Below the pieces are notes generated by a model. It did not search any database. It was not told where the DNA came from and saw only the letters and a program-made list of their open reading frames with translations. The translations under genes were made by a program, and so were the position numbers. Source: Methanothermobacter marburgensis str. Marburg (lineage in GTDB: Archaea; Methanobacteriota; Methanobacteria; Methanobacteriales; Methanothermobacteraceae). Taken from it: DNA of 32,000 nucleotides. This document shows, piece after piece, positions 1 through 32,000 of the stretch (position 1 is the stretch's first letter; each line of letters begins with the position of its first letter). The DNA lies in the NCBI RefSeq assembly GCF_000145295.1, contig NC_014408.1:1200001-1232000 (forward strand). Direction: 5' to 3'.

Positions 1-2
1 AT

Positions 3-398
3 ATGGATGATGTCGACGTGGTTCTAAGCGGTATGGGAAGTGTATCAGAGGTCAGGGAGAATGTTGAAATTGCATTGAACTCCCAAAAGCTCACGGAAGA
101 TGACCGCGAAATTTTGAGGGAAGTTAAAAGGGCCTACCGCATGAGGAAGAGTGTCCCCTGTTCAGAATGCGGATACTGCATGCCCTGCCCTGAGGGCGTT
201 GACATACCCCGTAACTTCAGGCTTCTGAATGAGGTATACAGGTTCATGAGCACTGGGGGCGTGGAAACTGAGTACAGGAAGATCATGGATGACAGGGAGC
301 GGGCATCAAACTGTTCAGGGTGCTGCTCATGCATGCCCTGCCCCCAGATGATCGATATACCCTCTGAACTCAGGAGGGTCCATGAAAAACTTGGATAG
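3..398 (+). CDS. 3' part of an aldo/keto-reductase-like Fe-S oxidoreductase (5' end outside window)
   Basis: The frame is open to the window edge. Two Cys clusters (CSECGYCMPCPEGVDIP and CSGCCSCMPCPQMIDIP) resemble the C-terminal 4Fe-4S module of COG1453-type AKR/Fe-S proteins. Confidence 0.6.
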   Translation: MDDVDVVLSGMGSVSEVRENVEIALNSQKLTEDDREILREVKRAYRMRKSVPCSECGYCMPCPEGVDIPRNFRLLNEVYRFMSTGGVETEYRKIMDDRERASNCSGCCSCMPCPQMIDIPSELRRVHEKLG

Positions 399-605
399 GT
401 GAACCCCTTGATTGAAAGGATCAAATACTCAATCAAGATTGCATTGATACTCGCTGTGCTTGGCTCAGCCGTCCTCTTTATATGGGGGATGATTGGGAGA
501 ATGGCTGTGGACTGGAACGTTCTGAGATCGGCCCTTGAAGGTTTTGTTGCATTTGGAATATTTGGATTCATACTGGGATTTCTGATATATGACCTTGAAC
601 CCTAG
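399..605 (+). CDS. small hydrophobic protein, 68 aa, no recognisable family
   Basis: GTG start directly abuts the upstream TAG stop (TAGGTG). Two hydrophobic stretches: IALILAVLGSAVLFIWGMIG and FVAFGIFGFILGFLIY. Confidence 0.4.
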   Translation: MNPLIERIKYSIKIALILAVLGSAVLFIWGMIGRMAVDWNVLRSALEGFVAFGIFGFILGFLIYDLEP

Positions 606-729
606 ATTTGAATGGAGTTACAGAAGGCAAAATGGAGCTAAAGTCTCTGATATGTGATTGAATCATAGCTACATGAAAAAGAAACACTGTTAGCACTGGG
701 ATCACTAGAGTCAGAAGTTTGTTTTTCAT
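568..729 (-). CDS. possible unlisted small ORF, 53 aa (MKNKLLTLVIPVLTVFLFHVAM...)
   Basis: Hand translation gives ATG at 729 and TGA at 568-570. A perfect GGAGGTGA (745-738) lies 8 nt upstream. The N-terminus is hydrophobic. It is below the 60-aa cutoff of the ORF track and overlaps the 3' end of 399..605 by 38 nt. Confidence 0.25.
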   Translation of the reverse strand: MKNKLLTLVIPVLTVFLFHVAMIQSHIRDFSSILPSVTPFKSRVQGHISEIPV

Positions 730-878
730 TTCAATTTTCACCTCCATTTAAATCATAAATATCGAGTTACATTTTTATGTAATTCGTGTATAAATAGGTA
801 TGTGAATCCACAGAACTGCAGTACTCTGCCGAGGAGAAAGATCAGTTTTAAAAGAATAACTGGGTGTGAAATGCAGAT

Positions 879-1502
879 ATGATGATTCATGGATTTAAAA
901 GACTTGAAAGTAAGAGAAACCATGTATACTTAATCCAATCAGGTACAGAAAGTTTCATCGTCAAAGTACACAAAACCAGCGAAAAATCTTACCTCGAATC
1001 AGAAAATGTGAAACTACTGAGGGATAAAGGAGTCAGAGTGCCTAGAATACTTGGTGTATCCAAGAATATCTTGATTGAGGAGTTCATCGAAGGAAAAACC
1101 ATTGGAGACCTGATATCTAGGGCAGACACAACATGGACAGAAAGCCTTGGAAAGTGGTTCTCAGAAATCCACAGTATAAAAAAACAGTCAAAGACCCTTT
1201 TAAAAGGTGACTGCAATCTTAAAAACTTCATATTCACAGAAAAAGAAATTTTTGGGGTTGATTTTGAATATATACACTATGGGAATCCCTATGATGATCT
1301 TGGAAAACTATGCTTCTTCATAATGGATAGTAACTCACAGATGTCCATGAATGACAAAAAACACCTTATAAAAAGGTTTCTGAGTGCCTATGAAGATCAC
1401 TCAAAAACTGTTGTAAATCCAAAAATTGTGGCTGAATACATGGAAATCGAGAAGAAAGGGGCCCTGATAAGGAGGGAACGTCATACTCCTAAATGGTTAT
1501 AA
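879..1502 (+). CDS. protein-kinase-like phosphotransferase (APH/ChoK/RIO-like fold)
   Basis: 207-aa ORF. It has an N-terminal nucleotide-binding-like strand with Lys (SFIVKVHK), a catalytic-loop-like GDCNLKNFIF and a DFE...GNPYDDLGKL segment, as in APH-type kinases. AT-rich codon usage. Confidence 0.6.
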   Translation: MMIHGFKRLESKRNHVYLIQSGTESFIVKVHKTSEKSYLESENVKLLRDKGVRVPRILGVSKNILIEEFIEGKTIGDLISRADTTWTESLGKWFSEIHSIKKQSKTLLKGDCNLKNFIFTEKEIFGVDFEYIHYGNPYDDLGKLCFFIMDSNSQMSMNDKKHLIKRFLSAYEDHSKTVVNPKIVAEYMEIEKKGALIRRERHTPKWL

Positions 1503-1531
1503 TTTGAATAATCGAGCTAGGAGGGATAATT

Positions 1532-1948
1532 CTGAGTAAAAAAACTTTCCTAACCGAAAGACAGAAAACCGTTCTTGAAATGAGGGAGAGGGGATGGTCC
1601 CAGAAGAAGATTGCAAGGGAATTGAAGACCACAAGACAGAACGTGTCAGCAATAGAAAGAAAGGCCATGGAGAACATAGAGAAATCCCGGAACACTCTAG
1701 ATTTTGTTAAATTCCTAAAATCACCTGTAAGAATACTTTGCAGACGCGGGGATACCCTTGATGAAATTATAAAGAGATTATTGGAAGAATCAAATAAAGA
1801 GGGCATACATGTAATACATGACTCAATTACACTCGCATTTCTGATAAGGGAAAAGGCCAGCCACAGGATCGTTCACAGGGTTGTTAAAAGCGATTTTGAA
1901 ATAGGAGTGACAAGGGACGGAGAAATTATCGTCGATCTAAATTCCTAG
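1532..1948 (+). CDS. tfx: DNA-binding transcriptional regulator Tfx (HTH, regulator of fmdECB)
   Basis: HTH segment LTERQKTVLEMRERGWSQKKIARELKTTRQNVSAIERKAMENI lies directly upstream of and co-oriented with fmdECB, as published for Methanothermobacter Tfx. The first ATG is at 1580, but the HTH-forming residues and a GGAGGG SD (1520-1525) lie upstream, so the 5' end is uncertain (CTG 1532 or ATT 1529). Confidence 0.8.
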   Translation: MSKKTFLTERQKTVLEMRERGWSQKKIARELKTTRQNVSAIERKAMENIEKSRNTLDFVKFLKSPVRILCRRGDTLDEIIKRLLEESNKEGIHVIHDSITLAFLIREKASHRIVHRVVKSDFEIGVTRDGEIIVDLNS

Positions 1949-1950
1949 AA

Positions 1951-1973
1951 TTTATAAAAAAATTTTTATAGTA
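1951..1973 (+). promoter_or_regulatory. candidate TATA region of the fmdECB promoter
   Basis: tttataaaaaaatttttata gives two TATA-like elements 53-75 nt upstream of the fmdE GTG, in the tfx-fmdE spacer. Confidence 0.5.
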
Positions 1974-2025
1974 CCTCCCATATACAACTAGATGCAGATA
2001 TATGCATATCGTGTGGTGATCAAAG

Positions 2026-2568
2026 GTGGGGCAGGTCAGAGAATACCTTGATTTAATAAAAAATTTCAGTGGGTTCGCAAGCCCGGGCAGTGTCATAGGA
2101 GCTCATATGTTACTAATAGCCAGGAAGGTCCTTGATTTTGAAGTCGATGAAGAAATTTATGTTACATGTGAAACGACAAACTGTTTACCCGACGCATTCC
2201 AGGCCATATGCAAATCAACAATAGGAAATGGGAGACTGAATATCCTGGACACTGGAAAAATGGCTGTCATCATCAACAGAAAGGGTATGCCTGGAGAAAC
2301 AGTCCAGGCTCTTAGAATAATACTGGATCCTGAAAAGACCGTCAATTACCCGATCATACATGAATGGTACATGAACACCCGCAAGGTATCCGCAGAAGAA
2401 GTGAATCCAGAACTCATAAGAGCCGGTGAAAATCTATATTCCTGGTATTTTGTTGATGTGATCGTTCCAGAAAAAGAAAAGAAGATAATTGAAATCTGTA
2501 ATCTTTGCAACGAACCTTTCATAAAAAGAAATGAGCTGGATCTCTGTCCAGCTTGTCTGAAAAGATAA
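2026..2568 (+). CDS. fmdE: molybdenum formylmethanofuran dehydrogenase subunit E
   Basis: 180-aa ORF with a GTG start 5 nt after GGTGAT and a C-terminal zinc-ribbon-like CNLCNEPF...CPAC. It is first in the E-C-B order known for the Methanothermobacter fmd operon. Confidence 0.85.
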   Translation: MGQVREYLDLIKNFSGFASPGSVIGAHMLLIARKVLDFEVDEEIYVTCETTNCLPDAFQAICKSTIGNGRLNILDTGKMAVIINRKGMPGETVQALRIILDPEKTVNYPIIHEWYMNTRKVSAEEVNPELIRAGENLYSWYFVDVIVPEKEKKIIEICNLCNEPFIKRNELDLCPACLKR

Positions 2569-2585
2569 ACATGAGGTGAAAAAAG

Positions 2586-3788
2586 ATGGGATTTGTGTTG
2601 GTACCAAAATCAGATTTCCAGATACCTCTGGAAGCAGATACCATAAGACCCGATCTGTTTGAAGGGCTGGATCTTGATGAAATTCGTTCCCTTCAAGTAT
2701 ACGAAGGGAACATCAAAAGACCCCTAGGCGAATTTTTTGAGATAGCAGAGACATCCCATGAAGATCAGTTAATACGGATCGATGGGGATGTCAGCAGGGT
2801 GAAGTATATCGGTTCAGGGATGAAATCCGGAAAAATCATCATAAACGGCGATGTCGGACTCCAGCTTGGCTGTGAAATGAAAGGCGGTGAAATAGAGGTA
2901 AATGGAAATGTTTCTTCATGGATCGGCATGGAAATGCATGGTGGCACCATAAAAATTAATGGAAACGCGGGGGATTATGTTGGCTGCGCATATAGGGGAG
3001 AGTGGCGTGGCATGAAAGGAGGTAAAATCATTATACAGGGTAATGCAGGGAACAATATTGGGGGTGGTATGATGGCCGGAGAAATTTATATAGGTGGAGA
3101 TGCAGGTAATTTCTGCGGCATCCGAATGAATGGGGGTGAAATAACAGTACGCGGGGATGCTGGAAGGGCCCCCGGAGCAGAGATGGTATCAGGTATCATC
3201 AAAATTCATGGACGGATCTCCTCTCTCCTCCCGGGATTCAAGGAGATCTCAACATTCAAAGAAGATGGATCCCTTATGATCCTATTCAAAGGAGATCTAT
3301 CCGAAAAAAATCCGGAGGGTAATCTATACATCAATTATAATAAGAACCTTCACATTCTAGAGAATGAGACCGATGAAGGGAGAGTCATCACAAAAAAGGG
3401 AATTAAAGTAATCTACAACAGTGGAAGTACGATCCGTGAAGGGCAGATAATAAAGGGAGGCAATAAACTCACAGATGATTATATAGATGAATGTGCACGC
3501 TGCTGTATTAGTCCTGAAGACTATAAGCTCCTAGGTGAACCCGAAAATGTTGTCGTATCATCACATGGAAATGAAGTTGTTCTGAGAGCTGTTGAGGACC
3601 CTGGAATCCAGATGGGAACAATATTCATACCCAGAGGTATATGGGCCAATGTGCTAACGCCACCGTATACCGAGTCAACCGGTTCCCCAATGTATAAAGG
3701 AGTGCCGGTTTATCTTAGAAAGGCTTCACAAGGTGAAAGGATCCTGAGTGCCGAGGAACTTGTAGAGGAATACGGGGTGGGAAAATGA
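2586..3788 (+). CDS. fmdC: molybdenum formylmethanofuran dehydrogenase subunit C (FwdC-like plus FwdD-like fusion)
   Basis: The N-terminal part carries repeated G-x-G beta-helix motifs (GGEIEVNGN, GGTIKINGNAGDY, GGKIIIQGNAGNN, GEIYIGGDAGNF, GGEITVRGDAG). The C-terminal ~130 aa resemble the molybdopterin-dinucleotide-binding FwdD domain. GAGGTGA SD at 2573-2579. Confidence 0.9.
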   Translation: MGFVLVPKSDFQIPLEADTIRPDLFEGLDLDEIRSLQVYEGNIKRPLGEFFEIAETSHEDQLIRIDGDVSRVKYIGSGMKSGKIIINGDVGLQLGCEMKGGEIEVNGNVSSWIGMEMHGGTIKINGNAGDYVGCAYRGEWRGMKGGKIIIQGNAGNNIGGGMMAGEIYIGGDAGNFCGIRMNGGEITVRGDAGRAPGAEMVSGIIKIHGRISSLLPGFKEISTFKEDGSLMILFKGDLSEKNPEGNLYINYNKNLHILENETDEGRVITKKGIKVIYNSGSTIREGQIIKGGNKLTDDYIDECARCCISPEDYKLLGEPENVVVSSHGNEVVLRAVEDPGIQMGTIFIPRGIWANVLTPPYTESTGSPMYKGVPVYLRKASQGERILSAEELVEEYGVGK

Positions 3789-5095
3789 GCGTCTATAAAA
3801 ATGTGACATGTCCCGTCTGCGGAGGGTCTTGTGATGACATAGAGGTTCTCTATGATGGGAAAACAATAAAAACAAGGAATGCTTGCAGGATGGGGAATGC
3901 AAAGTTTCAGGAGATGGTCAGCTCCCACAGAATACTTAGACCCCAGATTAAAACTGAAAGTGGTTTCAGATCCGCAGAATGGGATGAAGCCCTTGACGCT
4001 GCAGCAGAGATACTTACAGAGTCAAAAAGACCAACCCTATTCATGGGTAGTGAGATGTCAACTGAAGCCATGGCTGCAGGTCTTGAACTTGGTGAGTATC
4101 TAAATGCCATGGTGGATTCAAATGCAACCATATGTCATGGCCCCACATTAATGGGAATCCAGGAAGCTGGACAGAGCGCTGCTACGGCAGGTGAGATAAA
4201 GAATAGAGCTGACGTCATCATTTATTGGGGTACAAATGTTATGGACTCCATGCCTCGCCACATGTCACGTTACAGCATATTCATGCGCGGATTTTTCAGA
4301 GAACGTGGTAAAAAAGATAGAACTGTCATCTCCGTGGATCCCCGTGAAACAGCAACAACTAAAGCCTCCGATATCCATCTGCAGCTGAAACCAAACTCAG
4401 ATTATGAACTTTTTTCAGCACTGCTTACAGTTATAAGGGGCAATGAACCGCACAGGAGTATTGAGAGTATAACAGGGATATCAGTTGAAACCATAAAGGA
4501 AGTCGCAGACATAATGCTGAATGCGCAGTTTGGAGCCATCTATGGAGGTCTTGGACTTGCATCATCAGAAGGTAAGCATAGAAACGTTGAGATGGTTCTC
4601 AAACTGGTAGCTGCACTTAATGAACACACCAAATTTACAATAGGAGCCATAAGAGGTCATTGTAATGTTGCAGGATTTAATCAGGTGGCTTCATGGGAGT
4701 ATGGTTTCCCCTTTGGTGTTGATTTTACAAGGGGTTATCCACGCTACAACCCCGGAGAAACAACTATAGTCGATCTTCTCCAGAGAAAAGAATCCGATGC
4801 GGTCCTCGTTATATGTTCAGATCTTGGAGCTCACCTCCCCAAAGAATGCGTTGAGTATATGAAAGAGATTCCTGTAATATGCATAGATATTGCCCCATGT
4901 CCAACAACACTTGTATCTGATGTTGTGATCCCTGGAGTTATTGATGCTATGGAGTCCAGCGGCACCTTCTACCGCTTTGACAATGTTCCCATCCACCATA
5001 AGGCATTCACAACATCACCATTCCCTGAAACAGAGAGCAACGAACATACTCTTAGACAGATCCTTGAGAGGGTTAAATCAATTAAAGGCGAATAA
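3785..5095 (+). CDS. fmdB: molybdenum formylmethanofuran dehydrogenase subunit B (molybdopterin oxidoreductase)
   Basis: ATGA start/stop overlap with fmdC, N-terminal Cys motif CPVCGGSCDD...C, and a 436-aa MopB-type catalytic subunit. No in-frame stop. Confidence 0.9.
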   Translation: MSVYKNVTCPVCGGSCDDIEVLYDGKTIKTRNACRMGNAKFQEMVSSHRILRPQIKTESGFRSAEWDEALDAAAEILTESKRPTLFMGSEMSTEAMAAGLELGEYLNAMVDSNATICHGPTLMGIQEAGQSAATAGEIKNRADVIIYWGTNVMDSMPRHMSRYSIFMRGFFRERGKKDRTVISVDPRETATTKASDIHLQLKPNSDYELFSALLTVIRGNEPHRSIESITGISVETIKEVADIMLNAQFGAIYGGLGLASSEGKHRNVEMVLKLVAALNEHTKFTIGAIRGHCNVAGFNQVASWEYGFPFGVDFTRGYPRYNPGETTIVDLLQRKESDAVLVICSDLGAHLPKECVEYMKEIPVICIDIAPCPTTLVSDVVIPGVIDAMESSGTFYRFDNVPIHHKAFTTSPFPETESNEHTLRQILERVKSIKGE

Positions 5096-5102
5096 ATATC
5101 TG

Positions 5103-6182
5103 CTAACCATTTTTATTTTTTTCTCCTATGATACAGACATTCGTGGCTTTAATCAGAACTTGAAACTCTTCGCCCGTTCTTATACCAAGCTCAGTGACTG
5201 CGCCTGGAGTTACAGCCGAGGTCAGAACTATATCCCCTATCCTCAAGTTTACATAAACAATCCTTGAAGTTTCTATAATGTCTTCAACTGTACCCTTGAA
5301 GATATTCTGTGCAGATGCCATAAACGGATCAGCTGCTATCATTATATTTTCTGGTCTGATGGAAAGTATCACAGACCCCTCCCCGCAGTCAACTGTCCTG
5401 AAGATATTTGAATTAACATTTACAGAGGTGAGCCCATTCACCTGGCCTTCAACAGTCCCTTCAAGTATATTAGCACCCAGAAAATCTGCAACAAAGTAGG
5501 ACGATGGTTTATTGATGACTTCCTCCTTTTTACCCATCTGAATGATTTTTCCATGGTTCATCACCGCCACCTTATTTGAAAGCCACCATATATCATCAAG
5601 GTCATGTGTAACATGGATCACAGTGGTTTCAAAATTATCCCTGATATCTGCGATAAGTTTTCTTAGGGATATCTTTGTTCTCTGGTCAAGGGCACTGAAT
5701 GGTTCATCCATCAATAGCAATCGGGGATTCACTATGATTGCCCTTGCTATCGATGCCCTCTGGAGCTCACCTCCACTGAGGGTTCCAGGGTATCTATTCA
5801 GTACGTGATCTATACCCATCATAGCTGCGATTTCATGGACTTGTCTGTGAATATTTTCCTTCATCTCTGTCTGCTTACGAAGGCCGTAGGCTATATTCTC
5901 CTCCACGGTCATGTGAGGGAAGAGACAGTGATCCTGATATACTATGCTAACATCACGTTCCTCAGGTGGGAGGGTGGTTAGATCCGCCCCATCAAGAGAT
6001 ATCGTCCCCGAAATCGGTTCAAAGAACCCCATGATGGTCTCAAGAAAGATAGACTTACCACTACCAGTCGGGCCGATTATAACAAGATAATCTCCCCTCG
6101 AAAGGTGGAGTTCATCTACCCTGACTACGAATTCGCCAAGGTCGATTTCTAAATTATCTATATCCAGAAAACTCATTCCCAT
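5103..6182 (-). CDS. modC: molybdate/tungstate ABC transporter ATP-binding protein with C-terminal TOBE-like domain
   Basis: Walker A GPTGSGKS, signature LSGGELQR and Walker B LLLMDEP, plus a ~120-aa C-terminal extension typical of ModC/WtpC. The ORF track starts at TTG 6200; ATG 6182 follows TGGGGG. Confidence 0.85.
   Translation of the reverse strand: MGMSFLDIDNLEIDLGEFVVRVDELHLSRGDYLVIIGPTGSGKSIFLETIMGFFEPISGTISLDGADLTTLPPEERDVSIVYQDHCLFPHMTVEENIAYGLRKQTEMKENIHRQVHEIAAMMGIDHVLNRYPGTLSGGELQRASIARAIIVNPRLLLMDEPFSALDQRTKISLRKLIADIRDNFETTVIHVTHDLDDIWWLSNKVAVMNHGKIIQMGKKEEVINKPSSYFVADFLGANILEGTVEGQVNGLTSVNVNSNIFRTVDCGEGSVILSIRPENIMIAADPFMASAQNIFKGTVEDIIETSRIVYVNLRIGDIVLTSAVTPGAVTELGIRTGEEFQVLIKATNVCIIGEKNKNG
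5110..5122 (+). terminator. oligo-T tract (T5-A-T7), candidate archaeal terminator of fmdECB
   Basis: tttttattttttt lies 15-27 nt after the fmdB stop, inside the last codons of the convergent modC. Confidence 0.45.
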
Positions 6183-6963
6183 AAGCCCCCATTTTTTCAA
6201 GGAAAAATATTGTTATGAATGAAATTATCATAAGGAAGATACCGGATGCCACAGCCATCTCCACGTTTCCATAGGATAAATTAAGATACAGAGATATAGG
6301 CAGCGTATCTGTTTTCTGATAGGTACCTCCAGCAACTATCAGTACCGCTCCAAAGCAGCCTATGCATCTTGAAAAGGTAATTATTGTTGCAGCTAATATT
6401 CCATCCCTTGATAAAGGGATCATGATATTCCTGAATGTCTCAAATTCTGTATATCCAAGGGAACGGGAAACAAATTTGAGTCTCCTATCTATGTTACAGA
6501 ATGTGGAGTAACATATTCTGACCGTATACGGTAAAGAGACAAAGAACTGTGCACAGATGACTCCAAGATCCGTGAAGACTATCTGAATACCGAGTCCATC
6601 CATCATATAATTTAGAGGGGTGTTTCCAAGAAATATGAGAAGCATTATACCTATAAGAATTTCAGGGAATGCTATAGGAATATCCAGCACTGTTTTAACA
6701 ATGGATTTCCCTCTGAAGGAGTCCTCTGATAGTGAATAAGCAATGAGCAGCGCAGATAACATCACAATCACTGTTGTTATAGTGGATGTTAAAAGAGATA
6801 ATTTCACTGAGTGGATCATATCAGCACTTGTGAATGAATTCAGGATGGATTGCGGAGAGGATACTGTCCAGAGTGAAATACATATTATAAAAAATGCGGC
6901 CACAAAGATGACCGCAAAGAATCTGCAAGTACCTCTGAAAATACTCACTCGCTCAATGGACAA
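6154..6963 (-). CDS. modB: molybdate/tungstate ABC transporter permease
   Basis: 269-aa polytopic membrane protein placed between the binding-protein and ATPase genes. It overlaps both neighbours. Confidence 0.8.
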   Translation of the reverse strand: MSIERVSIFRGTCRFFAVIFVAAFFIICISLWTVSSPQSILNSFTSADMIHSVKLSLLTSTITTVIVMLSALLIAYSLSEDSFRGKSIVKTVLDIPIAFPEILIGIMLLIFLGNTPLNYMMDGLGIQIVFTDLGVICAQFFVSLPYTVRICYSTFCNIDRRLKFVSRSLGYTEFETFRNIMIPLSRDGILAATIITFSRCIGCFGAVLIVAGGTYQKTDTLPISLYLNLSYGNVEMAVASGIFLMIISFITIFFLEKMGAYGNEFSGYR

Positions 6964-7652
6964 AACCGTTCAACTCCCATCAGTGCTGCTAACCCTGCTA
7001 TCGTTGTTCCATAAAATATTACTCTTTTATCTGATGCCATGGCCATGATATCCTCAAATGTACCGTTAGCTACAGTAGAACCGGTTACCACTAAAACATC
7101 AGAATTATGAATTATCTTCTTATTGCTTTTTTTTGCATCAAATACATCTACACCATATTTTTTACCCTTATTTCCAGGATTCAGATCTGTAACCTGCAAT
7201 CTGTCTCCAAATGTCTCGTGAAGTTTCCTTACAAACGCCGGTTGAAACCCAAGCAAAGCAACTCTGTCATATCCCAGCAATTCAAGGTAATCTGAAAGTA
7301 ATTCAGCACACCTTTCAGGAGCGTTTCCAGTGCAGTGAACTGTCCTATCAATGAAACCCTTCTTCCTCATGAGTGCATTGAAAGTAGCTATCAAACACGA
7401 TTGTTTCCCTTTTACTAAAAGTTCCCCGAGGGTTCCTCTGAAATGAGTGGGAGTAGCTGTGAAGCACTCCCCTACAGTACCATCTTCAAGAGTCGCTCTG
7501 AGCATGACCTCTCTCCCCTCAACAAGAGGATAATCCTTGATGGTTGATGTATCAAGGAGAGGGTTCTTCACAGAGATCTCGACATATGTGGACTCCATGG
7601 CTGACGAATGTATCAGATAGTTCATTTTATCCCTGATAAACTCATGTATCAT
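6945..7652 (-). CDS. DUF364-like (putative heavy-metal chelation, Rossmann-like) protein, paralogue b
   Basis: 235 aa. Motifs VALLGFQP and DVLVVTGSTVANGTFEDIM...VIFYGTTIAG parallel those of ORF 8459..9169. The family assignment is from memory of the DUF364 pattern. Confidence 0.6.
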   Translation of the reverse strand: MIHEFIRDKMNYLIHSSAMESTYVEISVKNPLLDTSTIKDYPLVEGREVMLRATLEDGTVGECFTATPTHFRGTLGELLVKGKQSCLIATFNALMRKKGFIDRTVHCTGNAPERCAELLSDYLELLGYDRVALLGFQPAFVRKLHETFGDRLQVTDLNPGNKGKKYGVDVFDAKKSNKKIIHNSDVLVVTGSTVANGTFEDIMAMASDKRVIFYGTTIAGLAALMGVERFCPLSE

Positions 7653-7673
7653 GGTATCAGATCCTGGTTTAAA

Positions 7674-8456
7674 TCAGAAAATGACTTTGAACCCCCATTT
7701 TTCCCATATAACCCTGGCCTCATCTGATTTAATGTATTCAACGAATTCTTTTGATGTTTCAACGTTTCCTGAAATTGAAGTGACCGCTGCGGGTATTGTC
7801 TGGTTCTTTGCTCCCTCGATTTCAATCATTTCCAGCTTTGATTTACTGTTGTTCCATGTCAACATGTCCTCCCATATTATAACTGCATCTACCTGTCCTG
7901 AGAGGATGTATGTTAAGAGCTGATTAACTGTTGGAGTCTTTGCAACTAAATTTTCATTTATATTTACGCCCTCTTTATCAAGCATTTTCTGGGCGACTTT
8001 GCCTATCGCGCATGCCTTGGGATCTCCTATCGCAACTCTCACGTTTTCTTTACCCAGATCTTTAAGGGAGGTTATGTTCTTCGGATTTCCCCTTTTAACG
8101 GCTATGACGGGTTTATGTGAGGTTACATTCACAATGGTATCATTGATTATGTAACCCTTTTCTTTTGCCTTGTCCATTGTCGTATATTCGCCTGTTATGA
8201 GTACATCGCCCTTTTTTGATGTCATCAGTGTTGCAAGAAGTTCTCCTGAACCCCCATACTGAACATTAACCTTTTTTCCTGTCTTTTTCTCAAAATTAGT
8301 TATTATCTCATTCATTGGTTTCATGAGCCCTGCCCCTGCAAGGACTGTGATCTCTGATCCCTTCATAGTCTTTGAATTTCCTGTGATAAGATACGCTCCT
8401 GTAACCGCTGAAAGGATCAGCAACCCTATTACAAACGCCATTATCTTCTTATCCAT
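7674..8456 (-). CDS. modA: molybdate-type ABC transporter substrate-binding protein
   Basis: N-terminal membrane anchor, then ITVLAGAGLMKPMNEIITNFEKKTGKKVNVQYGGSGELLATL, which resembles the ModA family. Confidence 0.8.
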   Translation of the reverse strand: MDKKIMAFVIGLLILSAVTGAYLITGNSKTMKGSEITVLAGAGLMKPMNEIITNFEKKTGKKVNVQYGGSGELLATLMTSKKGDVLITGEYTTMDKAKEKGYIINDTIVNVTSHKPVIAVKRGNPKNITSLKDLGKENVRVAIGDPKACAIGKVAQKMLDKEGVNINENLVAKTPTVNQLLTYILSGQVDAVIIWEDMLTWNNSKSKLEMIEIEGAKNQTIPAAVTSISGNVETSKEFVEYIKSDEARVIWEKWGFKVIF

Positions 8457-8458
8457 GA

Positions 8459-9169
8459 TCAGGCCTCCATTACCCTGTAGATTATTCCTCCATCTTTTTC
8501 ATGTAACATGCCCTCATTGAACCTTATTTTCTTTAGAATATTAACAGGATCAGTTATTTCAACCCCTGCAATCATATCAACCCCGTATTCAAAAAAAACA
8601 TCTGTCATTGGCGTTGTGGGTCCTATGATAGCCACAAAAGCATCAAGTTCTGCCAGTGCAAGGTAACGTTCTGTGCTGTGATTGACCAGTGTGCTGCCAG
8701 TCACTGCAAGTACATCAACCCGGGGGATAATCTGTTCAGCCGCTGTTTCAGGAAAAACACCCCTTTTAGGATTGACCTTAAATGGATTGATCTCCAGAAT
8801 ATAGAACTCGTCCGAAACCGTCCTTATCCTGTCAGTGTAGCGGCGTGGGAATTCACCCACCATAGCGATTTTTCGATTTCGGCATTCCTCCATCAGTATA
8901 TCAAATGCATTGCATCGTTTACCACCTCCCTCGATCACTGAGTTAACAGTAGCAATTCCCAGGCTGGAATAAAATGGGTCCCATGACCTTGAAAGTTCAA
9001 GTAATTCATGAGTCATCTCTGGAATTTCAAAATCTCTGATGAATCCATTATTACTGGCTATACCGCAGGAGCTGCTCCAAACAGCCGTCCATGATCTGCC
9101 TATGGCCACATCCCTTACTCTGATTTCAGGCATGTTCTCAATCTCATCCAGTATATCATCAAGTATCAT
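8459..9169 (-). CDS. DUF4213/DUF364-like (putative heavy-metal chelation) protein, paralogue a
   Basis: VRDVAIGRSWTAVWSSSCGIASN (DUF4213-like), then IAMVGEFP and DVLAVTGSTLVNHSTERYL...VAIIGPTTPM (DUF364-like). The ORF track starts at 9238, inside the polyferredoxin gene. ATG 9169 gives 236 aa with no overlap. Confidence 0.65.
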   Translation of the reverse strand: MILDDILDEIENMPEIRVRDVAIGRSWTAVWSSSCGIASNNGFIRDFEIPEMTHELLELSRSWDPFYSSLGIATVNSVIEGGGKRCNAFDILMEECRNRKIAMVGEFPRRYTDRIRTVSDEFYILEINPFKVNPKRGVFPETAAEQIIPRVDVLAVTGSTLVNHSTERYLALAELDAFVAIIGPTTPMTDVFFEYGVDMIAGVEITDPVNILKKIRFNEGMLHEKDGGIIYRVMEA

Positions 9170-9201
9170 AATAGCACCAGTATAATGGCAATTTCGGGCA
9201 T

Positions 9202-10200
9202 TTATTTCTGGAGTGCCGTCTTTATGATGTGTTCCCATGCCACTGACTTTAGATTCCTGATCCTTAGTTCAGACCTTTCAATAGAGAGGAGTCCATCGGG
9301 ACAGACACTGGAGCATGCTCCGCAGAATACGCAGAATTTCTCATCGATCCGGGCAGTACCATTTATTATACTGATTGCATTACAGGGACAAACATCCACA
9401 CACGCGTGGCATGACTCACCCCTGCATCGCTCATCTGCCTGGCCTATGGTTCCTCTGATGGGTTTTTTAACGGTGATCGCATTTGCCGGGCATATTTCCA
9501 TACACCAACCACAGTGAGCACATTTTTCATCAATTGTTATGACAGCACCCTCAACAGTGGCCTTCAGTTCCTCCTTATACATGCATGTCAGACAGCTCAT
9601 ACGGATGGCGCCAACAGGACATATCCTTTTGCATATGCCGCAGTAGAGACATTTATCCTCATCCACCCGGATTCCATCGGCTATCGCCATATTTGATGAA
9701 TCCGGGTCTCTCCAGCTTATTTCAATGGCTGATACAGGACACATAGCTGCACATTCACCACAATAGATGCATTTTTCCATTGATACATTTATCTCCCCTT
9801 TTACAAGGGATTTACGTTCAGGAAGATCCCTGATGGTTAAGAGTGCATTCCTTGGACATGCATCGGCGCAATTACCGCATAAAAAGCATTTTTCGTCATC
9901 AATTTCAAGTTTAAAGTCCCAGAACGGATATTCATCGGCGCCCCTTATGCTTTTACCATCCTTCTGGAGATCTATGGCTCCGAAGATGCATACTGAAGCA
10001 CATAACCCACATAGAACACACTTCTCCTTGTTGAAGGACACTCTGTTCATTTTGATTAAACCCCTCGCTATTGGGAGAAGAGGAGCTATATCTATAGCGT
10101 CCACAGGGCATGTCTCTGAACATAACCCACAACCCGTGCATAGATCCGGATTGTAATTCAGTGTCCTCCTTTCAGAACCCATCCTTTCATTAACCAACAT
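9202..10200 (-). CDS. polyferredoxin with eight [4Fe-4S]-type Cys motifs (FwdF-like)
   Basis: Eight motifs counted: CTGCGLCSETCP, CVLCGLCASVC, CFLCGNCADACP, CIYCGECAAMCP, CLYCGICKRICP, CAHCGWCMEICP, CRGESCHACVDVCP, CVFCGACSSVCP. Confidence 0.85.
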   Translation of the reverse strand: MLVNERMGSERRTLNYNPDLCTGCGLCSETCPVDAIDIAPLLPIARGLIKMNRVSFNKEKCVLCGLCASVCIFGAIDLQKDGKSIRGADEYPFWDFKLEIDDEKCFLCGNCADACPRNALLTIRDLPERKSLVKGEINVSMEKCIYCGECAAMCPVSAIEISWRDPDSSNMAIADGIRVDEDKCLYCGICKRICPVGAIRMSCLTCMYKEELKATVEGAVITIDEKCAHCGWCMEICPANAITVKKPIRGTIGQADERCRGESCHACVDVCPCNAISIINGTARIDEKFCVFCGACSSVCPDGLLSIERSELRIRNLKSVAWEHIIKTALQK

Positions 10201-10393
10201 CAGTATCTACCTCAGAAATAGCGCCGTTTGGGCAGTTAGAGATGCAAAGCCTACAATTATCACATTTATCATTTATCACAAGGGGAAATCCGTTGTCCTC
10301 AATTATTGCATCCTTTTCACAGATGAGAATGCAGAGGCCTTTTCCCGCGCAGTTTTCAACACCGCTACATTTCTCCCTATTGATGACTATCAT
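10190..10393 (-). CDS. small ferredoxin (FwdG-like size)
   Basis: One canonical motif (CDNCRLCISNCP) plus an atypically spaced Cys cluster (CSGVENCAGKGLCILIC). ATG 10393 is preceded by GAGGTTGG. The ORF track starts at 10423. Confidence 0.75.
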   Translation of the reverse strand: MIVINREKCSGVENCAGKGLCILICEKDAIIEDNGFPLVINDKCDNCRLCISNCPNGAISEVDTDVG

Positions 10394-10444
10394 AGACCAA
10401 CCTCGAAATGTAATTTTTTGCATATCGTATATTCCAAAAGTCCA

Positions 10445-10452
10445 TATATAAA
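10445..10452 (-). promoter_or_regulatory. TATA box candidate for the Fdx-polyFdx-mod operon
   Basis: TTTATATA on the minus strand, about 52 nt upstream of ATG 10393. Confidence 0.45.
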
Positions 10453-10543
10453 TCTTTCTTAATGGACCTCATGAAAACAGTACTGTTTTACATGGCAGCT
10501 GAAGACCCCCGCAGTTATAATGGATATCCTCACATATTTCCTG

Positions 10544-10555
10544 AAAAATAAAAAA
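10544..10555 (-). terminator. oligo-T terminator candidate (T6-A-T5 on the minus strand)
   Basis: aaaaataaaaaa on the plus strand, immediately downstream of the stop of ORF 10562..10957. Confidence 0.45.
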
Positions 10556-10561
10556 TTAAAA

Positions 10562-10957
10562 TTAATCTGTTCTTCCAGGTCCAAAGAAGTACCCCAGACC
10601 TAGAAGGCCCACTATCGCCACTATACCAACTATGGCATAGACAGGTAGCCCGGTCTCCGGGTTAGCTGAACCTGAGGCGCTGCTGACCTCATAGGCCTTA
10701 CCCTGGTTTTCGCCCGCTGAGGAATGAGTTGCTGCCTCCACTCCAGGTGCTGATGTTGAAACATCTGAACCCTGTGATTCCTCGTGATGTGGCTCCCCCT
10801 TGTCTGCTGATGTACCCGGTGCCTGTGGCTGTCCTGGATTTGATGGTGCTGTCGGTGTGGATCCTCCATCGGGGGATAGTGCGAATGCTGAGCTCTTCGT
10901 GGCAGCGTAAAGCTTCTCCCTGACCCTTGAGAGAAGGTCCGGGTTCATGTACTGCAT
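10562..10957 (-). CDS. low-complexity P/S/G/A/T-rich protein with a single C-terminal TM anchor
   Basis: 131 aa. No N-terminal signal-like segment. C-terminal LPVYAIVGIVAIVGLLGLGYFF. An oligo-T tract follows the stop. Two other frames are also open on the same strand, so frame choice rests on the TM tail. Confidence 0.35.
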   Translation of the reverse strand: MQYMNPDLLSRVREKLYAATKSSAFALSPDGGSTPTAPSNPGQPQAPGTSADKGEPHHEESQGSDVSTSAPGVEAATHSSAGENQGKAYEVSSASGSANPETGLPVYAIVGIVAIVGLLGLGYFFGPGRTD

Positions 10958-11112
10958 GACTCACTCATTAATACACGCATAATAAAGGTTAATCTGGAAA
11001 GCCCTTTAAATGTTCAAAAAATCGGAATCGATCAATCAACTGAAGAGGCCATTTAGTGCCATTCAATGCACCGGTTATGTAAAATTATATTTAATAAATT
11101 AATCACAGGGTG

Positions 11113-11808
11113 CTAGATCTCCAGGGTTACCCTGAGGGGTATATGATCAGATAACCTTGGCCTGGTCTCTATAATTTCACCTGCCGGAGGGTGCCAGACG
11201 TCAAGGATCTTCACTCCTTCCGGGACAAAGAGGTAATCAATCTGGTATTTCCCCCCGTTAGGTGTCATGAATGTGAATGGATCTTCCTCCTCCCTGAGAA
11301 CATCCCTGAATCCAAGTTCAGAGAGTCTTCCGGTCATCTCCTCTGCAAGGAGTGCTAACCTCCTCAGGGATGGGCTGAAGTTTTTATTGATGTTGAAATC
11401 ACCGCCAATTATGATCAGGTCCTCTCCCTCCTCAATGTAGTTATACAGGAGGTCAAGGAACTCAGAAAAGTCACTATCTGCTGGCCCAATGTAATTGTAT
11501 ATGCTAAAGAGGGAAAGACTATTTCCTCCGATTTCTATTCTGCAGGAAACATAAAAATCTTCTATACAGTGGTTGTCTGAGATTTCAAGGTAGTTCCTTT
11601 TCATGGAATCCAGCATGAGATCCTTATGAAGAAGTAATGTGTTCATCTCCCCGCGGAAGGTATGGTAATTCCACCTTACCTCATTGGGTATCATGTAGAC
11701 CTCCTGGAAAAATCCTGCATCAAATTCCAGTTCCCCCATATAACTCCAGAGTTTCCTCCGCCTGTAGGATGCCCGGTTCAGGTTCCATGTCAGAACCTTA
11801 AGTTCCAT
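11113..11808 (-). CDS. endonuclease/exonuclease/phosphatase (EEP) family protein
   Basis: N-terminal LKVLTWNLN, IIIGGDFNI, and C-terminal SDHIPLRVTLEI are the conserved EEP catalytic motifs. GGGGGTGAT SD. Confidence 0.75.
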   Translation of the reverse strand: MELKVLTWNLNRASYRRRKLWSYMGELEFDAGFFQEVYMIPNEVRWNYHTFRGEMNTLLLHKDLMLDSMKRNYLEISDNHCIEDFYVSCRIEIGGNSLSLFSIYNYIGPADSDFSEFLDLLYNYIEEGEDLIIIGGDFNINKNFSPSLRRLALLAEEMTGRLSELGFRDVLREEEDPFTFMTPNGGKYQIDYLFVPEGVKILDVWHPPAGEIIETRPRLSDHIPLRVTLEI

Positions 11809-11851
11809 TCAATCACCCCCAGGTTCAGGTTCCATGTCAGAACCTTAAGTT
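11775..11851. repeat. 30-bp perfect direct repeat, period 47 bp
   Basis: ggttcaggttccatgtcagaaccttaagtt occurs at 11775-11804 (codons 2-11 of the EEP gene) and again at 11822-11851 (its 5' flank). Confidence 0.95.
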
Positions 11852-11914
11852 ATCCTATAGAAAATTGTGATGCCCATTAACTTAAACACAACCGGAAACA
11901 TTTATATGGGAAGA

Positions 11915-11949
11915 ATGTAATATATTACCTAAACATGTAATATATTACC
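11915..11949. promoter_or_regulatory. two copies of atgtaatatattacc, each with the 12-bp perfect palindrome gtaatatattac, period 20 bp
   Basis: Copies at 11915-11929 and 11935-11949, between a TATA-like tttatat (11901-11907) and ATG 11968. Confidence 0.6.
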
Positions 11950-11967
11950 ATAGGAGTTTTTGAGAAG

Positions 11968-12795
11968 ATGAAAATAAATAAGATCCATACACTAACAGCC
12001 CTCATAACACTTATGGGGCTCTTTGCAACACTATCTGGCCTCCTGGACCAGAATACATACATCAACGACTCATTATCAGCAACTGCACAGATGATGGGCC
12101 AGGACCTCGTGACACTCACCACAGGGATCCCCCTCCTAATCATTTCAGCATACCTTAGCCGTTCCTCGGCCAAAGCCAGGCTGCTGTGGATGGGTGGAAT
12201 GTTCTACTTCACCTACACCTATGCCTCCATGGCCTTCCTCGCATCCTACAACAGTCTCTTCCTCCTGTATGTGGGCATACTTGCCTTATCACTCTACGGC
12301 CTCATGGGAGAGCTGTTCACAACCACCTACAGGGTTAAGGTTGATGAAAAAAAATCAGGCTTCACAGCCATCTACCTCACCCTCACCGGATTAATGCTGG
12401 CAGCCATGTGGATCAAGATGATCACAGATTCCCTGATAACCGGCATGGCCCCGGGGGCCCTTGAGGGCTACACAACCCTCGTCATACAGGCACTCGACCT
12501 CGGCGTCGTGGTTCCAGCGGCCCTCCTCACATCATACTTCCTCCTGAAGAGAGAAGTGTGGGGCTACATACTTGCACCGGTATTCCTTGTCAAGGTATCA
12601 TTACTGGGAACAGCCATACTCTCAATGGTGGCCTTCATGGCCATGGAGGGGGTCCCATTCAGCTGGGGGCAGGCTGCCTTCTTTATGGTCCTCACCTTCA
12701 CAGGCCTGGCCGTCACCGGGATTTTCTACCGGGGAATGGCAATCACATCAGGGAGGTTGACACTGGATGAAGGATATGCAGGCAATACGGGATGA
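11968..12795 (+). CDS. polytopic membrane protein, unknown family
   Basis: 275 aa with about 7-8 hydrophobic segments. AGGAG upstream. Overlaps the MarR gene by 29 nt. Confidence 0.7.
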   Translation: MKINKIHTLTALITLMGLFATLSGLLDQNTYINDSLSATAQMMGQDLVTLTTGIPLLIISAYLSRSSAKARLLWMGGMFYFTYTYASMAFLASYNSLFLLYVGILALSLYGLMGELFTTTYRVKVDEKKSGFTAIYLTLTGLMLAAMWIKMITDSLITGMAPGALEGYTTLVIQALDLGVVVPAALLTSYFLLKREVWGYILAPVFLVKVSLLGTAILSMVAFMAMEGVPFSWGQAAFFMVLTFTGLAVTGIFYRGMAITSGRLTLDEGYAGNTG

Positions 12796-13264
12796 ACACC
12801 GGGAGACAAGGGAGTCCATGGAGAGGTACATACTGGTAGCCCTCTTCCTCATCGAGCAGCGCTGGAGCTACATAGTGAGCCGCGAGTTCCGCGAAGATGG
12901 CATAACAGCAAAGCAGTGGCTCTTCATGGTGATCCTTGGAAACGTCTTTGAAAGGCCCCCCTCAATGCAGGAGATGGCTGATGCCATGAGCACCACCCAC
13001 CAGAACGTCAAGCAACTTGCAGTTCGCCTTGAGGATAAGGGACTCCTGAGAATAAAAAAGGACCCTGAAAACAGGAGGATCCTGCGCCTCGAGCCAACAG
13101 GGAGGTTCCATGAGTTCTGGGCTGGTAGAGATGAGAGAGACTCCGCCACCCTGAAATCCCTCTTCGATTCACTTGACGATGAAGAGGTCAAAAGCCTGTT
13201 TAACGTATTTTCAAAGCTTGAGGAAGCCTCAAAGCAGCGATATATGGAATACCGTAAGAGATGA
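12767..13264 (+). CDS. MarR-family winged-helix transcriptional regulator
   Basis: PPSMQEMADAMSTTHQNVKQLAVRLEDKGLLRIKKDPENRRILRLEPT is a typical MarR HTH plus wing. GGGAGGTT SD 8 nt upstream. Confidence 0.85.
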   Translation: MKDMQAIRDEHRETRESMERYILVALFLIEQRWSYIVSREFREDGITAKQWLFMVILGNVFERPPSMQEMADAMSTTHQNVKQLAVRLEDKGLLRIKKDPENRRILRLEPTGRFHEFWAGRDERDSATLKSLFDSLDDEEVKSLFNVFSKLEEASKQRYMEYRKR

Positions 13265-13268
13265 GCAT

Positions 13269-14000
13269 ATGCTAAGAAAAAGATTTGAAATGGAAGTTAG
13301 AGAAGAACTCAGAAAGGTTTATAATCTGAATGAGAGGGAACTACCAGGGTTACTTGCAGGATACCTTGAATCCTCCGGTCTCCCCCATGACCCTCAAAAC
13401 CTCCTGATCAGGTGGGCTGACTCAAAAATAAGGAGAGGACCCCGCTGGATGAATGTGGACATGACCCAGATCAACACTCCAGCACCCTTCAGGAGCGTTT
13501 ACATAAAGGGCCGTTTTTTAGGAATACCCCTTGAGGGCCTTGACATATATTCCGGAGGCCATGGAGAGATGACCATCAGGGCACTGAAATTTCTGAAGGT
13601 CGCAGAGGAGCGTGGAGATCCTATGGACGTGTCAGCCCTTGTAACTCTACTCTCAGAGGCCCCATTTCTCCCATCCCTATTCCTTGCAGAGTGTACGGAA
13701 TGGTCACAGCTGGATGATGAAAGGGTTGAGGGTAGAATCAGGGACCATGGCATCACTGCCAGTGGTCTGTTCACCTTCGATGAGCATGGAAGGTTCCTGA
13801 AATTCTATACAGAGGACAGGTACTGTGTAGAGTTCAACATGGAGCAGCACCCCTGGAGTGTTGAGGTGCTATCATACAGGGATGCCGGGGGTTTTATCTA
13901 TCCCGCGGAGTGCACAGCAACATGGCACCTCCCGGAGGGTGACCTGAAGTACTTCCATGGAAGGATCAGAGACGCAAAGTTCAACATAAGGACGCTTTAA
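13269..14000 (+). CDS. conserved hypothetical protein (possibly DUF6544-like)
   Basis: ATG 13269 is 4 nt after the MarR stop; the ORF-track start at 13173 would overlap MarR by 92 nt. Family resemblance is from memory only. Confidence 0.55.
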   Translation: MLRKRFEMEVREELRKVYNLNERELPGLLAGYLESSGLPHDPQNLLIRWADSKIRRGPRWMNVDMTQINTPAPFRSVYIKGRFLGIPLEGLDIYSGGHGEMTIRALKFLKVAEERGDPMDVSALVTLLSEAPFLPSLFLAECTEWSQLDDERVEGRIRDHGITASGLFTFDEHGRFLKFYTEDRYCVEFNMEQHPWSVEVLSYRDAGGFIYPAECTATWHLPEGDLKYFHGRIRDAKFNIRTL

Positions 14001-14074
14001 CTGTCCGGATCACTCCAGGATTGAAGAAAATTCAGGGCACTTTAAATATATTATGAAACATAGGAGATACTGTT

Positions 14075-14806
14075 ATGAAAGAACTCTATCCATTCATTTT
14101 CAGAAGAAAGTCCACGAGAAAGTACAGGGGCCCTGCATCAGAGGATGAGCTCAGGGAAATTGAGGACCGCCTTGAGAAACTTGAACCCCTGCTGGAGGAT
14201 GTTGATACCGAATTCAGGCTCCTGGAGAGGGATGATGTGAGGACCCGGATGCAGCAGCCGGCCCCCCACTATATAGCAGCCTTCTCAGATGGCTATGTGG
14301 GGAAGGTGAATGTGGGATTCATGCTCCAGCAGATGGACCTCAGAATCTCAGGCATGGGCCTCGGGAGCTGCTGGCAGGGGATCCCACGGCTGAGGGCTCA
14401 TGTGAAGTCTGAACTTGATTTTGTCATACTCCTGGCCTTTGGTGCTGCAGCTGAACCCGTCCACAGGGAGCACTCCGAGTTCAGGAGGAAGCCCCTCAGT
14501 AAGATAACGGACATGGAGGGGATGGATGACGTCCTCGAGGCCGTGAGACTTGCACCCTCAGCTGTCAACAACCAGCCATGGTACTTCACCGGTGGAGATG
14601 GAAAGATCCATGCCTACTGCCAGGTGCAGAGCCCCCTCAAGAGGCGCCTTGTGGGGAGGTGGAACCCCATAGATATGGGGATAGCCCTTGCACACCTCAG
14701 GATCTCACTTGAATACCACGGGTACCGGTCTGAATTCAGAATCCTCGACGGGGTGGATGAACTTAAAAACTACAGCTACACCGGTACATTCATCTATGGG
14801 GACTGA
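14075..14806 (+). CDS. nitroreductase-family protein
   Basis: N-terminal RRKSTRKY and LAPSAVNNQPWYF motifs. Own TATA-like ctttaaatatatta and AGGAG SD. Confidence 0.85.
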   Translation: MKELYPFIFRRKSTRKYRGPASEDELREIEDRLEKLEPLLEDVDTEFRLLERDDVRTRMQQPAPHYIAAFSDGYVGKVNVGFMLQQMDLRISGMGLGSCWQGIPRLRAHVKSELDFVILLAFGAAAEPVHREHSEFRRKPLSKITDMEGMDDVLEAVRLAPSAVNNQPWYFTGGDGKIHAYCQVQSPLKRRLVGRWNPIDMGIALAHLRISLEYHGYRSEFRILDGVDELKNYSYTGTFIYGD

Positions 14807-14808
14807 AA

Positions 14809-15252
14809 ATGGAGAATAAAGCTCTGGTGGAATTCCTGGGGGATAAGGAATTTAGAAACTCTGAGTTCGTGGCTGGCATTGTAGCCAACCTCGTCCTCCT
14901 CTACATCATAAACAGTGTGATGAACTGGGATATCTCCTTCATTGCAGATTCCTTCAGGGACCTTATACCATTATTAAATGCTGTGATAGGAGCCAATCTG
15001 GCTGCGAATGCCTGTTTCCTCATCTACGGGAGGCAGTGGTTCTGGACGTTCATGCAGATCATCCTGAGTGCACTGGGGTACCTTATGGTCTCATCCCTTT
15101 ACAGTGTATTCCCCTTCACCTTCAGGAACATCTATGTGTTCTACTCTGTCAGATTCGCCCTCCTTGTTGCAATGGTCGTCCTTGCGGTCGCCGTATTCCT
15201 TCATGGCCTCAAATTTGTGCTGAAGTTCGTCCTGAAGATTGACCTGGAATAG
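14809..15252 (+). CDS. membrane protein, unknown family
   Basis: 147 aa with four hydrophobic segments. Starts 2 nt after the nitroreductase stop. Confidence 0.6.
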   Translation: MENKALVEFLGDKEFRNSEFVAGIVANLVLLYIINSVMNWDISFIADSFRDLIPLLNAVIGANLAANACFLIYGRQWFWTFMQIILSALGYLMVSSLYSVFPFTFRNIYVFYSVRFALLVAMVVLAVAVFLHGLKFVLKFVLKIDLE

Positions 15253-15262
15253 AATTCGGGAA

Positions 15263-15553
15263 TCAGTCCCTGAATATGGCTGAGGCCGTGTTCATTGCAG
15301 AGCCGGCCCTTATCAGTGCCGCCACCGCCGCGGCCTCTGCCAGTTCCCCCTCTGTTATACCTGCCTCAAGGGCCTCCTCTGCGTGTCTCCGTGTGCATGC
15401 ATCACACCTGACTGCAACCGAACATGCCACCGATATGAGAAGTTTCTCCCTCTCTGTGAGTTTACCCTCAGATCTAACTGCTTCCCTGAAGTTTTTGAAT
15501 GATTCTGCAACTTCAGGTAGTTCCCCAAGAAATCTGTCTGCTCCTGTCTTCAT
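15263..15553 (-). CDS. carboxymuconolactone decarboxylase / AhpD-like family protein
   Basis: 96 aa. LTEREKLLISVACSVAVRCDACTRRH carries the CxxC core typical of the AhpD/CMD family. Confidence 0.8.
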   Translation of the reverse strand: MKTGADRFLGELPEVAESFKNFREAVRSEGKLTEREKLLISVACSVAVRCDACTRRHAEEALEAGITEGELAEAAAVAALIRAGSAMNTASAIFRD

Positions 15554-15586
15554 GTTCCTTAAGCTGACATCATCACTTAAATACCT

Positions 15587-15982
15587 TCAGGGTATGGGTA
15601 TGCCGTGGGGGCACCTTGCCGGGTTCCTCAGGTACCTCATGAGTGCCAGCTCTGTTTCCCTGAAGAGCTCGTGCTTCATGCGGGAGGCCTCCTCATAGGA
15701 TGAGTCGAGGTCCATTCCAAGGACGTTGTGGAAGAAGCACTCCAGGATCATGTGCCTCCTCAGAACCATCTCTGCAATCTCCCTTCCCTCATCTGTGAGT
15801 TCAGCCCCCAGGTATGGGTGGTAGATGACAAGGCCCATTTCATGGAGTCTCTTGAGCATCTGGGTTACACTGGCTGGTCTGACGTTCATCCTTGATGACA
15901 GGTCAGAGGTTTTAACGATCCCGTGACTACTTAACCTGTATAATGTCTCGAGGTAGTTTTCCATGCTCCTTGTGAGTTCCAT
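15587..15982 (-). CDS. DtxR/MntR/SirR-family metal-dependent repressor
   Basis: MENYLETLYRL...VKTSDLSSRMNVRPASVTQMLKRLHEMGLV...LTDEGREIAEMVLRRHMILECFF is the DtxR N-terminal HTH plus dimerisation/metal domain. ATG 15982 is preferred over the track start at 16009. Confidence 0.85.
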   Translation of the reverse strand: MELTRSMENYLETLYRLSSHGIVKTSDLSSRMNVRPASVTQMLKRLHEMGLVIYHPYLGAELTDEGREIAEMVLRRHMILECFFHNVLGMDLDSSYEEASRMKHELFRETELALMRYLRNPARCPHGIPIP

Positions 15983-15993
15983 AAAGACACCAA

Positions 15994-16009
15994 TTGAATA
16001 TATATTCAA
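15994..16009. promoter_or_regulatory. 16-bp perfect palindrome ttgaatatatattcaa, candidate DtxR-family operator
   Basis: Self-complementarity verified base by base. It lies 12 nt upstream of the repressor ATG in the divergent spacer. Confidence 0.55.
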
Positions 16010-16048
16010 AACCTATTTAAGTTTTGTCATTTATATTCATGAAAGGTG

Positions 16049-16348
16049 ATGGATGTGCTTGAGATACGCGTGCATGAGATAAGGGGTAAGTGCCCGGTGC
16101 ACCGGGAGGGGGACCGGATAACAGTTGACGACCCTGAGATAGACCTTGAAAGGACAGACGCCCTCTGCACACACGCCCTATCCACGATCCTGCACTACAC
16201 CACAATCCTTGAGAGGAACTGGTGTCCTGTGGAACTTGGACTCACAGTGGACGGCGACGAGGAGCACGCCTACATGCAGTGCGTGGACCCTGGCGAACCC
16301 TACACAGATGGCGGCACAGTCATATTCCAGGTTAGGGGACTCAGATAA
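16049..16348 (+). CDS. small Cys-containing protein (TIGR04076-like)
   Basis: About 100 aa with four Cys (GKCPVH, ALCTHAL, NWCPVE, MQCVDPG). Start uncertain among GTG 16046, ATG 16049 and GTG 16055 because of the AGGTGA at 16044-16049. Confidence 0.5.
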   Translation: MDVLEIRVHEIRGKCPVHREGDRITVDDPEIDLERTDALCTHALSTILHYTTILERNWCPVELGLTVDGDEEHAYMQCVDPGEPYTDGGTVIFQVRGLR

Positions 16349-16363
16349 GCTGGAAGGGAAACC

Positions 16364-16699
16364 ATGTTCTCAGACTGCAGATTCGGCTCCGTGACCTACA
16401 GGGGACGTGAATACAGATCAGACATCGTGGTGCACGTTGATGGGAGTGTGACACCAAGGAGGAAGGAGATATCAAGGAGGAAATACGGGACATCCCATGT
16501 CATGGCAGAGGAGGAACTTGAGGAACTCCTGGAAGAGAAACCTGAATCCATAATCATAGGCTCAGGGGTCCATGGAGCCCTTGAAACCGGGTTCAGATCA
16601 GATGCAACAGTTCTTCCCACCTGTGAGGCCATAAAGAGGTACAATGAGGAGAGGAGTGCCGGTAGGAGGGTTGCGGCCATAATACATGTGACCTGCTAA
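16364..16699 (+). CDS. Mth938-domain (DUF498) protein
   Basis: 111 aa. YRSDIVV...V.......E...LEELLEEKPESIIIGSGVHGAL matches the Mth938 fold family named after the M. thermautotrophicus protein. Four genes separate it from ppcA, consistent with locus numbers 938 to 943 as I recall them. Confidence 0.75.
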   Translation: MFSDCRFGSVTYRGREYRSDIVVHVDGSVTPRRKEISRRKYGTSHVMAEEELEELLEEKPESIIIGSGVHGALETGFRSDATVLPTCEAIKRYNEERSAGRRVAAIIHVTC

Positions 16700-17262
16700 T
16701 CGACAAGGCCCTCCATGTAAAGCCGGGCCCAGTAGTACCTCAGCATCCTCCTCCTTTCGGTGCAGTCCGGCATCTCAGATTCGAGGATACCCCAGAACCT
16801 CGGGCTGTGATTCATCTCCCGGAGGTGGGCCAGTTCATGGAGCACCACGTACTCCACCATCCTGTCCGGGAGATGGGAGAGGAGGGTGTTGAAGCTCAGA
16901 TTGCCCCTGGAGCTGCAGCTACCCCAGCGGGACCTCATCCTCCTGAAACGGACCCTCCCATATTCGACGCCCAGGACATCAGAGTAATGGTCCAGGAATC
17001 CGCTGACCAGTGATCTCAGTTCCTTATCCCGCCGGTACTCCAGTTCCATGTCAGATGCCCTCTCAAGCATCTCATGGAACTCATGGATCTTCCTCTGGAT
17101 CCAGTCACTCCTGGATGATAGAACCTCCATGGGGTCCCCGGTGAAATCTGCGGGGAGTATCAGGCGCAGGCTGTCGAATCTCAGCTCAATCCTCGGGTTC
17201 TTAACCCTCCTGTATATGACCTCACATCTGACCTCCAGGTCCCCGGCCATGAATCTGTCCAT
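16696..17262 (-). CDS. DUF45/YgjP-like zinc metallohydrolase (COG1451)
   Basis: HELAHLREMNHSPRFW (HExxH...H) near the C-terminus. ATG 17262 is 4 nt after the hsdR stop. The ORF track starts at TTG 17283. Confidence 0.85.
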   Translation of the reverse strand: MDRFMAGDLEVRCEVIYRRVKNPRIELRFDSLRLILPADFTGDPMEVLSSRSDWIQRKIHEFHEMLERASDMELEYRRDKELRSLVSGFLDHYSDVLGVEYGRVRFRRMRSRWGSCSSRGNLSFNTLLSHLPDRMVEYVVLHELAHLREMNHSPRFWGILESEMPDCTERRRMLRYYWARLYMEGLVD

Positions 17263-17266
17263 TTTA

Positions 17267-20200
17267 TCACTGATACCTCTCAAATATTTTCATAAGATCT
17301 TCCTGTGCTTCATCGGCGATCTGCCTTCTTTTGGGCGCATCCTTCGGGAGGTTCCTCAGGAGGAAAACCCTTATGATTCTCATAACATTCCTCTTAACGC
17401 TCTCCTGGGACGTCCATCCAGGGAATATGTTCCCATCAACCTCCTCTGTAAGGGCAACAGCATATTCCTTCAGTTTATCCTCTGGTATACCTCTACCCCT
17501 GAGGGTCATCAGGACCGCGAACTCCTTCTCGTCAAGACCGAGCTCCTTCATTCTGCGCTCCTCCTTCCAGATCTCTCTTATGATGGCAGCGCCCTCCCTG
17601 TAGAGTTCCTCGTAGTCCATGGTTTTCTCCCTCCACTGTTCCAGGAGGCGTTCAACCTTTTCAGCCACCGATTCATAGATGGGGTTCCTTGTGCCATTCC
17701 TGAGGACATATGAGTTGAGTGTGTAGACTGTTAAGGCAGCCTTATCCCTTATATCCCTGACCTTCCTGAGGTTTTCAAAGTAATCGGAGTCAAATTCTAT
17801 TACCGGGAGTTTACTTTCTATTTCCCTGAACTCTGTGGTCCTGTGGATGTATTTGAGGGTTTTCTGGTAATACCTTTCAGTTTCGGCTTCAACTGATGGT
17901 TTCCTTGATACGACTCTCTGATAGTATGTGTAGATGACCGTGAGCCACCTGTAATCCTTGAGGCCATGCCTTATGAAGGGCTGGTCAGAGAGCAGCTCGA
18001 AGAGCCTTCTGAGTTCACGGTAATTCTCTGTGAATTTCTTTTCGAGTTCTTCATCAGAGGTTATGAGTTCAACCGCGTCGGAGAGGACCTCAATATCCAT
18101 CCCATCCCATTCAAGGTCGCTGAAGATCCTGAGGGTCTCCCTGAGTAGCTCCTCGTATTCCCTCTTCATGGATTCCATATCGTATACTGCGCCCTCATAC
18201 TCCTCCTTACTGTAGAGCTCAAATGCGCGCCTCAGTTCCGCCCCCATGACTCCAATGTAATCTATTATGAGGCCTGCCTCCTTGACGTCCCTGTAGGGTC
18301 TGTTTGTTCTTGCAACTGCCTGCAGCAGTCTGTGTTCCTTCAGTGGCTTGTCGAGGTACATGGTCTGGAGTATGGGTGCGTCGAATCCTGTGAGGAGCAT
18401 ATCCGTCACTATGAGTATCCGGGGGTTCCTATCAGGGTCCCTGAACCTTTCCAGTACCAGGTTTTTAATCTCATGGTGGTTCCTGCCATGGTATTTATCC
18501 ATGAGTTCCTCATCATAGGCCCTTATTATCTCCTCGTCCCGTGGAGTGTAGGTCATTACGATCTCAGAGTACTCTGGTGGGAGGTGCCTGTCGAGTTCCC
18601 TCTTGTAGAGGACGCATGCCCTTCTGCTTGGAGCCACAACCATGGCCTTGAATCTTCCATCGATGTTCTCTTTGAAGTGTTTCGCGATGTCCTCTGCTAT
18701 TAGCTCTATCCTGCGAGGGTTCTCGAGGATGGTTTTTATGGTGTCCAGTTTCCTTTTAACAGATTCCTCAACGTCCTTCCTTATGGATTCTGGCAGTTCC
18801 TCGAATTCCACACCGATGAATGCCTCCAGGTGCTTCCTGTCAAGGTGGACGTCACCTGCGAGTCTCGGCTGATAGGTTATCTTCACGGTGAAGCCGTCCC
18901 TTATGGAGTCTGTTATGAAGTACTGGTGGATGTATTTCTCTTCGGGGGGGTATGCGAACCTATCATAGGTGTCGCGTTCCCTCTTTGATATGGGTGTTCC
19001 TGTGAAGCCGAAGAAGAACGCTGATCTCAGCATGTCCTTCATCTGGGCTGCCAGGAGGCCATACTGACTCCTGTGGGCCTCATCAATGAAGACTATGACG
19101 TTCTTCCTGTCCATTATGGTTTCTCCTCCATGTTCCCTGAGTTCGGCTGTTATATCATCAAGTTTGTCTGTGAATTTCTGTATGAGTGTTATGAATAGGC
19201 CCCTCTTTCCCCGGTAGTCATCGCTGGCTATTGTTCTCTTTAATTCTGCTATGGATTCTATTCTTTCAGGCTGGTGGATTTCCAGTGCCGCGAGTTCTGC
19301 GTATAACTGTTCCTCAAGTTCTCTGCGGTCCACTATGAAGAATACTGTTGGGTTCTCCAGTTCCTTCATCCTGTAGAGTTTACTGGCCGCGAATATCATT
19401 GTCAGGGTTTTGCCTGATCCCTGCCAGTGCCATATGAGGCCCCTGTTCCTTTTATCTTCTCCCCTGATGTTCCTAAGGACCCTTTCAACTATCCTCTCAG
19501 CTGCATGGTACTGCATGTGCCTTGCTATGACCTTGGTTGTTGATCCGAACTCTGTCCTTATGTAGATGTAGTTCCTGATGAAGTCGAGCACCCTTTCTGG
19601 TCTGAGGAGTGGGAGTATATCTGCGGCCGGGAGTCCTGTGTGGTGCTCATGGCCCTGTTTTCTGGATTTTTGAGGGAGTTTACCATCCGTCTCCCTCCAC
19701 TCGAAGGTGGGGACCTCATCAAGCCAGGGAACTATCGGGAAGTACCTTGCAAAGTCTTCAGCAGCGACACCCATCTGTACGTACTTGTAGAGTTCCGGCA
19801 CTGTCTTCTCATAGTCCTTTATCTGCCGGTAGGCGTCCGCCCATGTCTCTGACATCCCCACGGGGTTTTTGAGTTCTATGTTCACGAGGGGGATGCCGTT
19901 GATGAAGAGCATTATGTCTGTCCTTATGGTCTGGTCACCACGACGGAATACGACCTGCCTTGATGCTGTGAATGAGTTGTGGCTTGGGGTATCGTGGTCA
20001 AGGATTTTGACCTTCCTGGGTTCCCCTGTTGTGGCAGATTTTATGTAAACGCCATTTTTAAGGTATTCAAGTATCGATTTGCATCCCTCAATGCTTGCTG
20101 CTTTACCCCGGAGCTCTTGGATGACCTGCTGTATATCATCATCCTCTATATACTGGTTGATCCTTCTTATGGAGTCTATCAGCTCAGATTCTATGAGGGG

Positions 20201-20308
20201 GTTTTCAGGGTCATCCCTCCCAAGTTCGGCGGCCGGTATATCATTCCAGCCCATTCCCCTCAGTTCCTTCATGAAGTAGTCTTCAAGGGCCTCCTCATTT
20301 AATTTCAT
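17267..20308 (-). CDS. hsdR: type I restriction enzyme, R subunit
   Basis: 1013 aa. PD-(D/E)xK-like DIMLFINGIPLVNIELK, helicase motif I WQGSGKTLTM, motif II DEAHRSQ, and a long helical C-terminal region. Confidence 0.95.
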   Translation of the reverse strand: MKLNEEALEDYFMKELRGMGWNDIPAAELGRDDPENPLIESELIDSIRRINQYIEDDDIQQVIQELRGKAASIEGCKSILEYLKNGVYIKSATTGEPRKVKILDHDTPSHNSFTASRQVVFRRGDQTIRTDIMLFINGIPLVNIELKNPVGMSETWADAYRQIKDYEKTVPELYKYVQMGVAAEDFARYFPIVPWLDEVPTFEWRETDGKLPQKSRKQGHEHHTGLPAADILPLLRPERVLDFIRNYIYIRTEFGSTTKVIARHMQYHAAERIVERVLRNIRGEDKRNRGLIWHWQGSGKTLTMIFAASKLYRMKELENPTVFFIVDRRELEEQLYAELAALEIHQPERIESIAELKRTIASDDYRGKRGLFITLIQKFTDKLDDITAELREHGGETIMDRKNVIVFIDEAHRSQYGLLAAQMKDMLRSAFFFGFTGTPISKRERDTYDRFAYPPEEKYIHQYFITDSIRDGFTVKITYQPRLAGDVHLDRKHLEAFIGVEFEELPESIRKDVEESVKRKLDTIKTILENPRRIELIAEDIAKHFKENIDGRFKAMVVAPSRRACVLYKRELDRHLPPEYSEIVMTYTPRDEEIIRAYDEELMDKYHGRNHHEIKNLVLERFRDPDRNPRILIVTDMLLTGFDAPILQTMYLDKPLKEHRLLQAVARTNRPYRDVKEAGLIIDYIGVMGAELRRAFELYSKEEYEGAVYDMESMKREYEELLRETLRIFSDLEWDGMDIEVLSDAVELITSDEELEKKFTENYRELRRLFELLSDQPFIRHGLKDYRWLTVIYTYYQRVVSRKPSVEAETERYYQKTLKYIHRTTEFREIESKLPVIEFDSDYFENLRKVRDIRDKAALTVYTLNSYVLRNGTRNPIYESVAEKVERLLEQWREKTMDYEELYREGAAIIREIWKEERRMKELGLDEKEFAVLMTLRGRGIPEDKLKEYAVALTEEVDGNIFPGWTSQESVKRNVMRIIRVFLLRNLPKDAPKRRQIADEAQEDLMKIFERYQ

Positions 20309-20322
20309 GTTCTATCCCCCCC

Positions 20323-21495
20323 CTATGATGTTATTCTGACCCTCCTTTTACCTGTCAGGAGGTCGTTCATGAGCCCCCTCTTTATGTTTTCAAGTTTAAC
20401 CTTCCTCTCCGTGAGGAGCTCGAGCCTTCTGTCCACATCCTGGAGTATCTCTGAAATCCTTTTCTGCTCCTCAAGAGGGGGAAGAGGGACTTTAAAGTTA
20501 TTGATGAATGTTTGAGTTATAATAGGGTGAGTTGTCTTTGTTGCAAATCTTTTAAGATCTTTAAATTTAATTAAATAAAACATGAAATGCACATTGACAC
20601 GCTTTGAATCATAGGATTCAGTATAAATAGCATTATCACTGACCCAAACACATCCTTTTGAGAGGTGGACCTCGCCAGAGGATCCCACTCTCCCAAATAT
20701 CAGTGCCTTATCCTTAGTTTTCAAATAATTGGAAGTTAATCCCATTTTTCCATTAGCACCATATATTGGTATTTCTCCCTCATTCAAAACAGGGGGCCTT
20801 TTTCCATTTTTAAAAGTGAATAAATCACCTAACTTAACAACATCCCAATCCACAGGAATCCTGCCAACAGGGGAATCCTTAAATTCCGTATGGTTGATGC
20901 CCTCCATCAGAAGCCTCTGCATGAGACCCCTCTTAAGTTTCTCTGTAACCCCTATCTCCTTATTAACCTTCTCTATCGCACCATCAACATCCTGGAGTAT
21001 CTCTGAAATCCTTTTCTGCTCCTCAAGAGGAGGAAGAGCCATCCTAAATTTACTAATTGCTTTCCACGATGTCCTTGGATGGTTAGTTCCTGAAGTCGTA
21101 GATACTGCTCTTTGAATAAATTGATTTGTATGAATAAAATAGATAAGAAATTCAGGAATTATCCTATCGGAGGGTGTTAAGACTATTAAATCCGTTGAAC
21201 AAATTCCATTTATATCCGCTAATACTGCTTTATCGAGATACGGTCTCAGTTTACCATATAAAATATCTCCAGTGTAAAATCTGTACTTTGTACTGCGGAT
21301 ACCTTCATCAGACACATATTCACAAAGTTTAGTTTCTCCAGATCTTATATGTTCTAACCCAACAAAATTATTTTTACCTTCCCCCGCGGGTTGAATGGAC
21401 TCTCTTCTCTGATCCACAACCTCACCCAAACTGACAACATCCCAATCCACAGGAATCCTGCCAACAGGAGAATCCTTGAATTCCACAGTATTCAC
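20323..21495 (-). CDS. hsdS: type I restriction enzyme, S (specificity) subunit with two TRDs
   Basis: Internal duplication of EFKDSPVGRIPVDWDVV and LPPLEEQKRISEILQDVD flanks two dissimilar AT-rich target-recognition domains. ATGA overlap with hsdM. Confidence 0.9.
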   Translation of the reverse strand: MNTVEFKDSPVGRIPVDWDVVSLGEVVDQRRESIQPAGEGKNNFVGLEHIRSGETKLCEYVSDEGIRSTKYRFYTGDILYGKLRPYLDKAVLADINGICSTDLIVLTPSDRIIPEFLIYFIHTNQFIQRAVSTTSGTNHPRTSWKAISKFRMALPPLEEQKRISEILQDVDGAIEKVNKEIGVTEKLKRGLMQRLLMEGINHTEFKDSPVGRIPVDWDVVKLGDLFTFKNGKRPPVLNEGEIPIYGANGKMGLTSNYLKTKDKALIFGRVGSSGEVHLSKGCVWVSDNAIYTESYDSKRVNVHFMFYLIKFKDLKRFATKTTHPIITQTFINNFKVPLPPLEEQKRISEILQDVDRRLELLTERKVKLENIKRGLMNDLLTGKRRVRITS

Positions 21496-23264
21496 ATTTT
21501 CACCCCCATATACCCAAGTTCATCCAGGTAACCCCTTATCCTCTCATCAACTTCAGCGAGTTCCTCCTCGATCTCTGAGAGGCGCATCCACTCACCCGCC
21601 ACATCAATATCCTCGAGCTCCTCCTCAGGGAATGCGTAGAGGGGCACGTTCAGATTATAATCATTCTCACGGATCTCATCAAGGTCAACAACCCTTGAGA
21701 ATCCATCATCATCCTGGAACTCCCTGTAGGCCTCAAGTATCCTCTCAATGTTCCCATCAGATAGGATGTTCAGCTTCCTGACCTCAGGGTGCTTCTCATA
21801 CTCCTCACCTGCATTGATGAAGAGGACCTTACCCCTCCTTTCCTCATCCTTATCCTTGTTGAGGATTATTATTGCCCCCGGGGCACCTGTATTGTAGAAT
21901 AATTTTTCAGGGAGAAGTATAACCGCCTCTATGAGGTCGTCCTCCAGTACAGCTGACCTTATACTCTTCTCACGGCCACCCCTGAAGAGGCAACCATTAT
22001 CTATAACCACACCTATCCTCCCGTCATCCTTGGCAGAGGCTATCATGTGCTGTATCCATGCCCAGTCAGCGGACTGCTTGTTCACAAATCCGTACCTGAA
22101 TCTCTCCCTCCAGTAATCCCCCTTCTTGAGGGTGTCCTCACCGTAACCATCCTGGTTCCATGGTGGGTTGGCTATCACTACGTCGAACCTCATGATCCCG
22201 TCTGATTCCTTGAATTTGGGGTAGAGGAGTGTGTCACCATGGGCTATGTGGTGATCCTTTATGTCATGTATGTACATGTTCATTGATCCTAAGGCCATTG
22301 TCTTCCTGTTGACCTCCTGTCCGTAGAGGAAGAGCCTTTCGGCCTCACCATAGGTCTCCTTAACGTACTTGTGGGATATTATGAGCATACCATTGGACGC
22401 TGATGCCGGGTCGTAGACGCTTTCGCCGGGTTTTGGGTCGAGTATCTCGACCAGTAGCCTTATAACCTCCCTGGGTGTGTAGACCTCGCCCTCCTTGGCC
22501 TTGGTTGGGGCGAAGTATCTCAGTATCCATTCATAGGCGTCTCCAAGGATGTCGGGGTCAACGTTTGTGAGTTTCTTCTCACTGAATAGTTCAACGAGCT
22601 GCCTGAGTATCTCCCGGTTCTCCTGACTCTGTGTGAACTCCACGAAGTCAAAGGCGTCCACCACGTCCTTGAAGGCAGGGTTGAGTTCTGCGAGGTTCTT
22701 GAGGGCCCCTGCAAATTTTATGGGCAGGTTCTCAACGTCCTTCCTTATGTTGTCCCACAGGTAATCCTCCTTTATGTCAAGGTCATGGTATGCACTGTTA
22801 CGTGCCTCAAGCCTCGCCTCCTCCTCACTGAGGCCATACTCCTTTATGGCATCCTCGTATGCCTTCTGGTACTCCATCATCCACTTGTCACTCATCTGTT
22901 TCATGAACAGGAGGACCAGGATGAACTTGTAGTCGACCCTTGTCCTTATGAGGTCTGCTGCCCCCTTGAGTATCCTCTCTATGTCTGCACGGCCAAGTTT
23001 ATCGTCCTTGAGGGTGAGGTAATCCTGTATGATCTCTGATTTGGGTCTGAGCATGTAGATACTTCTTCTCTCATCAGCGGGATCCTTTCTTGTCTCTATC
23101 CACCCCTTCTTCCTCATCTCGGATATTGCAGCTGAAAGGGACTTTTCATCAATTAGATGTTCCTTTCCAAGTATTTCAAGGGCCTCAGTGCTCCTGAATT
23201 CCCGGTCCTCAAATTTATCCCAGAGGAGGTCATATTTTTCTTCAAGCCATTTTGGTAGTTTCAT
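21492..23264 (-). CDS. hsdM: type I restriction enzyme, M subunit (N6-adenine methyltransferase) with N-terminal winged-helix extension
   Basis: Motif IV NPPW (VIANPPWNQ), motif I region DPASASNGML, and an HsdM_N-like LIRTRVDYKFILVLLFMKQMSD. It also has ~90 extra N-terminal residues with a MarR-like wing (RKDPADERRSIYMLRP). Confidence 0.95.
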   Translation of the reverse strand: MKLPKWLEEKYDLLWDKFEDREFRSTEALEILGKEHLIDEKSLSAAISEMRKKGWIETRKDPADERRSIYMLRPKSEIIQDYLTLKDDKLGRADIERILKGAADLIRTRVDYKFILVLLFMKQMSDKWMMEYQKAYEDAIKEYGLSEEEARLEARNSAYHDLDIKEDYLWDNIRKDVENLPIKFAGALKNLAELNPAFKDVVDAFDFVEFTQSQENREILRQLVELFSEKKLTNVDPDILGDAYEWILRYFAPTKAKEGEVYTPREVIRLLVEILDPKPGESVYDPASASNGMLIISHKYVKETYGEAERLFLYGQEVNRKTMALGSMNMYIHDIKDHHIAHGDTLLYPKFKESDGIMRFDVVIANPPWNQDGYGEDTLKKGDYWRERFRYGFVNKQSADWAWIQHMIASAKDDGRIGVVIDNGCLFRGGREKSIRSAVLEDDLIEAVILLPEKLFYNTGAPGAIIILNKDKDEERRGKVLFINAGEEYEKHPEVRKLNILSDGNIERILEAYREFQDDDGFSRVVDLDEIRENDYNLNVPLYAFPEEELEDIDVAGEWMRLSEIEEELAEVDERIRGYLDELGYMGVKM

Positions 23265-23316
23265 ATTATCACCTTCAGTTAAGGTGGCAGTCCTGCCTGC
23301 AATGATCCATGTCCAG

Positions 23317-23351
23317 ATTATACAAGCTAATTAACTTACTACTTGTATAAT
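23317..23351. promoter_or_regulatory. 10-bp perfect inverted repeat attatacaag-N15-cttgtataat in the hsdM/ppcA divergent promoter region
   Basis: Arms at 23317-23326 and 23342-23351. The right arm abuts TATA-like ataatttataac. Confidence 0.5.
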
Positions 23352-23494
23352 TTATAACTTTTAATATAAATATCTTTGTGCGGTATGGTGCTGTAAACCA
23401 ATTACATAGCATGTCATTTCAAGGTCCAGGTTCATTATCCTCATCATCATCCTTATATTCCAGTCCACAGAAATATCACCCCGGAGTGTTAAAC

Positions 23495-24946
23495 ATGAAG
23501 GTTCCAAGATGCATGAGTACACAGCATCCAGACAACGTTAACCCGCCGTTCTTTGCAGAAGAACCTGAACTGGGTGGTGAAGACGAGATAAGGGAGGCAT
23601 ACTACGTCTTCTCACACCTGGGATGTGACGAACAGATGTGGGACTGCGAGGGCAAGGAAGTGGACAACTACGTTGTAAAGAAACTCCTCACAAAGTACCA
23701 GGCCTTCTTCAGGGACCATGTCCTGGGTGAGGATCTGAGGCTCACCCTCAGGGTGCCCAACCCCACAGTTGAGAGGGCCGAGGCAAAGATACTCCTTGAG
23801 ACCCTTGAGAGCATACCCAGATCCTATGACACCGCAAGCCTCTTCTACGGGATGGACGCAGCCCCGGTCTTCGAGGTCATCCTCCCCATGACCTCATCAA
23901 GCAGCTGCCTCAACCGGATCCACAGCTACTACCTGGACTTTGTGAAGGGTAAGGAGAGGCTGCAGCTCGCAGATGGTGTGACCGTCAAGGAGTGGATAGG
24001 TGAATTCCGGCCCGACGAGATCAACGTTATCCCCCTCTTCGAGGACCATGAGGGGATGCTGAACGCCGCCAAGATCACAGGCGAGTACCTTGATGGTAAG
24101 GATATCCCGGAGCAGAGGGTCTTCCTTGCAAGGTCAGACCCTGCCATGAACTACGGTATGATATCAGCCACACTCCTCAACAGGATAGCCCTCTCAGACT
24201 TCCGGGACCTTGAGGAAGAGTCAGGAGTTAAACTCTACCCAATAATAGGTATGGGCTCAGCTCCCTTCAGGGGTAACCTCCGCCCCGATAATGTGGAGGA
24301 CGTTACCGGGGAGTACCGTGGCGCCTACACCTTCACTGTCCAGTCATCCTTCAAGTACGACCATGAACCATCAGATGTCATCAGGGGCATAAAGGAACTA
24401 AGGTCTGTTAAACCTGGCAGGGCAGCTGAAATCGAGCGTGAAGGTGTCCTGGAGATACTTTCAGCCTACTGCCGGGAGTACAGGAGGCAGGTCATGGACC
24501 TCGTGGACATCATAAACAGGGTTGCGAGGTACGTGCCCGGCAGGAGGAAGAGGAAGCTCCACATCGGACTCTTCGGATACTCAAGGAGCATGGGAAACGT
24601 TTCACTCCCAAGGGCAATAACCTTCACAGCGGCCCTCTACTCGCTGGGGGTTCCCCCGGAGCTGCTCGGGTTCAACGCGCTATCATCAGGTGACCTTGAA
24701 TTCATTGAGGAGGTCTACCCGGGTCTTGGAAGGGACCTCCATGACGCTGCAAGGTACGCCAACCCTGAATCACCATTCCTCAGCCCTGAGGTTAAATCCT
24801 CCTTTGAGGAGTACCTTGAACCTGAGTATGATGAGGGGCACATGAAGACCACAGAGGAGATCATAAGGGCCCTCAGAATCAACCGGACAGCCAACCTCCA
24901 GGAGCTCATCCTTGAGGCTGCAAGCCAGAGGAAGTTCCTCGGCTGA
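23495..24946 (+). CDS. ppcA: archaeal-type phosphoenolpyruvate carboxylase
   Basis: MKVPRCMSTQHPDNV...WDCEGKEVD is the conserved N-terminus of archaeal PEPC, first characterised from M. thermautotrophicus. ATG 23495 follows GGAGTG. The track start at GTG 23378 adds a Ser-rich non-homologous leader. Confidence 0.9.
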   Translation: MKVPRCMSTQHPDNVNPPFFAEEPELGGEDEIREAYYVFSHLGCDEQMWDCEGKEVDNYVVKKLLTKYQAFFRDHVLGEDLRLTLRVPNPTVERAEAKILLETLESIPRSYDTASLFYGMDAAPVFEVILPMTSSSSCLNRIHSYYLDFVKGKERLQLADGVTVKEWIGEFRPDEINVIPLFEDHEGMLNAAKITGEYLDGKDIPEQRVFLARSDPAMNYGMISATLLNRIALSDFRDLEEESGVKLYPIIGMGSAPFRGNLRPDNVEDVTGEYRGAYTFTVQSSFKYDHEPSDVIRGIKELRSVKPGRAAEIEREGVLEILSAYCREYRRQVMDLVDIINRVARYVPGRRKRKLHIGLFGYSRSMGNVSLPRAITFTAALYSLGVPPELLGFNALSSGDLEFIEEVYPGLGRDLHDAARYANPESPFLSPEVKSSFEEYLEPEYDEGHMKTTEEIIRALRINRTANLQELILEAASQRKFLG

Positions 24947-24958
24947 AAACCTCCACCA

Positions 24959-25001
24959 TTTTTGTGCTGAGCAGAGAGCTGCCCCCCATAAACTATTTTT
25001 T
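24959..25001 (+). terminator. two oligo-T tracts (T5 at 24959-24963, T6 at 24996-25001) after ppcA
   Basis: Archaeal terminators are oligo-T runs. The first lies 13 nt after the stop. Confidence 0.5.
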
Positions 25002-25195
25002 CTGTTCTGAAAGCATCCATACACATCCACTGTAAGACCATCCGGCCTTCCCACGGGTTCTGGCATCAGTCTACCCACTGTTCCTGACGGACCCGCTGAT
25101 ATAGAATTCTGGCATCACCATCCCCACCCTTCCTTACTGACCTGTTGATACATTAAAATAGCTCCACTGACATAACGATGATATGGGGGTGTTTT

Positions 25196-26020
25196 ATGGA
25201 CAACATTGAAAGAATTAAAATGATTGAGAAGTCCCCTATAAGTTTTGAGGGGCTGAGGAAGCTGAACATAGCGGCCGGGTCCCTGCACCTGATCCAGGGG
25301 CTTCTGATGGTTGCGCTGGGTTACCTGCTCACCTGGGACAGGGACATCTACACGTTTTACCTGAAGTTCAAGATACTCTCACTGAATCCGCCGTCATTCC
25401 AGGTCCTTCCCAGCCCTGAGGTGGCATTCACCGTGAGCTACCTCGGGGTGATCCTTGCATCCTTCCTCCTGATATCTGCGGTGGCCCACTTCACAATAGC
25501 CTTCCTCAGGAATGAGAGTTACGTTGAGAACCTGAAGAGGGGTATGAACCCCTACCGCTGGTACGAGTATGCTCTCTCAAGTTCAATAATGATAGTGATA
25601 CTGGCCACCTTCGTGGGGGTCTGGGACCTCTGGTCACTTGTGATGATCTTCGTCCTCAACGCATCGATGATAATGTTCGGCTACCTGATGGAGAAGATCA
25701 ACCAGTACACCGAGAAGATCGACTGGTCACCCTACCTACTGGGGTGCATCTCAGGCTTCACCCCATGGGTGGTCATTGCAGCCTACTTCATCGCCGCCCT
25801 GGGCTCCGCCGAGACACAGCCACCGGACTTCGTCTACCTCACACTGCTCATCTACTTTGTGATGTTCAACACATTCTCCGTCAACATGCTGCTGCAGTAC
25901 AGGGGTGTCGGTAAATGGAGGGACTACCTCTACGGTGAGAGGGTCTACATCATACTGAGCCTGGTTGCAAAGACCCTGCTGGCCTGGCTGGTGTTCATAG
26001 GGGTGTTCTCACCCTTCTAG
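25196..26020 (+). CDS. heliorhodopsin-family 7-TM protein
   Basis: Blocks HLIQ, AHF, NPYRWYEYALSSSIMIVILA, NASMIMFGYLMEK and GERVYIILSLVAKTLLAW match my recollection of heliorhodopsin 48C12 nearly residue for residue. ATG 25196 is 4 nt after GGGGGTG. The track start is ATG 25178. Confidence 0.8.
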   Translation: MDNIERIKMIEKSPISFEGLRKLNIAAGSLHLIQGLLMVALGYLLTWDRDIYTFYLKFKILSLNPPSFQVLPSPEVAFTVSYLGVILASFLLISAVAHFTIAFLRNESYVENLKRGMNPYRWYEYALSSSIMIVILATFVGVWDLWSLVMIFVLNASMIMFGYLMEKINQYTEKIDWSPYLLGCISGFTPWVVIAAYFIAALGSAETQPPDFVYLTLLIYFVMFNTFSVNMLLQYRGVGKWRDYLYGERVYIILSLVAKTLLAWLVFIGVFSPF

Positions 26021-26025
26021 TTCTA

Positions 26026-26043
26026 TTTTTTAACACCTTTTTT
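26026..26043 (+). terminator. two T6 tracts after the heliorhodopsin-like gene
   Basis: tttttt at 26026-26031 and at 26038-26043, 6-23 nt after the TAG. Confidence 0.5.
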
Positions 26044-26144
26044 ATGGAGGCATCCGGGGGTCAGCCACTCACTTTAAGAACCGCAAAGTATTTATAGGGG
26101 TTCCATGTAACCTTATCTTGTCGATATGAGCTCTTTTTAAGCAT

Positions 26145-26216
26145 AGTCCCGTGGGGTAATGGCAATCCTGATGGACTCTGGATCCATCGATAGCGGTTCG
26201 ACTCCGCTCGGGACTA
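26145..26216 (+). tRNA. tRNA-Gln (anticodon CUG)
   Basis: Hand-folded cloverleaf. Acceptor AGTCCCG/CGGGACT plus discriminator A. Anticodon arm ATGGA-CTCTGGA-TCCAT. T arm AGCGG-TTCGACT-CCGCT. No encoded CCA. Confidence 0.9.
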
Positions 26217-26284
26217 TCCCCCCATAACACCCCCCTTTTATCGAAACCTATTTATGAAGAACATCACCACCTAATAACTGTCAT

Positions 26285-26357
<73 letters not shown>

Positions 26358-26381
26358 CAAACCACTGATTCTGTGTCCAAA

Positions 26382-27506
26382 ATGGAGGAAATACTTGTAA
26401 TAGGCGTCAACACCCGACCTGTGGTTGAATCAGCCTTCAGGTTAGGGTACAGGGTCTACTCTGCAGGTTACTACTGCACAGCAGACTTCAAGCACTACAC
26501 CGAAAGAAGGTGCATACTGAGGGAGCGTAGCGGTGAAAGCTGCGGGAGATTCCATGAGAACTTCAGTCAGGAGAAGCTCCTTGAAGCAGCCTCAGATTTC
26601 ATAGAAAGGGCTGATGGTATAATCCCCCTCACAGGCGCACCCCCTCTCCCAGGGGAGAAGGTCCTCGGTAACTCCAGGGTTGATCACGTGGAGGACAAGT
26701 ACCGCCTCTACAGGAGGATCAGGAACTCATACCCCACACCCGAGACACACCTCATCAGTGACCCTGCCGAGGCGATGGAGATTGTAGCTGCAGGGGAGAA
26801 GAAATACATCGCAAAGCCGGTTTCCGGCGCTGGAGGCTTTGGTGTCACCGAGTTCCGCGAAGGTGATGGGGAGTTCCTCCTCCAGGAGTACATCGAGGGC
26901 GTCCCTGTGAGTGCCTCTGTTCTTTCAACCGGAGAGGATGCCATCACGGTTCTGACGAGCAGGCAGATCATCGACAGGGGCGTACCTGGATTTGAGGGGC
27001 AGTTCGTCTACGCCGGTAACATGACACCAGGGCCCTCAGGGGAGATTGAGGATCTTGCCAGTGACCTCATACTTGACCTCTCCCTGCGCGGATCCAACGG
27101 CGTCGACCTCATAATGAGGGACTCCGAGCTGTATGTCATAGAGGTCAATCCCAGGATACAGGGGACCTTTGAGTGTGCTGAAGCCTCCCTGGGAATAAAC
27201 ATGGTGGATGCCCATATCAGGGCATGCATGGGCGAGCTTATAGAAAAACCGGACCCGGTCAGTTATGCTGTTAAGAGGATACTCTATGCCCCGGCAAGGT
27301 GCCGGGTGGGTGAGATAAAAACCATGGGGGTCCATGACCTTCCTGTCCCGGGAACCATAATTGAGGAGGGTGAACCCCTGCTGACCGTCCTGGCCTCCCA
27401 TAACTCCATGGAGGCCGCTGAGAACCTTGCATCAAACATCTGCTCCAGGGTCAAGAAAGAACTCCATTACCTCCGATGCCCCCCACCTCGACCACAGGGA
27501 GTATGA
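26382..27506 (+). CDS. ATP-grasp superfamily enzyme (COG2232-like predicted carboligase)
   Basis: About 374 aa. The N-terminal pre-ATP-grasp region is ILVIGVNTRPVVESAFRLGY. The central part (KYIAKPVSGAGGFGV...LLQEYIEG.PVSASV...NGVDLI...YVIEVNPR) fits the ATP-grasp fold. GTG 26373 is the alternative start. Confidence 0.75.
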   Translation: MEEILVIGVNTRPVVESAFRLGYRVYSAGYYCTADFKHYTERRCILRERSGESCGRFHENFSQEKLLEAASDFIERADGIIPLTGAPPLPGEKVLGNSRVDHVEDKYRLYRRIRNSYPTPETHLISDPAEAMEIVAAGEKKYIAKPVSGAGGFGVTEFREGDGEFLLQEYIEGVPVSASVLSTGEDAITVLTSRQIIDRGVPGFEGQFVYAGNMTPGPSGEIEDLASDLILDLSLRGSNGVDLIMRDSELYVIEVNPRIQGTFECAEASLGINMVDAHIRACMGELIEKPDPVSYAVKRILYAPARCRVGEIKTMGVHDLPVPGTIIEEGEPLLTVLASHNSMEAAENLASNICSRVKKELHYLRCPPPRPQGV

Positions 27507-27545
27507 GAATATATTGTCAAGAAAGAACTCCATTACCTCCGATGC
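27450..27545. repeat. 30-bp perfect direct repeat, period 66 bp, spanning the ATP-grasp stop codon
   Basis: gtcaagaaagaactccattacctccgatgc occurs at 27450-27479 and 27516-27545. Confidence 0.95.
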
Positions 27546-27866
27546 TGAGAACCTTCTGCTCCATTAAAGAACCCTACTTTAAGGGGACAAACTGCATATC
27601 CTAGGGTTAAGAAGAAGGTGGATTTAAGATACCTCTGGAGCAGATCCTTAAGGTATCTGCCATGAAATTTGCAGCTGCTTATCCGGCTCTTGCAGTGCCC
27701 ATACTGTTCAATGTCTCTTATATCCTGTCTTTTTGCAGTGTCCATGTACTCTCCAGTGCCCATTTTCCCCTGATATGATCATCTCAGGTAACTGGATCTG
27801 GTGTCCTGCATTCAGAACCCCGTCCATGGATATCCTCCGATAACATGAATCACCGCGGGACAGGCA

Positions 27867-28016
27867 TCAGATTATGCCAAGCAGTAGGAGTATCAGTATT
27901 ATGGTACCTATCGTTATGAGCACCGTGCTCAGAATCATGCCACCTGTCATTAAAAGGAAAAGTTTGGCCCTCCTATCAGGGTCCTTAAGGTACTCCTTAA
28001 GCGGATCCCTGCTCAT
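27867..28016 (-). CDS. unlisted small membrane protein, 49 aa (MSRDPLKEYLKDPDRRAKLFLLMTGGMILSTVLITIGTIILILLLLGII)
   Basis: Hand translation. GGAGGT (28029-28024) directly follows the stop of the upstream DUF61 gene and lies 7 nt before ATG 28016. One C-terminal TM. Confidence 0.5.
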   Translation of the reverse strand: MSRDPLKEYLKDPDRRAKLFLLMTGGMILSTVLITIGTIILILLLLGII

Positions 28017-28029
28017 TCCATCAACCTCC

Positions 28030-28437
28030 TTAGAGCTCCCTCACAAGGAACATGTACTGTGTAACCGTTGGAAACCTCGCCCTCAGCACCCTCATCTCAG
28101 GTCTGTAGATGTAGATCTCATCACCCTCATCATCCCTCTCAAGGACCTCCGAGACCACCTTCACCTCAATATCACCGGCGATCCTTGCACCTGAGGTCTC
28201 AGATTCTATCTCAATGTATATCGGGAGCCTCAGCCTCCTTGCCTCATCCTCAGTCAGCATCCCCCTGAGGTCTTCAAGTTCAGCCCATTTGAACCTGTGC
28301 CTGGTGCCATCAGCCCCTGTAACATGGGGCCTGTCCTCCCTGAGGAGCTCCTCCAGGGTCTTCCTCCTTGAGGGGAGATGACGGTTGAGGTTAAAGATCT
28401 CCTTCTTCATCAGCATGTCTGATCTGTCACCTCTCAT
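28030..28437 (-). CDS. UPF0216 / DUF61 family protein
   Basis: LNRHLPSRRKTLEELL...P.V...DG..H.F...EL...RLRLPIYIEI...RARFPTVTQYMF matches the archaeal UPF0216 pattern as I recall it. The start could instead be a downstream ATG (28416 or 28410). Confidence 0.65.
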   Translation of the reverse strand: MRGDRSDMLMKKEIFNLNRHLPSRRKTLEELLREDRPHVTGADGTRHRFKWAELEDLRGMLTEDEARRLRLPIYIEIESETSGARIAGDIEVKVVSEVLERDDEGDEIYIYRPEMRVLRARFPTVTQYMFLVREL

Positions 28438-28495
28438 CCTATTAGGCTATGTTTTATATTCTATAAAACATTAATATCTTAGTGGAGGGTGTACC

Positions 28496-28828
28496 TTGGA
28501 TATCGATATCGAGCAGTGCCGGGAAAATGATAAGATAAAGGAGATAATAAGCGGCAGCGGACTCCCCATAAAGTATATAAAACTTCTTTTAAGGCTCTCG
28601 GACGGGATATACATAAACGGCGTCAACTACAATGTGAAGATAGAAGATGACATGGTCTCAGTCATCCTCATATCCTCCAAGCCCGAGAACAGGACAGGGG
28701 TTTTCAGGACAGGGGCCCTCACCAACATATTCTACCGTGTACGTGAAATGGAAAAGGAGCATGAGGAGATAAAGACCGAGACCCGGGCCAGTGGTAACCT
28801 CATAGAGTTAAGGATACATCTCCAGTAG
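28496..28828 (+). CDS. hypothetical protein, 110 aa
   Basis: TTG start 4 nt after GGAGGGTG. AT-rich TATA-like region 28451-28469 upstream. No recognisable family. Confidence 0.5.
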   Translation: MDIDIEQCRENDKIKEIISGSGLPIKYIKLLLRLSDGIYINGVNYNVKIEDDMVSVILISSKPENRTGVFRTGALTNIFYRVREMEKEHEEIKTETRASGNLIELRIHLQ

Positions 28829-28840
28829 GGGTGATGGTTG

Positions 28841-29263
28841 ATGGATCCTGAGGACTATCACAGGATTCTCACCGAACTTGCAGATTTCCGGGACCTTGAC
28901 ACGTCCACGATAGCCTCCCTAAGGAGTTCCCTGGTGGAACTGAAGGATAGAAGGGACCAGCTCCTTGAGATCAGAACGAACCTGAAGAGGGATATCAGGG
29001 GCGTTGAGAGATACTACCTTGAGTGGATGGCCGAGGTAAGGAATGATGTTGAGGAGCTGAGGGAGGGCTCATCAAGACTCAGAAGGATCATTTCAGGTAA
29101 CCCCGCCACTGCCCAGGCCAGGGCCATGAAACAGCTGAAGATGAACCGTGAAGCACTGGTGGAAACCTACCGGGACCTCCTGGAGTACACAGAGGAACTC
29201 ACCGAGCACATTGAGGACCTGATGATTGAACTCTATGAGGAAATGAAAGGCTTCCTGGGATAA
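28841..29263 (+). CDS. hypothetical coiled-coil protein, 140 aa
   Basis: ATG 28841 follows AGGGGTGA. Heptad-like E/R/L-rich sequence throughout. Starts 13 nt after the preceding ORF. Confidence 0.55.
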   Translation: MDPEDYHRILTELADFRDLDTSTIASLRSSLVELKDRRDQLLEIRTNLKRDIRGVERYYLEWMAEVRNDVEELREGSSRLRRIISGNPATAQARAMKQLKMNREALVETYRDLLEYTEELTEHIEDLMIELYEEMKGFLG

Positions 29264-29480
29264 ACCATTTCTGGAAGAAAGGCCTCAGGATTCATGGGAC
29301 TCCATCCAGAGAATGGAATTATCTGCACGGCCCAGTATACGAATGGTACGTTTAATACGACGAAATCTATTCCCTATGCCGAATCCGGATAAGTGTAGTG
29401 AAGTGAGAGAAAATCAGGGGTCACTCATCACATAAAACATTCTCTGAGCGTTGGAACTGGAGCAACTTTAAAAATAAATA

Positions 29481-29864
29481 TTAGTGGGTTAATTCAACCG
29501 GTAGAATTATGAGGACACCCAGGAGGTCGTTCCTGCTGATTTTCCCGTCTGCAGCAGCTACGAAGGTTGCATGGTCTGCCTTACGGTCCATGCTTATGGG
29601 TAGGGGTGTCTCCTCCCCTGCAGCTATCGGATGACCCAGGGGGTTCGTGGCGTAGGCACACATGAAGACTATGTGGTTTGCCGGTATACTGACCTCCTTG
29701 ATCTTAACCGGCTTTGCTTCGCCGGCCCTGACCTCAACGTCCTCGTCTGCAATGATGGCCCTGAGGTTCCCGTAGACCTCACCCATCCTGAAGTCCACGA
29801 GTTCCCTCCTGTATTTCTCCTCGGCCTCGCGGACCTGGCCGAACCTTGTGAGTATCCTAACCAT
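29481..29864 (-). CDS. hypothetical protein, 127 aa, translationally coupled to atpD
   Basis: Its ATG overlaps the atpD TGA by one base (TGATG). No recognisable family by eye. Confidence 0.6.
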   Translation of the reverse strand: MVRILTRFGQVREAEEKYRRELVDFRMGEVYGNLRAIIADEDVEVRAGEAKPVKIKEVSIPANHIVFMCAYATNPLGHPIAAGEETPLPISMDRKADHATFVAAADGKISRNDLLGVLIILPVELTH

Positions 29865-30505
29865 CACTCCATCTCCATGGATTTTTTGATCATCTTCAAC
29901 CTGACGAAGTTCTCCCTCTCCATCTCCTCGAGCCTCATCTCAATGTACTTGACGGTGTTCTTGAGCCTCGGGATTATGATGTGTTCGAGGGCGTTAACCC
30001 TTCGCTTGGTTGATTCTATCTCACCGGCGAGGAGCCTTATGGTCTTCTCGATCTCACCGAGTTCTATTATGAGTGCCAGGGACTCCTCGAATTTTCTGGC
30101 TGCCTCGTCGAGTTTTACTGATGTGTCCACAAGGCCGTATCCACGTTCAACCACGGTCCTCTGGGTTGCCCGGGCATCGACCACCGGTACAACGACACCC
30201 ATTATACTCCTTGAGTCTATGTCGACCTCCACGGACTCCCTCACAGACATTGCAGCCCTCTCAACTGCAGTGTCGCCCATGAGTACCTGGGCCTCTGTGA
30301 GGTCAGAGAAGGCCTCCTTGAGGTGCTCCTCCACCTTTTCACGGGAACCCTTAACCCTCTCAAGGATGTTGAAGAACTCCATGATAAGGGCGTTCCTCTT
30401 CTCCTTGAGGAGACTGTAACCCTTGACAGCGAGTTTCTCACGCTGCTTGAGTTTCAGGAGCTCCATCCTTGTGGGGTTGATCCCCTCAATCATTTCCTGT
30501 GCCAT
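29864..30505 (-). CDS. atpD: A1Ao (V-type) ATP synthase subunit D
   Basis: [44 protein letters not shown] is the typical N-terminus of A/V-type subunit D. It follows atpB. Confidence 0.9.
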
Positions 30506-30540
30506 TGGCTAACTCTCCTGAAAAAGGATGTTGGGGGTGG

Positions 30541-31932
30541 TTATTCGGCACCCGGGAGGTACTTGGGTATGTGCTCCTCGCGGACCCTCTTGAGTTCGGA
30601 CCTCGGGAGGAGTGATAGCAGTTCCCATCCGAGGTTGAGGGTCTCCTCTATGGAGCGGTCCTCGTCACGTGCCTGGGTGATGAAGCGTTTCTCAAATTCA
30701 TCAGCGAATTTGAGGAACTTGCGGTCCCTCTCTGTGAGGGCCTCCTCACCCACAACCGCCATGAGGTCCCTGAGGTCACGTCCCTCGGCGTAGGCACTGT
30801 ATAGCTGGTCTGAGACACCGCTGTGGTCCTCACGTGTCCTTCCCTCACCGATACCACCACTCATGAGCCTGGATAGTGATGGGAGCACGTCCACCGGTGG
30901 GTATATACCCTTACGGTGGAGGTCACGGCTCAGCACTATCTGGCCCTCGGTGATGTAACCTGTCAGGTCAGGTATGGGGTGTGTGATGTCGTCCTGTGGC
31001 ATCACCAGTATGGGCATCTGTGTGATTGACCCCTCCTTGCCGACTATACGCCCTGCCCTCTCATAGAGGCTTGCAAGGTCGGTGTACATGTACCCCGGGT
31101 AACCCCTTCGTCCTGGGACCTCCTCCCTTGCAGCTGAGATCTCCCTTAGGGCCTCACAGTAGTTTGTGAGGTCGGTGAGTATGACCAGGACGTGCATGTC
31201 GTGCTCGAAGGCAAAGTACTCTGCTGTTGTGAGGGCCATCCTCGGGGTGATGATACGCTCAATGGCAGGGTCGTCTGCCAGGTTCATGAAGACCGTAACA
31301 CGCTCAAGGGCCCCTGTCCTCTCGAAGTCCCTCATGAAGTAGTTTGCCTCTTCGTGGGTGATACCCATGGCCGCGAAGATAACCGCGAATTCGCTCTCCT
31401 CTGCAAGCACCTTGGCCTGCCTTGCGATCTGGGCTGCCAGTTCGTTGTGTGGAAGCCCTGAACCTGAGAATATAGGCAGCTTCTGACCCCTCACCAGGGT
31501 GTTCATCCCGTCAATGGTTGATATACCGGTCTGTATGAACTCGGCAGGGAACTCCCTTGCAGCGGGGTTCATGGGGCTACCGTTGATGTCGAGCTCCTTC
31601 TCGGGTATGATCTCAGGGCCACCGTCTATGGGTTTACCTGTACCGTCGAATATTCGGCCCATCATGTCCAGGGATACGCCGATCTTCGCTGTTTCACCTG
31701 TGAACCTTATCTTTGTTGTCTCTGTGTTGAGGTCACTGGTACCCTCAAAGACCTGTACGACTGCAAGGTCCTCCCTGACTTCCAGTACCTGTCCCCTTCT
31801 CTTCTCACCTGTGGGTGTTTCAATCTCCACTATCTCACTGTAGGCAACCCCTTCAACACCCTCAACGATCATTAAAGGACCTGAGACCTCTGTGACGGTG
31901 GTGTATTCACGGGTTTTGATGTTAACGTTCAT
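30541..31932 (-). CDS. atpB: A1Ao (V-type) ATP synthase subunit B
   Basis: [40 protein letters not shown] and [29 protein letters not shown] are typical of the non-catalytic B subunit. ATG 31932 is preferred; the track start is GTG 31938. Confidence 0.95.
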
Positions 31933-31934
31933 CT

Positions 31935-32000
31935 TCACACCTCACTACATTCCTTGACGATCCTTTCCCGGATCTCCTTGATCCTTGCAGGGAATTCCTC
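31935..32000 (-). CDS. atpA: 3' end (last 21 codons) of the A1Ao ATP synthase subunit A gene
   Basis: Open frame [21 protein letters not shown] ends 2 nt before the atpB ATG. The assignment rests on the conserved A-B-D gene order only. Confidence 0.55.

What the first reader, a model, noticed from the sequence alone, without database searches (positions are those of the whole stretch)
5103..9169. Two DUF364-like paralogues interleaved with modA, modB and modC in one translationally coupled operon
The minus-strand order is Fdx, polyFdx, DUF364a, modA, DUF364b, modB, modC. The junctions are an 11-nt overlap, a 32-nt gap, a 2-nt gap, a 21-nt gap, a 19-nt overlap and a roughly 29-nt overlap. This leaves little room for internal promoters.

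ORFs 8459..9169 (236 aa) and 6945..7652 (235 aa) share their architecture. IAMVGEFP parallels VALLGFQP. DVLAVTGSTLVNHSTERYL...VAIIGPTTPM parallels DVLVVTGSTVANGTFEDIM...VIFYGTTIAG. Both look like the DUF4213/DUF364 'putative heavy-metal chelation' family, which has no experimentally defined function.

An ABC importer needs only A, B and C. One paralogue placed before the binding protein and one before the permease, next to the Mo-enzyme operon, suggests an undescribed accessory pair for Mo/W handling. Possible roles are metal discrimination, buffering, or hand-over to molybdopterin cofactor assembly.
Basis: partly seen in the sequence, partly recalled or inferred. Interest (0 to 1): 0.7.

Follow-up and report, generated by a model that had tools for sequence, protein, structure and literature searches.

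The report
Two DUF364 proteins inside molybdate-importer operon
A heat-loving methanogen carries two anciently diverged proteins of unknown function inside its molybdate-uptake operon; the link between this protein family and molybdenum or tungsten uptake was already published, but one copy belongs to a previously undefined His-Cys3 subfamily that elsewhere is fused to the transporter's ATPase.

Summary
On the minus strand, Fdx, an FwdF-type polyferredoxin, DUF364a, ModA, DUF364b, ModB and ModC lie head to tail with the stated gaps and overlaps. Both odd ORFs pass the Pfam DUF364 threshold.

The window is Methanothermobacter. It is the published "ModA1B1C1" locus next to tfx-fmdECB. The DUF364 link to Mo/W transporters is not new: Miller 2010 cited this very locus, and Day 2024 reported a modA-modB-DUF364-modC operon cofit with nifH.

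What I add:
- The two proteins are not recent paralogues. They belong to two old subfamilies: "a" is canonical (3L5O-like), and "b" is truncated and carries an inserted loop.
- Subfamily b has His106, Cys107, Cys115 and Cys231 invariant in 88 of 88 sequences.
- Of 80 b loci, 35 abut Mod genes and 57 have a Mo-linked gene within 5 kb.
- a and b recur as adjacent pairs.
- b occurs fused to a full ModC (22 contigs), to FmdE and to NifU_N.
- The order a-modA-b recurs in three other Methanobacteriales lineages and in one unplaced, more distant contig.

Most likely the pair are cytoplasmic accessory factors that pass imported Mo to cofactor assembly. The mechanism is inferred, not shown. I rate this a new variant of a known kind, of moderate interest.

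The parts
10445..10452 (-). Consensus archaeal TATA box (TTTATATA), likely promoter of the whole cluster
   Evidence: This is the only match on the minus strand within 5103..10600. It lies 22-29 nt upstream of ATG 10423. A GAGGT Shine-Dalgarno-like site precedes the alternative ATG at 10393.
10190..10423 (-). Small 2x[4Fe-4S]-type ferredoxin (77 aa; 67 aa if it starts at 10393)
   Evidence: Pfam Fer4 families. Orthologues lie upstream of DUF364a clusters in L086 and L114.
9202..10200 (-). FwdF-type polyferredoxin (332 aa), probably the polyferredoxin partner of the Mo formylmethanofuran dehydrogenase
   Evidence: NCBIfam NF042909 FwdF at 419 bits against a cut-off of 375; seven Fer4 stretches. 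The role with Fmd is inferred.
8459..9169 (-). DUF364a: canonical DUF4213+DUF364 protein (236 aa; MTH925 equivalent)
   Evidence: PF04016 at 136.5 bits and PF13938 at 46 bits. The profile hits 3L5O at E 1.4e-32. The AF2 model has pLDDT 91.5 and matches 3L5O by Foldseek at TM 0.85.
7674..8456 (-). ModA, molybdate-type substrate-binding protein with an N-terminal membrane anchor or signal
   Evidence: TIGR01256 at 99.9 bits (cut-off 62.5) and PF13531 at 200 bits. The best solved relatives are bacterial-type ModA proteins, top hit 4KD5 at E 3.5e-16.
6945..7652 (-). DUF364b: His-Cys3 subfamily of DUF364 (235 aa), C-terminally truncated
   Evidence: PF04016 at 50.9 bits, partial match. The AF2 model has pLDDT 95.5 and a two-domain DUF364 fold; Foldseek gives 3NPG at E 2e-8 and TM 0.59. 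Subfamily invariants are shown.
7308..7337 (-). Codons of the His106-Cys107-x7-Cys115 loop of DUF364b
   Evidence: Invariant in 88 of 88 full-length subfamily members. hhalign shows the loop as an insertion relative to subfamily a. Codons were checked.
6960..6962 (-). Codon of Cys231 (C-terminal ERFC motif) of DUF364b
   Evidence: Invariant in 88 of 88 sequences. The codon overlaps the TTG start candidate of modB.
6154..6963 (-). ModB permease (alternative GTG start at 6948 gives a GTGA overlap with the DUF364b stop)
   Evidence: TIGR01581 at 227 bits (cut-off 210.3). PDB hits are 2ONK_C and 3D31_C.
5103..6200 (-). ModC ATPase with a C-terminal TOBE regulatory domain (likely start ATG 6176)
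   Evidence: ABC_tran at 114 bits and TOBE at 54.7 bits. Full-length match to M. acetivorans ModC 3D31_A at E 1.4e-68.
1580..5095 (+). Context: tfx, fmdE, fmdC and fmdB (Mo formylmethanofuran dehydrogenase operon), convergent on modC with stop codons 7 nt apart
   Evidence: Pfam TFX_C, FmdE, GXGXG+Molydop_binding and Molybdopterin. Kaster 2011 (PMC3087415) describes this neighbourhood.

Best explanation
The region is a single operon of a Methanothermobacter genome. It is the locus published as ModA1B1C1 beside tfx-fmdECB. It encodes a ferredoxin, an FwdF-type polyferredoxin, a ModABC molybdate importer, and two cytoplasmic DUF364-fold proteins from two anciently diverged subfamilies.

The DUF364 proteins are not transporter subunits. 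They are conserved accessory factors of Mo/W acquisition. My proposed mechanism is:
- DUF364b (the His-Cys3 subfamily) works at the cytoplasmic face of the importer, next to ModC. It takes over the incoming metal, or a sulfur- or Fe-S-bound form of it, on its invariant His/Cys site.
- DUF364a (canonical, with the family's adenosyl-type ligand pocket) acts with FmdE and Moco-synthesis proteins to feed Mo into the pterin cofactor of the Fmd enzyme encoded next door.

Shown:
- fold and family of both proteins;
- operon anatomy;
- enrichment next to Mo/W importers and Moco genes;
- recurrent a-b pairing;
- ModC::b, FmdE::b and NifU_N::b fusions;
- invariance of the His/Cys residues.

Inferred:
- docking on ModC;
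- metal or cluster binding;
- the nature of a's ligand;
- the direction of hand-over.

I give about 0.8 to the general claim (a Mo/W-linked cytoplasmic accessory role) and about 0.3-0.4 to this specific mechanism.
For: Anatomy:
- Seven genes lie head to tail behind a single consensus TATA box.

Family and fold:
- Pfam hits for both proteins.
- Model a matches 3L5O at TM 0.85. Model b matches 3NPG at TM 0.59 with E 2e-8.
- Both keep the family's pocket hallmarks named by Miller 2010. These are Gly after beta1 (a G105, b G135), an acidic residue after beta2 (a E126, b D156), the TGST motif (a T157, b T190), and Asn residues (a N76 and N163, b N92 and N196).

Conserved order:
- a-modA-b-modB-modC in M. 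wolfeii.
- a-modA-b followed by a cut ORF in a Methanothermobacter MT-2-like contig. There fmdECB and tfx are rearranged but still linked.
- a-modA-b at the end of the more distant contig L146.

Census:
- Of 80 species-level b loci, 35 directly abut ModA, ModB or ModC on the same strand, and 28 have ModA plus ModB within 4 genes. 11 directly abut an a-type gene.
- 57 of the 80 have at least one Mo-linked gene within 5 kb.
- Of 79 a loci, 20 abut Mod components and 45 have a Mo-linked gene within 5 kb.
- Other neighbour families are MoCF_biosynth (14 loci), ModE-like HTH (10), XdhC, cysteine desulfurase, an Se/S carrier, MoaA/MoaC, NifH, NifX-domain proteins, FdhD and FmdE.

Fusions:
- P0186 is a full-length ModC including its TOBE domain (30% identical to the window ModC over 357 aa) joined to a complete b domain. 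It was recovered on 22 contigs from several samples, in an operon of SBP_bac_11, permease and the fusion.
- P0099 is FmdE::b. P0145 and P0148 are NifU_N::b.

b-specific site:
- H106, C107, C115 and C231 are invariant in 88 of 88 sequences. The HCx7C loop is an insertion relative to subfamily a.

Genetics in a relative:
- In M. maripaludis the modABC plus DUF364 operon is cofit with nifH under N2 fixation (Day 2024).
Against: - No binding, interaction or activity data exist for either protein.
- The M. maripaludis phenotype may be a polar effect on modC, as its authors say. I could not verify that its DUF364 is b-type.
- The His-Cys3 set could be a purely structural Zn site that staples the shortened C-terminus.
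- I could not obtain model coordinates, so the spatial clustering of the four residues is unverified.
- Some b-type genes are not near any Mo gene, for example M. fervens and A. woodii.
- An a-type gene in Acidianus sits by hydrogenase maturation genes.
- a-b pairs also accompany FecCD-type and NMT1_2-type importers, so the substrate may not always be Mo or W.
- The only characterised DUF364 enzyme does SAM chemistry unrelated to metals.
- Many ModABC systems work without any DUF364.
Confidence: 0.4

Rival explanations
1. One or both DUF364 proteins are enzymes. They use SAM or another adenosyl compound to make or modify a small molecule, such as a chelator for the imported metal or a cofactor side group. 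They would not be metal carriers.
For: - The only characterised DUF364 protein, Orf5, cyclises 4''-methyl-SAM and releases MTA.
- Both window proteins keep the adenosyl-type pocket residues.
- Fold search picks up SAM-dependent enzymes weakly, for example HcgC and BioC.
- A class I SAM methyltransferase lies directly downstream of a-type genes in 16 of 79 loci (21 loci have one within three genes).
- A methyltransferase::b fusion exists, P0362.
- TrmO_N (SAM-binding) genes are neighbours.
- Miller 2010 proposed synthesis of a pterin, flavin or siderophore-like compound.
Against: - ModA-type proteins bind the bare oxyanion, so no chelator is needed for uptake.
- No radical-SAM C-methyltransferase partner, as in the Orf5 clusters, lies in the cluster.
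- The rival does not explain the invariant His-Cys3 site or the ModC fusion.
Confidence: 0.2
2. The DUF364 proteins are sensors or regulators of the importer. They would gate ModBC according to the cytoplasmic Mo/W or redox state, complementing or replacing TOBE-mediated trans-inhibition.
For: - There is a ModC::b fusion, and b lies directly after modC in many bacteria.
- Where b directly follows modC, ModC is short (231-261 aa, with no room for a TOBE domain) in 14 of 19 loci.
- The closest solved ModC (3D31) is the trans-inhibited transporter.
Against: - The window ModC and the fusion protein both keep a TOBE domain, so b does not simply replace it.
- Short ModC, TupC and WtpC proteins are common without DUF364 (my own knowledge).
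- Links to FmdE, MoCF_biosynth, XdhC and FdhD point downstream to cofactor assembly rather than to transport control.
Confidence: 0.15
3. The pair serves Fe-S cluster or polyferredoxin maturation for the Fmd complex, not Mo handling. Their place in the mod operon would only reflect co-regulation with fmd.
For: - The cluster starts with a ferredoxin and an 8-cluster-type polyferredoxin.
- Fdx and polyFdx orthologues lie upstream of a-type genes in L086 and L114.
- NifU_N::b fusions exist.
- NifU_N, Mrp/ParA-Fer4 ATPases and NifX-domain genes lie beside b.
- b has Cys and His ligands.
Against: - M. wolfeii and the MT-2-like contig keep a-modA-b-modB without Fdx or polyFdx.
- Most b loci in bacteria have Mod genes but no ferredoxin.
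- The fusion to ModC is hard to explain this way.
Confidence: 0.1
4. There is no functional link. The DUF364 genes are passengers whose position among the mod genes is historical accident.
For: - Positions within mod operons vary widely.
- Some family members are far from any Mo gene.
Against: - 35 of 80 and 20 of 79 loci from many phyla directly abut Mod genes. A genome has only one to a few mod operons among thousands of genes.
- Independent fusions to ModC and FmdE exist.
- Linkage is kept through rearrangement in Methanobacteriales.
Confidence: 0.03

Closest known systems
Methanococcus maripaludis modA-modB-DUF364(MMP_RS02675)-modC operon (Day et al. 2024, bioRxiv 10.1101/2024.03.05.583561)
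   Same: A DUF364 gene is embedded in an archaeal modABC operon. That operon is cofit with nifH, and the authors propose Mo chelation for cofactor synthesis. Methanocaldococcus loci with the same order carry b-type genes.
   Different: That operon has one DUF364 gene, between modB and modC. This window has two, from different subfamilies, before modA and before modB, and the cluster is joined to Fdx/polyFdx and lies next to fmd rather than nif. The subfamily of the M. maripaludis protein was not verified here.
Dhaf4260 (PDB 3L5O) and PH1506 (PDB 3NPG), the structural founders of DUF364 (Miller et al. 2010, PMC2954201)
   Same: They have the same two-domain fold: enolase-N-like plus Rossmann-like. 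DUF364a matches at TM 0.85 and 0.83. The conserved pocket residues are retained. The 2010 paper already listed MTH924 and MTH926 of this locus as context partners.
   Different: DUF364b is much more divergent (TM 0.59 and 0.52). It lacks about 45 C-terminal residues of the Pfam domain. It has an inserted HCx7C loop plus a C-terminal Cys that 3L5O-type proteins lack.
Orf5, the DUF364 4-methylazetidinecarboxylate synthase of the bonnevillamide cluster (PMC12930334)
   Same: It belongs to the same Pfam family and is the only member with a demonstrated activity. It binds a SAM derivative in the interdomain pocket.
   Different: It sits in a secondary-metabolite context with a B12-radical-SAM C-methyltransferase. 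No such partner is present here, and there is no evidence that a or b turn over SAM.
ModBC of Methanosarcina acetivorans (PDB 3D31) and ModBC-A of Archaeoglobus fulgidus (2ONK)
   Same: The window ModC aligns over its full length with 3D31_A, including the TOBE regulatory domain (E 1.4e-68). ModB matches 2ONK_C and 3D31_C.
   Different: Those structures contain no DUF364 partner. The window ModA is closer to bacterial ModA (4KD5) than to the archaeal WtpA class.
Cytoplasmic Mo-handling proteins: Mop/ModG molbindins, NifQ, and MoeA/MogA (from my own knowledge of the field)
   Same: They fill the same conceptual niche, between the importer and cofactor assembly. Mop genes and MoCF_biosynth genes are neighbours of DUF364 genes in related loci.
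   Different: They have unrelated folds and motifs. NifQ uses a Cx4Cx2Cx5C motif, and Mop uses TOBE domains. DUF364 has none of these.

Membership tests
Pfam DUF364 (PF04016) / DUF4213 (PF13938) | Score above the curated gathering threshold for PF04016 | tested here: met
   a scores 136.5 bits and b scores 50.9 bits, against a cut-off of 23. b matches only profile positions 4-98 of 147.
Pfam DUF364 (PF04016) / DUF4213 (PF13938) | N-terminal DUF4213 domain detectable by sequence | tested here: inconclusive
   a scores 46 bits against a cut-off of 23.5, so it is met. b has no hit, but its AF2 model has an N-terminal beta-rich domain and aligns over 238 columns with 3NPG.
Pfam DUF364 (PF04016) / DUF4213 (PF13938) | Two-domain fold of 3L5O/3NPG (enolase-N-like plus Rossmann-like) | tested here: met
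   Model a has TM 0.85 to 3L5O at E 3e-19. Model b has TM 0.59 to 3NPG at E 2e-8 and TM 0.52 to 3L5O. These are predictions, not solved structures.
Pfam DUF364 (PF04016) / DUF4213 (PF13938) | Conserved pocket residues of Dhaf4260 (Gly129, Glu148, Thr174, Asp180, Thr182, Asn83) | tested here: met
   By alignment, a has G105, E126, T157, N163, S165 and N76, and b has G135, D156, T190, N196, T198 and N92. The Asp180 position is Asn in both.
DUF364 subfamily b (His-Cys3), defined here | Invariant His-Cys-x7-Cys loop and C-terminal Cys, with a truncated C-terminus | tested here: met
   The window protein has H106, C107, C115 and C231. All four are invariant in 88 of 88 full-length members from bacteria and archaea. 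DUF364a lacks them.
ModABC molybdate ABC importer | ModA-type binding protein above the curated cut-off | tested here: met
   TIGR01256 at 99.9 bits against 62.5. WtpA scores only 17.8 bits and there is no TupA hit.
ModABC molybdate ABC importer | ModB and ModC equivalog models above their cut-offs | tested here: inconclusive
   ModB passes TIGR01581 (227 against 210.3) but not TIGR02141 (158.8 against 182.6). ModC is below both modC_ABC (219.8 against 285) and WtpC (349 against 440). The closest solved structures are ModBC 3D31 and 2ONK.
ModABC molybdate ABC importer | Substrate is molybdate rather than tungstate | not testable with these tools
   Kaster 2011 assigns Mo to this system by its position next to fmdECB. 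No binding data exist.
SAM-cyclising DUF364 enzymes (Orf5 type) | Partnered with a B12-radical-SAM C-methyltransferase in a biosynthetic cluster | tested here: not met
   No such gene lies in the cluster or its flanks.
SAM-cyclising DUF364 enzymes (Orf5 type) | Catalytic and positioning residues Tyr61 and Glu204 of Orf5 | not testable with these tools
   The Orf5 sequence is not held and no supplement is available.
FwdF polyferredoxin | NCBIfam NF042909 above its cut-off, with multiple 4Fe-4S motifs | tested here: met
   419.4 bits against 375; seven Fer4 stretches.

The most novel reading that the evidence does not exclude
DUF364b is a new kind of metallochaperone that docks on the ATPase of an oxyanion ABC importer. 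It would receive Mo (or W) on an invariant His-Cys3 site, possibly as a thio- or Fe-S-bound species. Together with DUF364a and FmdE it would channel the metal to a specific enzyme's pterin cofactor. This would be a dedicated importer-to-cofactor relay, and it could also explain how cells keep Mo and W apart.
Probability: 0.2. Interest if true: 0.8.

Novelty: new variant of a known kind. Interest (0 to 1): 0.5.

Why it matters
How cells move molybdate or tungstate from the importer to cofactor assembly is poorly understood, particularly in archaea and anaerobes. It is also unclear how organisms with both W and Mo isoenzymes, such as Methanothermobacter with Fwd and Fmd, route the right metal.

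A widespread, uncharacterised protein family sits exactly at that step. Subfamily b alone has at least 2,385 90%-identity clusters. Splitting the family into a canonical subfamily and a His-Cys3 subfamily gives concrete, testable handles. So do the ModC, FmdE and NifU_N fusions and the recurrent a-b pairing. The handles are four residues to mutate, two partners to test for binding, and genetically tractable hosts.

The locus itself and the general association were already published, so the advance is incremental rather than a surprise.

Tried and rejected
- Model coordinates are not exposed, so I could not measure whether H106, C107, C115 and C231 cluster in space.
- The first metagenome scan with the full a alignment failed for lack of a conserved stretch. 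It worked after I dropped the distant 283-aa group.
- I tried to place MMP_RS02675 in subfamily a or b through a profile search with names and through cluster names. No Methanococcus entry surfaced, so this is unresolved.
- No supplement is held for the Orf5 paper, so Orf5 active-site residues could not be mapped.
- I tested the idea that b replaces the TOBE domain of ModC. ModC is short in 14 of 19 loci where b follows it. However, the window ModC and the fusion protein keep TOBE, so I rejected this as a general rule.
- I looked for a shared operator. The 10-mer ACGATATGCA occurs exactly twice in the window, near the fmdE and Fdx starts, and a related block is conserved in M. wolfeii. As the longest word picked after the fact, its chance expectation is about 0.04, so it is suggestive only.
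- The jackhmmer count for NMT1-type binding proteins (33 loci) is probably inflated by cross-recruitment of ModA. I rely on the cluster-based count of 13.
- I rejected a recent tandem duplication as the origin of the two genes. Each has much closer relatives in other phyla than the other copy.

Full report
**1. What is in the sequence**

On the minus strand between 10423 and 5103 lie seven ORFs head to tail (sequence read):
- a small ferredoxin, 10423..10190;
- a 332-aa polyferredoxin, 10200..9202;
- DUF364a, 9169..8459;
- ModA, 8456..7674;
- DUF364b, 7652..6945;
- ModB, 6963..6154;
- ModC, 6200..5103.

The size of the two overlaps depends on the start codon chosen. For b/modB it is 19 nt with TTG 6963 or 4 nt (GTGA) with GTG 6948. 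For modB/modC it is 23, 29 or 47 nt. The 9169 start of DUF364a is supported by a GGTG 6 nt upstream, by alignment with homologues, and by the 236-aa length of the Delta H protein.

Pfam and NCBIfam confirm the assignments:
- DUF364a: PF04016 at 136.5 bits and PF13938 at 46 bits.
- DUF364b: PF04016 at 50.9 bits, partial, and no PF13938 hit.
- ModA: TIGR01256 at 99.9 bits against a cut-off of 62.5.
- ModB: TIGR01581 at 227 bits against 210.3.
- ModC: ABC_tran plus TOBE.
- Polyferredoxin: FwdF model at 419 bits against 375.

The only consensus archaeal TATA box on this strand in the cluster is at 10452..10445, upstream of Fdx.

**2. Where it comes from**

DUF364b is 100% identical to a Methanothermobacter protein. 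Its 90% cluster includes M. marburgensis, M. thermautotrophicus and related strains.

The plus strand carries a RIO-type kinase, tfx, fmdE, fmdC and fmdB. This operon converges on modC, and the stop codons are 7 nt apart.

This is the neighbourhood described by Kaster et al. 2011 (PMC3087415). They name the transporter ModA1B1C1 (MTH920, 921, 924) "directly adjacent" to fmdECB (MTH917-919) and tfx (MTH916). They skip the two interleaved genes.

**3. The two DUF364 proteins are distant relatives, not recent paralogues**

- They share 29% identity over 114 residues (BLASTP E 6e-8). hhalign gives probability 97.3%.
- The profile of subfamily a hits the solved DUF364 structures strongly: 3L5O at E 1.4e-32 and 3NPG at E 2e-25. 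Its AF2 model (pLDDT 91.5) superposes on 3L5O at TM 0.85.
- The profile of subfamily b hits only 3NPG, at E 2e-5. Its AF2 model (pLDDT 95.5) has the same two-domain fold but only TM 0.59.
- b lacks about 45 C-terminal residues of the Pfam domain. It carries an inserted loop relative to a.
- Each has closer relatives in other phyla than the other copy. A Methanolliviera b-type scores 204 bits on the b profile and 39 on the a profile.
- Both keep the pocket residues that Miller et al. 2010 singled out. These are Gly after beta1, an acidic residue after beta2 that typically binds an adenosyl ribose, the TGST motif and two Asn residues.

**4. A signature for subfamily b**

I aligned 91 b-type sequences from archaea and many bacterial phyla; 88 are full length across these columns. 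In those 88, His106, Cys107, Cys115 and Cys231 are invariant. So are N92, A93, G135, Q137, P138, D156, T190 and G191. Subfamily a has no conserved Cys or His.

Four invariant ligand-type residues suggest a metal or Fe-S site. They could equally form a structural Zn site that ties down the shortened C-terminus. I could not get coordinates to check their proximity.

The subfamily is large. It has 236 representatives of 50%-identity clusters at E <= 1e-30. It has at least 2,385 90%-identity clusters at E <= 1e-15.

**5. Neighbourhood census**

*Subfamily b: 80 species-level genome loci*
- 35 directly abut ModA, ModB or ModC on the same strand.
- 28 have ModA and ModB within four genes.
- 11 directly abut an a-type gene.

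Orders seen in these loci:
- modA-modB-b-modC in Methanocaldococcus, the order reported for M. maripaludis;
- modA-modB-modC-b in many Clostridia, Halodesulfovibrio and Treponema;
- b-modA-modB-modC in Desulfobacterales.

Other recurrent neighbours, checked with Pfam and NCBIfam:
- a 340-aa MoCF_biosynth protein (14 loci);
- a ModE-like HTH protein (10 loci; best hit TIGR00637 but below its cut-off);
- an NMT1_2-type binding protein with its permease and ATPase (13 and 12 loci);
- cysteine desulfurase, XdhC, an Se/S carrier, MoaA/MoaC and NifH.

Precomputed annotations add NifU_N, NifX-domain proteins and Mrp/ParA-Fer4 ATPases. Within 5 kb, 57 of 80 loci have at least one Mo-linked gene. Many loci are short contigs, so this is a lower bound.

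*Subfamily a: 79 metagenome loci*
- 20 abut Mod components, with a recurrent modA-a-modB-modC order. The 90% cluster of a close a-type relative is named ANME-2/Methanosarcinales, but I did not tie those loci to that cluster.
- FmdE-like genes lie directly upstream in 16 loci, and within 5 kb in 32.
- A class I SAM methyltransferase lies directly downstream in 16 loci; 21 loci have one within three genes.
- 45 of 79 loci have a Mo-linked gene within 5 kb.
- One bacterial locus reads Fdh, FdhE, FmdE, FdhD, MoCF_biosynth, a, SBP_bac_11, permease, ATPase.

A genome holds one to a few mod operons among thousands of genes, so this enrichment is far beyond chance. It agrees with the published statements.

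**6. Conservation of the interleaved order**

- M. wolfeii has a-modA-b-modB-modC convergent on fmdB-fmdC-fmdE, at 58-64% identity, but with no Fdx or polyFdx.
- A Methanothermobacter MT-2-like contig has fmdE-fmdC-fmdB, tfx on the opposite strand, then a-modA-b followed by an ORF cut at the contig end. Linkage therefore survives rearrangement.
- A more distant contig, L146 (a is 34% identical), ends with a-modA-b.
- a-b pairs also occur with other importer classes. In Methanolliviera, behind a FecCD/Peripla_BP_2 system and beside FmdB/D-like and FmdE genes, a and b overlap by 4 nt. They occur next to a FecCD system in L165. They occur with NMT1_2-type systems in Atribacterota and Dehalococcoidia.
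- Neither subfamily needs the other. Each occurs alone in mod operons.

**7. Fusions**

Among b-type representatives, several are fused to other domains.
- P0186 (623 aa) is a complete ModC including its TOBE domain, 30% identical to the window ModC over 357 residues at E 2e-43. It is followed by a complete b domain with the His/Cys motif. It was recovered on 22 contigs from several samples, in an operon of SBP_bac_11, permease and the fusion. It is therefore not an assembly error.
- P0099 is FmdE::b. It was seen on one contig, beside an NMT1_2 importer and a TrmO_N gene.
- P0145 and P0148 are NifU_N::b.
- P0362 is a methyltransferase::b fusion.

Other fusions (aminotransferase IV, barstar, GNAT, PfkB) may be gene-calling artefacts. 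I ignored them.

**8. Interpretation**

The data firmly place both proteins in the cytoplasmic biology of Mo/W acquisition and cofactor maturation. I give this about 0.8.

The most economical mechanism is the following. b works at ModC and takes over the imported metal, or a sulfur- or Fe-S-bound form of it, on its His-Cys3 site. a, with an adenosyl-type pocket, works with FmdE and Moco-synthesis proteins to load the pterin cofactor of the adjacent Fmd enzyme. Every mechanistic step here is inference, and I give it 0.3-0.4.

Rivals:
- Enzymes doing SAM-type chemistry on a small molecule. Orf5 is the only characterised member, and methyltransferase neighbours and fusions fit this.
- Regulators of the importer. 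ModC is short in 14 of 19 loci where b follows it, but TOBE is retained here and in the fusion.
- Fe-S or polyferredoxin maturation. NifU_N fusions and the Fdx/polyFdx genes upstream fit this, but M. wolfeii keeps the pair without those genes.
- No functional link, which is very unlikely.

The Fdx and polyferredoxin are probably electron-transfer partners of Fmd. fmdECB has no F subunit of its own, and the protein passes the FwdF model. That role is my inference.

**9. Comparison with what is known**

The closest published case is the M. maripaludis modA-modB-DUF364-modC operon. It is cofit with nifH, and its authors caution about polarity. Miller et al. 2010 had already listed this very locus among the context partners of DUF364 and proposed heavy-metal chelation through a pterin, flavin or siderophore-like product. 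[quoted passage not shown]

New here are:
- the split into two subfamilies;
- the His-Cys3 signature;
- the recurrent a-b pairing;
- the ModC, FmdE and NifU_N fusions;
- the links to MoCF_biosynth, ModE-like, XdhC and FdhD genes;
- the conservation of the two-gene interleaved order in Methanobacteriales.

I rate this a new variant of a known kind, with interest about 0.5.

**10. Regulation (partly followed)**

The 10-mer ACGATATGCA occurs exactly twice in the 32-kb window. One copy is at 10428..10419, just downstream of the Fdx TATA box. The other is in reverse orientation at 2003..2012, 14 nt upstream of fmdE. Tfx is reported to bind downstream of the fmdECB promoter.

In M. wolfeii the promoter in front of DUF364a keeps a similar block. 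TCGACATGCAAATTATTGCATAACGATG there corresponds to ACGATATGCAAAAAATTACATTTCGAGG here, with 22 of 28 positions identical. Its fmdE leader keeps ATGTATATCG.

This hints at co-regulation of fmd and the mod cluster. It also suggests that Fdx and polyFdx were inserted or lost between a conserved promoter and DUF364a. Because I picked the word after the fact, the statistics are weak (expectation about 0.04).

Noticed in passing
window 25178..26020 (+): A 280-aa heliorhodopsin gene sits in a strictly anaerobic, thermophilic methanogen. Pfam PF18761 scores 319 bits, and the match to the Thermoplasmatales heliorhodopsin 6IS6 is E 1e-57. The retinal-binding Lys context is conserved (SLVAKTLLAW here against SLVAKSALAW). 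No paper in the library mentions heliorhodopsin together with Methanothermobacter.
   Followed up: partly
window 10419..10428 (-) and 2003..2012 (- as reported; reverse orientation relative to fmdE): The exact 10-mer ACGATATGCA occurs only twice in the window, both times just downstream of a promoter: the Fdx-mod cluster and fmdECB. A related block is conserved in front of DUF364a and fmdE in M. wolfeii. It is a candidate shared operator, possibly for Tfx.
   Followed up: partly
window 1..12000 versus 12001..32000: The tfx-fmdECB-mod block and its flanks have G+C of about 0.37-0.45, against about 0.47-0.55 for most of the rest of the window. Only the 20-22 kb type I R-M segment is also low, at about 0.42-0.44. 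This may be a compositionally distinct island.
   Followed up: no
window 5095..5103: The fmdB (+) and modC (-) stop codons are only 7 nt apart. Transcription termination of each convergent operon must therefore occur inside the other's coding region.
   Followed up: no
window 9202..10423 compared with L001 6267..6420 and L169 6325..6750: Fdx and the FwdF-like polyferredoxin head the cluster here, and orthologues precede a-type genes in L086 and L114. They are absent in M. wolfeii and in the MT-2-like contig, where DUF364a is the first gene.
   Followed up: partly
window 6945..7652 (homologues in other strains): In the original Delta H annotation the b-type gene appears only as a 101-aa fragment (AAB85421.1). 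In strain KEPCO-1 it appears as three fragments (177, 64 and 67 aa). A later M. thermautotrophicus genome record has a 226-aa form. These may be sequencing errors or strain-specific decay.
   Followed up: no
window 7455..7457 (residue 66 of DUF364b): The window protein has Ala where 80 of 91 subfamily members, including M. wolfeii, have Asp. The widely conserved FTD motif reads FTA here.
   Followed up: no
L059, L056, L039, L018, L179 (related loci): A recurrent cluster contains a ModE-like HTH protein, a MoCF_biosynth protein, DUF364b (with or without a, or fused to FmdE), and an NMT1_2/SsuA-like ABC importer. XdhC, cysteine desulfurase and an Se/S carrier often lie nearby. This may be an unrecognised importer class tied to Mo/W cofactor metabolism.
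   Followed up: partly
window 17267..23264 (-): A complete type I restriction-modification system is present: hsdM (590 aa), hsdS (390 aa) and hsdR (1013 aa).
   Followed up: no
window 10562..10957 (-): This is a 131-aa ORF with a low-complexity Pro/Ser/Gly/Ala-rich region and a C-terminal hydrophobic segment. It has no Pfam hit. It lies directly upstream of the cluster promoter.
   Followed up: no

Follow-up and report, generated by a model that had tools for sequence, protein, structure and literature searches.

A Thermophilic Methanogen, Methanothermobacter, Encodes an Intact, Highly Conserved Heliorhodopsin

The + strand of a 32,000-nucleotide stretch of the Methanothermobacter marburgensis str. 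Marburg genome (contig NC_014408.1, positions 1,200,001 to 1,232,000; hereafter the window) encodes, at 25196–26020, a true heliorhodopsin (HeR), a member of a family of retinal-binding light receptors; the gene is intact and strongly conserved, and its host is a thermophilic methanogen. The original prediction, made from the letters of the window, was supported as to the heliorhodopsin, the methanogen host, the apparently separate transcription unit, and the lack of a retinal gene in the window. It went too far in presenting the gene as unexpected and as a sign of something unrecognized: RefSeq and UniProt already list the protein under this name, and the surprise fails because HeRs have been published from Methanobacteria, from other strict anaerobes, and from genomes without retinal synthesis. 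The gene adds little as a discovery, and HeR-only genomes as a rule have no complete retinal pathway, which occurs in 1 of 381 of them; the standard explanation is the capture of exogenous retinal.

Identity of the Gene and Its Coding Sequence

25196..26020, + strand: coding sequence of the HeR, 274 aa and a stop codon (PF18761, NF038020, identical recorded protein)

The open reading frame spans 25178 or 25196 to 26020. The profile search that had been suggested as a check on the family assignment gave matches far above the cutoffs: the 274-aa translation hits Pfam PF18761 with E = 1.9e-95 and 319 bits (cutoff 26.7) over model positions 1–241 of 242, and the NCBIfam equivalog NF038020, "heliorhodopsin HeR", with 349 bits (cutoff 100) over positions 1–244 of 244. 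The Pfam scan of this translation returned no second family at E ≤ 0.01. The closest solved structures are those of TaHeR (6is6, E = 1e-57) and 48C12 (6su3, E = 4e-48), at 41–43% identity. The strings of 48C12 that the original prediction had quoted (HLLQ, FHF, NIFRWVEYSLSSSVMIVLIA, NASMILFGWLQEK, and GERAYIVLSLVAKSALAW) all occur in the PDB sequence of 48C12, where they align to the blocks of the query.

With regard to the start of the protein, ATG 25196 and the N-terminal MDN are kept across genera. Two other starts were considered and set aside. A 280-aa form beginning at ATG 25178 is absent from recorded assemblies and unconserved in the related locus L001, so that 25196 is preferred; a 266-aa form beginning at Met9, given by RefSeq for one genome, would lose residues 1–8, which are conserved across genera.

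An identical protein is recorded at NCBI as "MULTISPECIES: heliorhodopsin HeR [Methanothermobacter]" (ADL58918.1 and BAZ98975.1), and its presence in Methanothermobacter genomes bears out the hydrogenotrophic methanogen that had been proposed as the host. The M. thermautotrophicus Delta H ortholog (UniProt O27027, AAB85442.1) falls in the same 90% cluster as the query. Accession arithmetic from a proteome supplement, in which AAB85443.1 is MTH947, suggests that the Delta H HeR locus is MTH946. The Delta H HeR, a membrane protein, is not among the rows listed in the temperature-proteome supplements, and the flanking hsdM and ATP-grasp products are present there. In the phylogeny of Bulzu et al. 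(2021), the HeRs of class Methanobacteria fall in cluster C10 with those of Bathyarchaeia; the query is a member of this cluster, with no sequence-level difference from it. A search for heliorhodopsin together with Methanothermobacter found no paper in the literature collection covered, and the protein appears to be annotated, yet unstudied.

The Retinal Site

The key positions, assigned by alignment, are the following.

25286..25288, + strand: His31 (codon CAC), equivalent to 48C12 His23, Schiff-base cavity
25487..25489, + strand: His98 (codon CAC), equivalent to 48C12 His80, Schiff-base cavity
25565..25567, + strand: Glu124 (codon GAG), Schiff-base counterion position (48C12 E107, TaHeR E108)
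25970..25972, + strand: Lys259 (codon AAG), retinal Schiff-base lysine position (48C12 K241, helix G)

The Lys of SLVAK and the Glu of RWYEY, which had been taken for the Schiff-base lysine and its counterion, are K259 and E124 of this list, and E124 also aligns with the site of the E108D substitution in the TaHeR entry 7clj. Together with the cavity and pocket residues they make up the intact retinal-binding signature that had been claimed. For a wider comparison, 37 distinct positions of 48C12 were mapped, namely the functional residues named in PMC7049168 and the color-tuning positions of PMC7807009. Thirty of them are identical in the query, including all Schiff-base, cavity, barrier, and pocket residues except Q213, which is replaced by M231; Met at this position is a frequent variant according to PMC7049168. 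The six remaining substitutions fall in the surface polar clusters, in the AB loop, at the fenestration, and at the color-tuning position Q148.

Among the conserved residues are the counterion-stabilizing serines S94, S128, and S255, identical to 48C12 Ser76, Ser111, and Ser237 (with a single helix-C Glu and no Asp pair). The same is true of the cavity, where eight of eight residues agree (48C12 His23, His80, Asn101, Tyr108, Asn16, Glu230, Arg104, and Tyr92), and of the Leu barrier, with all three leucines retained (residue list from PMC7049168). The pocket of the query comprises Asn155, Trp191, Phe224, Met158, Ile159, Trp122, and Tyr125.

The Lys, the Glu counterion, and the pocket residues are invariant in all 86 relatives compared (86/86), which come from four archaeal lineages, except at two variable fenestration positions. 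Such invariance is expected only under selection for chromophore binding, and it disfavors the other role that the original prediction had offered, that of a retinal-independent HeR fold serving as a chromophore-free membrane scaffold, transporter, or sensor in a host that never obtains retinal. In favor of this role are the hosts, which are strictly anaerobic and often come from dark digesters, the strong constraint that the gene nonetheless shows, and the lack of a retinal pathway gene in the window, where, as had been stated, no carotenoid or retinal Pfam family occurs among the genes. Against it, in addition to the invariant site, is the normal retinal binding by HeRs of other strict anaerobes: those cloned from Thermococcus, Mesotoga, and Dehalogenimonas form normal retinal pigments with maxima of 530–539 nm. 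We consider a chromophore-free role quite unlikely.

The HeRs of these three anaerobes have tuning residues of the Met/Met/Ala type, as does the query. From its Met165/Met231/Ala258 pattern we infer a predicted absorption near 530–540 nm.

One feature of the site points in a different direction. The residues lining the fenestration, F188 and F221, are both bulky. Because a lateral fenestration is the proposed route of retinal entry, they suggest a tight opening, and this counts against a model in which retinal is scavenged.

Fold and Topology

The AlphaFold2 model of the protein (pLDDT 80.5) has seven transmembrane helices and a β-hairpin in the AB loop, with strands at residues 49–63 and 66–80. 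When the model was compared by Foldseek, TM scores were 0.75–0.84 to 6is6, 6su3, and 6uh3 versus 0.49–0.61 (about 0.55) to type-1 rhodopsins; the modeled fold is that of a HeR, nearer to the solved HeRs than to type-1 rhodopsins. Identification as a type-1 microbial rhodopsin was rejected on other grounds as well: there is no such profile match, the query has Ser255 and Glu124 in place of Asp212 and Asp85, and identity is 10–16%.

If the N-terminus is assumed to be inside, the predicted cytoplasmic loops carry 9 Lys and Arg residues and the outer loops 3. By the positive-inside rule only, an inverted topology with a cytoplasmic N-terminus is predicted.

Comparison with Known Heliorhodopsins

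The best solved relative is TaHeR, from the Thermoplasmatales archaeon SG8-52-1 (6is6, 7u55, 7clj), with 43% identity and TM scores of 0.75/0.82. Both proteins are archaeal. Common to the two are the Schiff-base Lys with its Glu counterion, the pair of cavity histidines, a Met corresponding to Q213, and a Phe corresponding to F172 (F188 in the query). They differ in that the query has an N-terminus longer by 8 residues, a longer AB hairpin, and Phe221 where TaHeR has Ala200 in the lining of the lateral fenestration, which is probably tighter in the query for this reason. Their hosts differ as well, TaHeR belonging to an estuarine sediment archaeon and the query to a thermophilic methanogen.

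The founding member of the family, the actinobacterial HeR-48C12 (6su3, 6su4, 6uh3), is 41% identical to the query, and the agreement at the mapped positions has been given above. The changes from 48C12 to the query include Q213 to M231 and Q148 to M165, which is the blue-shifted tuning pattern of PMC7807009, and, in the surface polar clusters, S242T, Q247L, and S201I. 48C12 represents subfamily 1, from aerobic bacteria of the photic zone.

With regard to way of life, a parallel is the HeR of Thermococcus sp. 2319x1, whose host is likewise an archaeal thermophile and strict anaerobe without an evident need of light. In this HeR both color-tuning positions hold Met, and the protein bound supplied retinal, with a maximum at 530 nm. 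It belongs to another cluster and has Ser where the query has Ala beside the Lys; this comparison was made from its description.

Retinal binding and a slow photocycle that pumps no ions have been established in 48C12, in TaHeR, and in 13 natural variants. Could the methanogen protein instead conserve energy as a light-driven ion (proton) transporter, like the viral V2HeR3? Proton transport is reported for some viral HeRs, and an operon for the A1Ao ATPase lies about 3.5 kb from the HeR gene. However, the residue set of the query is that of the nontransporting 48C12/TaHeR type, with a hydrophobic extracellular half, 48C12 itself translocates no ions, and the proximity of the ATPase operon is a genus-specific synteny. 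A transporting function would be very improbable.

Transcription Signals and Selection

Three candidate expression signals flank the coding sequence.

25152..25160, + strand: TATA-box-like ATTAAAATA, putative archaeal promoter for HeR (conserved upstream alignment)
25185..25191, + strand: Shine-Dalgarno-like GGGGGTG, 4 nt before the ATG (sequence; conserved in Methanothermobacter loci)
26026..26043, + strand: two T6 runs (26026–26031 and 26038–26043) after the stop, likely oligo-T termination signals

All Methanothermobacter loci have the TATA-like box, and in Methanobacteriaceae loci of 82% identity it takes the form GATTTAATA; the intergenic sequence on either side of it is unconserved. The box lies about 36–44 nt before the ATG, in agreement with archaeal promoter geometry. 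The GGGGGTG motif is presumably complementary to the 3′ end of 16S rRNA, one G-U pair included. Oligo-T tracts end archaeal transcription, and a scan for a hairpin terminator at the HeR gene found none. A combined search for bacterial sigma-70 promoters and hairpin terminators, which is inapplicable to an archaeon, gave chance-level matches only. The Shine-Dalgarno-like site and the T6 runs from which a monocistronic gene had been proposed are thus both seen, and the conserved TATA-like box is a further signal; from these elements, the HeR gene appears to be transcribed on its own.

Purifying selection on it is strong, with a dN/dS of 0.046–0.057 within Methanothermobacter. Identity to the copies in L001 is 94% for the HeR, versus 90% for the phosphoenolpyruvate carboxylase (PEPC), 87% for the DUF61 protein, and 76% for the ATP-grasp protein. 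This conservation above housekeeping neighbors, together with a dN/dS of about 0.05, indicates that the HeR gene clearly does something. Both observations stand against the idea that the gene was acquired horizontally and survives as a remnant without function, as do the frame, intact in every strain, and the conserved promoter box. Two points speak for an acquired gene. HeRs of the same cluster, 65–80% identical, are common to Methanobacteria, Bathyarchaeia, and Methanomethylicia, a distribution suggestive of horizontal transfer, and the GC3 of the HeR gene, 0.77, is above the 0.63–0.68 of its neighbors. That the gene is a remnant is nevertheless extremely improbable.

Neighborhood of the Gene

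The HeR gene stands between the following features.

23495..24946, + strand: archaeal-type PEPC, upstream neighbor (PF14010, E = 5.9e-205)
26144..26358, + strand: tandem tRNA-Gln(CUG) and tRNA-Gln(UUG), downstream (ARAGORN; Rfam tRNA, 58–59 bits)

A T5 run (24959–24963) and a T6 run (24996–25001) follow the PEPC gene, which bounds the HeR unit on its upstream side, and the tRNA-Gln pair separates the HeR from an ATP-grasp gene at 26373–27506. The methanogen neighbors named in the original prediction are all in place: FmdE/C/B, which together with Tfx occupy 1580–5095, the PEPC gene, and the A1Ao ATPase subunits downstream.

Since HeRs are documented to bind directly, and so to regulate, the products of adjoining genes (a glutamine synthetase, a photolyase, and an ABC transporter), the protein might be a light-dependent allosteric regulator of an enzyme next to it, either the PEPC upstream or the uncharacterized ATP-grasp ligase downstream. 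The gene order ppcA–HeR–(tRNA-Gln ×2)–ATP-grasp is indeed kept in nine of the nine Methanothermobacter loci examined. This synteny, however, is confined to a single genus and says little about a partner, and neither a PEPC nor this ATP-grasp gene occurs within 10 kb of the HeR in the other Methanobacteriaceae, Bathyarchaeia, or Methanomethylicia loci, for which reason both were rejected as general HeR partners. Nor do the genes appear to be cotranscribed: each is set apart by terminator runs or a promoter box, and two tRNA genes lie between. Such regulation of a neighbor would be unlikely. At the Methanothermobacter locus, no linked transducer or partner gene was found.

Among HeRs of the same cluster, peroxiredoxin and PAS-histidine-kinase genes recur beside the HeR.

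Relatives and the SOUL Neighbor

The relatives at 65–94% identity all belong to Methanobacteriaceae, Bathyarchaeia, Methanomethylicia, or Nitrososphaeria-related lineages. Transcripts of related Bathyarchaeota HeRs have been described in sediments.

Outside the present window, a divergently transcribed SOUL-family gene adjoins the HeR at 28 of some 70 related loci. This neighbor is missing at the Methanothermobacter HeR locus. Among SOUL homologs, the best 120 of 1138 are all from Methanobacterium, Methanobacteriaceae, or Methanomicrobiales. Our search found no published report of SOUL as a HeR partner. Another peculiarity, also limited to the relatives, is one Methanobacterium HeR clade in which both cavity histidines are replaced by leucine.

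A more speculative proposal may be added. The methanogen HeR could act as sensor in a photoprotection circuit not yet described, working with a SOUL partner in the majority of Methanobacteriaceae and in some Bathyarchaeia, a linkage lost in Methanothermobacter. Light reported by a retinal-scavenging HeR would then signal imminent O2 and photosensitized damage to cells rich in F420, corrinoids, and F430, and the SOUL-family ligand-binding protein may act as a carrier of tetrapyrroles or chromophores, or as a transducer. We regard this circuit as conceivable but doubtful.

A Probable Light Sensor

What would a strict anaerobe do with a light receptor? The best explanation, and on balance a probable one, is a HeR with scavenged retinal and a slow photocycle that serves as a light sensor or regulator through a partner. 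The apoprotein would bind all-trans retinal of outside origin, taken from neighboring organisms; the cell itself would make none, because the formation of retinal from carotene requires O2 and the pathway is generally absent from HeR-only genomes. The photocycle would be slow and nonpumping, as in other HeRs, and the cytoplasmic face would modulate a partner protein. Light would in this way warn a strict anaerobe rich in photosensitizing cofactors of surface exposure, photodamage, and O2, and would lead to protective responses. Methanogens, M. thermoautotrophicum included, are reportedly sensitive to light. Against the sensor reading is the fact that Methanothermobacter is usually grown in the dark and without retinal, conditions under which the gene is not needed.

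Outlook

The role of HeRs in strict anaerobes is the question for which Methanothermobacter has practical value. It is among the few HeR hosts that are easily mass-cultured, biochemically well known, and now reportedly open to targeted gene deletion. The SOUL–HeR pair and the His-to-Leu clade of the relatives offer concrete leads on HeR function, and, should the photoprotection circuit prove true, Methanothermobacter would be a minimal, culturable, and genetically tractable system in which to find the signaling target of a HeR.

Identity of the Gene

The open reading frame at 25196-26020 of the forward strand encodes a heliorhodopsin (HeR), and the original prediction to that effect is confirmed far beyond chance. 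Its position was exact, with 274 aa encoded from ATG 25196. The Pfam Heliorhodopsin profile (PF18761) matches the product end to end (E=1.9e-95, 319 bits, cutoff 26.7), and the NCBIfam equivalog NF038020, "heliorhodopsin HeR", is matched at 349 bits (cutoff 100). Among solved structures the top matches are TaHeR, from Thermoplasmatales archaeon SG8-52-1 (6is6, E=1e-57), and 48C12, the founding actinobacterial member (6su3, E=4e-48). All five 48C12 strings given in the original prediction occur in the PDB sequence of 48C12, aligned to the blocks quoted from the query. The codon proposed for the Schiff-base lysine (25970-25972, AAG) specifies K259, aligned to 48C12 K241; the one proposed for the counterion glutamate (25565-25567, GAG) specifies E124, which aligns to 48C12 E107 and also to the residue altered in the TaHeR E108D entry 7clj.

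NCBI names the protein "MULTISPECIES: heliorhodopsin HeR [Methanothermobacter]", under accessions that include ADL58918.1, which we take to be the M. marburgensis Marburg protein. Many metagenomes contain the identical 274-aa sequence, as do the complete Methanothermobacter chromosomes AP018336.1, CP064337.1 and CP194219.1. The M. thermautotrophicus Delta H ortholog, AAB85442.1 (UniProt O27027), falls within the same 90% cluster; it was labeled "unknown" in 1997 and is today "Heliorhodopsin HeR" in UniRef. Public start calls differ, giving 279 aa (1997 Delta H record), 274 aa (most records) or 266 aa from Met9 (one RefSeq record). The relevant elements are as follows:

25152-25160: TATA-like box ATTAAAATA, conserved; GATTTAATA in 82%-identical Methanobacteriaceae loci
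25185-25191: SD-like GGGGGTG, conserved upstream of the HeR ATG 25196
25178, 25196, 25220: alternative HeR ATG start codons

The conserved MDN N-terminus, the SD-like site and the spacing from the TATA box favor the start at 25196.

Chromophore Site, Fold and Topology

Thirty-seven distinct 48C12 positions were mapped onto the query, mostly residues listed as important by Kovalev et al. (PMC7049168), the rest being the color-tuning positions of PMC7807009; 30 of the 37 are identical. These include the whole Schiff-base group (48C12 K, E, S237, S111 and S76), eight polar residues of the Schiff-base cavity, both histidines (H31, H98) among them, the three barrier leucines, and the retinal-pocket residues N155, S129, S130, W191, M158, I159, F224, W122, Y125, F90 and M132. 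The sole pocket difference, Q213 to M231, is a frequent HeR variant (PMC7049168). The other six lie in surface polar clusters (S242T, Q247L, S201I), the AB loop (P40K), the fenestration (I170F) and a color-tuning position (Q148M). The resulting tuning residues, M165/M231/A258, form a combination that goes with HeRs absorbing below 540 nm (PMC7807009).

An AlphaFold2 model of the query (pLDDT 80.5) has seven helices and an AB-loop beta-hairpin, and is closest to TaHeR and 48C12 (TM 0.75-0.84, vs about 0.55 for type-1 rhodopsins). With the N-terminus placed inside, there are 9 Lys+Arg in the cytoplasmic loops against 3 in the outer ones, which fits the inverted HeR topology, as predicted. At the level of sequence and model, family membership, a complete chromophore site, the fold and the predicted topology are established.

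Does the protein need retinal at all? A retinal-independent role for the fold had been offered as an alternative. However, the Lys, the Glu and the pocket residues, except two fenestration positions, are invariant in 86/86 HeR sequences, which argues strongly against it, and we consider an apoprotein function unlikely. Both fenestration positions are bulky in the query (F188, F221), a mild point against easy retinal uptake. The residue at the F188 position (codon 25757-25759; HeR loci of relatives L032-L080) borders the lateral fenestration through which retinal is proposed to enter; methanogen HeRs have Phe there, and 33 of 39 Bathyarchaeia HeRs have Gly.

Selection and Transcription

Within Methanothermobacter, HeR dN/dS is 0.046 against the copy L001 (94% aa identity) and 0.057 against the copy L087 (97%), and that the gene is decaying seems extremely improbable. 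Between the Methanothermobacter lineages no other protein of the neighborhood is as conserved as HeR: its identity to L001 is 94%, followed by PEPC (90%), DUF61 (87%), a 110-aa ORF (83%), the ATP-grasp protein (76%) and a 141-aa ORF (67%). Its GC3 (0.77) lies above that of ppcA, the upstream PEPC gene (0.68), and of the downstream ATP-grasp gene (0.63).

The intergenic sequence upstream of HeR is poorly conserved except for the TATA-like box, GGGGGTG and ATG 25196, and such spacing is consistent with an archaeal TATA promoter followed by a short leader. T5 and T6 runs of its own close ppcA, and two T6 runs lie after HeR, ahead of two tRNA-Gln genes:

26144-26219 and 26284-26358: tandem tRNA-Gln genes (anticodons CTG, TTG), directly after HeR
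26373-27506, + strand: ATP-grasp_3 protein gene (Delta H ortholog MTH947; homolog of MJ0776)

These conserved upstream elements and separate T runs support, in archaeal terms, the earlier reading of a monocistronic gene with its own signals; a bacterial promoter/terminator scan of the region was uninformative. On sequence grounds, HeR appears as an independent transcription unit under selection. Among the entries listed in one Delta H proteome supplement, the accession of HeR, a very hydrophobic protein, is absent and both flanking proteins are present.

A TTTATA-like box lies at about 26091-26096, ahead of the first tRNA-Gln gene. Integration events often target tRNA genes, and HeR is located beside these two in Methanothermobacter only.

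Genomic Surroundings

The gene context described in the original prediction is real: the window holds Tfx with FmdE/C/B, archaeal PEPC and A1Ao ATPase subunits, together with a molybdate-type ABC transporter and a polyferredoxin, and most neighbor genes are 100% identical to CP064337.1. G+C steps near position 12000, from about 0.37-0.45 (1-12000) to about 0.49-0.55 (12000-32000); the low-GC part carries tfx, fmdECB, the Mo-type ABC transporter, the polyferredoxin and an exonuclease-family gene. A second dip (0.42-0.44 at 20001-22000) covers hsdS and the start of hsdM, within the following system:

17267-23264, - strand: complete type I restriction-modification system (hsdR, hsdS, hsdM), between a YgjP-like gene and ppcA

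In L087, a relative at 97% identity, the same slot (L087:3438-7994) holds a 1518-aa CobN/Mg-chelatase-like gene and a 40-aa PEPC fragment, and the specificity subunit has 384, 390 or 407 aa depending on the strain, so the region just upstream of ppcA-HeR is variable.

Could HeR regulate PEPC or the ATP-grasp enzyme between which it lies? The order ppcA-HeR-tRNA-ATP-grasp is restricted to Methanothermobacter and is weak evidence of a functional link, which leaves such regulation rather unlikely. The ATP-grasp_3 protein, whose ortholog was detected in a published Delta H proteome, is an uncharacterized ligase: no NCBIfam equivalog was matched, the best being MfnD at 46 bits (cutoff 400).

Relatives and Their Neighborhoods

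A scan with one genome per species found 414 HeR relatives. Methanobacteriaceae, Bathyarchaeia and Methanomethylicia/Methanosuratincola, with a small number of Nitrososphaeria-related bins, account for the best 80 of the 414 (65-94% identity). An NJ tree places the Methanothermobacter HeRs within Methanobacteriaceae, near a few Bathyarchaeia and the Methanomethylicia, which implies cross-phylum transfer within anoxic habitats. One HeR of this archaeal cluster (L029, 72% identical, grouping with a Bathyarchaeia sequence) sits on a 2,381-bp contig binned as Candidatus Sumerlaeota, and probably reflects misbinning, not a bacterial member of the cluster.

Genes for peroxiredoxin, PNPOx-like proteins, alpha/beta hydrolases, PAS histidine kinases and a radical-SAM/SPASM protein recur beside HeR at other loci, in agreement with published oxidative-stress and signaling ideas on HeRs. 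In relatives, a divergent gene upstream of HeR encodes a SOUL-family "heme-binding" protein (PF04832, E=3.7e-48), at 76-485 bp in most carrying loci and 1,256 bp in L004:

L002:9110-9760, - strand: SOUL gene, example locus, beside HeR at L002:10001-10822
Further SOUL-HeR loci: L003-L006, L012, L018-L023, L026, L027, L030, L031, L033, L035, L036, L038, L039, L049, L057, L058, L061, L067, L070, L079

The neighbor occurs in 20/32 non-Methanothermobacter Methanobacteria loci and 8/37 Bathyarchaeia loci, in 0/9 Methanothermobacter loci and nowhere in the window; independent gene calls confirm the pair in two further loci, L089 and L090. Pairwise identities of SOUL and HeR co-vary (r=0.86; Mantel test 0/2000), as shared phylogeny alone could yield. 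No report of this pairing was found in the literature searched.

In 19 Methanobacterium HeRs both cavity histidines (48C12 H23, H80) are replaced by Leu:

Window codons 25286-25288 and 25487-25489, Leu/Leu at the corresponding positions: L011, L013 (M. oryzae), L015, L022, L025-L028, L030, L031, L033-L036, L038, L039, L042, L045, L047

The two positions always change together (HH or LL, with no mixed cases), and the LL sequences form a separate clade. The MAG PtaB.Bin024 has both types (L017 HH, L035 LL); the window HeR is of the HH type.

Proposed Mechanism and Outlook

The identity given in the original prediction stood; its novelty and the "unexpected" framing did not, since the protein is already annotated as HeR and HeRs of anaerobes and Methanobacteria are published. 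HeR in Methanothermobacter is, in short, already known. Cluster C10 groups HeRs of class Methanobacteria with Bathyarchaeia, and the HeRs of clusters C8-C10 stem largely from strict or facultative anaerobes of sediments and sludge (Bulzu et al. preprint, 10.1101/2021.02.01.429150). HeRs cloned from three strict anaerobes, Thermococcus sp. 2319x1, Mesotoga and Dehalogenimonas, formed normal pigments that absorb maximally at 530-539 nm (PMC7807009). In situ transcription has been published for Bathyarchaeota HeRs, which are 65-79% identical to the query. Nor are methanogens indifferent to light. Olson et al. ("Light sensitivity of methanogenic archaebacteria", 1991) reportedly found M. thermoautotrophicum inhibited by blue light, and Kiener et al. 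(1989) are said to have characterized its DNA photolyase.

How, then, might the protein work? Cleavage of carotenoids to retinal requires O2. Because of this, and because the pathway is generally missing from HeR-only genomes (complete in only 1/381; Bulzu et al., 10.1101/2021.02.01.429150), HeR would bind all-trans retinal obtained outside the cell; exogenous capture by HeRs is a proposal credited to Shihoya et al. in the same preprint. The pigment would absorb near 530-540 nm, with a photocycle that, by analogy with 48C12 and TaHeR, may be slow and non-pumping; a function as a proton transporter is very unlikely. The cytoplasmic face would act on a partner, as in other HeRs, for which glutamine synthetase, photolyase and an ABC transporter have been shown, and the preferred physiological role would be that of a sensor warning of the O2 and photodamage that come with light. 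Taken as a whole, we consider this mechanism, warning sensor included, reasonably probable.

No mention of heliorhodopsin together with Methanothermobacter was found in the literature searched, so this HeR seems annotated but unstudied. A strongly constrained HeR in a culturable, genetically tractable methanogen is of modest interest, and such a host would allow what HeRs do in anaerobes to be tested directly.
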